Part shown: positions 1 through 64,000 of the stretch, piece after piece
How positions within the stretch are numbered: the stretch's first letter is position 1
Layout of the letters: each line of letters opens with the position of its first letter
DNA from: an uncultured Candidatus Peribacteria bacterium
GTDB lineage: Bacteria; Patescibacteriota; Gracilibacteria; Peribacterales; Peribacteraceae
Length of the DNA: 64,000 nt
Reading direction: 5' to 3'
NCBI GenBank assembly: GCA_964436765.1
Contig: CAYTEH010000002.1
Coordinates: 9,238 to 73,237 of the forward strand
Translations under genes and position numbers: made by a program
Notes under the pieces: generated by a model
What the model was told of the DNA's origin: nothing
Seen by the model: only the letters and a program-made list of their open reading frames with translations
The model's database searches: none

Positions 1-345
1 AACTTCAAGACGCGCGAAGGCGGCATCGTCGGCTGCGTCGTCACGCTCCGTGGCAAGCGCATGGAGGAGTTCCTCGATCGCCTCGTCAGCTACGTGCTTC
101 CCCGCATCCGCGACTTCCGCGGTCTCCCCACGAAACTCGACGGCCGCGGCAACTATGCCATCGGTCTCCGCGATCAGACCATCTTCCCCGAACTTCCCCC
201 TGCCGACGCCGGCCGCACCTTCGGCATGCAGATCCAGATTACGACGAATGCCGGTCGCGACGATTATGCCCGTGCCCTGCTCAAGCACATCGGTATGCCC
301 TTTACTCCCGAGCGCAAGAAAGCGGCTTCCGCGCCGAAAGCTTAA
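1..345 (+). CDS. rplE: 50S ribosomal protein L5, C-terminal part (5' end outside window)
   Basis: Frame 1 is open from nt 1 ([28 protein letters not shown]...). This is the conserved L5 core, sitting directly upstream of S14-S8-L6 as in spc operons. Confidence 0.9.
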
Positions 346-365
346 CCCCTATACTGTCAGCCCTC

Positions 366-590
366 ATGACCCGAATCGCCCTCGTCAACAAGCAGAAGAA
401 GCAGCTCGCAATCTACTTGCGGGACATGAAGGCTGGCAAGAAGCCCAAGTTTCCCACTCGTATCTACAATCGTTGCAAGCTGTGCGGCCGCCGCCACGGG
501 TACATGAGATTCTTCGGTATCTGCCGCATCTGCTTCCGGGAACTTGCCACGAACGGCGATATGCCCGGCATCAAGAAATCTTCCTGGTAA
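366..590 (+). CDS. rpsN: 30S ribosomal protein S14, zinc-binding (type Z) form
   Basis: 74 aa with CKLCGR...CRICFRELA...GIKKSSW, the typical Zn-ribbon S14 C-terminus. Operon position is between L5 and S8. Confidence 0.9.
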
Positions 591-645
591 CCATTCCTCG
601 CTTCGCTCGTCAGGGCAAGCTCCCGTCTCAATCGTCCTTCCTCTC

Positions 646-1035
646 ATGACCAACGTAAACGACCCCATCGGCGACATGATCACCCGGATGCGCAACGCGC
701 AGCACGCCCGTCGCCAGACCTGCAGCTTCCCGCACTCGCGGATCAAACTGCAGCTGTGTGAGCTTCTGAAGGCCGAAGGATACCTGGAGGCAGTGGAGGT
801 GGTGGGCCAGGAGCCCAAGCTTCAGATCGAGGTGACGTTCGACAAGACCAAGCCGGTCTTGACCCTCAAGCGCATCAGCAAGCCCGGACGTCGCGCCTAC
901 AGTGCGGCCGCTGAGCTGAAGCCCGTCCTGCATGGTTATGGCATTGCCGTGGTGACCACGAGCGAAGGCCTCATGACCGATACGGACGCCCGCAAGAAGA
1001 AGATCGGCGGTGAAGTTCTTTGCACCGTTTCTTAA
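646..1035 (+). CDS. rpsH: 30S ribosomal protein S8
   Basis: MTNVNDPIGDMITRMRNAQ... is the canonical S8 N-terminus. The ATG at 646 lies inside the longer track ORF 544..1035. Confidence 0.95.
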   Translation: MTNVNDPIGDMITRMRNAQHARRQTCSFPHSRIKLQLCELLKAEGYLEAVEVVGQEPKLQIEVTFDKTKPVLTLKRISKPGRRAYSAAAELKPVLHGYGIAVVTTSEGLMTDTDARKKKIGGEVLCTVS

Positions 1036-1041
1036 ACCCCC

Positions 1042-1596
1042 ATGTCACGAATTGGAGCAAAACCAGTGGCCGTTCCCTCCGGAGTCACCATCCAGGTCTC
1101 CGGCCAGAACGTGTCCGTCAAAGGTCCGAAGGGCGAGCTGAAGCTCACGCTGCTGCCCGAGGTCACCGTTACGGTCGACGGCTCGGTGCTGAAGGTCACC
1201 CGCAAGGATGACAGCGACGATGCACGCGCACGTCACGGTCTCACGCGCATGCTTTTGAACAGCATGATCATCGGTGTCGACAAGGGCTTCGAAAAGAAGC
1301 TGGAGATCATCGGCGTCGGTTACAAGGCGACGGTGAAGGGCAAGACGCTCGGTCTGGCGCTCGGACACTCGCACCCCATCAACTTCGCCATCCCGGCCGG
1401 TATCGAAATCGTTCCTGACGAGAAGAACAAGAACATCATTGCCATCCGCGGCATCGACAAGCAGCTCGTCGGTCAGGTCGCATCCGACATCCGCGGCCTG
1501 CGCCCGCCCGAGCCCTACAAGGGTAAAGGCGTCCGTTACCTCGGCGAAGCCGTCCGCCGCAAGGCAGGCAAGGCTGCCGTGGCCAAAGCGGCTTAG
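1042..1596 (+). CDS. rplF: 50S ribosomal protein L6
   Basis: MSRIGAKPVAVPSGVTI...GYKA...PYKGKGVRY motifs, with matching operon order. Confidence 0.95.
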   Translation: MSRIGAKPVAVPSGVTIQVSGQNVSVKGPKGELKLTLLPEVTVTVDGSVLKVTRKDDSDDARARHGLTRMLLNSMIIGVDKGFEKKLEIIGVGYKATVKGKTLGLALGHSHPINFAIPAGIEIVPDEKNKNIIAIRGIDKQLVGQVASDIRGLRPPEPYKGKGVRYLGEAVRRKAGKAAVAKAA

Positions 1597-1659
1597 TTTC
1601 CTATCCCCACCCGCCCCGCAAGCGGGAGAGGGTAACCCCCACCTCATCACTCACTGACA

Positions 1660-2007
1660 ATGTCCCGCCCCACGAAGACCGACCTCCGGCAAGCTCGCAA
1701 GCGTCGCATCCGCGCCCGCGTCCGCGGCACGTCTGCCCGCCCGCGCCTCAGCGTGTATCGCTCGCTCACGCGCATCATCGCGCAGGTGATCGATGACGAA
1801 GCCGGCAAGACGCTCGTCTCGGCCAGCACCACCGAAGTGAAATCCAAGCTCAACAAGGACGGTGCCAAGAAACTCGGTGAACTCATCGCAAAGAAAGCCA
1901 AAGATGCCAAGATCACCGCCGTCGTCTTCGATCGCGGCGGGTACCGCTACCACGGCCGCATCAAGGAAATGGCCGACGCCGCGCGCGAAGGCGGCCTCAC
2001 ATTCTGA
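1660..2007 (+). CDS. rplR: 50S ribosomal protein L18
   Basis: RKRRIRARVRGTSARPRLSVYRS...FDRGGYRYHGRIKEMADAAREGGL is the classic L18 signature. Confidence 0.95.
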   Translation: MSRPTKTDLRQARKRRIRARVRGTSARPRLSVYRSLTRIIAQVIDDEAGKTLVSASTTEVKSKLNKDGAKKLGELIAKKAKDAKITAVVFDRGGYRYHGRIKEMADAAREGGLTF

Positions 2008-2056
2008 TTTCTTCCCTTCGCGGCCATAACGGCCGCGCTCCTCAATTTCTCCTCCT

Positions 2057-2701
2057 ATGAACGCAGCAGCAAAGACCTCCCGGCCCGACCGCAAGCGCGG
2101 CGACCATCGTCGCCAGCGCGAGCCGAGCGAATTTGCCGAGGCGACGCTGAGCATCGACCGCGTTACACGCGTGGTGAAGGGTGGACGCCGCATGCGTTTC
2201 CGCGCCATCGTGGTTGTGGGTAATCGCAAGGGCAAGGTGGGTCTCGGCACCGGGAAGGCCACCGAAGTCCAGGCCGCTGTCAAAAAGGCCGTCTCGGCCG
2301 CCAAGCGCGCCATGATCCGTATTCCGCTGAAGAACGGAAGCATCCCGCATGCCGTCGAAAAGAAATTCAAGGCCGCGCGCATCCTCATCATGCCCGCCCG
2401 CCAGGGTACCGGCATCATCGCGGGTGGTGCTCTTCGCGTGATCCTCGATCACGCCGGTGTCAAAGATTGTCTCAGCAAGCGCTTCGGTTCACGTAACAAG
2501 CTTGTGAACGCCCAGGCAACCATGATCGCTCTCGGCATGCTCAAGCCCCTCTCGGCCGCCGACGCCGCAGCCGTGGCCTCCACGGAAGCGCCCAAGCCCG
2601 GCACCGAGCCCGGAACTCCCGCCGCTTCCATCCGCGAAGTGACCAAGGAAGAGGTCGTGAAGCAGCAGCAGATCCACCGCCAGGGTCAGATCGAGGCGTA
2701 A
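2057..2701 (+). CDS. rpsE: 30S ribosomal protein S5 with a C-terminal extension of about 50 aa
   Basis: IDRVTRVVKGGRRMRFRAIVVVGN...GTGIIAGGALR is the S5 core. An Ala/Pro-rich tail follows the core. Confidence 0.95.
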   Translation: MNAAAKTSRPDRKRGDHRRQREPSEFAEATLSIDRVTRVVKGGRRMRFRAIVVVGNRKGKVGLGTGKATEVQAAVKKAVSAAKRAMIRIPLKNGSIPHAVEKKFKAARILIMPARQGTGIIAGGALRVILDHAGVKDCLSKRFGSRNKLVNAQATMIALGMLKPLSAADAAAVASTEAPKPGTEPGTPAASIREVTKEEVVKQQQIHRQGQIEA

Positions 2702-2735
2702 TTCCTGCCGCCGGTGGGGATTTTCCGTACTTCGT

Positions 2736-3038
2736 ATGTCACTTTCGAGGAACCCGATGTGCACAGACGTCCATGAGTTCACGCCGTACCCGGACGCGCG
2801 ACCACTGGTGAAAGCGCTTGTCTCAATGGCGTCTGCAGATGAGGCACGCATGGCCTGCCAATGCGTTCATCCTGCGAAGAAACTCATACGCCTGTATGGC
2901 AAAGAGAAGGAGCCGTCGGACGTATTGGACGTACTCGTGGAAAAAGTGTGTGCTGTTTGCCAAGAAACTGTCGCCCTGATCAGGATGAAAATAGATAAAT
3001 CGTTCCTGAAAAGAGTCGACCGCAAGGACACAAAATAG
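2736..3038 (+). CDS. hypothetical protein (100 aa), Cys-containing, lower GC than its neighbours
   Basis: The only ORF in the slot where rpmD (L30) normally lies. It has no resemblance to L30 and no motif I recognise. Confidence 0.4.
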   Translation: MSLSRNPMCTDVHEFTPYPDARPLVKALVSMASADEARMACQCVHPAKKLIRLYGKEKEPSDVLDVLVEKVCAVCQETVALIRMKIDKSFLKRVDRKDTK

Positions 3039-3059
3039 TCTCCGTGTTAGACTGCACAC

Positions 3060-3569
3060 GTGCAGAAGGCGATCCTCATCATCGCTCAAACGGGATATCA
3101 GGACGTCGAACTCGACGGCACACGGAAGGGTCTTCTTGATGCCGGTTTTGACGTTACGCTCGCGAGCATCAAGGCGGGTCCGTGCGAAGGCAAATTCGGG
3201 GGAGAGGAGAAGGCATCGGTCGCGCTCAAGGACGTCGATGTCGCGGACTACGACCGCGTCGCCTTCATCGGCGGGCCCGGCGCGAACACGCTCTATCAGA
3301 ATAAAGATGCGCAGCGCATCGCCATCGAGACCGCTGCGGCGGGCAAGCCGCTCGGTGCCATCTGCATCGCGCCGAAAGTCCTTGCGGTCGCGGGCGTGCT
3401 GGACGGCAAGAAGGCGACGGTCTGGAACGACGACGGTGATCAGGCGGGATTCCTCGCGCTTCACAACGTCCAATACACCGGGGAAGACGTCACGGTCGAC
3501 GGACTGATCGTCACGGCGAACGGGCCCAAGGCGGCCATCGCATTTGGGAAAACACTGGCATCTATGTGA
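3060..3569 (+). CDS. DJ-1/PfpI family protein
   Basis: GTG start. Flavodoxin-like layout with ...DYDRVAFIGGPG... and the nucleophile-elbow motif LGAICIAPKVLA typical of DJ-1/PfpI. Confidence 0.85.
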   Translation: MQKAILIIAQTGYQDVELDGTRKGLLDAGFDVTLASIKAGPCEGKFGGEEKASVALKDVDVADYDRVAFIGGPGANTLYQNKDAQRIAIETAAAGKPLGAICIAPKVLAVAGVLDGKKATVWNDDGDQAGFLALHNVQYTGEDVTVDGLIVTANGPKAAIAFGKTLASM

Positions 3570-3574
3570 GAGTT

Positions 3575-3760
3575 GGCGTTGTGCGGGGTCGCCGTCTTGT
3601 TGCCCTCACCCGGTTCGCCCTGGGCGAACCACCCTCTCCCGCAAGCTCTCCCTCGCTACGCTGGGGATCGCGCGGGAGAGGGGAGCCCTCACCCGGCGCG
3701 CGGCGCGAGCCCTCACCCTTCCTCTCCCACTGCGGCGGGAGAGGGGATAGAGGAAAAAGC
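3575..3760. repeat. Cluster of at least 3 GC-rich hairpin repeats (family A, CCCTCTCCC-loop-GGGAGAGGG)
   Basis: ggttcgcc-ctg-ggcgaacc; ccctctcccgc...gcgggagagggg; cctctccc-actgcggc-gggagagg. Overlapping track ORFs translate to low-complexity PSP/GEG strings. Confidence 0.65.
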
Positions 3761-3807
3761 AAGAAACCTGCTGCTTGTTATCCAAGCCAGTGTCCTCTCT
3801 GTCACAA

Positions 3808-4941
3808 TTACTTTTGTTCTATGGTTTTCCCTCCGAAGTGCTGCACCCAGATGCCCGCGGTGAGGCCGATGCCGATGTCGGTGAACGTGGGCGTCAAGAT
3901 CGCCCGTCGATGCGAGGGAGAAGCCATCCATGCTTCCACCACTTCTTTGGCGGAGCGCTGCCCGCGCGCGATGTTCTCGGCCACCGTATAGCGTGCGACG
4001 CAAAGGCATGTAAGTTCGTAGAACGACCGGTAGTAGCCCGAGGTTTCAATGCGGCTTTGGAGCGTATGGCCATCCGGATCCTGATGGCCGAAGAAGCCGC
4101 GCGTGGCCATGTCTTCGGCATAGGCCTGGGCCGAGATTTCGAGCGCGATATTCCGCTTGAGGATGGGCAACCCGGCTTTGCGCCGTTCGGCATTCGTCAG
4201 CAGGAGGATTTCGTCCCGGATCCCAGGGATGTTCTTTGCATTCTCGTACGCGGGCGGAGGCGGAGGAAGGGGAGTCGGTTTCTTGAGCACCAGGCTCGAT
4301 GGAGCCTGCATGAGGATCGAATCCTCGGTTTTTGTGGAAATGCGGTCGTAGAGCGTGAGCTGGTATGTGGCCTGCTTTTTCGCCAGGTCCACTTCCTTCA
4401 GTGCGGGGAGATGCTCGTTCGCAAGTTTTTGGCTCAAAATCCTGAGAGCCTGCATCGCCTCCTCGTGCGTCAGCTCTTTCTCGCCGTTCAGTTTCGACTG
4501 GTCCGTGTCGGCAGGGAACAGATTGAACTTGCGCGCGATGCCGGCGTACGGCGCGTACCACGATGCCGCGACCACGTCCTTATAGAGGTAGGGGAGGTTC
4601 AGTTGCAGCCCGAACGTCGTGGAGAGCATCTTCAAAAACTCCGAACGGAGCACGACGTCGCCCGGACGAATGTTGCCGGTTCCCGGTTGCGTTTCCAGTA
4701 TCCCGTACCGCGCGGCGAGGGTCACGTAGCGCTCGAACCAGTCGCCGCGCTTCACATCGGGGAACTTCCCCTGGGAGGAGACATCGGGAATATTGGTCGC
4801 CTTCAGGCGTGTCTTGAGAAGAATCATCGCTGCTTCCGCGCGCGTCACGTTCGGGGTTTGATACTGGACCGTCGCCGCAAACGTACCCGTCGGGAGCGTG
4901 ACGAGGAGTAAAACTGCCAGAAATCGATGTATAAGCTTCAT
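3808..4941 (-). CDS. Secreted protein with 2 SLH domains and a C-terminal CAP/SCP (YkwD-like) domain
   Basis: Signal peptide MKLIHRFLAVLLLVTLPTGTFA. SLH motifs are FPDVKRGDWFERYV and YKDVVAASWYAPYA. CAP motifs are NAERRKAGLP...GFFGHQDPDG...ENIARG...WMASPSHRRAIL. Start chosen at ATG 4941 inside ORF 3808..5031. Confidence 0.8.
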   Translation of the reverse strand: MKLIHRFLAVLLLVTLPTGTFAATVQYQTPNVTRAEAAMILLKTRLKATNIPDVSSQGKFPDVKRGDWFERYVTLAARYGILETQPGTGNIRPGDVVLRSEFLKMLSTTFGLQLNLPYLYKDVVAASWYAPYAGIARKFNLFPADTDQSKLNGEKELTHEEAMQALRILSQKLANEHLPALKEVDLAKKQATYQLTLYDRISTKTEDSILMQAPSSLVLKKPTPLPPPPPAYENAKNIPGIRDEILLLTNAERRKAGLPILKRNIALEISAQAYAEDMATRGFFGHQDPDGHTLQSRIETSGYYRSFYELTCLCVARYTVAENIARGQRSAKEVVEAWMASPSHRRAILTPTFTDIGIGLTAGIWVQHFGGKTIEQK

Positions 4942-5159
4942 TTTTGTACGTGTGTGTACACTGAACTTATCTATTATTATATCATTTTTTATATTTTTAA
5001 GCAATAAGCCGCCTGGTTGCCATTTTTGCACGTAGAACCCCTTTGACCCTTCCTCTTTTTCCCTCTATGATGCCTTCCCCGGGTAGTCATGTGCTGCCCC
5101 TAGCGGCCAGAACCCTTCGACTTCGTTCAGGGGTGACGGCCACGCTTCTCATCTTTCCT

Positions 5160-5603
5160 ATGCTTCACCACTTCAAGCCAGCCAAGGGTTCGCGTCGCAA
5201 ATCGAAGCGCGTCGCGCGCGGCAACAGCGCAGGCGGCGGTACCACCGCAGGACGCGGTACCAAAGGCCAGCAGTCTCGCACGGGTAAGGGCCGCAAGTTC
5301 GGTTTTGAAGGTGGCCAGGTTCCTCTGCTCATGCGTCAGCCGAAGCTTGGCGGTTTCACGCACCCGCGTCGCGAGGACTACGAGGCGATCCCGCTCCAGG
5401 TTCTCGAGCGCAAGTTGAGCGCAGGCGCATACGACATCGCCGCTCTCCGTGCGCAGAAAATTGTTCGTCGCAGCGGGAAGGTGAAGATCCTCGGCGGCGG
5501 CGCTCTCACGAAGAAGCTCGACTTGATCGTGCATGCCGCGTCGAAGAGTGCAAAGGACGCCGTCAAGAAGGCAGGAGGTTCTATCACGATTGTTAAGGAT
5601 TAA
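5160..5603 (+). CDS. rplO: 50S ribosomal protein L15
   Basis: MLHHFKPAKGSRRKSKRVARGNSAGGGTTAGRGTKGQ is the canonical L15 N-terminus. The ATG at 5160 lies inside ORF 5043..5603. Confidence 0.9.
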   Translation: MLHHFKPAKGSRRKSKRVARGNSAGGGTTAGRGTKGQQSRTGKGRKFGFEGGQVPLLMRQPKLGGFTHPRREDYEAIPLQVLERKLSAGAYDIAALRAQKIVRRSGKVKILGGGALTKKLDLIVHAASKSAKDAVKKAGGSITIVKD

Positions 5604-5744
5604 TTTCCCCCCATTCCCTTTTTCCTAAGAATTATTTCTCCCGAGTCCCCCTCACCCTGCCTTTCCCCCCTGTCGGGTGGAGAGCGGATAGAGGAATCAA
5701 TAGCGAACTGGGAGAAGTCACTTCCACTCCAAACCTGTAGTCCA

Positions 5745-7019
5745 ATGTTCAATTATATCCAGCAGCTTTGGCGCTCAGAGGACCTTCGTACGAGGATCCT
5801 CTTCACGATTGCGATGCTTCTCGTGTATCGCCTCATCGCCCACATCCCCGTCCCGTCCGCGGATCCCATCGCGCTCCGGCAGTTCCTTGCGACGCGGGGC
5901 GGCGGCGGCGCGCTCGGGGTGTTCGCGGCCCTCACCGGCGGCGGGCTCGATAACTTCTCGGTGGCATTGCTGGGGCTCTCGCCCTACATCAACGCGTCCA
6001 TTATCGTGCAGCTCTGCACGGTGATCTTCCCCAAGCTTGAGGCTCTCAGCAAAGAAGGCGCCCAGGGCCAGCAGGTACTCAACCGCTACACGCGCTGGAT
6101 CACGTTCCCTCTCGCCTTCGTTCAGAGTTACGGCTTCCTCATCCTGCTCGGCCGCGGCGGCGTGCAGCTGGTGGATACGACCTTCCCGGCTGTGCTCGCA
6201 CCCATGCTGTTCGTCACCTGCGGGTCACTCTTCCTCATGTGGCTCGGTGAACTCATCACCGAGAAGGGTATTGGCAACGGCGTTTCTATGATCATCTTCG
6301 TCGGCATTGTCGCCAGCATCCCCTCACACTTCGCGACGCTTGCGGCGGATCCCACCAAGACCGGTCCGATGTTCCTGTTCCTCATCGTCTCGCTTGCGCT
6401 ACTCGTGGCCGTGGTCCTCTTCACCGATGCACACCGGCTTCTTCCCATCACCTACGCCAACCAGGGCGCGGGACGCGGCGTGCAGGGAAACATCCCCATC
6501 CGTCTGAACCAGGCCGGCATGATCCCCATCATCTTCGCCGTTTCGCTCATCACGTTCCCGGCGATCATCGCCCAGTTCCTCCAGACGGCCCCCCGCTTCG
6601 CGGGAGCGGTCGGCTTCATCAACACGTACCTGAACTCCCAGAGCCCCAGCATCCCCTACATGGTGGCGTATTTCCTGCTCGTGATCGCGTTCACCTACTT
6701 CTACGTGTCCGTCACGTTCAAGCCCCAGGAGGTGGCCGAGACCATCCAGAAGCGCGGCGGCTTCATCCCCGGCGTACGTCCCGGCGCGCAGACGGCCAAG
6801 CTCCTCGAGAAAACCAGCAGCCGGCTGAACCTGTGGGGCGGCGCGTTCCTCGGCATCGTCGCCATCATCCCGCTGCTTTTCACGCGCTACACGACACTTG
6901 GCTCCACCGAGCTGCTCATCTCCGGCTCCGGCTTGATCATCATCGTCGGAGTCGTGATGGAACTGATCCGCCAGATCAACGCGCAGATGCTTGCGCACGA
7001 TTATGAGAAATTAGTTTAA
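5745..7019 (+). CDS. secY: Preprotein translocase subunit SecY
   Basis: 424 aa, 10-TM pattern, GGALGVFAL..SPYINASIIVQL and LNQAGMIPIIFA motifs. Follows rplO as expected. Confidence 0.95.
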   Translation: MFNYIQQLWRSEDLRTRILFTIAMLLVYRLIAHIPVPSADPIALRQFLATRGGGGALGVFAALTGGGLDNFSVALLGLSPYINASIIVQLCTVIFPKLEALSKEGAQGQQVLNRYTRWITFPLAFVQSYGFLILLGRGGVQLVDTTFPAVLAPMLFVTCGSLFLMWLGELITEKGIGNGVSMIIFVGIVASIPSHFATLAADPTKTGPMFLFLIVSLALLVAVVLFTDAHRLLPITYANQGAGRGVQGNIPIRLNQAGMIPIIFAVSLITFPAIIAQFLQTAPRFAGAVGFINTYLNSQSPSIPYMVAYFLLVIAFTYFYVSVTFKPQEVAETIQKRGGFIPGVRPGAQTAKLLEKTSSRLNLWGGAFLGIVAIIPLLFTRYTTLGSTELLISGSGLIIIVGVVMELIRQINAQMLAHDYEKLV

Positions 7020-7021
7020 GT

Positions 7022-7228
7022 ATGAGTAATCCAGGAGAAAATCCACCGACAGACCCGGAAAGCATTCCCGTAGATGGTGACATGTCCCCCGAGGAAGCTG
7101 AAAGATTACTTGCAGGTTCTTTGGATGCCTTACGCGATTTATGGAATGATTCGGAATTAGGCCCGGTGATCCGTGAGTTAAATCCGGATGGTATTCATGG
7201 ATCAACGCTCAAGAAACCGAATGCATAA
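7022..7228 (+). CDS. hypothetical small acidic protein (68 aa)
   Basis: ORF starts 3 nt after the secY stop, in a low-GC patch. No recognisable motif. Confidence 0.4.
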   Translation: MSNPGENPPTDPESIPVDGDMSPEEAERLLAGSLDALRDLWNDSELGPVIRELNPDGIHGSTLKKPNA

Positions 7229-7250
7229 CCAAATATTCTGATATTTCTCT

Positions 7251-7817
7251 ATGGATCTAGTATTATTCGGGATTCAAGGAAGTGGCAAAGGTACACAGGC
7301 AAAAAAACTTGCTGCTGAATTCGGTTATGACATTTTTGAGGCCGGCGGTGAACTTAGAAAGATCGCTGCTTCAGGGTCAGAACTCGGCCAAACTGTGAAG
7401 TCCTACATCGACGCGGGCAACCTTGTGCCGCACGAGATCATCATGAAAGTGGTGAAGGAGGCGATCGGCGCGCGCCCCAAGTCACAGAAAATTTTGTTCG
7501 ACGGCATCCCGCGCGACGGCAACCAGCAGAAAGACTTCGATGCGATCATGAAAGAGACCGGACGCGACTTCAAGGTGATCCACCTCAAGCTCGATCCAGA
7601 AGAAGGCGTGCGCCGCATCTTCGGCCGCGCGAAGACCGAAGGCCGCAAGGACGACAGCGACGAGGCGATCATCCGCAAGCGCATGAAGACCTTTACCGAG
7701 AAGACGGTGCCGGTGCTGGAGGAGTACAGGAAGAGGGGACTGGTGACGGAAATCGATGGGATGAAAAATGTTGATGAGGTGTATGCGGAGATGAAGAAGA
7801 TGACGATGTCATGGTGA
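7251..7817 (+). CDS. adk: Adenylate kinase (short-LID type)
   Basis: P-loop GIQGSGKGTQAKKLA, GNLVPHEI, FDGIPR, RKDDSDEAIRKR motifs. Confidence 0.9.
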   Translation: MDLVLFGIQGSGKGTQAKKLAAEFGYDIFEAGGELRKIAASGSELGQTVKSYIDAGNLVPHEIIMKVVKEAIGARPKSQKILFDGIPRDGNQQKDFDAIMKETGRDFKVIHLKLDPEEGVRRIFGRAKTEGRKDDSDEAIIRKRMKTFTEKTVPVLEEYRKRGLVTEIDGMKNVDEVYAEMKKMTMSW

Positions 7818-7819
7818 GT

Positions 7820-7902
7820 CCTTCGTCAGGCTCAGGACAGGCTCCGCGAACCATGACTGCAGGACGTGTCGCATGTCTCCTTCGACTACGCTCAGGATGA
7901 CA
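7820..7902. repeat. Family B repeat variants (ccttcg..gctcagga(t)gaca), two tandem copies
   Basis: ccttcgtcaggctcaggacagg and ccttcgactacgctcaggatgaca. Related words occur at 18281, 19868, 30300, 50016 and 56728. Confidence 0.55.
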
Positions 7903-8051
7903 TGCTTTGCTGATCTGGAATTGATAATTCTCTCTTTGGTCATTAGGCTTTAGTCATCTCCTCCTTCCAGATTCTCACCCAGGCCCAAATTTCTTCCCTC
8001 CGCAAAGCGGGGAAGATCCTGCGCGGGTGCCTCGACCATACCGCCAAGGCC

Positions 8052-8705
8052 GTGAAGCCCGGCATCACCACCGGCGAACTCGACCGCATCGCCGAGGAAT
8101 TCATCCGCTCGCACGACGGTGCCACTCCCGCATTCAAGGGCTACAACGGTTTCACGGGCACCATTTGTGCCTCGGTGAACGATGAGTGCGTGCACGGGAT
8201 TCCGGGGAAAAGGGTACTGAACGACGGCGACATCATTGCCATCGACTGCGGTGTTATCTGCAATGGCATCTACACCGACGCGTGCGTCAGCGTCGGAGTC
8301 GGTACCGTGAGGCCGGACGTGCAGACGTTCCTGCAGGTCTCACAAGAGGCGCTGGAAGAGGCCTGCGCGCTCGTGCGTCCCGGCGTGAAAGTGGGGGATT
8401 TGTCCTCCACCATCCAGAAGTACCTGGAGACCCGCGGCTATTCTCCCGTCAAAGGCCTCACCGGGCACGGCCTCGGTACTACGCTCCATCAGTTCCCGGA
8501 CATCCCCAACAGCGGCCGCGCCGGTACGGGGCCCGCACTGCCCGCAAACATCGCCATCGCCATCGAACCCATCACCGCCATGGGCGGCGCAGGCATCAAG
8601 GACGGTGACGACGGCTGGACCATCTTTACGGCCGACGGGTCCCTGTCGGCCCATTTTGAGCATACTATTCTTGTCACGCACGACGGTCACGAAATCATTG
8701 CCTGA
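8052..8705 (+). CDS. map: Methionine aminopeptidase type I (annotated from the first GTG; homology extends upstream to about 7956)
   Basis: VKPGITTGELD...HGIPG...DGDIIAIDCG...TGHGLG...IEP...FEHTILVT metal-ligand motifs. The in-frame upstream ILTQAQISSLRKAGKIL is the normal MAP N-terminal helix but has no ATG/GTG/TTG. Confidence 0.9.
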   Translation: MKPGITTGELDRIAEEFIRSHDGATPAFKGYNGFTGTICASVNDECVHGIPGKRVLNDGDIIAIDCGVICNGIYTDACVSVGVGTVRPDVQTFLQVSQEALEEACALVRPGVKVGDLSSTIQKYLETRGYSPVKGLTGHGLGTTLHQFPDIPNSGRAGTGPALPANIAIAIEPITAMGGAGIKDGDDGWTIFTADGSLSAHFEHTILVTHDGHEIIA

Positions 8706-8911
8706 AAATAATGGCTTGCAAGAGCCAAAAAACAAGAAATGTCGGGCGCACTTTTCTTCCTGACAGAGGGTATTGTCTGTATGTTATTACACAACATTAT
8801 ATAATTTATTCAACATTAAATTTCATAATAGGGGTGATTCTACATCCCTGCGGCTTGCTGATGCATAAATCCGTCTGTAGGATCTCTCGGCTCTTGACCC
8901 GCTAATTCTCT

Positions 8912-9232
8912 GTGTCCAAGGATGTAATCGAACTGATGGGCGTTGTGGAGGAAAGCTTTCCGAACGCCACATTCCGCGTCCGTGTGACCAGCGAACAGGC
9001 GAAGGATCATGAATTGCTCTGCCATCTGGCAGGACGCATGCGGATGCACCGCGTGCGCATCCTTCCCGGTGACAGGGTGAAGATCGAGATGACTCCGTAT
9101 GACTTGCAGAAAGGGCGTATCGTCTACCGCTTCCCTGCACACGGACCACTCATCCAGCCGGGCGTACCGCCCACACCGGGTTCTCCCTCCTCTCCGGCAG
9201 GGGTTCCCGTCCCTCCTCCTTCCGCCGCTTAA
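8912..9232 (+). CDS. infA: Translation initiation factor IF-1 with a Pro-rich C-terminal extension of about 30 aa
   Basis: GTG start. [21 protein letters not shown]...[36 protein letters not shown] is the full S1-like IF-1 core. Confidence 0.9.
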
Positions 9233-9242
9233 ATCCTCTCCC

Positions 9243-9374
9243 ATGAAAGTCCGCGCTTCCTGCAAACCGATCTGCAAAGACTGCCGCCTCGTTCTGCGCC
9301 GCAATGGCCAGGGTAAGATGGTGCGCAGAATTGTGTGCAGAAAGAATCCCAAGCACAAGCAGCGCCAAGGATAG
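9243..9374 (+). CDS. rpmJ: 50S ribosomal protein L36
   Basis: [17 protein letters not shown]...NPKHKQRQG. The ATG at 9243 lies inside ORF 9099..9374. It is a few residues longer than the usual 37-38 aa. Confidence 0.9.
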
Positions 9375-9410
9375 TTTTCTGCCCCCATCCGGTCCGCCTA
9401 GGCGGGCCAC

Positions 9411-9430
9411 CTTCTCCCCGCGGGGAGAAG
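9411..9430. repeat. Family A hairpin (perfect 20-nt palindrome cttctccccgcggggagaag)
   Basis: Read directly from the sequence, downstream of rpmJ. A second hairpin, ggtccgcc-ta-ggcgggcc, lies just upstream. Confidence 0.7.
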
Positions 9431-9458
9431 AAACTTACTTCTCCTCTTCCTCCGTCAC

Positions 9459-9839
9459 ATGCTCCGCATCTCAGGCGTCGTCCTCCCCGGCAACAAGCGA
9501 ATCGAGATCTCCCTCACGGCGATCAAAGGCATCGGACGCTCGCTGGCCAAGACGATCCTGAAGGACGCGAACGTGGATTTGGCTGCGAAGACGGACTCTC
9601 TGACCGAAGCCGATGCCGCACGCATCCGTTCGCGCGTGGAGAAGGAACTCACCGAAGGCGAGCTTGTGCGCAAGGTATCCATGGATATCAAGCGTCTCAC
9701 CGATATCGGTACGTGGCGTGGCTATCGTCACCGCCGCAAGCTCCCCGCCCGTGGCCAGACATCCCGCCGCAACGCCCGCACCAAGCGCGGCAAGAAGAAG
9801 ACGGGTACGTCCGGACGCACGGTGTTGACCAAGACCTAA
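9459..9839 (+). CDS. rpsM: 30S ribosomal protein S13
   Basis: MLRISGVVLPGNKRIEISLTAIKGIGRSLA...GTWRGYRHRRKLPARGQ. Confidence 0.95.
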   Translation: MLRISGVVLPGNKRIEISLTAIKGIGRSLAKTILKDANVDLAAKTDSLTEADAARIRSRVEKELTEGELVRKVSMDIKRLTDIGTWRGYRHRRKLPARGQTSRRNARTKRGKKKTGTSGRTVLTKT

Positions 9840-9882
9840 TCACCGGCAGGCCGGAAGGCCTGCCCTCCATCTATTTTCCCCT

Positions 9883-10341
9883 ATGGCTGACGATTCCGTT
9901 CTCGCAAAGGCACTCGAAGGTGGCGATCCTGTGATCGCTCCCCCCAAGGCGGCGGCCGAAGCCGGTCCCCGCAAGAAAAAGAAGATCAAGCGTACGCTTA
10001 CCAAGGCGCGCGTGTGCATTCATGCAGGCGAGAACAACACAATTGTCACGTTCACCGATTTCGAAGGAAACGTCTTGGCCTGGTGCAGCAGCGGTGCCGC
10101 TGGTTTCAAGGGCACGCGCAAGTCGACCCCGTACGCCGCTAAAGTCGCCGCCGAAACAGCCGCAATGAAGGTGAAGCCCTATGGCGTGGAAACCGTGACG
10201 GTGGAGGTAAAAGGACTCGGACCCGGTCGCGAGCAGTCCATCCGCGGACTCCAGGCCGCCGGCTTGGCCCTCGATGCAATCATTGATACCACGGCCATTC
10301 CGCACGGCGGCTGCCGCCCTGCCGGACGCAGGCGCGTGTAA
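9883..10341 (+). CDS. rpsK: 30S ribosomal protein S11 (N-terminally extended)
   Basis: ARVCIHAGENNTIVTFTD..GN.LAW.SSG..GFKGTRKSTPYAA...GLGPGREQSIRGL...DTTAIPHGGCRP. Confidence 0.95.
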   Translation: MADDSVLAKALEGGDPVIAPPKAAAEAGPRKKKKIKRTLTKARVCIHAGENNTIVTFTDFEGNVLAWCSSGAAGFKGTRKSTPYAAKVAAETAAMKVKPYGVETVTVEVKGLGPGREQSIRGLQAAGLALDAIIDTTAIPHGGCRPAGRRRV

Positions 10342-10416
10342 CCCCCACCCCCGGCCCCTCCCCCAGCGCTGCGGCGCAGGGAGAGGGGAGCACCTCACCT
10401 CACCACTCTCTCATCT

Positions 10417-11037
10417 ATGAAGTACAACGGTCCCAAAGCAAAGAAGGTACGCCGCCATGGCGTGAATCTCTACGGCAGCGACAAGTACGACAAGATCCTC
10501 CAGCGCAAGCCGTACGGTCCGGGCAAGAACGCGAAGTTCCGCCCCATGGGCAAGCCGTCCGAGTACTCGCAGCAGCTGAAGGAGAAGCAGAAGGCGCGCG
10601 ATATCTACGGCCTCTCCGAGCGTCAGTTCCGCCGCATGTACGACACTGCAGCCAAGATTCCCGGTCAGACGGGCGATGTGCTCAAGCAGCTGCTTGAGCG
10701 CCGCCTGGATAACGTCGTCTACCGTGCCGGCTTTGCCAAGACCCGCCTCCAGTCCCGCCAGCTCGTGGGCCACGGCGCCTTCCTCGTGAACGGCGTGCGC
10801 GTCACGGTGCCCTCCTTCCAGGTGAAGCCCGGCATGAAGATTACGGTCCGCCCTCAAATGAAGAGCTCGCCGGTCTTCCCGCCCATTCTTGAGGCCAACC
10901 AGAAGTACATGGCTCCCACGTGGATGAAGGTGGATGCCGGCTCCCTGAGCATCGAGGTCATGACCCTGCCCACGGCTGCAAATGCCGAGCAGGCAGTCGA
11001 AATGCGCCAGATCATTGAGTTCTACTCGCGCAACTGA
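10417..11037 (+). CDS. rpsD: 30S ribosomal protein S4
   Basis: LERRLDNVVYRAGFAKTRLQSRQLVGHGAFLVNGVRV (S4 RNA-binding domain), with matching operon position. Confidence 0.95.
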   Translation: MKYNGPKAKKVRRHGVNLYGSDKYDKILQRKPYGPGKNAKFRPMGKPSEYSQQLKEKQKARDIYGLSERQFRRMYDTAAKIPGQTGDVLKQLLERRLDNVVYRAGFAKTRLQSRQLVGHGAFLVNGVRVTVPSFQVKPGMKITVRPQMKSSPVFPPILEANQKYMAPTWMKVDAGSLSIEVMTLPTAANAEQAVEMRQIIEFYSRN

Positions 11038-11114
11038 TCTGATCTTTCCCTCCCTTTGCCTGTCTTTTCACTCGCGGCCGGAGCGGCCGCATCCCTCATT
11101 TTTCTCCCTTCCGT

Positions 11115-12116
11115 ATGCACATCATTCAGGAAGAAATCGGATTGCCCACCTTCACAGTGACTCAGGTGAAGAAAGGGGATACCACTCACGCCGTGTTCGC
11201 CATTTCCCCGCTTCCGCCCGGGTATGCCATGACGCTGGGAAACGCCCTCCGCAGGACGCTTCTGAGCAGCCTGCCGGGTGCGGCCATCACGTCCATGCGC
11301 GTCTCGGGAGTGCAGCACGAGTACACCGCCATCAAGGGTGTTCATGAATCGGTGATGGACATCGCGCTCAACATGAAGCTTCTGCGTCTCCGCAAGCACA
11401 CGAAGGAGCAGGAGACCATTTCGCTCGAGGTGAAGGGTCCCATGGAGGTCACCGCAAAGGACCTGAAGGTCAGTTCCGATATCGAAGTCCTGAATCCCGA
11501 TTTGCCCCTCTTCACCGTCGAGAAGGGCGCCTCGGTCGACATGCAGTTCACCGTCGAGAAGGGGGTGGGGTACGTGCCGGCGTCCGAGCGCAACAAGAAG
11601 CAGAACGAACCGGGCCTCATCTACATTGATTCCATCTTCAGTCCCGTTCTCAAGGTTCGCTTCGATGTCGAAGCCGCCCGCGTGGGCCAGCGCACCGATC
11701 TCGAGAAGCTGTCGCTCGACGTGCAAACCAACGGCTCCCTCACCGCAGAGGAGGCCGTGCAGTTCGCATCGCAGCTCATGCAGAGCTACTTCGGGTACTT
11801 CGGTTCCGACAAGAAGGTCGTGGAGCCCGAGTTCGTTGCCGATTTCTCCCGCGCGGCCAGCGCCCAGGTTGATGACGCAACGCACGCTCCCGTCAAAGAG
11901 AGTTACACCCCCATCGAGATCCTCAACTTCTCGCCGCGCACCCTCAACGCCCTCATCAACGCGGGCGTGGGAAGCATCGAGCAGCTCAGCAAGTGCACCG
12001 AAGCCACCCTCAGCAATTTCCGCGGGTTCGGCGCCAAAGCCCTGGATGAGGTCAAGAAAACCCTCGGAGACCGTGGTTTGAAGCTCGCAGACGACGCCGG
12101 AACGATCGATGTTTGA
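11115..12116 (+). CDS. rpoA: DNA-directed RNA polymerase alpha subunit
   Basis: PLPPGYAMTLGNALRRTLLSSLPGAAIT NTD motif and a C-terminal ILNFSPRTLNALINAGVGSIEQL helix-hairpin-helix CTD. Confidence 0.95.
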   Translation: MHIIQEEIGLPTFTVTQVKKGDTTHAVFAISPLPPGYAMTLGNALRRTLLSSLPGAAITSMRVSGVQHEYTAIKGVHESVMDIALNMKLLRLRKHTKEQETISLEVKGPMEVTAKDLKVSSDIEVLNPDLPLFTVEKGASVDMQFTVEKGVGYVPASERNKKQNEPGLIYIDSIFSPVLKVRFDVEAARVGQRTDLEKLSLDVQTNGSLTAEEAVQFASQLMQSYFGYFGSDKKVVEPEFVADFSRAASAQVDDATHAPVKESYTPIEILNFSPRTLNALINAGVGSIEQLSKCTEATLSNFRGFGAKALDEVKKTLGDRGLKLADDAGTIDV

Positions 12117-12188
12117 GTATTGAAAAATCGCTGAAATACGGTATCCTTTCTCCCCCGGAAATCCCACGTCCCAACTCCTACATTCCAA

Positions 12189-12626
12189 ATGCGTCACCGC
12201 AAGTCCCGCCTCCGGCTCCGTCACAAACCCGCGTACGCGAAGGCGATGCTGCGCAACATGCTCACATCCGTCCTGCTCTACGAATCGATTCGCACCACGA
12301 AGAAGCGCGCCCAGGTGGTGCGTCCGCAGGTGGAGAAACTCATCACGATCGCCAAGACCAAGCAGCCTCACGTGGCCATTCGCGCCATCAACACGGTCGT
12401 CACCGATAAGAATGCCTCCCGCAAGCTCATGGAGGTGCTCAAGCAGCGGTACGCGTCCCGCACCTCGGGCTACACGCGCATCGTTCCGGTGGGTGCACGC
12501 GTCGGTGACGGCGCCATGCTCGTGACATTGGAATTGGTCGACGGGAAAGATGTTGCTGCGGAAGCCCCGGCGCCAGCTCCCAAGAAGAAGACCATCAAGA
12601 AAGAAGCTTCCACCAACGCCAAATGA
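12189..12626 (+). CDS. rplQ: 50S ribosomal protein L17
   Basis: MRHRKSRLRLRHKPAYAKAMLRNMLTSVLLYESIRTTKKRA...GYTRI. Confidence 0.95.
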   Translation: MRHRKSRLRLRHKPAYAKAMLRNMLTSVLLYESIRTTKKRAQVVRPQVEKLITIAKTKQPHVAIRAINTVVTDKNASRKLMEVLKQRYASRTSGYTRIVPVGARVGDGAMLVTLELVDGKDVAAEAPAPAPKKKTIKKEASTNAK

Positions 12627-13054
12627 AGACCACCATCGTTCCAGTGCAGGCACAGGCAAAGTGGTACACGATCGATGCCACGGGCCTTACGATCGGCCAG
12701 GTGGCGACCAATGCCGCCCACGTCCTTCGTGGCAAGCACAAGAAGGAGTTCTCGGGCCATCAGCTCTGCGGCGATCATGTTATCGTCCTGAACCTTGAGA
12801 AGCTCTCCGTGAGCCCCAAGAAGCTCCTGAACAAGCTGTACTTTGATCACACGGGGTACCTCGGCCACTGGCGCAACATCCCGCTCGGGGAAATGATGCG
12901 CAAAGATCCCCGCAAGCCCGTCCAGATCGCCGTGAAGGGCATGCTCGCGAAAAACCGCCTCAGCCAGCAGATGATGAAGCGCTTGCATCTGATGGTGGGT
13001 GCCGAGCACAAGTATGCCGCCCAGAAGCCCGAACCCCTTACCTTCACCATATGA
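12623..13054 (+). CDS. rplM: 50S ribosomal protein L13
   Basis: WYTIDATGLTIGQVATNAAHVLRGKHK..F..H...GD.VIV.N. There is a 4-nt ATGA overlap with rplQ. Confidence 0.95.
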   Translation: MKTTIVPVQAQAKWYTIDATGLTIGQVATNAAHVLRGKHKKEFSGHQLCGDHVIVLNLEKLSVSPKKLLNKLYFDHTGYLGHWRNIPLGEMMRKDPRKPVQIAVKGMLAKNRLSQQMMKRLHLMVGAEHKYAAQKPEPLTFTI

Positions 13055-13443
13055 GCAAGCAGTACATCGGAGCCATCGGCAAGCGCAAGACCGCGATCGC
13101 ACGCGTGAAGCTCTTCCAGGAGGGTTCTGGTGAGGCCACGGTGAACGGCATGAAGCTCAAGGAGTACTTCCCCAGCACGTACAGCGAAAACGCCCTTGCA
13201 CCGCTTGCGCTCACCAATCATGCCAAGTCGGTGGATGTGGAGGTTCGCGTTGTGGGCGGCGGCAAGTCGGCGCAATCCGATGCCATGCGCCATGCCATCA
13301 GCCGTGCCCTGCTCCTCCTGAACCCCGATCTCCGCAGCGACCTGAAGCGCGCCGGATTCCTCCGCCGCGATAGCCGCATCAAGGAACGCAAGAAGCCCGG
13401 TCTCAAGCGCGCCCGCCGCGCACCGCAGTTCTCGAAGCGCTAA
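13051..13443 (+). CDS. rpsI: 30S ribosomal protein S9
   Basis: GKRKTAIARVKL..G.G...VNG......GGGKSAQSDAMRHAISRAL...GFLRRDSRIKERKKPGLKRARRAPQFSKR. Confidence 0.95.
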   Translation: MSKQYIGAIGKRKTAIARVKLFQEGSGEATVNGMKLKEYFPSTYSENALAPLALTNHAKSVDVEVRVVGGGKSAQSDAMRHAISRALLLLNPDLRSDLKRAGFLRRDSRIKERKKPGLKRARRAPQFSKR

Positions 13444-13574
13444 AGGCGCGCCGCAGCCTGCTCTGAGCCTGAGCGAGCGATGCGATTTGAAGGGTGTAGC
13501 AAGCGTTCATCCTCTGAAAAACCTCATCCGGCGCTTCGCGCCACCTTCTCGTCTCTCCCCGTGCTTTGCACGAC

Positions 13575-13594
13575 TCTCTCCCTGCCGGGAGAGG
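13575..13594. repeat. Family A hairpin (ctctccc-tgcc-gggagag)
   Basis: Read directly, in the convergent intergenic region after rpsI. Confidence 0.65.
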
Positions 13595-13644
13595 GAAAAT
13601 GGTCAAAGTTCTTCTCTGAGGAGAAGGGAAGAGGACATCCTTTT

Positions 13645-15075
13645 TCAGGCTGCCTCGATTTTTTTCAAAATCTCCTCTTGTTCCGCATCGTTGCGGGCCG
13701 TTTCCACGCCTCGGGTTCTCCCGCTGCGGATGACGCGGGGCACGAATCCAGGATAGATCTGATTCACCTTTGAGCGTGCCTCAAGATGGGCCCGGCCGTA
13801 GGGCAGCCGTTGCGGGGGCGACAGGTAATAGAGCAGCATTCTGTTGTAATACGACGTAGCGTTGCCATCGGCCGCGTTGCCGGGGACGATATTCGGGATA
13901 TCTGATGCCTGCACGAAAACGGTCATGCGCCGGCCTTCCGACGTGTCCGTGGAAAATTCGTCACGGAAGAGCGCAGCGTAATCTGCCTGGGCGAATCCGC
14001 CGCTGAAGCAGGCATTCACATCGAACGTGAAACGGCAGTCGGTGAATTCGTTGCATACAGCCACGATCTGCCGCGGAGTGACAACAAATTCCTGGCGATC
14101 GGGTCCGGGGGTGCTGAAGACCAGGGTGCCTTCTGTGGTGCCGTGCGCGGCGACCATGATGTAGAAATCGCGCACAGGAGGGGTCGCGGCACGCATTGCA
14201 CGCACTCGTTCGCGCATCATCGCGAGCGGATCTCTGCTCACTTCCATCACGTGATCCCCGGATGTGACCATGTTGTAGCCCAACTGCCGGAGCAGTTTGG
14301 GGTAGGTGCTGAACTGGGTACGTTCCCAGGGGTCATTCATATCAAGCAGTCCGAACGCGCCCACCGGGCGGTCGCGGGGCAAGTCGAAATCGCGGACCCC
14401 TGCGGCATCGTCCATGCCGCTTTGGCGGTCTGCAACCGCCTGTGACATGAGCTTTCGCACAACCTCGAAGTTAACGCGCCGATTTGCGAACATGAGTGCG
14501 GTGGGGATTGCCGCAGTCGTTTCGGGATCGCTTTCCTTGCGGATGACGCAGTGGTTTGGGTTTCCGGTGCAGGGGAGAATATGCCAGCGGCCGTTGAAAA
14601 GGGCACGACCGGACACGTTCACGTCGAACGAAAATTCAGGAAGGTTCGTGAGCCGATTGATGCTCTGGCGGAACGTGATGCCGTTTTGCGAGCTGTTGTT
14701 GTCACACAGAAGCAGTGCATCCCTGGGCCCTTCCAGCCACATGGTGCCGGCGAGGCGTTCCGCCGAATCGGCCGGTATCGCGGCCGCCGCCAGTTTGTAC
14801 TGGGCTTCCATCCATTCCTGCTCGGTGCGGTTGGGGGTCTCGATCCGCTCGATTCCCCGCATGATTTCCACGCGCTGGGCCTCGTTTTCTCCGGCAGAGC
14901 CCTGCGCGACAGGGCGCTGGAGCATTTTTGCGTGATACTGCTTCAGTCGTTCCTCGTATTCGGCCATCTCAGCATTCGTTTCTTTCAAGCGCCTGGAAAC
15001 TGCATCCGACGGCGAACCCGCCAAACGAGGCGTATCGGCTGTTTCCCGACGTCCTTCCTGTTCGAATCCAGACAT
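13645..15075 (-). CDS. Orphan protein (477 aa) with a C-terminal caspase/legumain-like (clan CD) His-Gly ... Ala-Cys dyad
   Basis: High-GC3 ORF. Start chosen at ATG 15075 (MSGFEQEG), 14 nt after the upstream gene's stop. The C-terminal 170 aa show strand-HG (FYIMVAAHGTTEG), strand-AC (FDVNACFSGGF) and a following strand (MTVFVQAS), the order seen in clan CD peptidases. No signal peptide. Confidence 0.6.
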   Translation of the reverse strand: MSGFEQEGRRETADTPRLAGSPSDAVSRRLKETNAEMAEYEERLKQYHAKMLQRPVAQGSAGENEAQRVEIMRGIERIETPNRTEQEWMEAQYKLAAAAIPADSAERLAGTMWLEGPRDALLLCDNNSSQNGITFRQSINRLTNLPEFSFDVNVSGRALFNGRWHILPCTGNPNHCVIRKESDPETTAAIPTALMFANRRVNFEVVRKLMSQAVADRQSGMDDAAGVRDFDLPRDRPVGAFGLLDMNDPWERTQFSTYPKLLRQLGYNMVTSGDHVMEVSRDPLAMMRERVRAMRAATPPVRDFYIMVAAHGTTEGTLVFSTPGPDRQEFVVTPRQIVAVCNEFTDCRFTFDVNACFSGGFAQADYAALFRDEFSTDTSEGRRMTVFVQASDIPNIVPGNAADGNATSYYNRMLLYYLSPPQRLPYGRAHLEARSKVNQIYPGFVPRVIRSGRTRGVETARNDAEQEEILKKIEAA

Positions 15076-15089
15076 GGGAGAAGAGGAAA

Positions 15090-15548
15090 TCAGGCGACGA
15101 CCGTCATTTTCACGTAGTACAGGCTCTTGCCTTCGTCGGTATCCAGGATGAACTTCGCGTCGAGCTGGGCCAGCTGCATGATGGTCTGGCACATTTTCAT
15201 GAGCATGTGGGGCGGGAGGCCAACTCCTGCTTCCAGGCACGTGGCGCACAGGCCCGCGGCGTCCTTGGAGCGGATGAACTTGTCTCCGCGGTCCACGATG
15301 ACGTTATAGAGGGATTCCTGGATGTTCAGGACGTACTTCTCCACGTACATTTCGAGATCCTCCACTGGCAGGTCGTGCACTTCGGGGAGAGCCTCGATGA
15401 TATCGAGGTCGCTGTGGATGGCGTGTGCGATGCAGGCGTCGATCGTCATGAGAGGGGGTGGGTATGGATGTTTGTTTTTGGTGTTCCGAACAAATCCAGA
15501 CATGATAGCAAAAATAGGCGTTTTCCTCAAGCGGTTCTCCCCTGCCAA
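15090..15548 (-). CDS. hypothetical protein (119-152 aa; start uncertain: TTG 15548, ATG 15503 or ATG 15449)
   Basis: High-GC3 ORF immediately upstream of, and co-directional with, the 477-aa gene. An AT-rich region lies upstream. No recognisable motif. Confidence 0.6.
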   Translation of the reverse strand: MAGENRLRKTPIFAIMSGFVRNTKNKHPYPPPLMTIDACIAHAIHSDLDIIEALPEVHDLPVEDLEMYVEKYVLNIQESLYNVIVDRGDKFIRSKDAAGLCATCLEAGVGLPPHMLMKMCQTIMQLAQLDAKFILDTDEGKSLYYVKMTVVA

Positions 15549-15575
15549 TCACACGGAAATGCAGTTTTGTGCTAT

Positions 15576-15604
15576 TTGCTAATATATTAAAAATATTATA
15601 TAAT
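15576..15604 (+). promoter_or_regulatory. Putative sigma70-type promoter TTGCTA-17nt-TATAAT
   Basis: The hexamers and spacing were counted directly in the AT-rich divergent region. They lie 35 nt upstream of ATG 15640. Confidence 0.45.
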
Positions 15605-15639
15605 ACTATTAAATCATTTACACATTTCCACACACACAT

Positions 15640-15948
15640 ATGGTGAAAAGTGCACTGCCCGACGCTACTGATGACGTCCTTCACCGCCTTGAGGCGAAGA
15701 AAGTCGAGCTGGAACGCTCGGTTGAAGGTGCAGACCCTGCAATGAAGATCGTTGGGATCGTCCGCAAGCAGATCAATACGCTGACGACCGCGGTGGACCA
15801 GTATCGCGCCACGCGCAACATCCATGACGATCGGGTGCAAAAGGGTGTAGCCCTTCTTCAGGCCGACCACGACCGGATAGATACGATCTGGCGCCGGGAC
15901 AGGAACGACGGCGGACACCAGCATTTTGCGGCCAACAGTGCTGCCTGA
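15640..15948 (+). CDS. hypothetical protein (102 aa), predicted helical/coiled-coil
   Basis: Preceded by a promoter-like element and followed by a canonical terminator. The codon third-position GC bias is consistent with coding. Confidence 0.55.
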   Translation: MVKSALPDATDDVLHRLEAKKVELERSVEGADPAMKIVGIVRKQINTLTTAVDQYRATRNIHDDRVQKGVALLQADHDRIDTIWRRDRNDGGHQHFAANSAA

Positions 15949-15970
15949 CGCGTCATCACTTGGACGTCCA

Positions 15971-15992
15971 AAGGGCCGCAAGGCCCTTTTTT
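15971..15992 (+). terminator. Rho-independent terminator
   Basis: aagggcc-gcaa-ggccctt followed by a T-run (ttttt). Confidence 0.75.
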
Positions 15993-16029
15993 ATAGCAAA
16001 CATAGTTGGCCTGGTTTAGAGTTTTGCGG

Positions 16030-17961
16030 ATGGAAACCTCTCAGATGCCCTCTCTGCCCTCCTGGAAGACCGTGTTGATCGTGATCGGGGCATTTTTTGC
16101 CGCCACGCTGCTCGTGTACGGCCATTCCATCAAGGGCGAATTTGTCCGCTGGGACGACGGCATGCTCGTGTACGAGAACCCCGCAATCCGCGAGATCAGC
16201 CCCCGGACGCTCACGCACATCTTCACCACCTACGATCCGGAACTCTACATCCCGCTTACATTCCTCAGCTATCAGATCGATTACCAGATCGGCGGCATTG
16301 GCGCGACGCAATACCACCTGACGAACTTCCTGCTCCATACCTTCAATGCAATCCTCGTGGCCTGGCTCGTGTTTTTGCTCAGTCGCAAGGGCTTCGTCGG
16401 CATCGTCTGCGGGGCGCTCTTCGCGCTGCATCCGCTCCATACCGAAGCCATCCAGTGGGTGAGTGCGCGGAAAGACCTCCTCTCGACGTTTTTCTTCCTG
16501 CTCTCCATCATCGGGTATATCTATTGGAAGGACCGCGATGACCGTCGCATCTACATCTGGAGCCTCGTGGCCTTCACGCTCGGTCTCCTCTCCAAAGTGA
16601 TGATCATCACGCTGCCGGTGATTTTGTTGCTGGTTGATTTTTTGGATGGACGATTCGTAGGGGCGATTCGCGAATCGCCCCTACGGAAGACATGGCCAAT
16701 CCTGAAGGAAAAAATCCCGTATCTGATGCTCGCAGGAATATTCGGTATCATCGGCATTTTCGGCAAAACGGGCGTGATCCAGTCTTCCACGTTCAGTGGG
16801 AAAATCCTCATGGCGTGCAAGAGCGCGGTCTTTTACCTGCAACAGATCTTCTTTCCCGTACATTTTTCGCTGCTGTACCCGTACGTGAAGCCCATCACGC
16901 TCGCCTCACCCGATTTTTACATTCCCGTTCTCACGCTCCTCATCCTCGCCGCCGCCGCGCTCTACTCGCTCAAGTGGACGCGCGTCGTCGCCTTCGGTCT
17001 CCTCTTTTATATCGTCACCGTCGCGCCCACATTCCTCAACTTTGCGAAGGGCGGCGAGATGGATGTGTATTTTGCATCGGATCGCTACGCGTACGTTCCC
17101 TCCATCGGTATTTTCTTCGCCGCCATATGGCTGCTCTATGAATTCGTCATCATGGGGCGCGCAAGCCAAAAGCAGACCAGGGAGATCATCGTCACGTGCA
17201 TTGCCACGGTCATCCTCCTCGCATGTGCGGCGAAGGCGTACGCGCAGTCGATGGTGTGGAAGAATACCCAGGCGCTCTTCGAGAACGTCATCCGCTATTA
17301 CCCGGAGTCGTCGCACGTCGCGCACAATAACCTGGGCAACGTGTACCGCCTGCAGGGCGATCTGACGAAGGCCGAGAGCGAGTACAAGCAGGCGATCGCC
17401 ATCAAGCCGCATGCGAAGACCATCAGCAACTTAGGAGTCGTCTATCGCAGGCAGGGGAATTTGGGCGTAGCGCTCTCCACGTACGACGAGGCGCTGAAGG
17501 CCGATCCGAACAGCAAAGAGGCGCATTTGGGCCTGGGTCTCGTGCATATGACGGAGAAGAAGTTCGCCGACGCGGCTGCAGAGTTCCAGAAGGCCGTCAC
17601 GATCGATCCGCTCTATGAAGAAGGCTTCACGAACCTGGGAGCCGCGTACGTGTCACTTGGCCGTCTTCCAGAGGCTATCGAGCAGTACAGGAAGGCGCTT
17701 GCGATCAACGCCTTCTTCCCCGATGCGCACTACAACCTTGCTGTTGCGCTGGAGGAGACGGACGACGTGAACGGAGCCATCAAAGAATATGAAGAGACGG
17801 TGCGGCTGGTACCAACCGTGATTCCGGCGCGCATCAACCTGGGCATCCTGTACCACGGGCAGGGGCGGGTGGAGGATGCGCGGAGGCAGTTTGAGGAGAT
17901 CTTGAACATTGATCCTACGAATAAGGCGGCGAGGTCGGCGTTGAAGCAGATTGGAAAATAA
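16030..17961 (+). CDS. GT-C-type membrane protein with C-terminal TPR repeats (TMTC/PMT_2-like putative protein O-mannosyltransferase)
   Basis: N-terminal multi-TM region with FVRWDDGMLVYENP... and ALHPLHTEAIQWVSARKDLL, typical of TMTC/DUF1736-type proteins. The C-terminal 250 aa carry about 7 TPR units (AHNNLGNVYRLQGDLTKAESEYKQAIAIKP...). Confidence 0.8.
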   Translation: METSQMPSLPSWKTVLIVIGAFFAATLLVYGHSIKGEFVRWDDGMLVYENPAIREISPRTLTHIFTTYDPELYIPLTFLSYQIDYQIGGIGATQYHLTNFLLHTFNAILVAWLVFLLSRKGFVGIVCGALFALHPLHTEAIQWVSARKDLLSTFFFLLSIIGYIYWKDRDDRRIYIWSLVAFTLGLLSKVMIITLPVILLLVDFLDGRFVGAIRESPLRKTWPILKEKIPYLMLAGIFGIIGIFGKTGVIQSSTFSGKILMACKSAVFYLQQIFFPVHFSLLYPYVKPITLASPDFYIPVLTLLILAAAALYSLKWTRVVAFGLLFYIVTVAPTFLNFAKGGEMDVYFASDRYAYVPSIGIFFAAIWLLYEFVIMGRASQKQTREIIVTCIATVILLACAAKAYAQSMVWKNTQALFENVIRYYPESSHVAHNNLGNVYRLQGDLTKAESEYKQAIAIKPHAKTISNLGVVYRRQGNLGVALSTYDEALKADPNSKEAHLGLGLVHMTEKKFADAAAEFQKAVTIDPLYEEGFTNLGAAYVSLGRLPEAIEQYRKALAINAFFPDAHYNLAVALEETDDVNGAIKEYEETVRLVPTVIPARINLGILYHGQGRVEDARRQFEEILNIDPTNKAARSALKQIGK

Positions 17962-17980
17962 AAATGAAGATCGAAGGCTG

Positions 17981-18008
17981 AAGATCAAAGTTTTCGTTCT
18001 TTGATCTT
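17981..18008. terminator. Hairpin between convergent genes (family C low-GC terminator-like element)
   Basis: aagatcaaag-ttttcgtt-ctttgatctt, a 10-bp perfect stem flanked by A/T runs on both sides. Confidence 0.55.
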
Positions 18009-18020
18009 TGATCTTGAAAT

Positions 18021-18152
18021 TTAGAACAAGATTGAGGCCGTGAGCTGGGGCATCGCCATGCCGGCGCTGAGGGCCGGGATGAGCAGGGCCATGAAGACGC
18101 CAAACAGGCTTTCTGCTGTCGTGAGCGTCCTCTGCAGGGAAACGGAGGCCAT
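18021..18152 (-). CDS. Possible small hydrophobic peptide (43 aa: MASVSLQRTLTTAESLFGVFMALLIPALSAGMAMPQLTASILF)
   Basis: Strong third-position GC bias. An AT-rich stretch (18160-18230) lies upstream on the same strand, and the gene ends at the bidirectional hairpin. One predicted TM helix. Confidence 0.4.
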   Translation of the reverse strand: MASVSLQRTLTTAESLFGVFMALLIPALSAGMAMPQLTASILF

Positions 18153-18280
18153 AACGGAGGAGGAAATTGGTATTAATAGTATTTTAACATATTTATGTAA
18201 TATTTGCAAATTACGATTCAGTCCGTACAGACGCTTTTTCCTGCTTCGATGATTTGAGCCCGGTGCAGCATCACCGCCAC

Positions 18281-18323
18281 CCCTCGATACGCCCTTCGAC
18301 GAGCTCAGGGCTACTCGGGATGG
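18281..18323. repeat. Family B repeat unit (variant)
   Basis: ccctcgatacg-cccttcgacgagctcagggcta-ctcgggatgg shares both terminal blocks with the units at 19868 and 30300. Confidence 0.55.
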
Positions 18324-18337
18324 CTTATGCAAGCACT

Positions 18338-19033
18338 TTATATAGATCCGCAGATATTTGCTCCTGCTTGTACTAATTGTGCTCTGTGAAGCATCACCGC
18401 CATTTCGCCGCGCGTGAGCCCGTCGTCGGGACGGATGCGCAGTGTTTCTTTATTGCCGTTCAGGATGCAGCGTTCTGCGGCGGCGTACACCACGTAGGCG
18501 AACCAGTCGGTGTCGCTGACGTCGATGTACGGGCGTTCCAGGGTTTTGCGCTCCCAGCCGAAGATGCGCGCGAGGAGCGCGGCAGCCTGCGCGCGCGTGA
18601 TGGGTGATTCGGGATGGACGCGGCACGGACGGGAGCCTCCTGCGGCGAGCGGAGTTGAACCGTAGCACTCGCGATCGCCGCGGACCCAGCCTTCTTTTGC
18701 CGACTCCTCGATGATCCCGTAGTACCATGCATCTTTTTTCACGTCATCGAAGCTGGGGAGCATCGGCGGCGTGCCTGGTTTGATGCCTGCAATCAACATC
18801 ACAAGCTTGAGGAACTCGGCACGCTGTGCGGGTGCCGCCGGGAAATATTTCTGTTTGGACGCATCCAGAAAGCCATCGTGCCGAAGTGCGAGGACGCTTT
18901 CTTCGAACCAGGAGCCGGCGGGCACATCCTGATAGGTTGCCGGTTTCACCGATGCGCTGGATGAGGCTGACGCGGCCAGTACGGGCGTCGAGGTCAAAAA
19001 GAGTGAAAAGGCGAGGATCAGGGGGCGTTTCAT
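18338..19033 (-). CDS. Secreted protein with three SLH (S-layer homology) domains
   Basis: Signal peptide MKRPLILAFSLFLTSTPVLAA. Three copies of the pattern [YF].DV....W......... ...tR.e.a.l (YQDVPAGSWF, FDDVKKDAWYY, YIDVSDTDWFAY). Confidence 0.85.
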   Translation of the reverse strand: MKRPLILAFSLFLTSTPVLAASASSSASVKPATYQDVPAGSWFEESVLALRHDGFLDASKQKYFPAAPAQRAEFLKLVMLIAGIKPGTPPMLPSFDDVKKDAWYYGIIEESAKEGWVRGDRECYGSTPLAAGGSRPCRVHPESPITRAQAAALLARIFGWERKTLERPYIDVSDTDWFAYVVYAAAERCILNGNKETLRIRPDDGLTRGEMAVMLHRAQLVQAGANICGSI

Positions 19034-19059
19034 GGCGGCGACTAGCGTATCATAGGGCC

Positions 19060-19866
19060 GTGCAATTCCCGTCCTTCTCCAAAAACGGTCAGGTGCTGCC
19101 GTTTGACCAGGCTGTGATTCCCTTCACGAACGTGGAGTATGCGTACGGGTTCGGTGCGTACGAGAACATCCGCGTGGCGCACGGAACATGTTTGTTTCTG
19201 GACGATCACGTGGAGAGATTGCTCAACTCGGCAACTATTATCAGTCTCGGCCATCCGTTCGACGCGACCTTGATCGCCCGGTGGACGCAGGAACTCGTCA
19301 GAGAACTCCCCGACGGCGTCTTCAATCTCAAGGTACTGCTGATCGGGGCGCGTGAGCCCGAACAGTGCCAGCTGATCATCCTGCCGCTCTCACCGTTGTT
19401 CCCCGAAAAGCGCGTCTACACCCAGGGCGCCGTCACCATCACGTTCGCGTATGAACGCCTCTTCCCGCAGGCCAAAATCCTCAACATGTTCCCCAGCTAC
19501 TACGCGTTCAAGAAAGCGAAAGAGGCAGGCGCGTACGATGCGCTTTTGATCAACCGTCGCGGATGCATTACTGAGGGGACGCGCACGAACTTCTTCGCCA
19601 TCAAGGGAAAAACCATCCACTCGCCGCCGGCCGAAGAAGTACTGGAAGGCGTGACGCGGAAGCACGTCCTCGAGGTCGCGGCGAAGCACGGGTATCCGAT
19701 CGAGCATCATGATCTGCCGCTCGCGTCGATCGGGGACTATGACGGCGCCTTCCTCACGAGTACGGGAGTGAAGATCGTGCCCATCAAGAATATCGATGGG
19801 ATGGAGTTTGGGATCCCGGAAGAGTTGAGGGGGTTGATGAGGCAGTTTGATGAGTTTGTGAAATAG
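19060..19866 (+). CDS. Class IV (branched-chain / D-amino-acid) aminotransferase family protein
   Basis: KNGQVLPFDQAVIPFTNVEYAYGFGAYENIRV..., ...EGTRTNFFAIKGKTIHSPP....LEGVTRKHVL motifs. GTG 19060 was chosen because the upstream part of ORF 18826.. overlaps the SLH gene. Confidence 0.8.
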   Translation: MQFPSFSKNGQVLPFDQAVIPFTNVEYAYGFGAYENIRVAHGTCLFLDDHVERLLNSATIISLGHPFDATLIARWTQELVRELPDGVFNLKVLLIGAREPEQCQLIILPLSPLFPEKRVYTQGAVTITFAYERLFPQAKILNMFPSYYAFKKAKEAGAYDALLINRRGCITEGTRTNFFAIKGKTIHSPPAEEVLEGVTRKHVLEVAAKHGYPIEHHDLPLASIGDYDGAFLTSTGVKIVPIKNIDGMEFGIPEELRGLMRQFDEFVK

Positions 19867-19867
19867 T

Positions 19868-20072
19868 CCCTCGTACGAAAATGGCTCCGCCATTTTCTAC
19901 TCGGGATGACAGGGATTTTTTATCAGCAAGCCTCGATACGCTCGTGCTTCGCACGACCTACTCGGCTGCGCCGAGTGGAACCCTGCGGAGCGGGGTTCGT
20001 ATCGAGGCGCTCTTTCACGTAAACGCTTTGTCATCCCGAGTAGCTCGTTGCGGAGTAACGAGCGTACGAGGG
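19868..20072. repeat. 205-bp nested imperfect palindrome built from two inverted family B units plus a central hairpin (MITE/REP-like)
   Basis: Inverted pairs are ccctcgtacg (19868)/cgtacgaggg (20063), ctactcgggatgaca (19897)/tgtcatcccgagtag (20029) and cctcgatacg (19931)/cgtatcgagg (19998). The central hairpin is ctcggc-tgc-gccgag. All pairs share one symmetry centre near 19969. Confidence 0.75.
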
Positions 20073-20139
20073 ATGTACAAAAAACGGGGACCATTCGGCC
20101 CCCGTTTCCATTCTTTCATGTGAGAGATTCCTCGCTCGG

Positions 20140-20162
20140 TCTCTCCCCCGAAGGGGGAGAGA
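20140..20162. repeat. Family A hairpin (tctctccccc-gaa-gggggagaga)
   Basis: 10-bp perfect stem read directly, downstream of the DsbA-like gene's stop. Confidence 0.7.
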
Positions 20163-20174
20163 AGTAGAGGCAAT

Positions 20175-20942
20175 CTATTTCTTCAGAATCGCGTCGATCG
20201 CGCTGTCGAAGCTGGCCTGGGGCACTGCGCCCGAGATCATCTGCGAGGTCTTCGTGTCGTTATTGATGATGAAGCTGCCCGGGGTGCCGTTGACGCCCGC
20301 GGCGGAGCCCGCGTTCATCTGGTCCTGGACTTTCTTGGCGTGCTTGCCGCTGCTGACGCAAGCGGTGAACTTGGCTTCATCCACGCCTGCAGCCTTGGCG
20401 AGAGGAGCGAGGTTGGCAAGGTCAGCTGCCTCGTAAACGGCATCGGTGAACTTCCAGAAAGCGTCGTTGCCACCCAGCTCAGCCACGCACTCGGACGATT
20501 CGGCCGCTTTCTGCGCGTTCGGGTGGAAACTCAGTGGGAAGTGGCGGTACACCCAGTTTACGTCATTGCCGTACTTGGCCATCACCGCTTTCATCGTCGG
20601 GTGGTGACGCTTGCAGAACGGACACTCGAAATCGGAGTACTCGACGATGGTCACTTTTGCGTTGGCGTTGCCGCGTACGTGGTCATCCTTGCTTACCGGC
20701 GGGACGGGACCGGACGGGGCTTCGGGGGTGGGAGCCGATGGCGTGGGCGTGGGAGCCTGCACGATCTGGGTACCGCCGCCACCGCCGGGGCTCATGCGGC
20801 CCAGGCTGTAGCCCGCGGCCATGCCTACGACGCCCAACGAGAGTGCGAGGCCGCCGACGAGGCCCCAGAGGAATCCCGTCGTGACGGGGGAGGAAGAGGA
20901 GGGGTGGGAGGAGGCGTGCTCTTCCCAGCGCATTGCTGACAT
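20175..20942 (-). CDS. Membrane-anchored DsbA-like thiol:disulfide oxidoreductase
   Basis: N-terminal TM helix, Pro/Thr/Ala-rich linker (APTPTPSAPTPEAPSGPVPP), thioredoxin-fold active site EYSDFECPFCKRHHP and a GVNGTPGSFI cis-Pro loop. Confidence 0.85.
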   Translation of the reverse strand: MSAMRWEEHASSHPSSSSPVTTGFLWGLVGGLALSLGVVGMAAGYSLGRMSPGGGGGTQIVQAPTPTPSAPTPEAPSGPVPPVSKDDHVRGNANAKVTIVEYSDFECPFCKRHHPTMKAVMAKYGNDVNWVYRHFPLSFHPNAQKAAESSECVAELGGNDAFWKFTDAVYEAADLANLAPLAKAAGVDEAKFTACVSSGKHAKKVQDQMNAGSAAGVNGTPGSFIINNDTKTSQMISGAVPQASFDSAIDAILKK

Positions 20943-20987
20943 AACGGGAGAAAGAAAGAAGATAAAAAGATTGGAGATTCAAACAGG

Positions 20988-22346
20988 TCAGATGACGGTG
21001 AAGGATCCGCGCACCATGCCCATGGAACAACTGAAACCGAGCTGTCCCGGGCGGGGCGGGGTGAATTGTACCACGTTCATACCCCTGTGCATGGGCTGTG
21101 AAATATTCAGGCTGGGAATCACAAGAACGCTCGTGCAGCCCTCGGCCGCGTCGCCGTTGACGAGCCAGCGGACGGGAATTCCCGCGCGTACCGTGAGACG
21201 GCTGGGCTCATAGTAGCCGGGGCCGATGGTCATATTCACTTCCTGCACGCCGTTATGCACCGGGGGCGCACCGGCCAAGACGGAGTTGTCGAAGACGGTC
21301 AAATCCACTCCCGAGAGGGTGAGGCCGCTCTGGATATTCCACAGGGCCAGCAGGAAGACGAGGGTTCCCGAAAAGCGGAGAAAGAGCCGTGACCACGAGC
21401 CGCGGGCCGTGGAAGAAATGGCGCTGAGGCCGATGAGGGACGGCAGTGTGCCGAGCGCGAAGAACGTCATGATGAGCGCGCCGTTGAGAAAGCTGTGCGA
21501 CGCGAGCGCGGCGAACTGGAGGGTCTGCGTGAATCCGCAGGGCAGGAAGAACGTCAGGGCGCCGAGCGCCATGGGCGCGAGGGGATGGCGGCTGCGCGTG
21601 AGCCGGGCGATGGATTTTTGCAGGCGTTTCGGCGGCCGTATGGGGCAGCTTCCTTTGGGAATGATCTCGAGGATGACGAGGGCCATGTAGAGCATGACGA
21701 TCGCGATGGCGATGCTCATATAGCCTGCCATGCGGGGTGTGAGCGTAATCGCCTGCCCCAGCAGTCCCGTGAGTCCTCCGAAGACGAAGTAACCCGCGAT
21801 GCGGCCGGTGTTGAAGTGCAGGAGCGGCTTGGCCCGTTCCCAGGCTGTTTCCGATCCGTGCGTCTCGTTGTATGTGGCGGCCATTGCGAGGAGCAGCCCC
21901 CCGGTGACGGCAAGACAGCTGCTCGTGCCGGCGACAAGTCCGATGAGGAAGACTCCCCCAAGAGACGCCGCTTCCGTTGTGGACGTGGCGAAAGACACAA
22001 GGTTGAGCGTCGAGAGCACAGTGTATCCCGCGAAAATGAGCACGAGCATGGCGCCGATCTCCAGCCATTTGCGGCCGCGCGCTCCGATGGTGGATATCGT
22101 CGGGATGGAGCCATCCATGATGGAATAGCCCGCTTCGGTAACCGTAGCGGTAATGAGCGCCTCGTCCGGGATCTTCCTGGCATCGGCCGTGAGCTTCGCT
22201 TCGCCCGTGCGCCAGTTGATGGTGGCGTCCAGTACGCCCGGCACTTCCATCAGCCGCTCTTCCAGGAGGAGCTCGCACGACCGGCAGGTCATGCCGCCGA
22301 TGCGGATGTGCAGATAGCGTTTGCCGGTGGAATGGGAAGTCGACAT
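20988..22346 (-). CDS. Fusion protein: HMA metal-binding domain, DsbD_2/TauE-like multi-TM domain and C-terminal cupredoxin-like domain
   Basis: IGGMTCRSCELLLEERL is the GMTCxxC HMA motif. About 6 TM helices include FFLPCGFTQTL. The C-terminus (RLTVRAGIPVRWLV...GCTSVL...FSCSMGM) has a Cys/Met-rich beta-sandwich look. Confidence 0.8.
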   Translation of the reverse strand: MSTSHSTGKRYLHIRIGGMTCRSCELLLEERLMEVPGVLDATINWRTGEAKLTADARKIPDEALITATVTEAGYSIMDGSIPTISTIGARGRKWLEIGAMLVLIFAGYTVLSTLNLVSFATSTTEAASLGGVFLIGLVAGTSSCLAVTGGLLLAMAATYNETHGSETAWERAKPLLHFNTGRIAGYFVFGGLTGLLGQAITLTPRMAGYMSIAIAIVMLYMALVILEIIPKGSCPIRPPKRLQKSIARLTRSRHPLAPMALGALTFFLPCGFTQTLQFAALASHSFLNGALIMTFFALGTLPSLIGLSAISSTARGSWSRLFLRFSGTLVFLLALWNIQSGLTLSGVDLTVFDNSVLAGAPPVHNGVQEVNMTIGPGYYEPSRLTVRAGIPVRWLVNGDAAEGCTSVLVIPSLNISQPMHRGMNVVQFTPPRPGQLGFSCSMGMVRGSFTVI

Positions 22347-22427
22347 ATGGGTAAGTGAAAAGTGGAAAGTGAAAAGAGAAAAGTTTCCTGCAAAAAACAG
22401 GACGACTTCATCTCTCGCGATCCATAT

Positions 22428-22835
22428 TCATTCCCGGATGACGACAGCATCGATGCCCTGCGGTCTGGGCGGGGATTCGTTGGCGACGATGTCCGTATTG
22501 CAATCGGCGGGGATCCGGGAGATCTCGACGATGGGTGAGGGCAGGGTCGCAGGCTCCGTCGCCGTGGGCGCGTGCGATGCCGTCACAAGCGGCTCCGGCG
22601 TGCGCATCTTCAGGCAATGCCCGTCGGCGCAGCCGCCCTGCATGGATTCCTGCTGCCCGCTCGCGAAGCTCATCAGCTGCACCGAGACGCACACGACTCC
22701 TTCCTTGGGCGTCATCGCGACGATGTCCACGTTGGTACCCGCCGTTTCCTGCGCCATGGCGGCCACGGGGGCGAAGCACAGCCCGCCGACGCTCACGTGC
22801 AGGGAAAATGCGGCGAGGAGCAGGAAGCGCTTCAT
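22428..22835 (-). CDS. Secreted hypothetical protein (135 aa), Cys/Met/His-containing
   Basis: Signal peptide MKRFLLLAAFSLHVS..A.A, then CADGHC and several Met. It is the first gene of the co-directional HMA/DsbA operon. Confidence 0.6.
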   Translation of the reverse strand: MKRFLLLAAFSLHVSVGGLCFAPVAAMAQETAGTNVDIVAMTPKEGVVCVSVQLMSFASGQQESMQGGCADGHCLKMRTPEPLVTASHAPTATEPATLPSPIVEISRIPADCNTDIVANESPPRPQGIDAVVIRE

Positions 22836-22843
22836 CTGGATGT

Positions 22844-22872
22844 ATTATAGGTTTTTGGCAGCTGGAAGTCCA
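22844..22872 (-). promoter_or_regulatory. Putative promoter TGGACT-17nt-TATAAT, implying a leaderless or near-leaderless mRNA
   Basis: Hexamers were counted on the minus strand. The -10 element ends 8 nt upstream of ATG 22835. Confidence 0.35.
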
Positions 22873-22935
22873 CGGCGATACGCGTGGCGCAGCCCTTGCC
22901 AAAGTGATCTTTTCGAATCACAATAGGGCGCTTTC

Positions 22936-23017
22936 AGTTATAAGCCGCTGTAGCTCAGTGCCCAGCCCCGCGGAGCGGGGCGTGGTAGAAAAGCTACAGC
23001 TCGATCCATTTATAACT
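22936..23017 (+). pseudogene. tRNA-Thr 5'-fragment copy embedded in an extended hairpin
   Basis: gccgctgtagctcagtg (22944-22960) is identical to tRNA-Thr nt 1-17. A GC hairpin (ccccgc-gga-gcgggg) follows, then gtaga. gctgtagct pairs with agctacagc, and agttataa pairs with ttataact. Confidence 0.4.
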
Positions 23018-23037
23018 CTGTACGACAAGTCATTCGG

Positions 23038-23112
23038 GCCGCTGTAGCTCAGTGGTAGAGCAACGGTATCGTAAACCGTGGGTCACCAGTTCAATCCTGG
23101 TCAGCGGCTCCA
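23038..23112 (+). tRNA. tRNA-Thr (anticodon CGU), CCA encoded
   Basis: Manual cloverleaf. Acceptor GCCGCTG/CAGCGGC; D arm GCTC-AGTGGTA-GAGC; anticodon arm ACGGT-ATCGTAA-ACCGT; T arm ACCAG-TTCAATC-CTGGT; then T-CCA. Confidence 0.9.
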
Positions 23113-23118
23113 CTCCCT

Positions 23119-23343
23119 ATGAGATCGACCTTACTTACACGTATTGAAGACGGGGCAACTACCGAACTGGATAGGCGTTTTATGGAGGAGAAACAGCACC
23201 TTCGAGATACAGTAGGTATCGTTTCCGTTATTGATGAAGCACTCAAAAATGTGCGTGACCCGTCTCCGGAACTCGTTGATGCATTACGGACTTTGAATCG
23301 TGGAATAGCAGAGGTACGTGAACGACTGGAGATTCTTTCCTAA
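23119..23343 (+). CDS. hypothetical small protein (74 aa), low GC
   Basis: ORF starts 7 nt after the tRNA. Its GC content is visibly lower than the flanks. No motif recognised. Confidence 0.35.
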   Translation: MRSTLLTRIEDGATTELDRRFMEEKQHLRDTVGIVSVIDEALKNVRDPSPELVDALRTLNRGIAEVRERLEILS

Positions 23344-23467
23344 GTCATCTGTTCTATCGGCAGTCAGAACGTCCGAGAGCGCAGAAAGAAGCCACAAAGT
23401 CGCATATCGAGTTTTTTTCACAACCGGGCATCATCGACACGTTTTTTTGGCTGGATAGTATGGCAGT

Positions 23468-24547
23468 ATGGAACACTCCGCCCTCCTCTGGTCCTCCCTC
23501 AATATCCTCACCAAAGACCGTTACGACGCCATTCTGCAGGTGTTCGGATCGCTCGACGAGGCGGAGGACCACATCAGCGAAGAATTCCTGAAGGGCCTCG
23601 GATGCCGTAGCGAGACGGTCCTGCGCGTGTTAACCCAGGTCGAGGAATTCGACCGAGCCCTTGTGGAAGGCGAAATCGAGAAGAAGGGTGTCAGGTTCAT
23701 GATGATCGGAGACCCGGCCTATCCCATCCGATTGCAGGAGATTCCTGACCCGCCGGTCTTCCTCTATGCGCGCGGGGACCTCTCGATCCTCGATCAGCCC
23801 ACCGTCGGGCTCGTCGGTACGCGGGCGATGAGCCGGTACGGGAGGCGCATCGTGCACGATTTTGTGCCCGACTTCGTGCGCGCCGGGATGGTGACCGTGA
23901 GCGGGCTTGCCCTCGGCATCGACGCCGAAGTCGCGGAGCAGACGATCAAGGCCCGCGGGAACACGGTCGCGGTGCTCGGGCACGGGCTCTCGCGCATCTA
24001 CCCGCAGGGGAACCGGACGCTCGGAGAAGAAATCGTCGCGGGCGGAGGATTGCTGCTCTCCGAATTCCCGATGTTCCAGGAGCCCGAGCGTTACATGTTC
24101 CCGTCCCGCAACCGCATCATCGCCGGGCTCTCGCTTGCGACCGTGGTACTCGAAGCGCCCGAAGGAAGCGGAGCGCTGATCACCGCCGATCTCGCGCTCG
24201 ATTACAACCGCGATGTCTTCATCGTGCCCGGTCCGATCTTCGATGCGAACTACCGGGGGTCGAACGCGTTTATCGCGAAGGGCCAGGGGAAACTGGTCCA
24301 ATCCGCGACGGAGGTGATGGAGGAAATGGGCGTGATCGTCCGGGATGCGCCGCGAGAGTCCTCGTATGAGCCGCGTACTGCGGATGAGACGGCACTCTGG
24401 ACTGCGCTCACTCCCATGTCCCAGTCCGTCGACGATCTCGCCGAGAAGTCGGGGCTGAATCATGCGGTGCTGGCGGCGACGCTCACCATGATGGAATTGC
24501 AGGGGGCGGCGGAGCAGGCGGGAGGGGGAATGTGGATTCGGCGCTAA
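23468..24547 (+). CDS. dprA: DNA processing protein DprA (Smf)
   Basis: VGLVGTRAMSRYG...VSGLALGIDAEVAE....G.TVAVLG.GL..IYP..N..L...I...GLLLSEFP....P....FP.RNRIIAGLS..TVV.EA...SGALITA is the Rossmann-like DprA core. Confidence 0.9.
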   Translation: MEHSALLWSSLNILTKDRYDAILQVFGSLDEAEDHISEEFLKGLGCRSETVLRVLTQVEEFDRALVEGEIEKKGVRFMMIGDPAYPIRLQEIPDPPVFLYARGDLSILDQPTVGLVGTRAMSRYGRRIVHDFVPDFVRAGMVTVSGLALGIDAEVAEQTIKARGNTVAVLGHGLSRIYPQGNRTLGEEIVAGGGLLLSEFPMFQEPERYMFPSRNRIIAGLSLATVVLEAPEGSGALITADLALDYNRDVFIVPGPIFDANYRGSNAFIAKGQGKLVQSATEVMEEMGVIVRDAPRESSYEPRTADETALWTALTPMSQSVDDLAEKSGLNHAVLAATLTMMELQGAAEQAGGGMWIRR

Positions 24548-24654
24548 AGAACGAAGATTGAAGAACAAAGACTGAAAGCAGATTTCAGGCATAAATCTTG
24601 TATCTTCAGGCTTTCGGGACGGGTACAATTTGCCCCAATTTCTTCACTCCCCCC

Positions 24655-25545
24655 ATGGCTACGATTCCCTCCGCAGGCGCTCTGCCTTTCTCCGCACTCT
24701 TCAGCCGCAGTTTCGTCTTTCTGAAGGCGCACATGCGTACCATCCTGTGGTTTGCGGTCCTCCTTGCCGTCATGACGGCGGTCGCGCAGCTCCTGTCGCT
24801 GGCCATGCCGCAGAAATCGGTGATGGCGCCCGGCCTCACGACGGTGAAGACGGAACTGGACTGGGCACAGGTGCCTCTCGGCCTCAAGGTCTCCTTCATC
24901 CTGCTGCAGTTCGTCACGGCCGTAGCGGGTTTCATGGTGCATGTCGCCCTGTGGGATCTTGCAGTGGGCGGACGCGGCGACGCGGGAGGACTCCTCCGGC
25001 GTTCGGTGAAACTGCTGCCGCCGTTCCTCGGATTGTATGCCTGGATGTTCTGGCGTTCGTATGCGTGGCTGATGGCCGTGGGTCTCGTGAGCGCGTTCCT
25101 GTCCATGCTTTTTGAGAACGCCGCACTGAACATGGCGCTGATGATTCTCGGCGCTTCGCTCTTCGCCGCCGGCGTCGTGTGCTCCATTCTCTACTCGCCC
25201 CGCTTCGCTGCCGCCCAGCTCCTCTACCTGCGGGACGGAATGCGCCCGGCACAGGCTGCCGACGAGAGCTTCCGCCGCACAAAGGGGTACTGGGGCAAGG
25301 TGGTCGGTAACTTGTTTTTGGCTACTGTCTGCATGATTCCGCTTACCATCGTCGCAAGTATCCTGAGCGCGGTCATCGCATCGCTGTCCGTGAGCGGACT
25401 CGAGTCGTCACAGGCGGCGGTGGCCGCCACGCTCCTCACCGTGACGATAGTGAATGTGGTGATCCAGGGCGTCGTGAGCGCGTTCATGGTCTTCTTCGGC
25501 AAGGAACTGGCCGCGACCATCCTGGAACACCCGCGCGCGGCCTGA
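24655..25545 (+). CDS. Multi-TM membrane protein, orphan family (paralog 1)
   Basis: About 6 TM helices. Conserved block FRRTKGYWGKVVGNLFL is shared with 25558..26499 and 52970..53899. ATG 24655 was chosen inside ORF 24598.. Confidence 0.7.
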   Translation: MATIPSAGALPFSALFSRSFVFLKAHMRTILWFAVLLAVMTAVAQLLSLAMPQKSVMAPGLTTVKTELDWAQVPLGLKVSFILLQFVTAVAGFMVHVALWDLAVGGRGDAGGLLRRSVKLLPPFLGLYAWMFWRSYAWLMAVGLVSAFLSMLFENAALNMALMILGASLFAAGVVCSILYSPRFAAAQLLYLRDGMRPAQAADESFRRTKGYWGKVVGNLFLATVCMIPLTIVASILSAVIASLSVSGLESSQAAVAATLLTVTIVNVVIQGVVSAFMVFFGKELAATILEHPRAA

Positions 25546-25557
25546 CCGCAGGTACCT

Positions 25558-26499
25558 ATGTCACCATCTTCCTCCCGGGCGCCGGCGCTGCCGTCGCTCA
25601 TTGCATCGCTGGCAGCAGACATCCGTGTGCAGTGGCGCGAATTATGTGTTGTCGCTTGCCTGCTGACGATACTCCTTTCATCCGTGACGGTTCTGCGCGG
25701 GCAATTGCACGGCCTCGATGATGCCCGCAGGATCGACAGTGCAGCCATGGAACGGGACATCAGTCGCCTCGATGAGCTCGAGAAGCGCTATCGCGGGGGT
25801 GATGTGGCGCTTGCTCCAGACATTGAGAAGCTGCAGGGGGACATCGCATTGCGCCTGCGTGCCATTGCGGGAGAAGCGGGGCCACCCGACATCGAGGCCG
25901 TCGCGCGCGTCCTGTTGTCGTATGCGTTGTCGTTCCTGATTCTCCTCACGGGTTTTGTGTGGGCGATGGCGCGCATGGTGGGAACTCACGCGCTCAGTTG
26001 GCGGACCGTCGCCGAGAAAGTGACGCAGGAGTTCCTGCCGCAGACATTGCTGCTGTGCGTGCTTGGGATTTTGACGGGTGTCTGGATTCCGCTGGCGGCC
26101 GTACTGCGCGTGCGTATCTACCCAACGCAACTGTCGGCAGACCTGGCAAGTATCCAGGTATGGCTGCTCTTTTGCGGCTATCTTGCGATTGTCGTGCTGG
26201 CGCCGCGTCTGATACTTGCCCCCCTCATCCGCTTCCGTGAGCCCATGCCGGCGGGGGATGCGTTGCGTGGGAGCGTCGCGGCCACGCGGGGGTACTGGGA
26301 AAAGATGCTCGGGAATCTGGTCTTCGTCGCGTGCACGGTGCTCGTGGTCGCCTTCGCGGTACGCAATGCATTTCTCTTCTTCCTCTCACCGTTTCTGTTG
26401 CCCGTCGTGGCATCGTTCTTTTGGGTGACGGGTGCGATGCTGATGGGGGGATTTCTTGTGAAATTGGGGGATGCCATTCTTGCTAGTCAGGGTGAGTAG
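25558..26499 (+). CDS. Multi-TM membrane protein, orphan family (paralog 2)
   Basis: Block AATRGYWEKMLGNLVFV sits in the same relative position as in paralog 1. The gene is tandem to it, 12 nt downstream. Confidence 0.7.
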   Translation: MSPSSSRAPALPSLIASLAADIRVQWRELCVVACLLTILLSSVTVLRGQLHGLDDARRIDSAAMERDISRLDELEKRYRGGDVALAPDIEKLQGDIALRLRAIAGEAGPPDIEAVARVLLSYALSFLILLTGFVWAMARMVGTHALSWRTVAEKVTQEFLPQTLLLCVLGILTGVWIPLAAVLRVRIYPTQLSADLASIQVWLLFCGYLAIVVLAPRLILAPLIRFREPMPAGDALRGSVAATRGYWEKMLGNLVFVACTVLVVAFAVRNAFLFFLSPFLLPVVASFFWVTGAMLMGGFLVKLGDAILASQGE

Positions 26500-26531
26500 G
26501 AATACTCATCTCTCTTTTGATGCCCTCACCC

Positions 26532-26575
26532 GGCCGCGCGACGCGGCCACCCTCTCCCACTGAAACAGGAGAGGG
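26532..26575. repeat. Two family A hairpins (ggccgcg-cga-cgcggcc; ccctctcc-N10-ggagaggg)
   Basis: Read directly, in a convergent intergenic region. Confidence 0.65.
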
Positions 26576-26598
26576 AAGAAGCGCGCATCTGCTTTGCA

Positions 26599-27384
26599 TT
26601 ATTTCTTCAACGAGGCCAGCCCTTCGAGCGCCTTGAGAGCCTCGACCGGAACCATCCAGACGGTGGTGTTGCTCTGATCCGAGCTGATGTCGTTGATGCT
26701 CTGGAGCGTACGCAGGTGGAGCGCTCCCGGGGTCGCAGCGAGCATCGCGGCGGCCTTCGCGACGTTCTCGGAGGCGGCCAGCTCGCCTTCGGAGCTGATA
26801 ATCACCGACTGCTTCTCGCGCTGCGCTTCCGCGACCTTGGCGATCGTCCGCTTGAGAGATTCCGGCAGGACGATGTCTTTGAGCTCCACCGATTGCACGT
26901 CGATGCCCCATTCCTCGGATGTCTTATCCACCACCAGCCGGATGCGCTGGCTCACATCCGCTTTTTTGGCCAAAAGCTCATCGAGTGTCACTTCGCCCAC
27001 GGCGTTGCGCATGGTCGTCTGCGCAAGCTGGCCCACCGCGTACATGAAGTTCTCCACCGCGATCACGGCTTTGGCGGCATCGCTCACACGAAAGTAGATG
27101 ACGGCGTTGATGCGGATGGGGATGTTATCCTTCGTGATGGCTTCCTGGTCGGGCACGTCCACTGCCTTCACGCGGATATCGACCTTCACCAGTTTCTGGA
27201 ACACGGGGATGAGCAGGTGCCATCCCGGGTCCCACATCCGCTTGTACTTTCCCATCGTGAACACGATTCCGCGCTCGTACTGGTCGATCTGGCGGATCCA
27301 GCTGAAGAGGAACACGAGGACGACGATGATAGCGGGGATGAGGAGAGGCATGAGAGAAGTATAAACCTGAAGATCGAAGATCAA
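26599..27384 (-). CDS. SPFH/band-7 (stomatin/slipin-like) membrane protein
   Basis: N-terminal TM helix followed by QYERGIVFTMGKY...PGWHLLIPVFQKLVKVD.R....DVP.QEAITKDN..I..NAVIYFRV.D...A. The start could also be ATG 27351. Confidence 0.9.
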   Translation of the reverse strand: MIFDLQVYTSLMPLLIPAIIVVLVFLFSWIRQIDQYERGIVFTMGKYKRMWDPGWHLLIPVFQKLVKVDIRVKAVDVPDQEAITKDNIPIRINAVIYFRVSDAAKAVIAVENFMYAVGQLAQTTMRNAVGEVTLDELLAKKADVSQRIRLVVDKTSEEWGIDVQSVELKDIVLPESLKRTIAKVAEAQREKQSVIISSEGELAASENVAKAAAMLAATPGALHLRTLQSINDISSDQSNTTVWMVPVEALKALEGLASLKK

Positions 27385-27399
27385 AGATCAAAATGTTCT

Positions 27400-28101
27400 T
27401 TATTTACTGAGTCTTGACGCTGTTTTGACAATCGTGAGGAACTCGTCCGGCTTGAGCGAGGCGCCGCCGATAAGTCCTCCATCGATATCGGTCTGTTTCA
27501 GGAGCTCTTCGCAATTCTTCGCGTTCATGGAACCGCCGTAGAGGATCCGGATTTTTTTGTCGGGAAGAATCGACCGGATGAACGCGTGCATCTCCTGCGC
27601 CTGTGCCGGCGTCGCCGTCTGGCCCGAGCCGATGGCCCACACGGGCTCGTATGCGATGATGATGCCCGACGGGCTACCTTTCAGTTGCGCCTCCACCACC
27701 TGCTTCTCTTTCCCCGCGGCCCGTTCTTCAATTTTTTCACCGATGCACAGGATCGGTTTCAGGCCCGCCGCCAGAGCGGCGTTCACCTGCTCGAGGACAT
27801 CCTCGACCGTTTCGCCATGGTGCTCGCGCCGTTCGGAATGTCCGCACAGGACATGGGTGCATCCGAGTCGTGTGAGCTCGTCCATGGTCACATCGCCGGT
27901 CTGCCCCTCTTTTCGCCGTCCATAGCCCACCTGTGCACCAGTTTGGAGTCCTGCGTCAATGGTCGTACGGATATCCACGGACATGGGAAACACAATGATC
28001 TCCGCGTCGGGATGGGGACGGTAGGGCGAATCGGAGGCATTAAACCCATCCGGGGCGAAGTTTGCCTTCCAGTTACCCGCGATGAGATACCGTTTGGCCA
28101 T
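27400..28101 (-). CDS. tpiA: Triosephosphate isomerase
   Basis: IAGNWKAN, CGHSERREHHGE, AYEPVWAIGSGQTATP, YGGSMNAKN motifs. ATG 28101 lies inside ORF 27400..28371. Confidence 0.9.
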   Translation of the reverse strand: MAKRYLIAGNWKANFAPDGFNASDSPYRPHPDAEIIVFPMSVDIRTTIDAGLQTGAQVGYGRRKEGQTGDVTMDELTRLGCTHVLCGHSERREHHGETVEDVLEQVNAALAAGLKPILCIGEKIEERAAGKEKQVVEAQLKGSPSGIIIAYEPVWAIGSGQTATPAQAQEMHAFIRSILPDKKIRILYGGSMNAKNCEELLKQTDIDGGLIGGASLKPDEFLTIVKTASRLSK

Positions 28102-28138
28102 ACGCGCGCAGAATACACGCAGGAGACATTCTTGGTAT

Positions 28139-28167
28139 TTGCATAAAATGCAAAAATATAGTACAAT
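28139..28167 (+). promoter_or_regulatory. Putative sigma70-type promoter TTGCAT-17nt-TACAAT
   Basis: Counted directly in the AT-rich divergent region between tpiA and the small ORF at 28193. The TTGCAT lies within the palindrome ttgcataaaatgcaa. Confidence 0.4.
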
Positions 28168-28192
28168 ATTGTCAATACTTCCCCACACCCAC

Positions 28193-28423
28193 ATGCACAA
28201 GCATTTCCGTGTTGATGTCCTCACCGCCGGTTTCGTCGCTGCGCTCGTGATGGCCACGTCCTCCGGCGTCATTTCCGAGGTTGCCACCCAGGCACAGGCC
28301 GCGATCAACCTGGGCCGCGCCCGGAGCGTGCTCTCGGCTCCCCGCTCCTTCGAGCAGGGCACCGTTCGCACGAGTCCGTCGAACCGAGGCGTGACCTCCC
28401 CGCGCCCAACGCGTCATCCGTAG
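28193..28423 (+). CDS. Possible small secreted/membrane-anchored protein (76 aa)
   Basis: MHKHFRVDVLTAGFVAALVMATSSGV is signal-like. Third-position GC is high, and a promoter-like element lies 26 nt upstream. Confidence 0.45.
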   Translation: MHKHFRVDVLTAGFVAALVMATSSGVISEVATQAQAAINLGRARSVLSAPRSFEQGTVRTSPSNRGVTSPRPTRHP

Positions 28424-28476
28424 TCCTCATTCGGTCCGCCCGAGTCGCGCCACACGTATCCGACGCTGCGGCGTCA

Positions 28477-28498
28477 CCTTCTCCCTGCAGGGAGAAGG
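28477..28498. repeat. Family A hairpin (ccttctccc-tgca-gggagaagg)
   Basis: 9-bp perfect stem read directly, just upstream of rpiB. Confidence 0.7.
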
Positions 28499-28521
28499 AG
28501 TGATCTGCTATTATTTGCTGC

Positions 28522-28974
28522 GTGAAGTCATCTTTTTCCACCACCCGGCGCGTCGTGCTTGCGGCTGACCATGCCGGGTATCCGCTGAAGGAAGAGATCA
28601 AGAAGCATCTTTCCTCACTGGGTATCGACGTGATCGACGAAGGCACGTTCTCCACGGATCCCGTGGATTACCCCGCGTACATGCGCAAGGCCTGTGCAGT
28701 GGTCCTGGAGCAGAAGATCCCGGGGATCATTTTCGGGGGGAGCGGCAACGGCGAGGCGATGGCTGCGAACAAAGTCCCGGGCATCCGCGCGGCATTGTGT
28801 TACTCGAAAGAGACGGCCGAGCTCGCACGCAAGCATAACGATGCGAATGTCATGAGTCTTGGCGCGCGGCTGACGAAGCCGGAGCTCGCCAAAGAGCTCG
28901 TCGATATTTTCCTCAAGACGGAATTTGAAGGGGGGAGGCACATCGAACGAATCAACGACTTGGAGCCGGCATAG
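28522..28974 (+). CDS. rpiB: Ribose-5-phosphate isomerase B (RpiB/LacA/LacB family)
   Basis: GTG start. VVLAADHAGYPLKEEI...GIIFGGSGNGEAMAANKVPGIRAALC......A...R.HNDANV.SLGAR. Confidence 0.9.
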   Translation: MKSSFSTTRRVVLAADHAGYPLKEEIKKHLSSLGIDVIDEGTFSTDPVDYPAYMRKACAVVLEQKIPGIIFGGSGNGEAMAANKVPGIRAALCYSKETAELARKHNDANVMSLGARLTKPELAKELVDIFLKTEFEGGRHIERINDLEPA

Positions 28975-28979
28975 GAGCG

Positions 28980-29060
28980 TACTTTCTTTGTCCGGCGATA
29001 CCCGGCCCCAAGCCAAACACGTCGCGTGTTCTGGCTTGGGCCGCTATCCCTGTGGGACAA
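28980..29060. repeat. 81-nt extended hairpin (15-bp outer stem gtactttctttgtcc/ggacaaagaaagtac enclosing cccaagcca..tggcttggg)
   Basis: Read directly. Three more GC hairpins follow up to about 29240. Confidence 0.55.
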
Positions 29061-29316
29061 AGAAAGTACCAAAGAAAGCGCCGCCCCCGCCAAAGCCTAT
29101 CCGCCCGGCTCCGGATCTCCATCGCAGGGCCTCCAAGGCTTCGGCCCTGCTCCGTCGATCACGCCCGCACCTTGCAGCAAGGTGCGGGGCGGAGCCTTCC
29201 GCAACACCCCCCGTGGCGGGGGCATCCACCCCCTGAAGGAAATCAAGACAACAGATACGAGCTGCTGTGCAGTATATTTTTTCGACAGGCCTGATTCGGG
29301 TCAGTAGTGTTGATCC

Positions 29317-30234
29317 ATGGAAATATTCCTGACGCTCATGATCAAGTTGATCCCGCTCTACGCCGTGATCGCGCTGGGGTGGGTGGCGGGGCGGGTGCTG
29401 AATGTCCAGAAAGAATCGGTGGCACGGCTGCTCATCTACATACTCAGCCCCGCCGTGGTGTTCCACGGCATTCTCACGATCCCGTTTCGGCCTACACTGC
29501 TCCTGCTGCCGGTGGTGTTCTGGGTCGTCAGCGTCGGGCTTTGTTTCACCTTCTATGCACTGGGCTCGCTCCGGTGGCATGACGCGCACAGGAACATTCT
29601 CGCGTTCACGTCGGGCACAGGGAACACCGGATATTTCGGCCTGCCCGTCGCCATAGTGCTCTTCGGGCAGCAGAGCGTGGGGTTGATGGTGCTGGCGGGT
29701 TTCGGCGCCGTGTTGTTCGAAGTGACGGTCGGCTTCTTCATGGTCGCGCGCGGTCACCATACGGTGGGCGAAAGCGTGCGGCGGGTTCTCACGCTCCCAT
29801 CGCTCTACGCGAGCATCGCGGGTGTACTGGGGAACATCGTGGGCCTGCAACTTGGAGGGCCCGTGGCCGACATGTTCGTGAGCGCCCGCGGCGCCTTCAC
29901 CATCCTCGGCTCTCTCGTCGTGGGTCTGGGGCTCGCCAGCAGCAAGAAGATCAAGGTTGACTGGGTATTCACATCCCTTGCCTTCGCGGCCAAATTTCTG
30001 GCCTGGCCGCTCATCATGTTCACCGTGGTGTGGCTCGACGCGTCTTTCATCCATCTGTTCGGTGCCGAGGTTCATAACATCATGAAGCTCCTCTCGATCG
30101 TCCCGCTCGCCGCAAACACAGTCGCGTACGCCACCGAGCTTCGCACCGAACCCGAAAAGGCCGCGACGACCGTGTTCCTCTCAACCATCTTCGCGCTGTT
30201 CTACATTCCGCTGATGGTGACACTGTTCTTTTGA
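29317..30234 (+). CDS. AEC (auxin efflux carrier) family transporter
   Basis: 305 aa, about 10 TM helices. The N-terminus LIPLYAVIALGWVAGR and the overall layout are typical of AEC/malate-permease-type proteins. Confidence 0.8.
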   Translation: MEIFLTLMIKLIPLYAVIALGWVAGRVLNVQKESVARLLIYILSPAVVFHGILTIPFRPTLLLLPVVFWVVSVGLCFTFYALGSLRWHDAHRNILAFTSGTGNTGYFGLPVAIVLFGQQSVGLMVLAGFGAVLFEVTVGFFMVARGHHTVGESVRRVLTLPSLYASIAGVLGNIVGLQLGGPVADMFVSARGAFTILGSLVVGLGLASSKKIKVDWVFTSLAFAAKFLAWPLIMFTVVWLDASFIHLFGAEVHNIMKLLSIVPLAANTVAYATELRTEPEKAATTVFLSTIFALFYIPLMVTLFF

Positions 30235-30299
30235 GAGTGCTGCGTGTCGAAGGCTCGCTCTGTGGGGTTTGAATGTGATGTCATGTTTTTTGATGCAGT

Positions 30300-30342
30300 C
30301 CCTCGATACGAAAATGCTCCGCATTTTCTCCTCGGGATGACA
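30300..30342. repeat. Family B repeat unit
   Basis: ccctcgatacg-aaaatg-ctccg-catttt-ctcctcgggatgaca. It has the same block order as 19868-19911, with a local hairpin around the CTCCG loop. Confidence 0.7.
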
Positions 30343-30352
30343 GGCGTACCAT

Positions 30353-30997
30353 ATGCGCATGTCCCGTTCCGTCCTCATCACCCCCTCCATCCTCTCGGCC
30401 GATCTCGCGCATCTGCAGGACGAGGTGGATTCCGTCAGTTCCGCCGACTGGATCCAGGTCGACGTGATGGACGGTCATTTCGTGCCGAACCTGAGTTTCG
30501 GCGCACCGGTGATGAAATGCATCAAGACCAGGCTCCCGCTCGATGTGCATTTGATGGTCAGCAATCCGGCGGAGCGCATCGCGGAATTTCTCGATGCCGG
30601 CGCCGCGAACATCACGTTCCACGCCGAGGCCGTCACCAAAACGAAAGACCGCAAAGCCGTGATCGCCGCGATTCACCAGAACGCGACTGCGGGCATCGCC
30701 ATCAACCCGGCAACCCCCGTATCCGCGATCGACGATATCGTCGATGAAGTGGATCTTGTTCTCGTCATGTCCGTCGTCCCGGGCTTCAGCGGACAGGCGT
30801 TCATGCCCGAGGTGCTCAAGAAAGTTCGCTCGCTCCGCGAGAAGCATCCGCGCCTGATGATCCAGATGGACGGCGGCATCACTGCCGGCAACGCCAGAGA
30901 GTGCATCGAGGCAGGTGCCACGAATCTGGTGGCGGCAAGTTACATCTTTTCGGCTCCAGACAGGGCAGAAGCCATTTCCACACTTCGCGCACCATGA
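30353..30997 (+). CDS. rpe: Ribulose-phosphate 3-epimerase
   Basis: ITPSILSADLAHL...QVDVMDGHFVPNLSFG...DVHLMV..P...I.....AGA..ITFH.EA...VMSV.PGFSGQ.F......K. Confidence 0.9.
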   Translation: MRMSRSVLITPSILSADLAHLQDEVDSVSSADWIQVDVMDGHFVPNLSFGAPVMKCIKTRLPLDVHLMVSNPAERIAEFLDAGAANITFHAEAVTKTKDRKAVIAAIHQNATAGIAINPATPVSAIDDIVDEVDLVLVMSVVPGFSGQAFMPEVLKKVRSLREKHPRLMIQMDGGITAGNARECIEAGATNLVAASYIFSAPDRAEAISTLRAP

Positions 30998-31506
30998 AGA
31001 AGCCCATCATGCTCATCGGTCTCGTGTGCTTCCTTGCGGCATGCACGCCCTCGTCGCAGCCCCTCATGCCACCCGAGAACCCCGAGGCATTGTCGTCTGA
31101 GCCGGCATTAAGCCCCATGACGTTTGAAACCATGCCGCTGGAGCTCGCCTCGCCCGATGGTCGCTCTCTGGAGCTGACCGTGGAAATAGCCCAGAGCCCG
31201 GCGGAGCGGGAGCGGGGTCTCATGGGCCGCAGGACGCTTGATGATGGTACGGGCATGCTCTTTGCGTTCGATGCCGAGCAGAACCTGAACTTCTGGATGA
31301 AGAACACGCTCATCCCGCTCGATATCGTGTTCTTCGATGCTGCGGGCGAGTTCGTCTCGGCATCCTCGATGCTGCCGTGCAGGGCCGACCCGTGTCCGCT
31401 CTATTCTTCCGTGGAGCCGGCCGAGTGGGCTCTGGAAGTTCCGGCGGGCTTCATCGCGCAGAATGGAGTGGGGGAGGGGTGGAGGTTGGTGTTTGGCGAT
31501 GAGTAA
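30994..31506 (+). CDS. DUF192-like lipoprotein
   Basis: Lipobox LAAC. ERERGLMGRRTLDDGTGMLFAFD....FWMKNTLIPLDIVFFD is the DUF192 signature. ATGA overlap with the rpe stop. Confidence 0.75.
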   Translation: MKKPIMLIGLVCFLAACTPSSQPLMPPENPEALSSEPALSPMTFETMPLELASPDGRSLELTVEIAQSPAERERGLMGRRTLDDGTGMLFAFDAEQNLNFWMKNTLIPLDIVFFDAAGEFVSASSMLPCRADPCPLYSSVEPAEWALEVPAGFIAQNGVGEGWRLVFGDE

Positions 31507-31582
31507 GTGTGGAGGGAGTGGTCGATTTGCTGCGAATCTGTAAAAGGCAGCAATCACTTTCAGCGTACGACGAATTATAAGG

Positions 31583-31604
31583 CCCTCTCCCCTTGGGGAG
31601 AGGG
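31583..31604. repeat. Family A hairpin (ccctctcccc-tt-ggggagaggg)
   Basis: Near-perfect 22-nt palindrome read directly. It is followed by gccgctatccctg, a 13-mer also present at 29033. Confidence 0.7.
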
Positions 31605-31663
31605 AACGCCGCTATCCCTGGCCACAAACGGACGTTCTGAGTGAGGGTAGAACGCCCTGGGTT

Positions 31664-32635
31664 TTACGCGGCATAGGACTGCAAATTCCGACCGATCCTC
31701 CCCGTCACATCCGCATCCGTGGGTATCTGGAAATCCAGGCCCGTCATCTTCTCGTACAGGCTGATGTACTTGGCGCCGAGCATCGCGCGGACGTCGTCGG
31801 TCACTGCCGGGCGCGGGCGGCCGTCATCCACGAAGCCTTGTTCTTTGAGCCACAGGCGGAAGAATTCCTTGTCGAGCGATTCGGGCTCCTTGCCTGCGGC
31901 GAAACGTTCTTCGTACGAGGAGGCGACCCAGTAGCGCGAGGAATCGGGCGTGTGGACTTCGTCGCCCACGCGCAGCACGCCTTCGGAGTCGTAGCCGAAC
32001 TCGTACTTGGTATCGACCAGGATGAGGCCGCGCTTGGCCGCCACCTCCTGGCCGCGTCTGAACAGCGCGAATGCGTACTCCTTCACGCGGTCGATTTCCG
32101 CCCGGTTCGTGGCGCCCATGGCGATGAGCTCCTCCGGGCTCGCCGAGACGTCGTGTCCGGTCTCGGGCTTGGTTGACGGGGTGAAGATGATGTCCTTCAG
32201 CTTCTGGTTCTTCTTCATGCCGTCGGGGAGGGGATTGCCGCAAAAATTCCGGTTGCCCTGCTCGTAATTGACCCAGGCGGAGGTCGAGGTCGAGCCAGTG
32301 AGATACGCCCGCACCACCACTTCCACTTTGAGCATCCTGAGTTTTTTCGCGACCGTCACATTCGGGTCCGGCGTGGCCACCACGTGGGTGGGCATGACGT
32401 CCTTCACCTGCTCGAACCACCAGTTGCTCAGCTGGTTCAGCACTTGTCCTTTCAGGGGAATCGTGCACCACTGGTAATCGAACGCCGATTGGCGGTCCGT
32501 CGAAATCAGGATCACGCGATCGTTCTTCGTGTACACATCGCGGACTTTCCCTTTGTACTTCTTGCCCAGGAAACCGAAATCGGTGTCATCGAGCGTGGTC
32601 TTGAGGAATGGGGTGAGGGTGGAGGGGGAGATCAT
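31664..32635 (-). CDS. purC: Phosphoribosylaminoimidazole-succinocarboxamide (SAICAR) synthase, long form
   Basis: KGKVRDVY......ILISTDR.SAFD, VVVRAYLTGS, LILVDTKYEFG, GDEVHTPDSSRYW motifs. Confidence 0.9.
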   Translation of the reverse strand: MISPSTLTPFLKTTLDDTDFGFLGKKYKGKVRDVYTKNDRVILISTDRQSAFDYQWCTIPLKGQVLNQLSNWWFEQVKDVMPTHVVATPDPNVTVAKKLRMLKVEVVVRAYLTGSTSTSAWVNYEQGNRNFCGNPLPDGMKKNQKLKDIIFTPSTKPETGHDVSASPEELIAMGATNRAEIDRVKEYAFALFRRGQEVAAKRGLILVDTKYEFGYDSEGVLRVGDEVHTPDSSRYWVASSYEERFAAGKEPESLDKEFFRLWLKEQGFVDDGRPRPAVTDDVRAMLGAKYISLYEKMTGLDFQIPTDADVTGRIGRNLQSYAA

Positions 32636-32826
32636 GAAATGATAGTAGAAGAGAAGGCAATTTTGAGAAAGAACCCTCAGAAAAATAGTTTTTAGTTTAT
32701 TAGTTTCTGGTTATTCGTTTCCAGTATTAACCAAAAACCAGTAAACCAGAAACTAGTAAACAGCGAGCGTCTTGCATCCTTCCCGCCCCGCCCAGTACGA
32801 TACCTTTGTTCTTCCCTCCTCTTTTC

Positions 32827-33282
32827 ATGGATGCCTCCGCACGCACGTCCAAGACGAAGCCGTTGCTCATATTGGTCTCGCTCCTGCTCGCCATTTTCGG
32901 CGCTGTCAGCTTCAGCAATTGGATGTCGGCCCAGCAGCAGCTGGAGCAGGTGTCCATGCGCCTGGACCAGCTGACGGCGGGCGATACGCAGCAGGGCAGG
33001 GAGGCTGCGCAGTTGGTGGTGTCTCAGTTGAGGAAGATCTACGACATTCCCGGCGACATCGAGCCCACGGTCGCCACTATCGTCGACGTCAACACGCTCC
33101 GGCAGCGCAATGCCTTCTACAACAAGGCGAAGAACGGCGATTACCTAGTGGTGACCACCGACCGCGCCATTTTGTTCGATGCCAAGCAGAACGTGATCAT
33201 CGATGTGGTGCCGGTGCAGATCAACCCGGCTGCCGAGACAAATTCGTCACGCGCCGGGCAGGCATCGTCGGTCCGCCGCTGA
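32827..33282 (+). CDS. hypothetical membrane-anchored protein
   Basis: One N-terminal TM helix (PLLILVSLLLAIFGAVSF) followed by a soluble domain. The start could be 32806 or 32827. Confidence 0.55.
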   Translation: MDASARTSKTKPLLILVSLLLAIFGAVSFSNWMSAQQQLEQVSMRLDQLTAGDTQQGREAAQLVVSQLRKIYDIPGDIEPTVATIVDVNTLRQRNAFYNKAKNGDYLVVTTDRAILFDAKQNVIIDVVPVQINPAAETNSSRAGQASSVRR

Positions 33283-33291
33283 TATTCCCAC

Positions 33292-33741
33292 ATGCAGAGC
33301 AGGAGTATTCCGTGGGCATTCCTGGGAGCCCTCTTCCTTGCCCTGGTTCTCGGCTATCTCGCCGGGCGCATGGTGACGTTGCTGTCTTTCCAGTCGTCTC
33401 CGGCCGTCGAGCGGACGGATGAGCGTCCTGCGGTCCCCGTCCTCCACATCGACGGCCGCCAGGGCGAGACGCTCCGCGGGCGCGCATCGGGCGAACTGCG
33501 CATCGAGATCGGCACGCAAGTGATTCCGGCGAAGGATTCCGAGATAACGATCCCGCTCGCGGGGCTGAAGAACGTCGTCACGGTCACGGTCCCGGCCGGG
33601 ATGAAGTACGTCGCGTCCAAAAACGGGAAGTACTACTATCCCGTGGAGTCGGTGGCGGGGGAGAAGATCGTCCCTGCGAATAGGGTCTATTTTGCAAGTG
33701 AGGGCGATGCTGAGGCTGCGGGTTTTGCCGCGGGGCGGTAG
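33292..33741 (+). CDS. hypothetical membrane-anchored protein
   Basis: N-terminal TM helix (WAFLGALFLALVLGYLAG). The C-terminal GKYYYPVESVAGEKIVPANRVYFASEGDAEAAGF resembles Ada-Zn-like 'sunset'-type tails but lacks the cysteines (weak). Confidence 0.55.
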   Translation: MQSRSIPWAFLGALFLALVLGYLAGRMVTLLSFQSSPAVERTDERPAVPVLHIDGRQGETLRGRASGELRIEIGTQVIPAKDSEITIPLAGLKNVVTVTVPAGMKYVASKNGKYYYPVESVAGEKIVPANRVYFASEGDAEAAGFAAGR

Positions 33742-33824
33742 AAAGAGAGAAGAGCAAAGTGAAAAGATAAAAGAGAAAACTACCGATATCATTCGGATTC
33801 CAGACCTGTTTCCACAGCTTTTCT

Positions 33825-34535
33825 CTACAATCGCCCTGTCAACTTCCTCCCGTACAGCACCACCACGGACTTCAACATTTCCGTGCTATCTTTCACCAGG
33901 CGTACTTTCGATTCGGGTACCGCTGTCCATTTCACCTGTACTTCGGCGATTTTGAATTTCCGTGACTGTGCGAGAGCCAGGATCTCGATGTCGCACGCGA
34001 AGCGGTCGATGCGTTGTTTCTTGAAGATCGCCTGCGCCGCTTCCCGGGTAAAGAGCTTGCAGCCGCACGCCGCATCCCTGATGCCGGGGATGAGCGGGTA
34101 GCAGAGCGCGTGGTATACCCTGCCGATGAAGCGCCGGTGCGGGCTCATGTAGACGTCCTTGTTGAGGCGCGAGCCGATGGCGATGTCCGCCTTCCGCTTC
34201 TTCAGCGCCGCGAACAAGTGCCCGATCTCCTCCACCGGGGTGGCCGCGTCGGCGTCGTAGAAGAGCGCGTAGTCTCCCGTTGCCGCAAGCATCCCGGCGC
34301 GCACGGCAGCGCCCTTGCCGCGGTTCCGTTTGAGTTCGATCACCCGGACGGGGAGGCCCTTCTCGGCTTTGGCCAGCGCCACGGTCCTGTCGCGGCTGCC
34401 GTCATCGGCCACGATCACTTCTTTCAGTACCGGCAGGCCGGCCGGTTTGCCTTTGAAGTACCCGGCGAGTTTTTTGAGCGTGGAAGGCAGGCGGTCTTCC
34501 TCGTTAAATGCCGGGATGATGACGGACAATGTCAT
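33825..34535 (-). CDS. GT2 glycosyltransferase, polyprenyl-phosphate sugar synthase type (DPM1/Ppm1/GtrB-like)
   Basis: SVIIPAFNEE..L..TL........EVIVADDGSRD.T........V..I....NRGKGAAVRAGM..A.GDY.LF.DAD is the GT-A DxD layout, with no TM region. Confidence 0.85.
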   Translation of the reverse strand: MTLSVIIPAFNEEDRLPSTLKKLAGYFKGKPAGLPVLKEVIVADDGSRDRTVALAKAEKGLPVRVIELKRNRGKGAAVRAGMLAATGDYALFYDADAATPVEEIGHLFAALKKRKADIAIGSRLNKDVYMSPHRRFIGRVYHALCYPLIPGIRDAACGCKLFTREAAQAIFKKQRIDRFACDIEILALAQSRKFKIAEVQVKWTAVPESKVRLVKDSTEMLKSVVVLYGRKLTGRL

Positions 34536-34615
34536 GAGTGTGGTGGATGATACCTGAGACGGAACGGGCGGGTGAGGAATTGCGGGAGATTCGCGTACGG
34601 GTTATTGTTCTCCCC

Positions 34616-37570
34616 ATGAAGCGGACGATCGGGATCATCACAGCCGGGCTCGTGTGCGTGCTCGGGTTACTGCTGTTTCACCGGGCTCTCATGGATTCGG
34701 GGAACGACATGCGCGTGTACCGCGAGATCGGCAGGAATGTGATGGCAGAGGAGCCGTCTTTCAAGAGCGAGTATCCGCCGCTGATGTCGGCAACGTTCAC
34801 ACTGATATCTGTTGAAGACCAGAAAACGTTCACCTGGATCTGGATTGCGCTGCTCGCCGCCTGCGCCGCGGGTATCGCGGTGTTCGGCGCCTGGCGCATG
34901 AAGGACGAAGTGTCCGCCGCCTTCCCGGCCGCGTTCGCGCTCACGATCCTGCTGCTTGGGCCCACTGTGACACTCGCGCGCTTCGATATCCTCATGCTGA
35001 TGGCGCTGTTTCTCGCATGGAGGACCCATGAAAAAGAGCGGCCGGCAGAGAGCGGCTTCTGGTTGGCTATTGCCGTTGCCATCAAACTTGTGCCGATCCT
35101 GTTCCTTCCCCTGTTCCTGGTGCTGTCGCCCAAAGGGCACTGGAAAAGCTTCCTCAAGGGCTTCGTGCTTGGCGGGGTGGCGAGCGTTCTCTTCGCCACA
35201 GCGGTGCTGGGTCCGGGAGGCCTGTACGCGAACACGACATACATGCTCGCGTACCATGCCGAACGGGGGGTCCAGGCAGAAAGCCTGTGGTCCGGGTTGG
35301 TGTTGCTCGGGGGCAAAGTCTTCGGGATGCAGCCGGGTATTATCTTTGATCATGGCGCGTACCACCTGACCGGAGCTCCTGGCTGGCTCAAGTCCCTGGC
35401 ACTTGTGACGACGCTCGTCGGCGTCGCGGTCATCACGTGGATCGCCTGGAAACGCAGGAAAGCGAAACATCCGCTTGCAGCCCTGTGCCTGGCGCTGATC
35501 CTATGGAGCCTCGCCGCGAGTTCGGTGCTCTCGGCGCAATTCCTAGTATGGGTGGTGCCATTCCTGCTTCTCTACTGCTATGAGCGGTGGATGCAGGGCG
35601 ACACGCCCGTCCCGTCGTTTCCGCTCCTCCTCACTGGAACATTGCTCGTGGCACTCCTGACTCAGTGGGTGTACCCCACCCACTATGAAGACGTCCTCGG
35701 CATGAACGACGACGCGCTCCTTATATTGAATATCCGGAACCTGCTTCTGCCCGTGCTTGCGGCGATGCTGCTCTGGCCGAGGCAATCCTCGACGAAACCG
35801 AAGACAGGCCGGAAGCGGTCCATCGCCCTTCCCGTCCTTTCTTTCGCGGCCGCCCTTGTCCTGGTGCCTGTGATGAGCTCGTTCCTGTGGCCGCGGTGGG
35901 AGAATGTCCGGTACTCGTTCGACGGTACGCAGTGGGAACAGGGCGTGCTGCCGCTCAAGCTGGCGGGCCGGCAATCGAACCTGACGGTCGAGATGGATGC
36001 GTACTCGTCGGGCATTCACCCGCGCCGTTACCGCGTGCTGCCCGATGACTGCCTGGAGTCGGTGGAGGTGAACGGCAAGCGGATCACCGCCGACCAGTTC
36101 TGCGATCCGCAGAACGGCCGGGTGGTGCGCGTCGGTTCGGAATTCAAAAAGGGAATCAACCACGTGCGGATGACGGTGCGCGATACCGGCGGCGAGACGG
36201 GTCTTGCGATCGTGATGGATCCCGACGACGTGCTCATGCAGCTCTTCGGGCTCGTGTGGGTGCTGGCGGTGATTGCCGCGGGGTCGTGGCTCATCGTCAC
36301 GGCGGTCCCGAAAGGCAATCTGCGGCTCCTGTACTTCGCGGGCCTGGGTGGCACGGCGCTCCGGTTGCTCTACATGCTCTCCACGCAGTACATACACCGC
36401 GCATACGACTGGGACGGGCACCTCGACTACGTCCGTCACGTGCTCACCCACTGGACCATCCCCCCGGCCGTGAGCGGCTGGGAGATGCACCAGGCGCCGC
36501 TGTACTACTTCCTCACGGCCAGCCTCTACCGGGCCATGACGTTCATCGCCGCGTCCACGAGCCAGTTCTTCATCGGGATGCTCCAGTACGTCTCGTTCCT
36601 GTGCTCCGCGGGCGCGCTCTTCTTCGGCATCTGGACCGTGCGGCGGCTCTTCCCTAAAAAACCGGCGCCGGCGCTGCTCGCGTCGCTCATCATCGCCACG
36701 TTCCCCGGGCTCGTGATGTTCGCGTCGCGCATCTCGAACGACTCGCTCTACCATCTCCTCGCCTTCGCGACGCTCGCGGCCATCGTGCTCTGGTGGCAGC
36801 AGGGGACGCGGAGGAACGCCGCGCTCGTGGGGCTCGCGTTCGCTGCGACGTTCCTCGTGAAAGTGAGCGTCTTCGTGATGGGTCCCGTCATCGGCGCGTG
36901 CCTGCTCCTGCATCCGCGCCTCACATGGAAACAGAAATTCGTGCACGGCGGCATCATGGCCCTCCTCGTCATCGTCCTGGCGGCATGGCTGCCGGCGGTG
37001 CGTTTCATGGAAGAACAGACGCACAGCATCACGAGCTTCGGTCATTCCTCCATCAACCCCGGGTTGCTGATGCCCACCACGGCCGAGTCATTCCTCACCT
37101 TCAACCCGGTCCAGGTCCTGCTCATCCCGTTCAACAACACCTGGGACGATGCCTCGCGCCGCATGTACTTCTGGGAGTTCTTCTACCGTTCCGCGTTCTA
37201 CGGCGAATTCAACATGGGCGATAACCGGCGCGCCCTGAGCCAGGTGATCCTGCTGCTCGGCATGGCCGCGGCCGGGCTGATGTTCTACGGGCTCCTGCGG
37301 GAACTGCGCGCCCGCTGGCGCGAGACGCTGCCCCTGTGGGGAACGCTCGGATTGCTGGTACTCGGGAGCATGACGTTCCGGTTCCTGTTCCGCTGTTCAT
37401 GCGACCAGGATTTCCGCTTCGCGATCGTGGCGGTGGTGCCCATCGCGTACTTCGCCGCGTCATCGGTCGCGTACCTGCCCAAACGGGGCGGGCTGCTCGC
37501 GAAGCACGTGCTGCTCGCGCTGGCGGCGTCGAGCGCGGGGTTGCTGCTCAGCTTCTGGTTGTGGCCGTAG
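34616..37570 (+). CDS. 984-aa polytopic membrane protein: apparent fusion of two GT-C-type modules (DUF2029/GT87-like N-half, PMT_2/ArnT-like C-half) separated by a soluble domain
   Basis: The N-half has YREIG....E......EYPPLMSATF and more than 10 TM helices. Residues about 470-560 are hydrophilic (WENVRYSFDGTQWEQG...VRMTVRDTGGETG). The C-half has HRAYDWDGHLDYVRHV..HWTIPP.....EMHQAPLYYFL plus more than 10 TM helices. ATG 34616 lies inside ORF 34538.. Confidence 0.75.
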   Translation: MKRTIGIITAGLVCVLGLLLFHRALMDSGNDMRVYREIGRNVMAEEPSFKSEYPPLMSATFTLISVEDQKTFTWIWIALLAACAAGIAVFGAWRMKDEVSAAFPAAFALTILLLGPTVTLARFDILMLMALFLAWRTHEKERPAESGFWLAIAVAIKLVPILFLPLFLVLSPKGHWKSFLKGFVLGGVASVLFATAVLGPGGLYANTTYMLAYHAERGVQAESLWSGLVLLGGKVFGMQPGIIFDHGAYHLTGAPGWLKSLALVTTLVGVAVITWIAWKRRKAKHPLAALCLALILWSLAASSVLSAQFLVWVVPFLLLYCYERWMQGDTPVPSFPLLLTGTLLVALLTQWVYPTHYEDVLGMNDDALLILNIRNLLLPVLAAMLLWPRQSSTKPKTGRKRSIALPVLSFAAALVLVPVMSSFLWPRWENVRYSFDGTQWEQGVLPLKLAGRQSNLTVEMDAYSSGIHPRRYRVLPDDCLESVEVNGKRITADQFCDPQNGRVVRVGSEFKKGINHVRMTVRDTGGETGLAIVMDPDDVLMQLFGLVWVLAVIAAGSWLIVTAVPKGNLRLLYFAGLGGTALRLLYMLSTQYIHRAYDWDGHLDYVRHVLTHWTIPPAVSGWEMHQAPLYYFLTASLYRAMTFIAASTSQFFIGMLQYVSFLCSAGALFFGIWTVRRLFPKKPAPALLASLIIATFPGLVMFASRISNDSLYHLLAFATLAAIVLWWQQGTRRNAALVGLAFAATFLVKVSVFVMGPVIGACLLLHPRLTWKQKFVHGGIMALLVIVLAAWLPAVRFMEEQTHSITSFGHSSINPGLLMPTTAESFLTFNPVQVLLIPFNNTWDDASRRMYFWEFFYRSAFYGEFNMGDNRRALSQVILLLGMAAAGLMFYGLLRELRARWRETLPLWGTLGLLVLGSMTFRFLFRCSCDQDFRFAIVAVVPIAYFAASSVAYLPKRGGLLAKHVLLALAASSAGLLLSFWLWP

Positions 37571-37576
37571 GAAAGC

Positions 37577-38929
37577 TTAAATATACACCGGCACCATGAG
37601 GTTCAGCAGCATGAAGGCACACAGCCCGCTGAGGAGTAGTCGTCTGCCCCAGAACGTCTGAAGAAATTTCGAAATCCGTTTCGTCTGGAGCACCTGCGCC
37701 GTCAGGTACGTGGCGCCGAGCGTGGCCGGAGCGATGTACACCCCTTTCACCGGACCCCATCCCGCGAAGGGGCTCTGGTACAGGTACAGGATGAATGACG
37801 CGAGGAACGCGGCGCCGGCGGCGAGGACCGTCCAGCCGAGCGCGCGCCAGTGCCGCTGCGCTTTTTTTCGGAGAGCGAACAGCGCGAGCCCAAGGGGCGT
37901 GAGGCAGGTGGCACCGATGAGCCAGATGCGGCCCACGGTCAGGCTGAGCCCGGGTCCCGTGAAGATCCCCACCCAGAAATCCCACCAGGCGTTCCAGATC
38001 CGCAGTTTGCCGCTGTTGCGCTGCGTGATGCTGGCGCTCAAAAAAAGCGTCCGGAAAAATTCCGCCGGATCGGCGTCGCGCGCGGCTTTTGCCTCCATCT
38101 GGCCACCGCCGTTCATCCAGTTCACGTTATTCGGGAAGTACGTGTGCTCCGTGCTCTGCCTGTACCGCACGTGGTAGTAGGGGAACGCCAGCGCTCCGGC
38201 CACGAGTACGGCGCACAGCAGCGGCGCCCAGGCGCGGGCGATGCGCGTGCGTTCACGCGAGACCGCGAGCGCCGCGAGCGGGATCACCGGCAGCAGGATG
38301 CCCGAGAATTTGGTGAACGGGCCCGCGAGGAGCGTCAGTCCCATGATTGCCCAGAGTGTCGCTCGCTTCCAGCCCCGGCGTTTCTCCGGTTCCCAGAAGA
38401 GCCGGGCCGAGACGTACAGCAGCATCGTCACATAGCACAGGATGAGGACGTCCAGGTTCATCGAGGTCTGGAGGTAGAACTGGATGGGTATGGCCGCGAA
38501 GACGTACAGGAACGCGAGCCCCGCCGGCCGGAGCAGCAGGTTCAGGTGTTTGAGCGTCGCCCTGAGCAGCAGGAACGCCAGCACCGATGCCGCGAACGAG
38601 ACGATCTGCACGGCCTGTACGTCCGTCAGGCCCATCAGGAAAAACGGCTTTGCAAAGAGGAATCCCAGCGGCGGGTGATACGCGTAGAAGAGCGAATGGA
38701 TGTCCATCATCAGGTTGTCCCAGCGGATCTCGCGCACCATTTCGAGGTGCGGTCCCGGGTCGGAGCCCGACATCTGCCCCGCGCGTTCCCATGCGAGCGC
38801 GATCTTTCCCAGCACCAGCAGCATGCAGAGCCACCGTTCGTGGACGGCCGGTATCAGCGTCGTAGCGTCGTGTCTGCTCGTGCGTGCCTGCATCCGGGAA
38901 ACGATACGGAAAATACCGCGCCTGCTCAA
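37577..38929 (-). CDS. GT-C-type (PMT_2/ArnT-like) membrane glycosyltransferase candidate
   Basis: First-loop motif DPGPHLEMVREI......DIHSLFYAYHPPLGFLF, and more than 10 TM helices. Confidence 0.7.
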   Translation of the reverse strand: MSRRGIFRIVSRMQARTSRHDATTLIPAVHERWLCMLLVLGKIALAWERAGQMSGSDPGPHLEMVREIRWDNLMMDIHSLFYAYHPPLGFLFAKPFFLMGLTDVQAVQIVSFAASVLAFLLLRATLKHLNLLLRPAGLAFLYVFAAIPIQFYLQTSMNLDVLILCYVTMLLYVSARLFWEPEKRRGWKRATLWAIMGLTLLAGPFTKFSGILLPVIPLAALAVSRERTRIARAWAPLLCAVLVAGALAFPYYHVRYRQSTEHTYFPNNVNWMNGGGQMEAKAARDADPAEFFRTLFLSASITQRNSGKLRIWNAWWDFWVGIFTGPGLSLTVGRIWLIGATCLTPLGLALFALRKKAQRHWRALGWTVLAAGAAFLASFILYLYQSPFAGWGPVKGVYIAPATLGATYLTAQVLQTKRISKFLQTFWGRRLLLSGLCAFMLLNLMVPVYI

Positions 38930-39016
38930 ACGGATTCACCATCTTCCGGCAAGATTGCAGCACAAGTCCCGGCGCGCGCGACTGTTCTTTGCGCGCGCGT
39001 CCCCTATGATGCGCGC

Positions 39017-40333
39017 ATGCGGAAGCGGTTCCACGGTCCGTTCCAATGGCTCTTCATCGCACTCGGGATGCTGCTGCTCATCGCGCTTCCCCACGCCCTC
39101 CGTTCCGACGGCCTCGAGCGGTACCTGGCGCTCCTCGAATTGATCCGTAACGGCACTTTTTCCGTGACCAAATACTCGATGGTGGGCCCGCTGTTTGCGT
39201 TGCCGCTCTTCGTTCTCGGCAAGCTTGCGGGAAACGAGCAGGGGATCACGTCCAACTTCAACATCCTCGTGCTCCTTGCCGGCATGTGCACGCTGTTCAT
39301 CGCGCTTGCGCGCCGGCTCGCGGTCCCCGAGGTCCGCTCGTTCCTCCTCATCCTGCTGTTCGGTTCCATGATGCCGGTGCACGCGTTGCATTTTTACGGC
39401 GAGATGTTCACCGCGGTCACGGTCGCGGCCGGCACCGCCGCCGCCCTGCTCGCGGGCGCACACTCGGGGTGGGTCTGGACGGTGCTCGGGGCAGCCAACA
39501 CGCCCATGGCACTGGTCGGCTTCGGGTTCCTGGCGCTGCGTCAGGCATGTTCCCTCAAAAAATACCGGTATCTGTTGCTGCCGGCAGCCGCGCTCGGGCT
39601 CATTCTGCTCGAGGCGAAGCTCCGGCGCGGGGGATTTTTGATATCGGGATACGCGGGCGAGCACGGGAAAGAATCGGTGCTCCCGTACACCTCGCGTGCC
39701 GGTTTCGGCTTCCCCTTCGCCGTCGGCTTCCTCTCGCTCACGCTCTCCTTCGGCAAGGGTATCATCTTCTACGCGCCGGGATTGCTCGCTGTGCCTGCGT
39801 TCCTGCGCTCGTCCGCCGATGCCGCCGTCCGGCATCTGCTCGAACTCTGGCTCTGGTTTTTGCTCGGGATCCTGCTCGTGGCCTCCACGTGGTACAGCTG
39901 GCAGGGAGGGTGGTTCTGGGGCCCGCGTTTTTTGATGTTCGCGAGTTTTCCCGCATCGCTCGCGCTCGCATGGCAGGTGCACCGGGCCCGGACGTTCCCC
40001 GCGTGCGTCATCACGCTGCTGCTCCTCGCGCTCAGTTTCTGGGTGGGCTTCTCGGGGCTTGTCTTCAACCAGCGTGATATGGCCCTGTGCTTGCAGGACA
40101 ACGCGCGGCTGGAGCCGCTCTGCTGGTACACGCCGGAATATAGCGCGCTGTGGCGTCCGTTCGTCACGGGCAAGATCTACGGGATGAACATGTTTGAGAC
40201 GGGCATCGCGCTCGTGTGGCTGGGCGCATTCCTCTGCACCGCATGGCCGCTTTTTGTGCAGCTCAGCACGCTGCTGCCGGGCAGGTGGGCGAACATCCGG
40301 GCAACGCTCCGTCCGTCGCACTGGCGTTTCTGA
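39017..40333 (+). CDS. Polytopic membrane protein, possible GT-C-fold enzyme
   Basis: 438 aa, more than 10 TM helices, early loop SDGLERYLAL and a WGPRFLMF motif. The real start is at ATG 39017, because the upstream part of ORF 37850.. is antisense to the preceding gene. Confidence 0.65.
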   Translation: MRKRFHGPFQWLFIALGMLLLIALPHALRSDGLERYLALLELIRNGTFSVTKYSMVGPLFALPLFVLGKLAGNEQGITSNFNILVLLAGMCTLFIALARRLAVPEVRSFLLILLFGSMMPVHALHFYGEMFTAVTVAAGTAAALLAGAHSGWVWTVLGAANTPMALVGFGFLALRQACSLKKYRYLLLPAAALGLILLEAKLRRGGFLISGYAGEHGKESVLPYTSRAGFGFPFAVGFLSLTLSFGKGIIFYAPGLLAVPAFLRSSADAAVRHLLELWLWFLLGILLVASTWYSWQGGWFWGPRFLMFASFPASLALAWQVHRARTFPACVITLLLLALSFWVGFSGLVFNQRDMALCLQDNARLEPLCWYTPEYSALWRPFVTGKIYGMNMFETGIALVWLGAFLCTAWPLFVQLSTLLPGRWANIRATLRPSHWRF

Positions 40334-40339
40334 GCTGCC

Positions 40340-41368
40340 TTACGACAGGTATTTGAGAATGCGGATGACGCCCATCTTCGCCGCCTGCTTGTGGGCCGAG
40401 ACGCCGGTGCGGTGCTCGATCTCGTTGCGGTGCGTGTGGTAGTACTCGTACGCCTTCGCCATCATTTCTTCGTTGGTGAGTGTCGGGGCCCATCCCAGCT
40501 TCGCCTGTATTTTTTGTGTATCGAACACGAAATCCTCCGCGATCATCTTGTACTGGTACGGCCCGAGCGGCGAGAGTTTCAGCGCGTAGGCCAGCTTCAT
40601 CGCCGGGATCGCTATCCATCGCGGGAAGTTCGCGACACGTGCCTTTGTCCCCGCTTTGTCGATCATGTACTGGTACACGTCCCTGAACGATTTCACATGA
40701 TCGGAGCCGATGTTGAATACGTCGGTTGCGGGGTACGTAAGAGCGCGAATGCACGCATCGATCAGGTCTCCGGCATAGATGAACTGGTAGGTGTTCCTGC
40801 CGCCTCCCACCACCCACACCCTGCGACCCTCGTCGATGAACTCGAACAGGATCGAGAGCAGGCCGAGCCTCCCGGCGTCGATGATCGTGGGGCAGCGGAA
40901 GATGATCGAATGGAATTCCGTGTGGCCCAGCAGGATCTTCTCGCCTTCCCATTTGCTGCGCCCGTAGATCTCCACCGGTTCGGGCGCGTCCTCCTCCGTC
41001 ACCGGGCGGCCGAAGTTTTTGCCCCACAGGCAGTTGCTGGAGGTGAAGACCACTTTTTTGACGCCGAATTCGGCCGCGCAATCGGCCACGACCGCAGTCC
41101 CGTCCACGTTCGAGGTCCAGAGCATCTCTGTATCCTTCACCGCGTGGGCGAGCATGGCGGCGCAGTGCATCACGGCATCGAAGCGGTGCTCGCGGAAGAG
41201 GCTGCGCATCCGTTCGCGGTCCCGGATGTCGCCCCGGATGCAGGTACAGCCCGCCGGGTCTTCGTCCTGTTCGAGGTCTATGCTCACGCACGCATGGCCG
41301 CGCTTGATGAGCTCCCGCTTGAGCAGCGAGCCGAAAAATCCGGCGCCTCCGGTGACGAGGATGACCAT
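40340..41368 (-). CDS. NAD-dependent epimerase/dehydratase (extended SDR)
   Basis: MVILVTGGAGFFGS Rossmann motif and a YxxxK region (YGRSKWEGE). Confidence 0.9.
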   Translation of the reverse strand: MVILVTGGAGFFGSLLKRELIKRGHACVSIDLEQDEDPAGCTCIRGDIRDRERMRSLFREHRFDAVMHCAAMLAHAVKDTEMLWTSNVDGTAVVADCAAEFGVKKVVFTSSNCLWGKNFGRPVTEEDAPEPVEIYGRSKWEGEKILLGHTEFHSIIFRCPTIIDAGRLGLLSILFEFIDEGRRVWVVGGGRNTYQFIYAGDLIDACIRALTYPATDVFNIGSDHVKSFRDVYQYMIDKAGTKARVANFPRWIAIPAMKLAYALKLSPLGPYQYKMIAEDFVFDTQKIQAKLGWAPTLTNEEMMAKAYEYYHTHRNEIEHRTGVSAHKQAAKMGVIRILKYLS

Positions 41369-41424
41369 GGAGGAATGGTAGCAGACTCACCGGGTCCATT
41401 CTTCCAGAATGCGATGGAGCGAGC

Positions 41425-42735
41425 TCAGGCCCGGACGCTGTATTCTTTGGGGTCGTACACCGCAAACAGGGTCAGCAGCATGCCGCCAGCAAGGTAGTAG
41501 AAATTACAGAAAGCATGCGAGCCCAGTACAAGAATTGAAAACAGCGTGAGTACGCACGCGCTTACAAAACCAGGGAGACCCGCCCGTCGAAAACGCAGAG
41601 TCAATGCTATCGCGGCGGCGGCGCCGATGAAAAGCATGGCATGCGTCCCGGTTTCGCCGATATACGGATGCAGAAACGAGCCCAGGCTGAGGCTATCGGT
41701 GCGCAGCCATGTGTTCTGTCCGAACAAGATGCCGTTGTTCCAGAGTGATTCCATGTCCCAGAGCGCGAACGGTATGAGCGTCAGGAGGCCTGCAATGGCG
41801 ACCATCAGCCATCGCCAGGGACGTTTTTCCACAATGACGTACGGCAGCAGAAGCAGCAGGACGGATTGCTTGGAGGCAAGGAACCAGCCGTACGTGACTG
41901 CGGCGAGCATTTTCTTCGATCGCTGGAGAAGCAGCAGCGTCAGTGAAAATGCTCCAAGCATCATCGGCTCCATCCATCCCTGCTCCAGTACGAACATGCC
42001 TCGAGGGTGATAGAGGAATAGCAGCAACAACAAGAACGCTTTGTCCGCCGGCCAACGTGTTTTACGGAGCTGTATCCATAGAATCCACACGAAGAGGAAT
42101 TCGGCTGCGATGAGGGCGTAGCGGATGTCTCCGAACAACACGTACCCGACGAACTGCGGATAGAGCGATGCCGGAGGATAGGCGTAGTGTTCCACCGTGC
42201 GGAACGAGCCATGATAAATGTCGTTCATCGGGGCGGTATACGGATTGTTGCCGAGCCGCATGTGCTCCGCCGATTGCTGGCTGAGCGAATGAACGTCTAC
42301 GAGGGGTTCCGGTGATGCGATGGGAATGAACAGGCGGAGCGCCAGCGCGGTTACTGTTGCCAGCCCGAGGAGCCCCGAGCGAATCTTTGGGAACAGGGCG
42401 ATGCTTTGCAGGAGGGTGATGCACAGCACAACTGCGTTTGTTGCATGTACGGCGGTTTCGAACCACGAGGAGGCGGGATACAGAAGCGGTGAGGATGTAT
42501 ATTGGAGCGTCAGCAGTACACTTGCGCCCGCAACCAAAGCGGTGATCGACGGAACAAGGGAGTTCGGTTTTTTCTTCAGTGCCGGCAGGGCGATGAGCAC
42601 ACAGGCGATCAGGACATAGGCGATTGCCACCAAAAAAAACGCGCGTGGCGTATACATGCCTTCATGAAGATTCAAGCCCCACGCCAGAAGCACGTACGAC
42701 AAGACTAGGATGTCTCCCATGGGCATGCAGCGCAC
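41425..42735 (-). CDS. DUF2029/GT87-like polytopic membrane protein (putative mannosyltransferase)
   Basis: 436 aa, more than 10 TM helices, loop NPYTAPMNDIYHGSFRTVEHYAYPPASLYP typical of the GT87-type family. Confidence 0.65.
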   Translation of the reverse strand: MRCMPMGDILVLSYVLLAWGLNLHEGMYTPRAFFLVAIAYVLIACVLIALPALKKKPNSLVPSITALVAGASVLLTLQYTSSPLLYPASSWFETAVHATNAVVLCITLLQSIALFPKIRSGLLGLATVTALALRLFIPIASPEPLVDVHSLSQQSAEHMRLGNNPYTAPMNDIYHGSFRTVEHYAYPPASLYPQFVGYVLFGDIRYALIAAEFLFVWILWIQLRKTRWPADKAFLLLLLFLYHPRGMFVLEQGWMEPMMLGAFSLTLLLLQRSKKMLAAVTYGWFLASKQSVLLLLLPYVIVEKRPWRWLMVAIAGLLTLIPFALWDMESLWNNGILFGQNTWLRTDSLSLGSFLHPYIGETGTHAMLFIGAAAAIALTLRFRRAGLPGFVSACVLTLFSILVLGSHAFCNFYYLAGGMLLTLFAVYDPKEYSVRA

Positions 42736-42780
42736 TGTACAAGAACCAGTTGCGGAAGAATAGGGAGGTGTTCCTCTCGC

Positions 42781-44499
42781 TTATTTCCCCGGTTCCCGGA
42801 ACGGGACCACGAGCGGGTCGCCCTTGTCGCAGTTGACGCAGTGCAGGTCCCAGAGCGGCAGAATCGCGCGGCGGGCGACCTGGGCGTCGGTGAGGGGTTC
42901 GTAGTACGTGAGCGGCCGGTAGTACTGGAAGCCCGCGAACACCAGGAACGCGAGCAGCATGAGGCCGAACGTGCGGCGCTGCTCCGTCACCTTCCACTTG
43001 CCGACGACGCCGATGTTATCGATGACGATGGCCAGCACGAAGAAGCTGAGCATGAGCGGCAGGAAGTAGTGATACAGGTACAGCACGCGGCCGATCTGCG
43101 AGACCGCGATGCAGAAGCTCAGGTAGATGCCGAAGAAGACCGCGAGAAGCCCGAGGTTGCGGAACGGTTCGCGCGTCGGGAAGAACGCGCGCGCGAAGAA
43201 GATGCCTGCGGCCATAAGAAGCCCCAGCAGCGCCGTCCACCAGATGACGGGGTTGGCCTGGAGGTAGAGGTAGCTGTAGGTCTGCGATTCCGGCGGCTCG
43301 CCCGCGGCGAGTCCCGGCGTCGCCCAGCGGTAGTTGATGGAGCGTGCACCGAGCGGCCAGAAGAACCACGGGCTGCCGTTCTCGTCCGTCTTGCACAAGT
43401 CGAGGCGCGGCGCGCCGGCGTTGTAGAACGTGACGTACTTGAGCGAGTCGCGCAGCATGTAGGGGAACGCGCCCAGGCTCGCGGTGGTTCCTTTGTCCAG
43501 GTAGTCCTTATATTCGACGGAGGCCTGGTAGTAGCCCTGATCCGGGAGCGAGGGGTTGATGACGCGGCCGCTCGAAAAATGCACGTACCACACGGAACAG
43601 TAGACGAGGAGGAAGGCGGGGATCATCGTCAGGAGCAGGACCGGGATCGCGCGTGAGCGGGGGATGAATTTCCAGAGCGCCCAGATCCCGCCTGCGATCG
43701 CCGCGAGCGAGAGCAGCGCCATGAGCCACAGGTTGGCAATCAATCCCACGAATGCCAGGAGCAGCACGAACGTTCCGGCCGAGATGATGAAGAGTTTCAG
43801 GAAGTCGCGGCGCGTGGCGAGGAGCCTCAGCGCCAGCGCCGGCACGAGCAGGATGAGCGCGAGCCCGAGTACTTTGGTGGTGACGAGCGCGGCGAATGAG
43901 GCGCCGAACAGCGCCGACCACCAGATGAATTTCTTCTTCGATTCCTCATGCCACAGCAGCAGGAACGCGAGGATGTTGAGCGCGCAGAAAAAGAGGAACG
44001 GCCCCTCGAGCATCGCGCCGCGGTGGTGGACGATGAGCGCGTTATCGAAGATATAGAGGAAGCTCAGGAGCGTCGCATTGAGCGGGTTACGCCGGCTTAA
44101 GAGGTAGAAGATGCCGAACACCACCGGCGCTGTGAACCAGGCGAGCATCGCGGGGAACAGGCGGTAGCCCGCGAACGAGAAGCCCTCCGGGAAATTGGTG
44201 GCGTAGTCGGTCCCAAGGTACTGGTTACTCTGCGCATTGGGGCGGAGCAGCGCCTCTCCCGCCGCGATGAGGAGCTTGCCCAGGGGCGGGTGCTGTTCCA
44301 TGAAATACGTGCCGTGCAGGTACTTCTGCGCGCTTGCGATATGGTAGTTCTCGTCCCAGTAGACGTAGGGCGGGTAGGTGTACCGGTGGAAGTAGGTGAA
44401 GTACGAAATAAGCAGCACGAAGCCCAGAAAAGCCCATGTGTGCCAGGGTTTCGAGACGATTGGTTTCTGGGAGGAGGGGGTCATAGTCGGTGGGATCAT
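42781..44499 (-). CDS. Dolichyl/polyprenyl-phosphate-mannose protein O-mannosyltransferase (GT39, PMT family)
   Basis: YVYWDENYHIASAQKYL.GTYFMEQHPPLGKLLIA is the loop-1 DE motif region of PMTs. More than 10 TM helices. Start uncertain: 44535, 44499 or 44484. Confidence 0.85.
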   Translation of the reverse strand: MIPPTMTPSSQKPIVSKPWHTWAFLGFVLLISYFTYFHRYTYPPYVYWDENYHIASAQKYLHGTYFMEQHPPLGKLLIAAGEALLRPNAQSNQYLGTDYATNFPEGFSFAGYRLFPAMLAWFTAPVVFGIFYLLSRRNPLNATLLSFLYIFDNALIVHHRGAMLEGPFLFFCALNILAFLLLWHEESKKKFIWWSALFGASFAALVTTKVLGLALILLVPALALRLLATRRDFLKLFIISAGTFVLLLAFVGLIANLWLMALLSLAAIAGGIWALWKFIPRSRAIPVLLLTMIPAFLLVYCSVWYVHFSSGRVINPSLPDQGYYQASVEYKDYLDKGTTASLGAFPYMLRDSLKYVTFYNAGAPRLDLCKTDENGSPWFFWPLGARSINYRWATPGLAAGEPPESQTYSYLYLQANPVIWWTALLGLLMAAGIFFARAFFPTREPFRNLGLLAVFFGIYLSFCIAVSQIGRVLYLYHYFLPLMLSFFVLAIVIDNIGVVGKWKVTEQRRTFGLMLLAFLVFAGFQYYRPLTYYEPLTDAQVARRAILPLWDLHCVNCDKGDPLVVPFREPGK

Positions 44500-44566
44500 A
44501 CCTTTCTCAATTTTGTTAAGACAGTTTATTCTCATCTGTCATACACAATGATATCCTTCCGCACAC

Positions 44567-52969: not shown

Positions 52970-53899
52970 ATGCCGCTCTCTGTTCTGCTCCGGTCGTCCT
53001 ATGCTCTCTGCAACCGTCTGAGCAGGCCGCTCGTGGCGGGCGTGCTTGCATTCGGCATCCTCACTGCCACGCTGCAGGCGGGGACGTGGGCGCAGGCAGG
53101 CGTCCTCCTGATGCAGCAGATGAAGGGGATGGTGAGCACCGAGCGTTACGCGGAGATCGAACGGCTGATCGCCGGGGATGCCACGGTGAATGCGGAAAAA
53201 ATCGGAACGGCGCTTTCGACCGAGCTGGATCTGAAACTCAAATCCATGACCCAGACCGAGCAGATGCAGTACATCGAGCGCTTGATCGTGGGCATCGTGT
53301 CGGGCGCGGGAGCGGTTCTGTGGGCGTTTCTCCTGGGGCTTGTCGCCCTGTTCGTGTTCTCCCGCTCATACGCGCTCACGCTTGCGGCCCTCGCGCCAAA
53401 GACGGTCATCGGCGCGCTGCGCGAGACCGTGAGGAGATTCCCCGGCTTGGCGGGTACGTGGCTGCTGATGGCGATCGCATCGTGCCTGTGGATGCCCGGC
53501 GCGACGTTCCTCCTCGGCTTCGGAAGGCCCGAAATGTTCCTCCTTACCCTGCCGTCGGTCGCGCTGCCCGTCGCGCTCTACCCGCGTTTCGCGTATGCGC
53601 CGGTCATCAGGCTGCAGGAGCATCTTTCCTGCATGCACTGCGTACGCGCGAGTTTTGCGCGCACGCGGGGCCGGTGGTGGGTCTCCGCATCGGGCCTTGT
53701 GGGCCTGTCGGTCTCGGTGTGGCTTGGGATGACGCTGCTGCGCACATCGCTCCAGCTCCTCGTCGATTCCGTGCTGCCGTATTCCTTCATGGCGATGATG
53801 CTCTACCTGCTTGTGCCGTTCCTGCACCTTGCGGCGTCCGCTTTCCGGGCGTGCGGCCTCGTGACGCTCAAGCAGACGTTGGCTCCGGCGGCACGGTGA
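52970..53899 (+). CDS. Multi-TM membrane protein, orphan family (paralog 3 of 24655/25558)
   Basis: FARTRGRWWVSASGLVGL block in the same relative position. About 6 TM helices. ATG 52970 lies inside ORF 52913.. Confidence 0.6.
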   Translation: MPLSVLLRSSYALCNRLSRPLVAGVLAFGILTATLQAGTWAQAGVLLMQQMKGMVSTERYAEIERLIAGDATVNAEKIGTALSTELDLKLKSMTQTEQMQYIERLIVGIVSGAGAVLWAFLLGLVALFVFSRSYALTLAALAPKTVIGALRETVRRFPGLAGTWLLMAIASCLWMPGATFLLGFGRPEMFLLTLPSVALPVALYPRFAYAPVIRLQEHLSCMHCVRASFARTRGRWWVSASGLVGLSVSVWLGMTLLRTSLQLLVDSVLPYSFMAMMLYLLVPFLHLAASAFRACGLVTLKQTLAPAAR

Positions 53900-54836
53900 G
53901 CGTAAGCACGTGGGGATCGCGGTCGGACATGGGGTAATGCCGCACATAGCCGGGCATGGAGGAATCGCGTCCGACCTCGCTCACTTTGCCGTGATACGTG
54001 AAACCAGCGGATGTGTGGAGCGGTATCAGCCCCGGGCTCGTGAGCGAGAAGACGTTCGCGGTTTTCCCGTGTCCCGCGTTGATCAGCGCCTGTTTTTTGA
54101 GCGGCCCGAATGCCAACCTCCCTGCGCCGTTGCCCATGTAGCCCGACCAGTAGGCCGAAAATTCCTGCCAGCCGTCTTCGTGCCGGAACAGGGAAAAACC
54201 GGTGAGCGGCGAATCGCCCGCTCGCACCACTTCGTGCTCCCGCATGAGGCTGGCGAGCGCAGCGGGGCTCCTCTTCCGGAAGATGCCTTCGTCGACGTAT
54301 TTTTGGTAAATCTCTTCGAAAATAGGCTCTTCCACCGGTCGCAGTTTGGAGTACGTCACTTTTGCGGGGTCGTAGAGCATGGTGCCCTGTCCTTTCCACT
54401 GGTTGATTTCGGCGATGATGTTGTCCGTGAGCACGGCTTTGTCCACATGCGGGAGCATGTCTTTGGCCGTCTGCAACACCGGGCGCATGTGCAGGGCCGC
54501 TTCGATGCGCTCGTGCGTTCCCGTCATCACTTTCTGCAGGCTTTCGGTCCCCATCAGCGAGACCAGCTTTCCGTCGGTATCGGTGATGCCTCCTTCTTTC
54601 CTGAGGAAAAAGACCTCCTGAATTCCCGCACTCCTGTCCCGCGCCAGCCGCACGGCGCCGTCCAGGTCCGGCTGCAGCAGGATTTTCATATGGAGAGACC
54701 GGAGAAAATCGATCGTCTGCTCCAGTGTCTGGAGTGCGGATTGTTCCAGGGAATCCGGCACAATCAGGCAGGTCTTCCCGCTGTGGATGGTGTGGAACGC
54801 GTCGGCCGATGTGGGGTGCTTCGGGGAATTCATCAA
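53868..54836 (-). CDS. Amino-acid-kinase-like plus acetyltransferase-like protein (N-acetylglutamate-synthase-like architecture)
   Basis: The central FFLRKEGGITDTDGKLVSLM ... GQGTMLY resembles the C-terminal part of AAK folds. The C-terminal 150 aa resemble NAGS-type N-acetyltransferase domains. This is motif-level only. Confidence 0.45.
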   Translation of the reverse strand: MMNSPKHPTSADAFHTIHSGKTCLIVPDSLEQSALQTLEQTIDFLRSLHMKILLQPDLDGAVRLARDRSAGIQEVFFLRKEGGITDTDGKLVSLMGTESLQKVMTGTHERIEAALHMRPVLQTAKDMLPHVDKAVLTDNIIAEINQWKGQGTMLYDPAKVTYSKLRPVEEPIFEEIYQKYVDEGIFRKRSPAALASLMREHEVVRAGDSPLTGFSLFRHEDGWQEFSAYWSGYMGNGAGRLAFGPLKKQALINAGHGKTANVFSLTSPGLIPLHTSAGFTYHGKVSEVGRDSSMPGYVRHYPMSDRDPHVLTLTVPPEPTSA

Positions 54837-55094
54837 AATCTCCTCGCGTGGTGTTCCACGGAGGCGAAGGTTCTTCGGTCGGGTACTTACATGCGAACCG
54901 TCACCTCGGTGGAGGCGCTGCGACGCGGCTGACGGCGGGGCGGAAGAATTCGCACGGGGGGAAGTGTAGGAAAAATACCGGCGAGAGCAAGTTCATTTCG
55001 ACAGTTCGAGACAGGAAGGTTTTTGGTTTGTTCGTTCCTCGTTTTTCGTTTGAAACCAGAAGCGAAAAACAAGTAAACCAGAAACGTGCTTGGG

Positions 55095-57281
<2,187 letters not shown>

Positions 57282-57289
57282 CTAGCATG

Positions 57290-57353
57290 ATGGTCAGATG
57301 GTCAGATCGTCGAATGGCCGGATGGTCAATTGGCCATCTGGCCATTCGGCAAT
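57290..57353. repeat. Eight tandem degenerate octamers (consensus ATGGYCAR)
   Basis: atggtcag atggtcag atcgtcga atggccgg atggtcaa ttggccat ctggccat tcggcaat. The array starts 18 nt upstream of the ligA start codon, in the ligA/57461 divergent region. Confidence 0.6.
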
Positions 57354-57460
57354 TCACATGCTCCCTTTTTGCCACAGATACCACTCAGTTCACCTTCTCA
57401 TCCTCTGTCAATTCCATCCTATTGCACTCATTCAGTTTTGCCGATACATAAGCCTGCGAT

Positions 57461-57709
57461 ATGCCAGTACCCCACGACATCCAGGACCAACTCCAGAAGA
57501 TCGACGAGCAGCTGATCGACCTCCTCGCAGAACGCGTGAACTTCTGCAAGCGCGCCCTCGAAGAGGACGAAGAGGCGTTCGGAAGCGCGTCGCAGGCCGA
57601 GACCATCACCTACTGGGAAGAGGAAGCCGACGCGCGGGGCCTCAGCCTCGGAGGCATGAACCAGCTGTGCAAAATGGTGATGAAGCTGTGCAGGAACACC
57701 GAGGAGTAA
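57461..57709 (+). CDS. Small AroQ-type chorismate-mutase-like protein (82 aa)
   Basis: LQKIDEQLIDLLAERVNFCKRA matches the CM_2 helix-1 pattern L(R)..ID.ID..L..LL.eR, but the first catalytic Arg position is Gln. Confidence 0.45.
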   Translation: MPVPHDIQDQLQKIDEQLIDLLAERVNFCKRALEEDEEAFGSASQAETITYWEEEADARGLSLGGMNQLCKMVMKLCRNTEE

Positions 57710-57722
57710 ATCCCAAGCTCAA

Positions 57723-57756
57723 AGATCGAAGGCCAAAATGTTTTGACCTTCGATCT
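57723..57756. terminator. Bidirectional terminator-like hairpin (family C)
   Basis: agatcgaagg-ccaaaatgttttga-ccttcgatct, a 10-bp perfect stem between convergent genes. Confidence 0.6.
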
Positions 57757-57770
57757 TCGGATTTCAAACT

Positions 57771-59030
57771 TCAGAGGGCGTCGGCCCTCAGTACCGGTTC
57801 CGCGTGGCGCATATCGCCGGTGTGGCTCTTCTTCGTGCCCGTACATTCGCCGTTCATGTTCGTCTTGTCCTTTTCGGCCACAGCGAAGAGCGCGTTCTTC
57901 ACCTGTACGGGGGTCGCGCCGGTGTTCGTCTTGATATAGAGCGCGGCGGCACCGCTGACGTGCGGGGTGGCCATGCTCGTGCCGCTGATGGTGTTATAGA
58001 GCCCGCCTTTCCAGGTCGATTTGATGCTGACGCCCGGGGCACCGATGAGGCGCGCTTTGTCGGTGCTGCTCGAGGCATAGTTGCTGAAGCTCGCGAATGC
58101 ATCATCGTTGCTGTATCTCGTCTTGGGGCCCAGGCCGCACGGCTTGCCGTCACTGTCGCCGAGAGCCGAGACGACGATGACTTCCGGGAAGGCGGCCGGG
58201 ACGAAGCCGGAAAGGTTCCTGCCGTCGTTTCCTGCGGCAACGATAAAGGTGACGCCGGCATTGACCGCGTTGCAGATGGCTTTGCGGAGGGGCGAGCTGT
58301 TGCAGCTGCTGCCCGCGGAGCCGCCGCCGCCCAGGCTCATGCTGGCGATCTTGATGTGCGAGGCGTTCGCAGTGACCCAGTCGATGCCGCAGATCACGCT
58401 GCTCCAGCTGCCCGAGCCGTTATTGTCGAGCACGCGGACGGCCCAGAGCTTTGCTTCGGGAGCCACCCCCACCACCCCCACGCCGTTATCGAGCGCCGCG
58501 ATGGTGCCCGCCACGTGCGTGCCGTGTCCGTTGCCGTCCTCGAAGCTCGTTCCGGTGGAGCAGTTCTTGCCGCCGAGGATGTTGGCAGCGAGGTCGGGGT
58601 GGGTGGTATCGATGCCGGTATCGAGCACAGCGACTTCCACGCCGGTTCCTTTGTTCGTCTTGTTCTCCGCATTCACGCGGTCGATGCCGGTCGGAATTCC
58701 CTGGGTGCTCTGGAACATCGTCACTTCTTCATCCTGAAACACGCCTTCCACGTTCGGGTTGAACCGGAGCATCATCGCCTGCATATCGTCCATCTTCACC
58801 GTCATGCCGTGCAGCACATGCTGGAACAGCATGCTCACTTTTCCTTTGTTCTTCGCAGTGATCTCGTTGGCAATAGCTGCCGCATCCGCTCCGTCTTTCA
58901 GCATGACGATGTACTGGCCTGGAATTTTTATGCCCTTGGGTTTCGGCACAAGGTCGCCATCTTCGGCAGCCGAGAGCATGGGGACCAGCACGAGCAGCAG
59001 ACACAAAAACAGCGGAAACATCTTTCGCAT
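57771..59030 (-). CDS. Secreted subtilisin-family (S8) serine protease with an I9-like propeptide
   Basis: Signal peptide MRKMFPLFLCLLLVLVPMLSA. Catalytic triad motifs VAVLDTGID, HGTHVAGTIAA and GTSMATPHVSGAAAL. ATG 59030 lies inside ORF 57771..59120. Confidence 0.9.
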   Translation of the reverse strand: MRKMFPLFLCLLLVLVPMLSAAEDGDLVPKPKGIKIPGQYIVMLKDGADAAAIANEITAKNKGKVSMLFQHVLHGMTVKMDDMQAMMLRFNPNVEGVFQDEEVTMFQSTQGIPTGIDRVNAENKTNKGTGVEVAVLDTGIDTTHPDLAANILGGKNCSTGTSFEDGNGHGTHVAGTIAALDNGVGVVGVAPEAKLWAVRVLDNNGSGSWSSVICGIDWVTANASHIKIASMSLGGGGSAGSSCNSSPLRKAICNAVNAGVTFIVAAGNDGRNLSGFVPAAFPEVIVVSALGDSDGKPCGLGPKTRYSNDDAFASFSNYASSSTDKARLIGAPGVSIKSTWKGGLYNTISGTSMATPHVSGAAALYIKTNTGATPVQVKNALFAVAEKDKTNMNGECTGTKKSHTGDMRHAEPVLRADAL

Positions 59031-59138
59031 AGAAAAAGGGGCGGAAAGAGAGAAGAGCATGGCATACCAGCATACGTCGACCAAGCTTTTCCAGGATTTT
59101 CTGGCACTTGCCAGAAGCATTTTTTGAAGTGCATTACA

Positions 59139-59167
59139 TTGTTTTTCGGCTGTTTTTCGGGTATAAT
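59139..59167 (+). promoter_or_regulatory. Putative promoter TTGTTT-17nt-TATAAT
   Basis: Counted directly. It lies 26 nt upstream of ATG 59193. Confidence 0.4.
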
Positions 59168-59192
59168 TATTTGATTTTTATCCCTTCAACTT

Positions 59193-59561
59193 ATGAAAAA
59201 GTCGATACTCGTCGTGGAAGACCAGGAGGCCATCGCCCATGTATGGAAGCTGAAGTTTTCCCATCTTGGCTACGATGTCACGGTGGAGCACGACGGCCAG
59301 GCCGGCATGGACGCCATGCAGAAGGCCCGTTTCGACGTGATTCTTCTGGACCTGAACCTGCCGCACAAAAGCGGCCTCGAGATCCTCGCGGCCAAGCCCG
59401 GTTCGCCCAATGCCGAGACGCCGGTGTACGTCATCACGGCCTCGATGGACGATCACGAGATCGACCAGGCAAAACAACTGGGGGCTACCAGCACCTTCCT
59501 GAAATATAGGACCAATCCGGCCGAGGTAATTACTACTGTGCAAGAGGCAGTTGGTGCCTAA
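59193..59561 (+). CDS. Single-domain response regulator (CheY-like receiver)
   Basis: ILVVEDQEAIA...FDVILLDLNLPHKSG...PVYVITA carries the Asp pocket, the phospho-acceptor D, and the conserved T/K region. Confidence 0.85.
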   Translation: MKKSILVVEDQEAIAHVWKLKFSHLGYDVTVEHDGQAGMDAMQKARFDVILLDLNLPHKSGLEILAAKPGSPNAETPVYVITASMDDHEIDQAKQLGATSTFLKYRTNPAEVITTVQEAVGA

Positions 59562-59640
59562 ATGTGTCAATGTCATGGTTCCCTTCGGCACTGCTCAGGG
59601 CAAGCTCGCTCACAATGACATCTTGATACCTCTCATACAC

Positions 59641-60675
<1,035 letters not shown>

Positions 60676-60694
60676 GAGCGGGGATTGCCGAGAT

Positions 60695-61534
60695 TCAACG
60701 CAGGCGCTTTTGTCGTTTTCCAGACGTTCTCTTTGGCAAAAAATTCTCTCCGGATATCACGCTTTTTCCGGTCTTCGATTCCAGCTCTTTCCGCGCATGT
60801 TTCGCAACCTGTCCTCCCTGCTTCGCAGGAATTTTATTCTTCTCCAGTCCCCGGGCTTCCATGCTCTCTGCAATTTGACGGGTGGAAAGCTCCGCGAGAG
60901 CGGTCAAAATCAACTCAGCCTCGTTCATATGGTCGCGCAGGTTATGGGATTTCCCCAGGCTCTTGATCTCTTTGTGGCCTTTCACGGTCAGCTCAGACCA
61001 TTCCTGATGAATGATATTCGTGAGGATCGCATATTCGTCACCCGGCTGTACATCATGATCCTTCCAGTAATCGGTGAGTTTGTTCCGGGTCTCCTGACCC
61101 ATCATGCGTTGCTGGATCCACTTCTCACTTCGCCCATGTTTCTTCCAGAGTTCCCGCGCACGGTCCACCCCCTGTGACGGGTCCTGGATTTCGGCGATAC
61201 GCTCGGTGCCTACTTTTGCGAGCCAGAGTTTTATTGGTTCCGCTTTTTTGCTCGGAACTGATTGAATCAGTCGCAGCATGGTCTCAACATTGGCGACATC
61301 CGTCTCGTATTTTTTGCCATCCGCAGCCATTAATTTCAGTCGGTGACAATTTGTCACCGACTCATTTCCTTCCTCTTTCAATCTTTCTGCAAGTTTGTTC
61401 CAATATTTCCTTGCCGTTTGATAATCCGCTTGATCCGTGAGTGCAGCGACAATGTCGACAATAGAAAAATACCACTGCTCGTTATGCCAAATTTTGCGGA
61501 TTCTGCTTTGTTCGAATGGGATCATGGAATTCAT
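60695..61534 (-). CDS. BRO-N domain protein (DinD/antirepressor-like), low GC
   Basis: FEQSRIRKIWHNEQWYFSIVDIVAALTD is the BRO-N pattern (F....iR......WF...Dv...L). A helical C-terminal half follows. GC is visibly lower than the flanks. Confidence 0.7.
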   Translation of the reverse strand: MNSMIPFEQSRIRKIWHNEQWYFSIVDIVAALTDQADYQTARKYWNKLAERLKEEGNESVTNCHRLKLMAADGKKYETDVANVETMLRLIQSVPSKKAEPIKLWLAKVGTERIAEIQDPSQGVDRARELWKKHGRSEKWIQQRMMGQETRNKLTDYWKDHDVQPGDEYAILTNIIHQEWSELTVKGHKEIKSLGKSHNLRDHMNEAELILTALAELSTRQIAESMEARGLEKNKIPAKQGGQVAKHARKELESKTGKSVISGENFLPKRTSGKRQKRLR

Positions 61535-61813
61535 AGTAGGGGTGGAAGGTTGATGTGACAGGTGAACAAACGTACACCTTCTAAAAGCGCAACACAAGGT
61601 GAAATGTAGGCCATTTCTCTCTTATTGCATTCGCGCTGTTGCAATGGACTGTCGTCGATGAACAATCACACTTTCTATGACGCTTCATTAAATGTAGTAA
61701 ACACGCAAGACATCTGCATACACATTTCGATAACCTCCCCTTTTTTGTAATGGATGGGAACGGGTAGTGTCATCCTTATTAGATTTATTTCCCTATTTCC
61801 CTTCTTCCCACAT

Positions 61814-64000
61814 ATGCAGAAGACATATCGCACATTGTTGGCGGGATCCTGCGTGGCGGCCGTCGCGTCGTCCACGTTCTTGATCTCCGTCTTTGCCGCG
61901 CCCGCCTGTAACGGGAGCACGTTCGATTCTTTTACGCTCGGCAGCGTCAACGGCCAGGGCGGCTGGCAGGTGACCGGCGGCTACGACCAGGCGGTCGTGG
62001 ATAACGAGTACGGCTACGCCTTCGGCTGCAAGTCGCTCCGGCTCTCGAATGCCGTCACCAGCGGTTCGTTCGGCGACCAGACCTTCTCGCCGTCCAATGC
62101 AAACGAAGCGGGTGAAACATCCGCTACGGCCAACGGCTTCTCGGGTGGCACGCGCCAGACGCACTTCGAGGCGCAGTTCGATATCGGCACCACGGTAGCT
62201 ACCGAGCAACCGGGGCTCTTCGTGTCCGTCTCGCCCGACCGCGGCGACGGTTCCCGCATGAGCTACCTCGGCTTCGGCGATACCCCCGCGGGCATCAACG
62301 TGACGTTCTACGATGTGCAGGGCACCACGAACCCCGCCACCTTCGTCCCGACAGTGGTGGCCACGGGCCTTTCCCGCGCCACGTCCCACACCGCAAAGAT
62401 CGCGATGGATTTTGTCGACGGTCCCTCCAATGACGTCGTGAAAATCTATATCGATGGAAACCTTGTGCACACGGGCACGAGCTGGGAGAACTACTACCGC
62501 TACGACAGCGAAGCGTCCGCGGAGCAGACCCCGCGCACGACCGACTCCCTCCTCTTCCGCGCAGGCGGCACGGCCGCGCCCGGCACGAGTGGCAATGGCT
62601 TCGTGTTTGATAACTTCTCCATGAGCTCGGCCACTTTGCCCGCCGCGCCTCTCTTCTGGGTGGAAGAGGACACGACGCAGGTGAAAGTGGACTGGAAAGC
62701 CGTTCCAGGCGCGACATCGTACAACGTGTACCGCTCGCCCGATAACGTTACCTTCGCGCCCGTCTTCAGCGGCCCGGGCCTTACCTACACCGATACGGTC
62801 AGCGCAAATACCCACTACTGGTACCGCGTCACGTCCGTGAACGGTGACGGCGAAGCGGGTCTCGGTGCTCCCGCCCTCTACGCAGGCACGAAGACGGTGG
62901 TGATCGATGACGGCGCCATGGCCTCCGATTTCAATGCGTCCGGCACGGCCGTGCCCTCCTCCGGATGGGGTTCCTACGACGTGAACACGTCCGGCGCAGA
63001 GCAGATATTGGCCTATACGGTGGGCGGCGATAACTATTCCATCCCCGGCGCATACGGCGCCCAGACCTTCGACTGGACCACGGCCGGTGCGCTCAGCGGC
63101 AACTACAACGTGTATGTCGCGTATATCTGCGACTCCAGCCGCGGCACGGCCAGCTACAACGTCTACTCGGGCGCCAGCCAGCTCAACGGCGCACCCCTCG
63201 CCGTGAACCAGGGGCTCAAGAGCTCCGACGGCTCGCCGTGCGGATCGCAGACCGATGCAGCTTCGCAGCCCTACTGGAAGCTCCTGGGTACGTACAGCTT
63301 CAGCGGCAACGGCCGCGTGCAGCTTGCGTCCGCCACGGGTAACTACATCGTGGCCGACGCCGTGGCATTCACGCCCGTCGTGTCTTCCTCCAGCTCCTCT
63401 GCTGCGACCTCTTCCAGCGTCAGCAGCATGTCCAGCAGCACCTCCTCCGTGGGCTCCTGCCCCGTCACGGGGCTCGTCGGGTACTGGAAATTCGATGAAG
63501 GAACCGGCACCTCCACGGCCGATTCCTCGGGCAACGGCCACACGGGCACGCTCGAGAACGGCCCCGCATGGAGCACGGATGTCCCCTCCATCGGCGGACC
63601 GAACCCGTACTCGCTCTCCTTCGACGGTACCGATGACCAGGTGAGGGTGGCGGGCAGCAGCAGCCTCCAGTTTGGCACGGGATCCTTCACAGCATCGCTC
63701 TGGAGCAAGACGACCAGCGGCGACCGCTCCGTGATGGGCGACTTCACCACCGCCGGCCCGGGCAACCGCGGCTACGGCCTCTATTACTACAGCAGCAACC
63801 AGGTGAACTACTTCGGGTACGGTGACGGTGGCTCGAACGACGCCTCCAAACCGGGTGCCGTGCTCAACGGCGCCTGGCACCAGGTGACGGGCGTGTTCAC
63901 CCGCAGCGCGGGCAACGTGACGATCGATACCTACGTCGACGGCGTCCTCGCCGGCAGCAACACCGCTGCGGTGGGCAACATCACCTCCAATAGCGACCTC
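61814..64000 (+). CDS. Large secreted protein (at least 729 aa, 3' end outside window): N-terminal beta-sandwich region, FN3 domain, Ser-rich linker, LamG/concanavalin-like (Laminin_G_3) domain
   Basis: Open frame from ATG 61814 to the window end, absent from the ORF track because it has no stop. Signal peptide MQKTYRTLLAGSCVAAVASSTFLISVFAAPA. FN3: VKVDWKAVPGATSYNVYRS...YWYRVTSVNGDGE. Linker: SSSSSSAATSSSVSSMSSSTSS. LamG_3: LVGYWKFDEGTGTSTADSSGNGHTGTL...SLSFDGTDDQVRV...FGTGSFTASLW. Confidence 0.8.
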   Translation, partial: MQKTYRTLLAGSCVAAVASSTFLISVFAAPACNGSTFDSFTLGSVNGQGGWQVTGGYDQAVVDNEYGYAFGCKSLRLSNAVTSGSFGDQTFSPSNANEAGETSATANGFSGGTRQTHFEAQFDIGTTVATEQPGLFVSVSPDRGDGSRMSYLGFGDTPAGINVTFYDVQGTTNPATFVPTVVATGLSRATSHTAKIAMDFVDGPSNDVVKIYIDGNLVHTGTSWENYYRYDSEASAEQTPRTTDSLLFRAGGTAAPGTSGNGFVFDNFSMSSATLPAAPLFWVEEDTTQVKVDWKAVPGATSYNVYRSPDNVTFAPVFSGPGLTYTDTVSANTHYWYRVTSVNGDGEAGLGAPALYAGTKTVVIDDGAMASDFNASGTAVPSSGWGSYDVNTSGAEQILAYTVGGDNYSIPGAYGAQTFDWTTAGALSGNYNVYVAYICDSSRGTASYNVYSGASQLNGAPLAVNQGLKSSDGSPCGSQTDAASQPYWKLLGTYSFSGNGRVQLASATGNYIVADAVAFTPVVSSSSSSAATSSSVSSMSSSTSSVGSCPVTGLVGYWKFDEGTGTSTADSSGNGHTGTLENGPAWSTDVPSIGGPNPYSLSFDGTDDQVRVAGSSSLQFGTGSFTASLWSKTTSGDRSVMGDFTTAGPGNRGYGLYYYSSNQVNYFGYGDGGSNDASKPGAVLNGAWHQVTGVFTRSAGNVTIDTYVDGVLAGSNTAAVGNITSNSDL

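What the first reader, a model, noticed from the sequence alone, without database searches (positions are those of the whole stretch)
13645..15948. Orphan three-gene island after the ribosomal operons, encoding a cytoplasmic protein with a caspase/legumain-like catalytic dyad
The island is bounded by family A hairpins (13.5 kb) and a strong terminator (15971). On the minus strand it holds an operon of a 119-152-aa orphan followed 14 nt later by a 477-aa orphan. A 102-aa helical orphan is transcribed divergently from a very AT-rich 90-bp region carrying TTGCTA-17-TATAAT. The C-terminal 170 aa of the 477-aa protein show, in order, FYIMVAAHGTTEG, FTFDVNACFSGGF and MTVFVQAS. This is the beta-strand-His-Gly ... 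beta-strand-Ala-Cys ... beta-strand arrangement that defines clan CD peptidases (caspases, legumain, gingipain, CHAT). There is no signal peptide. The N-terminal 300 aa match nothing I recognise. Cytoplasmic caspase-like proteases paired with small partner proteins are a recurring theme in bacterial conflict and abortive-infection systems, so this is a candidate uncharacterised protease-based module.
Basis: inference. Interest (0 to 1): 0.65.

Follow-up and report, generated by a model that had tools for sequence, protein, structure and literature searches.

The report
Unclassified caspase-fold protease gene in Peribacteria
The large gene encodes a probably active cysteine protease with the caspase/legumain fold, from a rare family no protein database recognises, but the "three-gene island" is not a unit because the middle gene is a conserved core gene of this bacterial group.

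Summary
The ORFs, the 14-nt gap, the TTGCTA-17-TATAAT promoter and the terminator are all present as described; the large protein is 476 aa, not 477.

The protease inference holds:
- Exhaustive HMMER found 88 distant relatives.
- His311, Gly312 and Cys356 are the only invariant columns.
- An AlphaFold2 model (pLDDT 85.5) has the secondary-structure order of clan CD peptidases.
- Foldseek returns only caspases, legumain and metacaspases at the top (best E = 4.6e-6).
- Pfam, NCBIfam, PADLOC and PHROGs do not recognise the family.

The "orphan three-gene module" reading fails:
- The middle gene (119 aa) has more than 400 homologues at 61-92% identity; every one that carries an organism name is from Peregrinibacteria/Patescibacteria. 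It sits beside rpsI in four other lineages, and none of those loci has a protease gene nearby.
- A lineage whose 119-aa protein is 92% identical lacks both the protease gene and the 102-aa gene.
- Only the 102-aa gene is a true orphan.

In other loci the family occurs as tandem paralogues. It is often translationally coupled to a different small helical protein that this window lacks. No defence-system link was found.

Verdict: a new family within a known protease clan, biological role unknown, moderately interesting.

The parts
13645..15075 (-). Gene for a 476-aa cytoplasmic protein: the founding window copy of an unclassified clan-CD-like (caspase/legumain fold) cysteine peptidase family
   Evidence: ORF. 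Same start called in the sister strain. 12 synonymous / 7 non-synonymous changes against L001. 88 relatives. AF2 pLDDT 85.5, pTM 0.82. Foldseek hits to clan CD.
13681..14403 (-). Catalytic domain, residues about 225-465. Order of elements: b1 238-245, a1, b2, a2, b3 303-309, small hairpin, a3, b4 348-354, linker, b5 384-388, a4, a5, b6 447-450
   Evidence: Secondary-structure order in the model matches the clan CD description in PMC4357240. This region carries the family-wide conservation.
14140..14145 (-). Codons for His311-Gly312, the proposed general base and oxyanion-hole glycine
   Evidence: Invariant in 87/87 members covering the columns. Codons read directly from the sequence.
14008..14010 (-). 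Codon for Cys356, the proposed nucleophile
   Evidence: Kept in 85/86 members. Follows b4. Aligned to legumain Cys189, caspase-3 Cys163 and metacaspase-4 Cys139.
14410..14829 (-). N-terminal alpha+beta domain, residues about 83-222: three helices, five strands, then a long helix that leads into the catalytic domain. Possibly NTF2/cystatin-like
   Evidence: Confident in the AF2 model. Conserved in the closer and some distant members. Only sub-threshold profile hits to designed NTF2 proteins, E 0.05-0.8, so the fold assignment is tentative.
14830..15075 (-). Fast-evolving N-terminal segment, residues 1-82: disordered stretch plus helix 24-52. Carries only a degenerate version (FEQEGRRE) of the family's N-terminal E-R-R-L motif
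   Evidence: pLDDT below 50 for residues 1-22. 9 synonymous / 10 non-synonymous changes against L016 over residues 1-177. Motif statistics.
15090..15449 (-). 119-aa core gene of the Peribacteria/Peregrinibacteria group, function unknown. It is not a dedicated partner of the protease
   Evidence: 404 homologues, the best 120 at 61-92% identity. Every homologue not extended at its N-terminus starts at this Met. 0 non-synonymous against 10 synonymous changes. Conserved position next to rpsI without any protease gene.
15502..15530 (-). Promoter-like site TTGAGG-17-(TG)TATCAT upstream of the 119-aa gene; it could also drive the protease gene 14 nt downstream of that gene
   Evidence: Consensus scan. 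Co-transcription is an inference.
15576..15604 (+). Promoter-like site TTGCTA-17-TATAAT for the 102-aa gene
   Evidence: 10 of 12 consensus matches.
15640..15948 (+). 102-aa predicted helical protein, a true orphan found only in near-identical strains
   Evidence: One relative at 96% identity. 9 synonymous / 5 non-synonymous changes summed over two strains. Absent from L005 and L018, where the 119-aa gene and the TPR gene are directly divergent.
15970..15992 (+). Intrinsic-terminator-like hairpin plus T-run after the 102-aa gene
   Evidence: Sequence and fold, -19.5 kcal/mol. The consensus scanner did not list it.
13574..13644 (.). Hairpin-rich spacer between the convergent rpsI and protease genes
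   Evidence: Sequence, fold. A similar palindrome occurs at 28480-28495.

Best explanation
The 476-aa gene encodes a soluble, probably cytoplasmic cysteine endopeptidase of the clan CD (caspase-hemoglobinase) fold. It belongs to a rare family that current profile libraries do not recognise. All three genome-collection loci carrying the family are Candidatus Peribacteria genomes (a candidate-phyla-radiation lineage), and one distant, signal-peptide-bearing member is from Melainabacteria.

Mechanism, inferred from clan CD chemistry:
- Cys356, at the end of strand beta-4, is the nucleophile.
- His311, at the end of beta-3, is the general base/acid.
- The invariant Gly312 helps form the oxyanion hole.
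- The caspase Arg/Gln/Arg residues that bind a P1 aspartate are absent. Two conserved aspartates (Asp245, Asp248) follow beta-1, so it is not an Asp-specific caspase. A basic P1 residue is possible, but this is a weak inference.
- An N-terminal alpha+beta domain and a fast-evolving leader precede the catalytic domain and probably regulate or target it.

Genomic reading:
- The gene is a lineage-specific accessory gene lying between two conserved genes: the 119-aa core gene and rpsI.
- It is probably co-transcribed with the 119-aa gene simply because of where it sits.
- The 102-aa gene is a separate strain-level orphan on the other side of the 119-aa gene.
- The three genes are therefore not a functional module.
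- In other lineages the family occurs in tandem paralogues. It is often translationally coupled to a different small helical protein, which this window lacks.

Shown: the fold, the conserved dyad, gene reality, and the synteny and absence patterns. Inferred: catalysis, specificity, regulation and biological role.
For: - Family: 88 representative relatives, 12 of them with E<1e-30.
- The only invariant alignment columns are H311, G312 and C356. They are kept in 87/87, 87/87 and 85/86 members.
- AF2 model has pLDDT 85.5 and pTM 0.82, with the element order b1-a1-b2-a2-b3-His-hairpin-a3-b4-Cys-b5-a4-a5-b6. This matches the clan CD description.
- Foldseek against PDB: the top 17 hits are all CED-3, caspases, legumain or metacaspase-9, with E from 4.6e-6 to 1.7e-3 and probability 1.0.
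- Foldseek against BFVD: giant-virus and ascovirus caspases come top.
- Sub-threshold sequence alignments place H311 and C356 on the catalytic residues of metacaspase-4, legumain and caspase-3.
- Purifying selection. No signal peptide or TM segment. The start context matches the genome's pyrimidine-rich, Shine-Dalgarno-free leaders.
- The 119-aa gene is a core gene in conserved synteny without the protease.
- L018 lacks both flanking genes.
- Family paralogy and the alternative small partner in other loci.
Against: - No profile library recognises the domain. Only 3 of 67 members give weak Peptidase_C13 hits, best E = 1.6e-3 and below the gathering cut-off.
- Sequence-level links to known clan CD families are not significant: PDB profile search E = 0.24; hhalign probability 15% and 3.5%.
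- Foldseek TM-scores are moderate, 0.45-0.55 normalised to the target.
- The 14-nt spacing to the 119-aa gene fits an operon, so a functional link with it cannot be excluded in this strain.
- No substrate, specificity or activity data exist.
Confidence: 0.72

Rival explanations
1. One reading: a self-contained three-gene conflict or abortive-infection module, in which the caspase-like protease is controlled by the small protein encoded just upstream (and/or by the divergent 102-aa protein) and is triggered by phage infection.
For: - Real caspase-fold protease with an intact dyad.
- 14-nt gap to the upstream gene.
- The protease and 102-aa genes are present or absent among related lineages.
- Presence/absence variation and tandem paralogy are typical of conflict genes.
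Against: - The upstream gene is a core gene with 404 homologues, 61-92% identical among the best 120. It occupies the same position without a protease in L005, L007, L008 and L018.
- The 102-aa gene has no homologues beyond near-identical strains.
- No family locus elsewhere carries either gene.
- No PADLOC or PHROG hits and no relatives on viral contigs.
- The neighbours are ribosomal and other housekeeping genes.
Confidence: 0.08
2. A family-level two-gene effector/immunity or toxin/antitoxin-like module: the protease is an exported or toxic effector and its cognate small helical protein is an inhibitor or chaperone. The window copy would be an 'orphaned' effector that has lost its partner.
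For: - A homologous small helical protein with the motif YD..M..(I/V)(E/D)PxL.S overlaps the protease gene by 4 nt in L003, L004, L010 and L013, and more weakly in L012. It lies either upstream or downstream.
- Two tandem paralogues in L002 each have their own 91/93-aa small gene.
- A conserved N-terminal E[RK]RL[LIV] motif occurs in 18 of 81 full-length members, against 2 of 706 background windows. It is followed by highly variable low-complexity regions.
- Several distant members have an N-terminus that looks like a signal peptide by eye. One of them is from Melainabacteria.
Against: - The window has no such partner anywhere in its 64 kb, yet its protease gene is under purifying selection.
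- The partner's putative P1 position is not conserved (D/E/A/S), so a pseudo-substrate role is not indicated.
- No known secretion signal, and no toxicity or export data.
- Only about 9 loci were examined.
Confidence: 0.2
3. A housekeeping maturation protease tied to translation or transcription, for example processing a ribosomal protein or elongation factor, as suggested by its repeated placement at the edges of ribosomal-protein and RNA-polymerase operons.
For: Family genes lie after rpsI (window; 4.6 kb away in L003), just before tuf-rpsJ (L010), between rpoC and rpsL (L014), and 4 kb from rpsJ (L020).
Against: - The gene is absent from that position in close relatives.
- Multi-copy tandem paralogues and hypervariable N-termini are unlike a housekeeping enzyme.
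- The family is very rare (searches found nothing).
Confidence: 0.07
4. Not a hydrolytic protease. It could be a transpeptidase/ligase, like GPI8, the plant asparaginyl ligases or PorU (all clan CD), or a self-cleaving module that processes only its own chain.
For: - Foldseek also hits the ligase VyPAL2.
- Conserved features at both chain ends could be processing sites: the N-terminal ERRL motif, the conserved Thr459-Ala, and a C-terminal residue that is Ala or Val in 45 of 88 members.
Against: Nothing distinguishes ligase from hydrolase at this level. No membrane anchor or sorting-signal substrates were seen nearby.
Confidence: 0.1

Closest known systems
Legumain / family C13 (Pfam PF01650)
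   Same: - Six-strand, five-helix order of elements. Legumain is described as active as a monomer.
- The local motif FYIMVAAHGTTEGTLVF resembles legumain FIYFTDHGSTGILVF, and VNACFSGG resembles IEACESG.
- PF01650 is the only Pfam family hit by more than one member: 3 of 67.
- Foldseek E = 2.3e-4 to human legumain.
   Different: - All sequence matches fall below threshold.
- No signal peptide and no C-terminal LSAM-type prodomain. Instead there is an N-terminal alpha+beta domain.
- The residue two positions before the Cys, which is Glu187 in legumain, is variable here (I/V/N).
Caspases, metacaspases and orthocaspases / family C14 (PF00656)
   Same: - Best Foldseek hits: CED-3 at 4.6e-6, procaspase-1, caspases-3/6/8 and metacaspase-9.
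- His-Gly after b3 and Ala-Cys after b4, with a His-Cys spacing of 45 residues.
- A short, lower-confidence linker between b4 and b5, where caspases are cleaved.
- Longer family members carry Pro/Gln/Met-rich N-terminal regions. From my own knowledge, this resembles type I metacaspase prodomains.
   Different: - No PF00656 hit in any of 67 members, even at E<=10.
- The caspase S1 triad of Arg (L1), Gln (L4) and Arg (L5) is absent. L1 carries Asp245/Asp248, and L5 carries Gln389, Lys or Ser391, and Asn395.
- No sign of the extra metacaspase strands.
Bacterial caspase-like/CHAT proteases of conflict systems (gasdermin-associated proteases, Craspase-type TPR-CHAT, NTP-dependent conflict systems; PMC7159879)
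   Same: A cytoplasmic clan-CD-fold protease in a prokaryote, with present/absent and paralogous distribution.
   Different: - No PADLOC model matches.
- No adjacent sensor, NTPase, gasdermin, CRISPR or effector gene.
- The neighbours are ribosomal and other housekeeping genes.
Prp (YsxB), the cysteine protease encoded inside a ribosomal-protein operon that trims L27 in Firmicutes (from my own knowledge)
   Same: A Cys/His protease gene placed next to ribosomal-protein genes.
   Different: - Prp is a small (about 100 aa), single-copy, conserved protein of a different fold, encoded between rplU and rpmA.
- This family is large, variable, multi-copy and often absent.

Membership tests
Clan CD cysteine peptidases (caspase-hemoglobinase fold) | Central six-stranded sheet with five flanking helices in the order b1-a1-b2-a2-b3-(small sheet)-a3-b4-b5-a4-a5-b6 | tested here: met
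   The order of elements in the AF2 model matches PMC4357240. The top Foldseek hits in PDB and BFVD are exclusively clan CD.
Clan CD cysteine peptidases (caspase-hemoglobinase fold) | Catalytic His on the loop after b3 (usually His-Gly), followed in sequence by catalytic Cys on the loop after b4 (usually Ala-Cys) | tested here: met
   H311-G312 follow strand 303-309, and A355-C356 follow strand 348-354. These are the only invariant columns: H 87/87, G 87/87, C 85/86.
Clan CD cysteine peptidases (caspase-hemoglobinase fold) | His and Cys side chains side by side at a surface cleft | not testable with these tools
   Model coordinates are not exposed, so no distance could be measured. The juxtaposition is inferred from the fold only.
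Clan CD cysteine peptidases (caspase-hemoglobinase fold) | Peptidase activity with strict P1 specificity | not testable with these tools
   Needs biochemistry.
Family C14 (caspase/metacaspase, PF00656) | Significant match to the family profile | tested here: not met
   No PF00656 hit among 67 members at E<=10. PDB profile hit to metacaspase-4 has E = 0.24. hhalign to caspase-3 gives 3.5% probability.
Family C14A (caspases proper) | S1 pocket of Arg (L1), Gln (two residues before Cys) and Arg (L5), which binds a P1 Asp | tested here: not met
   Column counts: after b1, Asp245 (57/81) and Asp248 (61/79); the position two before Cys is I/V/N; after b5, Gln389, Lys391 (Ser in the window protein) and Asn395. 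The mapping is by position in the sequence, not by structure.
Family C13 (legumain/GPI8, PF01650) | Significant match to the family profile | tested here: inconclusive
   3 of 67 members give sub-threshold hits, best E = 1.6e-3.
Known anti-phage defence systems (PADLOC-DB 2.0) | Match of any of the three proteins to a defence-system model | tested here: not met
   No hits at E<=1.
   - They co-occur only in near-identical strains, L001 and L016.
- The 119-aa gene occurs without the protease in L005-L009 and L018-L019.
- Family genes occur without the 119-aa or 102-aa genes in L002-L004, L010, L012-L014 and L020.
Family-level two-gene module (protease plus small YD..M..(I/V)(E/D)PxL helical protein) | Adjacent, translationally coupled small partner gene | tested here: not met
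   Present in L003, L004, L010 and L013, and weakly in L012. No homologue anywhere in the window. The 102-aa and 119-aa proteins, and the protease's own N-terminus, are not related to it.

The most novel reading that the evidence does not exclude
The family could be a previously undescribed protease-based interaction or conflict module, known so far mainly from Peribacteria. Its proposed parts are:
- a caspase-fold effector with a conserved N-terminal E-R-R-L leader, which may be a targeting or export tag because an unrelated neighbouring protein shares it;
- a hypervariable low-complexity prodomain and an NTF2/cystatin-like regulatory domain;
- a cognate, translationally coupled small helical inhibitor or chaperone.

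Such modules would duplicate in tandem and repeatedly settle at the joints of the ribosomal-protein and RNA-polymerase gene cluster. The window copy would be a partner-less derivative that now rides on the transcript of a core gene.
Probability: 0.22. Interest if true: 0.65.

Novelty: new variant of a known kind. Interest (0 to 1): 0.45.

Why it matters
Candidate-phyla-radiation bacteria such as Peribacteria have tiny genomes, and a large share of their genes has no assigned function. This result assigns a fold and a probable catalytic mechanism to one such family. The family is invisible to Pfam, NCBIfam, PADLOC and PHROGs, so the result adds a candidate new family to protease clan CD, the clan of caspases, legumain and gingipains.

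The family's conserved leader motif, variable prodomains, tandem paralogues and small coupled partner gene make it a tractable candidate for how these episymbiont-like bacteria regulate or deliver proteolysis.

The work also corrects the gene-module picture. The neighbouring 119-aa gene is one of the most conserved unknown-function genes of the group, and it may deserve study in its own right.

Tried and rejected
- **Single-sequence searches.** Pfam, NCBIfam, PADLOC, PHROGs and PDB sequence searches gave nothing for any of the three proteins.
- **Word-indexed homologue search.** For the protease it found only a 99% identical copy, which would have wrongly confirmed 'orphan'. The exhaustive HMMER search overturned this.
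- **Locus scans.** The scan with the 67-sequence alignment failed for lack of a conserved stretch. Scans of metagenome contigs (two patterns) and viral contigs found no relatives.
- **Partner as a caspase-type substrate.** The idea was that the partner's 'IEPD' motif is a P4-P1 substrate or pseudo-substrate site. Rejected because the last position varies among D, E, A and S.
- **Fused partner.** The idea was that the window protein's N-terminal helix is a fused copy of the small partner. The HMM score of 2.7 bits was reached by 150 of 1,992 shuffles, so it is not significant.
- **102-aa or 119-aa protein as a divergent partner.** hhalign and HMM comparisons gave E = 0.26-0.83, so there is no relation.
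- **Arg383 as the S1 residue for an acidic P1.** Rejected because it lies at the N-terminal end of b5, away from the active-site edge of the sheet.
- **Structure of the 119-aa protein.** Predicted at pLDDT 84.6, but there was no Foldseek PDB match with E below 1 and no Pfam signal in 36 members.
- **JGI's name for the 102-aa protein.** 'Lytic murein transglycosylase B' rests on a hit of 15.5 bits against a cut-off of 281.4 and should be ignored.
- **Literature.** No paper was found linking Peregrinibacteria or Patescibacteria with caspases or clan CD.


Full report
**1. What is in the sequence**

- A minus-strand ORF at 13645..15075.
- A minus-strand ORF that ends at 15090, only 14 nt upstream of the large gene's start. 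It is 152 aa from TTG at 15548, or 119 aa from ATG at 15449.
- A plus-strand 102-aa ORF at 15640..15948.

The surrounding signals are also present:
- The AT-rich spacer carries TTGCTA-17-TATAAT at 15576-15604.
- On the other strand, a TTGAGG-17-TATCAT site at 15530-15502 lies upstream of the 119-aa start.
- A GC hairpin with a T-run sits at 15970-15992.
- Hairpins fill the 200-bp spacer between rpsI and the large gene.

Two sister-strain contigs (L001, 99.1% identical; L016, 94.8% identical) have the same gene order. They give these synonymous/non-synonymous counts:

| Gene | vs L001 | vs L016 |
|---|---|---|
| Large gene | 12/7 | 9/10 (N-terminal third only) |
| 119-aa gene | 2/0 | 8/0 |
| 102-aa gene | 2/1 | 7/4 |

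All three are therefore real coding genes.

This genome has no Shine-Dalgarno sequences. Ribosomal-protein genes are preceded by pyrimidine-rich leaders, and so are the ATG starts at 15075 and 15449. That supports those two start sites.

**2. The large protein is not an orphan**

The word-indexed search found only a 99% identical copy. An exhaustive HMMER scan of 1.84 billion cluster representatives found much more:
- 88 proteins with E<1e-3, and 12 with E<1e-30.
- Lengths from 109 to 1255 aa.
- The shared region lies at the C-terminus of each protein and corresponds to window residues about 165-465. In some members it starts as early as residue 63-131.

In a 67-sequence alignment with 10% mean column identity, the only invariant columns are His311, Gly312 and Cys356. 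Across all 88 proteins they are kept in 87/87, 87/87 and 85/86 of the sequences that cover them.

Other strongly conserved positions are Asp223, Phe230, Arg383, Tyr410, Gly427, Ala429, His430, Ala433 and Thr459.

**3. Fold**

An AlphaFold2 model built on that alignment is confident: pLDDT 85.5, pTM 0.82.

Residues 238-450 run in this order:
- b1, a1, b2, a2
- b3 (303-309), followed by His311
- a small hairpin, then a3
- b4 (348-354), followed by Cys356
- a lower-confidence linker

This is the order of elements described for caspases and legumain. In those enzymes the dyad sits on the loops after b3 and b4, and a small sheet lies between b3 and a3 (PMC4357240).

Foldseek results agree:
- Against the PDB, the first 17 hits are all clan CD: CED-3 (E = 4.6e-6), procaspase-1, legumain, procaspase-6, caspases-3/8 and metacaspase-9. 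All have probability 1.0, with TM-scores of 0.45-0.55 relative to the target.
- Against viral predicted structures, the top hit is an unnamed Orpheovirus protein (E = 7.6e-6). Giant-virus and ascovirus caspases follow, from E = 5.3e-4.

Sequence-level links are weak but consistent:
- A PDB profile hit to metacaspase-4 (E = 0.24) aligns His-Gly and Cys with its catalytic His86 and Cys139.
- hhalign against legumain and caspase-3 aligns the same residues, at 15% and 3.5% probability.
- Peptidase_C13 is the only Pfam family hit by more than one member: 3 of 67, below the cut-off.

I could not access the coordinates. The side-by-side position of His and Cys is therefore inferred from the fold, not measured.

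The protein has no signal peptide or TM segment.

Upstream of the catalytic domain the model shows:
- a disordered start (residues 1-22);
- a helix (24-52);
- a confident alpha+beta domain (83-222). Its only outside similarity is sub-threshold hits to designed NTF2 proteins.

**4. Likely mechanism**

By analogy with clan CD enzymes:
- Cys356 is the nucleophile.
- His311 is the general base/acid.
- The invariant Gly312 contributes to the oxyanion hole.

The caspase S1 residues (Arg on L1, Gln two residues before the Cys, Arg on L5) are not present. The family has these instead:
- Asp245 and Asp248 after b1.
- A variable residue two positions before the Cys.
- Gln389, Lys391 (Ser in the window protein) and Asn395 after b5.

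So it is not an Asp-specific caspase. A basic P1 preference, as in metacaspases, is possible but only weakly indicated.

**5. The 'island' is not a unit**

The 119-aa protein is a core gene:
- It has 404 homologues, the best 120 at 61-92% identity and nearly all 117-121 aa. Every one that carries an organism name is from Peribacteria, Peregrinibacteria or Patescibacteria.
- Every homologue that is not extended at its N-terminus begins at the ATG at 15449.
- In four other lineages (L005, L007, L008, L018) it sits close to the rpsI end of the ribosomal-protein cluster, on the opposite strand. It is directly next to rpsI in L007 and L018. One to three other genes lie between in L005 and L008.
- A domain HMM finds no family member within the DNA held for these loci, up to 8 kb on either side (L018's called genes).

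The two flanking genes are lineage-specific:
- In L005 the TPR membrane-protein gene (43% identical to the window's) lies directly divergent from the 119-aa gene.
- L018 encodes a 119-aa protein that is 92% identical, and its DNA is about 82% identical. There, 150 bp separate the 119-aa gene from rpsI, and about 125 bp separate it from the TPR gene. The window has 1.65 kb (the protease gene) and 0.53 kb (the 102-aa gene) in those two places.
- The protease gene and the 102-aa gene are therefore two separate lineage-specific additions on either side of a core gene.
- The 102-aa protein has only a 96% identical relative. JGI's name for it rests on a 15.5-bit hit against a 281-bit cut-off.

Nothing points to defence:
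- No PADLOC or PHROG hits.
- No relatives on viral contigs.
- GC content does not stand out from the rest of the window.

**6. The family elsewhere**

All three genome-collection hits are Candidatus Peribacteria MAGs. One distant member with a signal-peptide-like N-terminus is from Melainabacteria.

*Paralogy.* L002 carries three paralogues within 12 kb, and L004 carries two.

*A different small partner.*
- In L003, L004, L010 and L013, and weakly in L012, the protease gene overlaps by 4 nt a homologous small helical protein. Its motif is (W/L)(L/F/Y)(Y/F)D..(M/V)..(I/V)(E/D)PxL.S. It lies either upstream or downstream of the protease gene.
- The two L002 paralogues each have a different 91/93-aa small gene.
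- The window has no such partner.
- The 119-aa protein, the 102-aa protein and the protease's own N-terminus are not related to it.

*Shared end motifs.*
- Longer members carry an N-terminal E[RKAH]RL[LICVF] motif at residues 7-19: 18 of 81 members, against 2 of 706 background windows.
- The motif is followed by hypervariable Pro/Gln/Met-rich regions.
- The last residue is Ala or Val in 45 of 88 members.

*Position in the genome.* Family genes recur at the joints of the transcription/translation gene cluster:

| Locus | Position |
|---|---|
| Window | directly after rpsI |
| L003 | 4.6 kb after rpsI |
| L010 | just before tuf-rpsJ |
| L014 | between rpoC and rpsL |
| L020 | 4 kb from rpsJ |

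**7. Verdict**

The gene encodes a probably active caspase/legumain-fold cysteine peptidase.

It is not a member of C13 or C14 by any profile test. It is best described as a new family within clan CD, with its own N-terminal domain.

- The middle gene is a core gene.
- The three genes do not co-occur.
- The family's usual small partner is absent here.

The biological role remains unknown. Presence/absence variation, tandem paralogy and hypervariable N-termini argue for an accessory role in interaction, conflict or regulation rather than housekeeping. This part is inference.

Noticed in passing
window 15090-15449 (minus): The 119-aa protein is one of the most conserved unknown-function proteins of the Peribacteria/Peregrinibacteria group.
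- It has 404 homologues, the best 120 at 61-92% identity.
- His9, Asp14 and Asp16 are invariant.
- Cys6, His12, Cys68, Cys71 and Cys87 are nearly invariant, which suggests a metal or redox site.
- It has no Pfam, NCBIfam, PDB or Foldseek match.
- It sits at a fixed position close to rpsI, on the opposite strand.

   Followed up: partly
window 10392-10416, 11090-11114, 12164-12188, 13026-13050, 15076-15100, 15450-15474: The genes examined have no Shine-Dalgarno sequence. Ribosomal-protein genes, rpoA, and the protease and 119-aa genes are all preceded by C/T-rich leaders, for example CTCTCTCATCT-ATG and TTTCCTCTTCTCCC-ATG.
   Followed up: no
family members P0002-P0089; L012 3754-4908: A conserved N-terminal motif E[RKAH]RL[LICVF] occurs at residues 7-19 in 18 of 81 full-length family members, against 2 of 706 background windows. 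An unrelated 384-aa protein encoded next to a family gene in L012 carries it too (...SEQRLLRL...). It may be a targeting, export or processing tag. The window protein has only the degenerate form FEQEGRRE.
   Followed up: partly
family members P0002-P0089 (C-termini): The last residue is Ala in 31 and Val in 14 of 88 members. All 12 members closest to the window protein end in Ala. A conserved Thr459-Ala lies about 12-17 residues before the C-terminus.
   Followed up: no
L003 10690-10950; L004 about 10760-11028; L010 7612-8004; L013 about 280-644; L012 1654-1980: A family of small helical proteins (motif YD..M..(I/V)(E/D)PxL.S, then ER.ARY(E/D).A) is translationally coupled to the protease-like genes by a 4-nt overlap. 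It can lie upstream or downstream of the protease gene. It is absent from the window. The L013 gene call is truncated; the real start lies about 35 codons upstream.
   Followed up: partly
window 13051-15075; L003; L010; L014; L020: Family genes are repeatedly found at the borders of the rpoBC / str / S10-spc-alpha / rplM-rpsI gene cluster: after rpsI, before tuf-rpsJ, and between rpoC and rpsL. This is more often than chance placement in a genome of about 1.2 Mb would suggest. I did not correct for sampling bias.
   Followed up: partly
L002 5043-5402; L014 3082-3471: A homologous zinc-ribbon protein of about 120 aa (…RCPQCG…CE/DxC…) lies a few genes upstream of family members in two otherwise different loci.
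   Followed up: no
window 13574-13596 and 28480-28495: The palindrome CTCTCCCTGCCGGGAGAGGG in the rpsI/protease spacer has a near-copy at 28480-28495. L018 also matches that second site.
   Followed up: no
window 15640-15948: The 102-aa orphan lies where related genomes (L005, L018) have only a divergent promoter spacer of 125-190 bp. It shows mild purifying selection (9 synonymous / 5 non-synonymous changes). It may be a recently gained or newly arisen gene.
   Followed up: partly

What the first reader, a model, noticed from the sequence alone, without database searches (positions are those of the whole stretch)
33825..44499. Eleven-kb glycosylation locus packed with GT-C-fold membrane enzymes (PMT, GT87-like, ArnT-like) plus lipid-sugar synthase and epimerase
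Seven consecutive genes make up this locus:
- a GT2 polyprenyl-phosphate sugar synthase (33825..34535)
- a 984-aa double GT-C fusion
- an ArnT/PMT_2-like protein
- a further polytopic protein
- an SDR epimerase/dehydratase
- a DUF2029/GT87-like protein
- a GT39 protein O-mannosyltransferase with the loop-1 DE motif (WDENYH)
A TPR-bearing TMTC-like GT-C protein also sits at 16030. GT-C enzymes use polyprenyl-phosphate-linked sugars made by GT2 enzymes, so the gene set is functionally coherent for extracytoplasmic glycosylation. The window also encodes obvious candidate substrates. These are secreted or anchored proteins with Ser/Thr/Pro-rich linkers: DsbA-like APTPTPSAPTPEAP, and the FN3/LamG protein SSSSSSAATSSSVSSMSSSTSS. 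Such density of GT-C genes is unusual for a small-genome lineage. Two convergent gene pairs in the locus (37570/37577 and 40333/40340) are each separated by only 6 nt.
Basis: partly seen in the sequence, partly recalled or inferred. Interest (0 to 1): 0.6.

Follow-up and report, generated by a model that had tools for sequence, protein, structure and literature searches.

The report
Strain-variable membrane glycosyltransferase locus in Peribacteria
An ultra-small wastewater bacterium carries a real 10.7-kb cluster of six outward-facing, lipid-sugar-dependent sugar transferases next to a protein O-mannosyltransferase, and its middle 4.5 kb is swapped for a different enzyme set in co-existing strains, so it probably makes a strain-specific sugar coat.

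Summary
Window 33825-44535 holds seven adjacent genes:
- a GT2 polyprenyl-phosphate sugar synthase
- a 984-aa fusion of a GT87/PimE-like module, a beta-sandwich and a PMT_2/ArnT-like module
- a PMT_2-like GT-C (g3)
- a 438-aa protein with no Pfam family (g4), which folds as a GT-C (pLDDT 94; the top solved-structure matches, ranks 1-12, are all GT-C)
- an extended SDR
- a GT87/PIG-M-like GT-C (g6)
- a bacterial-type GT39 PMT with the DE motif

All six membrane modules keep an acidic residue in the catalytic loop, and none looks like a transporter.

A sister strain is 99.5% identical in both flanks. Between 34637 and 39168 it carries a different GT-C set, in which the two fused modules are separate genes. 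Both versions co-occur in one wastewater sample. Relatives of each version occur in other species, and a congener has a third assortment in the same chromosomal slot.

GT-C richness is typical of the whole family (2-14 PMT_2 matches per genome, against 0-3 in sister families). It is not special to this genome.

The most likely function is extracytoplasmic O-glycosylation of Ser/Thr-rich surface proteins, or of a wall polymer, with strain-specific decoration. The sugar and the acceptor are not established.

The parts
33825..34535 (-). GT2 polyprenyl-phosphate sugar synthase (236 aa, no C-terminal membrane domain)
   Evidence: PF00535 6.8e-30. All solved-structure matches (7 at E<=1e-5) are polyprenyl-P glycosyltransferases: Pyrococcus DPMS 2.3e-13, ArnC, GtrB. 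NCBIfam hits (PgfS, ArnC, AglJ, PpgS) all fall far below the equivalog cut-offs, so the sugar is unknown.
34616..35815 (+). Fusion protein, N-terminal GT87/PimE-like GT-C module (residues 1 to about 400)
   Evidence: GT87 1.5e-15. AF2 model matches PimE with TMt 0.56. Asp31 in GNDMRVY follows TM1, and EYPP is at residue 52.
35825..36217 (+). Fusion protein, membrane anchor plus beta-sandwich (residues 404-534) with conserved PDDCL..VNG, FCD and D.GG motifs
   Evidence: AF2 places strands at 427-534. A stretch of about 130 residues matches the sugar-binding jelly roll of GH2 beta-mannosidase. The domain is conserved in the 560-636-aa stand-alone homologues and absent from the ~430-aa ones.
36230..37570 (+). 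Fusion protein, C-terminal PMT_2/ArnT-like GT-C module (residues 539-984)
   Evidence: PMT_2 1e-6. pLDDT is mostly above 85. Fold matches to STT3, Emb, Pmt4 and ArnT. Conserved loop motifs are [YH]D..GH..Y (Asp598) and HQAPLYY.
37577..38929 (-). g3, PMT_2-like GT-C (438-450 aa)
   Evidence: PMT_2 27.1 bits, above the cut-off. Its family matches the fusion's C module by hhalign at 98.9% probability, E 2.8e-17, with the loop motifs aligned. FYAYHPPLGFL is invariant and G-x-D-x-G-x-H-L-E-M is conserved.
39017..40333 (+). g4, GT-C of a family with no Pfam model (438 aa); mosaic gene carrying the right-hand recombination breakpoint
   Evidence: No Pfam hit. About 100 homologues, none with any Pfam hit in the membrane domain. 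AF2 pLDDT 94.4, pTM 0.93. Foldseek ranks 1-12 are all GT-C enzymes, including ArnT, ALG12, ALG9, EmbB, AglB, Pmt4, ALG6 and AftA; ALG3 and PimE appear lower down. Asp31 and Arg35 are invariant. Nucleotide identity to the sister strain is about 60% before 39179 and 97-100% after it.
40340..41368 (-). Extended SDR nucleotide-sugar epimerase/dehydratase-like protein (342 aa)
   Evidence: Epimerase 4.8e-38. Nearest solved structure is a UDP-glucose 4-epimerase, 1.7e-24. GxxGxxG and YxxxK are present in the sequence. Homologues of 55-71% identity occur in many metagenomes, often beside an FAD amine-oxidase-like gene.
41425..42735 (-). g6, GT87/PIG-M-like GT-C (431-436 aa)
   Evidence: GT87 21.8 bits, below the cut-off. 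27 of 59 family members match GT87. The family profile matches solved GPI mannosyltransferase I at 7.5e-9. Asp142, Tyr181, Pro183 and Arg200 are invariant.
42781..44535 (-). GT39 protein O-mannosyltransferase, bacterial type without MIR domains (567-584 aa)
   Evidence: PMT 5.3e-26 plus PMT_4TMC 4.1e-16. Aligns to fungal Pmt4, Pmt2 and Pmt1 with the DE and HPPLGK motifs matched. Conserved in 17 of 18 genera of the family.
34637..39168 (.). Strain-variable cassette (type A here: the fusion, g3 and the first ~50 codons of g4)
   Evidence: Sister-strain contig L017 is 99.5% identical to 45383..39166. It then differs completely until 34636..34607. Its replacement is 5.7 kb with four other genes. 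Both versions are present in run X4. A contig from another study also breaks at 34636.
16006..17961 (+). Separate TPR-bearing GT-C (TMTC-like architecture), outside the locus
   Evidence: Strong TPR hits at 437-649. The N-terminal membrane domain gives a weak PMT match, 2.2e-4. No link to the locus was shown.
20175..20978 (-). Candidate acceptor only: membrane-anchored DsbA-like protein with a Pro/Thr/Ser linker
   Evidence: Thioredoxin_4 1.5e-23, DSBA 1.9e-18. The linker TPTPSAPTPEAPSGPVPPVS follows the anchor. Glycosylation was not tested.

Best explanation
This is a cell-surface glycosylation locus that works on the outer face of the membrane.

1. Donor synthesis. In the cytoplasm the GT2 enzyme loads a sugar from a nucleotide sugar onto polyprenyl phosphate. 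The SDR probably makes or interconverts that nucleotide sugar. The lipid-linked sugar is flipped by a flippase encoded elsewhere; GtrA homologues lie on contigs C5 and C22.
2. Transfer. Six GT-C modules then use such lipid-linked sugars as donors. The conserved GT39 PMT most likely starts O-glycosylation on Ser/Thr of secreted or anchored proteins with Ser/Thr/Pro-rich linkers.
3. Extension. g4 stays next to PMT in related species. g4, g6 and the modules of the central cassette (GT87-like, PMT_2-like, with a sugar-binding-like beta-sandwich) most likely extend or decorate the glycan.
4. Variation. The central cassette is exchanged between strains by homologous recombination in the conserved flanks, so co-existing strains display different glycans.

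Shown here: the enzyme families and folds, the conserved catalytic-loop acids, the cassette replacement with its breakpoints, and co-occurrence of both cassette types in one sample.

Inferred only: the sugar, the acceptor (protein or polymer), the order of the steps, and the selective force.
For: - Families and folds.
- The GT2 resembles only polyprenyl-P sugar synthases.
- PMT is conserved in the family, and a GT2 gene lies within about 0.6 kb of it in 8 of 12 relatives' loci.
- g4 is convergent with PMT in two further species.
- Cassette replacement: flanks 99.5% identical; cassette non-homologous or 35-46% identical at protein level.
- Both types in run X4: type B at depth 17, type A pieces without mismatches at depth 2-9. 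The same break at 34636 appears in another study.
- A-like and B-like cassettes occur in other species whose PMT is 79-82% identical.
- A third assortment occupies the congener's slot: DIE2/ALG10-like, PMT_2-like and GT87-like GT-Cs plus two GT2s.
- About 15 predicted secreted or anchored proteins carry Ser/Thr/Pro-rich stretches.
- Contigs of a related strain in a metatranscriptome cover GT2, SDR, g6 and PMT.
- The same logic is experimentally established in streptococci, where a GT2 and GT-C enzymes (plus an epimerase in the Pgf operon) glycosylate Ser/Thr-rich regions (PMC12041528).
Against: - There is no chemistry: neither donor sugar, acceptor nor product is known.
- The genes sit in five transcription units, so co-regulation is not shown.
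- No flippase is in the locus.
- The GT2 here is only about 30% identical to the GT2 that sits next to PMT in most genera.
- SDR and g6 are absent from the nearest related species, so they may serve a different product.
- The SDR family usually pairs with an FAD oxidoreductase, which here lies on another contig.
- g6 is below Pfam's cut-off.
- The fusion's N module is modelled at only moderate confidence.
- The RNA evidence comes from assembled contigs of a related strain, and DNA carry-over is not excluded.
Confidence: 0.6

Rival explanations
1. The accessory GT-C enzymes (fusion, g3, g4, g6) build or decorate a non-protein polymer on the outer face. This could be a lipoglycan or a wall or teichoic-acid-like polysaccharide, as in mycobacterial LM/LAM and arabinogalactan assembly or YfhO-type teichoic-acid glycosylation. 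PMT would be a conserved neighbour with a separate job.
For: - GT87, PMT_2 and Emb/Aft-like folds are the classic enzymes of polymer assembly.
- A carbohydrate-binding-like beta-sandwich inside the fusion recalls the carbohydrate-binding modules of Emb and AftD (knowledge of those enzymes).
- The genes sit in separate transcription units.
- Peribacteria are reported to invest heavily in surface polysaccharides and polyprenol-sugar enzymes (PMC4736985).
Against: - g4 stays glued to PMT in three lineages.
- A GT2 gene lies within about 0.6 kb of PMT in 8 of 12 relatives' loci examined.
- No polymerase, ligase, LCP or primer glycosyltransferase gene is in the locus.
Confidence: 0.3
2. The genes are neighbours only because this chromosomal slot is an insertion hot spot for the many GT-C genes of this family. 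They serve several unrelated glycosylation reactions and do not form one pathway.
For: - The genome has at least 16 GT-C genes spread over several islands.
- Slot content differs in every lineage examined.
- Gene orientations alternate.
- The fusion partners are found as separate genes, in the reverse order, in the sister strain.
Against: - Fusion of two of the modules in three divergent lineages argues that at least those two act together.
- In the sister strain their separate homologues overlap by 4 nt.
- The whole block is replaced as a unit between strains.
Confidence: 0.08
3. Some of the polytopic proteins (g3, g4) are transporters or other membrane proteins, not glycosyltransferases.
For: - g3 gives a TauE sulfite-exporter match, 2.8e-6.
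- g4 and g3 give no sequence match to any solved structure.
Against: - The TauE score is below its curated cut-off, while the PMT_2 score is above its own.
- The g3 family matches the PMT_2 module of the fusion at 98.9% probability.
- The 12 best solved-structure matches of the g4 model are all GT-C; transporters appear only at E > 0.08 with TM about 0.2.
- Catalytic-loop acids are conserved.
Confidence: 0.02

Closest known systems
Actinobacterial protein O-mannosylation (polyprenyl-P-mannose synthase Ppm1, GT39 Pmt such as Rv1002c, with GT87-type enzymes nearby in envelope mannosylation)
   Same: A GT39 PMT without MIR domains, carrying the DE motif and a PMT_4TMC domain. A soluble-type GT2 lipid-sugar synthase. 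GT87-like GT-C enzymes. Candidate acceptors with Pro/Thr/Ser linkers.
   Different: The organism is a 1.3-Mb Peribacteria genome. Five further GT-C modules surround the PMT. The sugar is unknown. The GT2 is not an equivalog of any named synthase. Part of the locus varies between strains.
Streptococcal Pgf (PgfS, PgfE, PgfM1, PgfM2) and GtrB/PgtC2 protein glycosylation of Ser/Thr-rich disordered regions (PMC12041528)
   Same: The same parts list and logic: GT2 lipid-sugar synthase, epimerase, and two or more GT-C enzymes acting outside the membrane on Ser/Thr-rich linkers.
   Different: The streptococcal GT-C enzymes belong to the YfhO family. Here they are GT39, GT87-like, PMT_2-like and an unnamed family. 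The PgfS match is only 57 bits against a cut-off of 500.
Gtr-type three-component O-antigen modification (GtrA flippase, GtrB synthase, serotype-specific GT-C)
   Same: A conserved lipid-sugar synthase plus an exchangeable GT-C that sets the surface type. The variable part is the GT-C itself.
   Different: No GtrA is in the locus. Nothing points to a phage (no phage genes among those annotated in the locus; no GC anomaly). Several GT-C genes are exchanged at once by flank recombination. The acceptor is not an O-antigen, on my understanding that CPR bacteria lack an outer membrane.
Mycobacterial/corynebacterial extracytoplasmic glycan assembly (PimE, MptA/B, EmbA-C, AftA-D)
   Same: Many GT-C enzymes using polyprenyl-P sugars in sequence. 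GT-C domains combined with carbohydrate-binding domains. Fold matches to PimE, Emb and Aft.
   Different: No homologues of the lipid or arabinan primers were identified. The GT-C density per gene is, by my rough recollection of mycobacterial numbers, higher here. Two GT-C modules are fused in one chain.

Membership tests
GT39 protein O-mannosyltransferase (PMT) | PMT domain (PF02366) above the curated cut-off | tested here: met
   92.1 bits against a cut-off of 22.7
GT39 protein O-mannosyltransferase (PMT) | C-terminal four-helix PMT_4TMC domain (PF16192), which separates GT39 from ArnT-like proteins | tested here: met
   59.5 bits against 32.4. Among 14 control genomes this model matches only Corynebacterium.
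GT39 protein O-mannosyltransferase (PMT) | Asp-Glu motif in the first extracytoplasmic loop | tested here: met
   WDENYH aligns with FDEVHF of Chaetomium Pmt4
GT39 protein O-mannosyltransferase (PMT) | Transfer of mannose from polyprenyl-P-mannose to Ser/Thr | not testable with these tools
   Needs an enzyme assay or glycoproteomics
GT87 (PimE-like) | PF09594 above the cut-off, for the fusion's N module | tested here: met
   58.1 bits against 25. The model matches PimE with TMt 0.56.
GT87 (PimE-like) | PF09594 above the cut-off, for g6 | tested here: not met
   21.8 bits against 25. 27 of 59 relatives match. The family profile matches GPI mannosyltransferase I (GT50) at 7.5e-9. g6 is therefore filed as GT87/GT50-like, not as a member.
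PMT_2 / ArnT-like GT-C | PF13231 above the cut-off | tested here: met
   Fusion C module 29.5 bits and g3 27.1 bits, against 26.1. Both are marginal. They are supported by hhalign at 98.9% between the two families and by fold matches to ArnT and Pmt4.
GT-C fold superfamily (g4) | Polytopic GT-C fold with an acidic residue at the start of the first outer loop | tested here: met
   pLDDT 94.4. The 12 best PDB matches are all GT-C, with TM up to 0.52. Asp31 is invariant in 47 sequences. Its position in the model's active site was not inspected.
Polyprenyl-phosphate sugar synthase (DPMS / GtrB / ArnC type GT2) | GT2 catalytic domain most similar to lipid-phosphate sugar synthases | tested here: met
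   PF00535 6.8e-30. All 7 solved-structure matches at E<=1e-5 are DPMS, ArnC or GtrB.
Polyprenyl-phosphate sugar synthase (DPMS / GtrB / ArnC type GT2) | Membrane-embedded C-terminal helices, as in GtrB and archaeal DPMS | tested here: not met
   The protein is 236 aa with no hydrophobic tail. From my knowledge of those enzymes, it resembles the soluble Ppm1/DPM1/PpgS type. Another GT2 in the genome carries the GtrA_DPMS_TM domain.
Gtr-type three-component system | GtrA-family flippase encoded with the synthase and the GT-C | tested here: not met
   PF04138 matches only at C5:32511 and C22:3196, not in the locus
Pgf system of Streptococcus mutans | PgfS equivalog and YfhO-family GT-C enzymes | tested here: not met
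   PgfS 57 bits against a cut-off of 500. No YfhO match among the locus proteins. The locus works like Pgf but is not a member.

The most novel reading that the evidence does not exclude
Peribacteria may keep a serotype-like, trans-species polymorphism of GT-C cassettes next to a conserved PMT-g4 core. Co-existing strains would then wear different O-glycans, maintained by phage or host-recognition pressure on these episymbionts. Within it, the GT87 / beta-sandwich / PMT_2 fusion would be a single-chain two-step enzyme. g4 would found a new GT-C family that partners with bacterial PMT. The SDR, together with its widespread FAD-oxidoreductase partner, would form a two-enzyme sugar epimerase analogous in logic to DprE1/DprE2.
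Probability: 0.25. Interest if true: 0.65.

Novelty: new variant of a known kind. Interest (0 to 1): 0.48.

Why it matters
Candidate-phyla-radiation (CPR) bacteria live attached to other cells, and their surfaces are almost unstudied. My full-text searches found nothing on GT-C enzymes or variable glycan loci in these bacteria. The Peribacter genome paper only notes multiple 'dolichol-phosphate mannosyltransferase' genes (PMC4736985).

This locus offers three things:
- A concrete, testable system for surface glycosylation in a 1.3-Mb genome.
- Nucleotide-level evidence that the glycan machinery is swapped between co-existing strains. That is the kind of variation expected if phages or hosts recognise the glycan.
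- Unstudied enzymes: an unnamed GT-C family with homologues in Actinomycetes and Polyangia, and a double GT-C fusion that predicts which modules act together.

Tried and rejected
- Transporter reading of g3 (TauE match): rejected by cut-offs, by the family's Pfam content and by hhalign.
- Sequence searches of the g4 and g3 family profiles against solved structures found nothing useful. Fold search was needed.
- The genomic context of distant g4 homologues (Micromonospora, an unknown 145-kb contig) is uninformative; the genes stand alone.
- The g4 and g6 families are not detectably related to each other.
- No sigma-70-like promoters were found, and terminator-like hairpins add nothing.
- There is no composition anomaly that would mark foreign DNA: cassette A has GC 0.633, cassette B 0.592, the genome 0.59.
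- There are no close paralogues of any locus family elsewhere in the genome.
- The 414-aa type B protein stays unassigned. I noted a QWDSYWY motif in its first loop, but that is only a lead.
- The substrate of the SDR could not be narrowed beyond 'extended SDR, GalE-like'.
- One look-up failed because I gave wrong coordinates.
Full report
**Anatomy**

The window is C2:9238-73237 of a 1.30-Mb, 47-contig, 91%-complete genome. Earlier notes call it Peribacteria. One g3 homologue is named 'Candidatus Peribacteria bacterium' by NCBI.

ORF listing and translation give seven adjacent genes:

| Gene | Coordinates | Strand |
|---|---|---|
| GT2 | 33825-34535 | - |
| 984-aa fusion | 34616-37570 | + |
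| g3 | 37577-38929 | - |
| g4 | 39017-40333 | + |
| SDR | 40340-41368 | - |
| g6 | 41425-42735 | - |
| PMT | 42781-44535 | - |

FtsH follows at 44567 (+). A long + strand ORF (37850-40333) is real only in its last 438 codons; that part is g4. The two 6-nt convergent spacers are confirmed. The genes form five transcription units, and only PMT-g6-SDR are co-directional.

**Are the membrane proteins GT-C enzymes?**

- Pfam places the fusion in GT87 (N half) and PMT_2 (C half), g3 marginally in PMT_2, and PMT in PMT + PMT_4TMC. g6 falls just below the GT87 cut-off. g4 has no Pfam family.
- g4 has about 100 homologues of 30-69% identity. None has a Pfam hit in the membrane part. Some carry a C-terminal PA14 domain, and sources include Micromonospora, Catellatospora and Polyangiaceae.
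- An alignment of 47 g4 homologues has invariant Asp31 and Arg35 (PHxxxGDGxxR) and a W..W.....WGPR block. AlphaFold2 gives pLDDT 94.4 and pTM 0.93. The 12 best matches among solved structures are all GT-C enzymes, including ArnT, ALG12, ALG9, EmbB, AglB, Pmt4, ALG6 and AftA, with TM up to 0.52; ALG3 and PimE appear lower in the list. Transporters appear only at E > 0.08 with TM about 0.2.
- The g3 family has 17 members, mostly Peribacteria. It has invariant FYAYHPPLGFL and a conserved G-x-D-x-G-x-H-L-E-M loop. It matches the fusion's C module by hhalign at 98.9% probability, with those motifs aligned.
- g6 has 1,843 relatives among 50%-identity representatives. Asp142, Tyr181, Pro183 and Arg200 are invariant. 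27 of 59 relatives match GT87. The family profile matches solved GPI mannosyltransferase I at 7.5e-9.
- PMT aligns to fungal Pmt4, Pmt2 and Pmt1 with the DE and HPPLGK motifs matched, and it lacks MIR domains.

**The fusion**

Two other full-length fusions exist, at 44% and 34% identity, so the architecture is not an assembly artefact.

The AF2 model was built from 16 sequences (pLDDT 79, pTM 0.68). The C module is well defined and the N module only moderately. It shows about eleven helices, then a membrane anchor, a beta-sandwich at residues 427-534, and a second helical bundle.

Fold search returns STT3, Emb, Pmt4, PimE (TMt 0.56), ALG9/12, ArnT and PIG-M. A stretch of about 130 residues matches the sugar-binding jelly roll of GH2 beta-mannosidase.

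The beta-sandwich carries conserved PDDCL..VNG, FCD and D.GG motifs. It belongs with the PMT_2-like module: stand-alone homologues of 560-636 aa have it, while homologues of about 430 aa lack it. The charged segment KPKTGRKRS before the anchor, and the number of helices, place the sandwich and both catalytic loops outside the membrane. This topology is my inference from the sequence.

**Donor side**

All solved-structure matches of the GT2 (7 at E<=1e-5) are polyprenyl-phosphate sugar synthases: archaeal DPMS, ArnC and GtrB. No NCBIfam equivalog cut-off is approached, so the sugar is unknown. The protein lacks a membrane tail.

GtrA-family flippase domains occur only on contigs C5 and C22.

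The SDR is an extended SDR nearest to UDP-glucose 4-epimerases. It belongs to a strongly conserved family, 55-71% identical across many soil, peat and sediment metagenomes. In 32 of 80 of those loci the SDR lies beside a ~530-aa FAD amine-oxidase-like gene; this includes 12 of the 22 loci with full flanks. The median gap is 130 nt. In this genome that FAD gene (51% identical) is on contig C22. There it sits in a third glycosylation island with a GT2-GtrA fusion, GDP-mannose dehydratase, a sugar dehydrogenase and a GT-C-like protein. The locus is therefore not self-sufficient.

**The variable cassette**

A Logan contig from another wastewater run (L017, 11.9 kb) encodes identical SDR and PMT proteins. 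It is 99.5% identical to window 45383..39166. After that it shares nothing with the window until the last 30 nt, which equal 34636..34607.

In place of the fusion and g3, L017 carries four genes:
- a stand-alone GT87 gene, 43% identical to the fusion's N half and with the same first codons
- an unassigned 414-aa polytopic protein
- an overlapping gene pair, a PMT_2-like protein with the beta-sandwich (591 aa) followed by a GT87 protein (409 aa), each about 35% identical to the fusion halves but in the reverse order

The right breakpoint lies inside g4. Nucleotide identity is about 60% up to 39178 and 97-100% from 39179.

In run X4 the type B contig and both flanks have depth about 17. Mismatch-free pieces of cassette A lie at depth 2-9, and one of them begins exactly at the 30-nt overlap. 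Both haplotypes therefore co-exist in that sample. In run X5, from a different study, a flank contig again ends at 34636 and cassette A pieces have about half the flank depth. Runs X1, X3 and X9 show type A alone.

**Age of the cassettes**

In two other species (PMT 82% and 79% identical) g4 is again convergent with PMT-FtsH, without SDR and g6. One has a g3 orthologue (73%) upstream, so it is A-like. The other has orthologues of the type B 591-aa and 414-aa genes (51% and 75%), so it is B-like.

The GTDB congener G001 fills the slot between the conserved small proteins h151/h149 and PMT differently. It has a DIE2/ALG10-family GT-C (1e-26), two GT2s, a PMT_2-like protein and a GT87/PMT_2-like protein.

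Across 12 genera the recurrent core is PMT with a GT2 gene within about 0.6 kb (8 of 12 loci; a ninth lies 1.6 kb away), often with a homologue of the fusion's C module and FtsH. There is no GC anomaly.

The pattern is that of capsule or O-antigen loci: old, divergent cassettes moved by recombination in conserved flanks. Here, however, the exchanged genes are GT-C enzymes.

**How unusual is it?**

PMT_2-type matches number 2-14 per genome in all 25 genera of the family (11 here). In 16 other families of the class they number 0-3. PMT_4TMC occurs in 58 of 301 sampled genomes of the phylum.

Earlier notes of this scan describe comparable GT-C arrays, a double-module GT-C and a 'cassette slot' in other CPR lineages. 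I treat those as leads only.

Full-text searches found no paper on GT-C enzymes or such loci in CPR bacteria. The Peribacter paper mentions about eight 'dolichol-phosphate mannosyltransferase' genes and strong investment in surface polymers.

**Function**

The best-supported mechanism has three stages:
- synthesis of a lipid-linked sugar
- flipping by a flippase encoded elsewhere
- transfer by outward-facing GT-C enzymes

PMT probably starts O-glycans on Ser/Thr-rich linkers. The other modules would extend or decorate the glycan, and the cassette would set a strain-specific outer structure.

The closest experimentally studied parallels are actinobacterial Ppm1/Pmt and the streptococcal Pgf and GtrB/PgtC2 systems. 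The main rival is that the accessory enzymes act on a wall polymer or lipoglycan. I put it at about 30%.

Contigs of a related strain in a metatranscriptome cover GT2, SDR, g6 and PMT but not the cassette. This is weak evidence of expression.

Noticed in passing
G000 contig C22:1-11000 (locus L115): A third glycosylation island. It holds an SDR, a 389-aa polytopic protein with a YPHPPLL motif and no Pfam hit, a GT2 fused to a GtrA/DPMS membrane domain, another SDR, a 560-aa FAD amine-oxidase-like protein, GDP-mannose 4,6-dehydratase and a UDP-Glc/GDP-Man dehydrogenase-family enzyme.
   Followed up: partly
window 40340-41368 and loci L035-L114: The SDR belongs to a family that is 55-71% identical across very different metagenomes. 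In 32 of 80 loci it lies next to a ~530-aa FAD amine-oxidase-like gene, usually within 200 nt and in any orientation. This suggests an undescribed two-enzyme sugar-modifying pair. In this genome the two genes are on different contigs.
   Followed up: partly
G000 contig C5:15755-49342 (loci L116, L117, not analysed): A second GT-C-rich region. It has four PMT_2-type matches (one in a 965-aa ORF), two GT2 genes, a GtrA gene and a paralogue of the FAD protein.
   Followed up: no
L020:4205-5443 (congener G001): A 412-aa protein of the DIE2/ALG10 family (PF04922, 1e-26) sits in the same chromosomal slot. This is a eukaryote-typical lipid-linked glucosyltransferase family.
   Followed up: no
window 32806-33741: Two small membrane-anchored proteins (h151, h149) flank the slot and are conserved next to it in several genera. 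h151 gives a sub-threshold TadE-like N-terminal match (21 bits against 22.9).
   Followed up: no
one search hit list (for example P0020, P0035, P0040): g4-family proteins in other phyla often carry a C-terminal PA14 (carbohydrate-binding) domain. This fits an outward-facing, glycan-related role for this unnamed family.
   Followed up: no
relatives' genomes: Many PMT_2 matches in the family lie in ORFs of 900-1,200 aa. Long or double-module GT-C proteins may therefore be common in Peribacteria.
   Followed up: no
L119:1383-2801: A 472-aa protein with no Pfam family lies inside the B-like cassette of a related species. It has no counterpart in type A or type B of this species.
   Followed up: no
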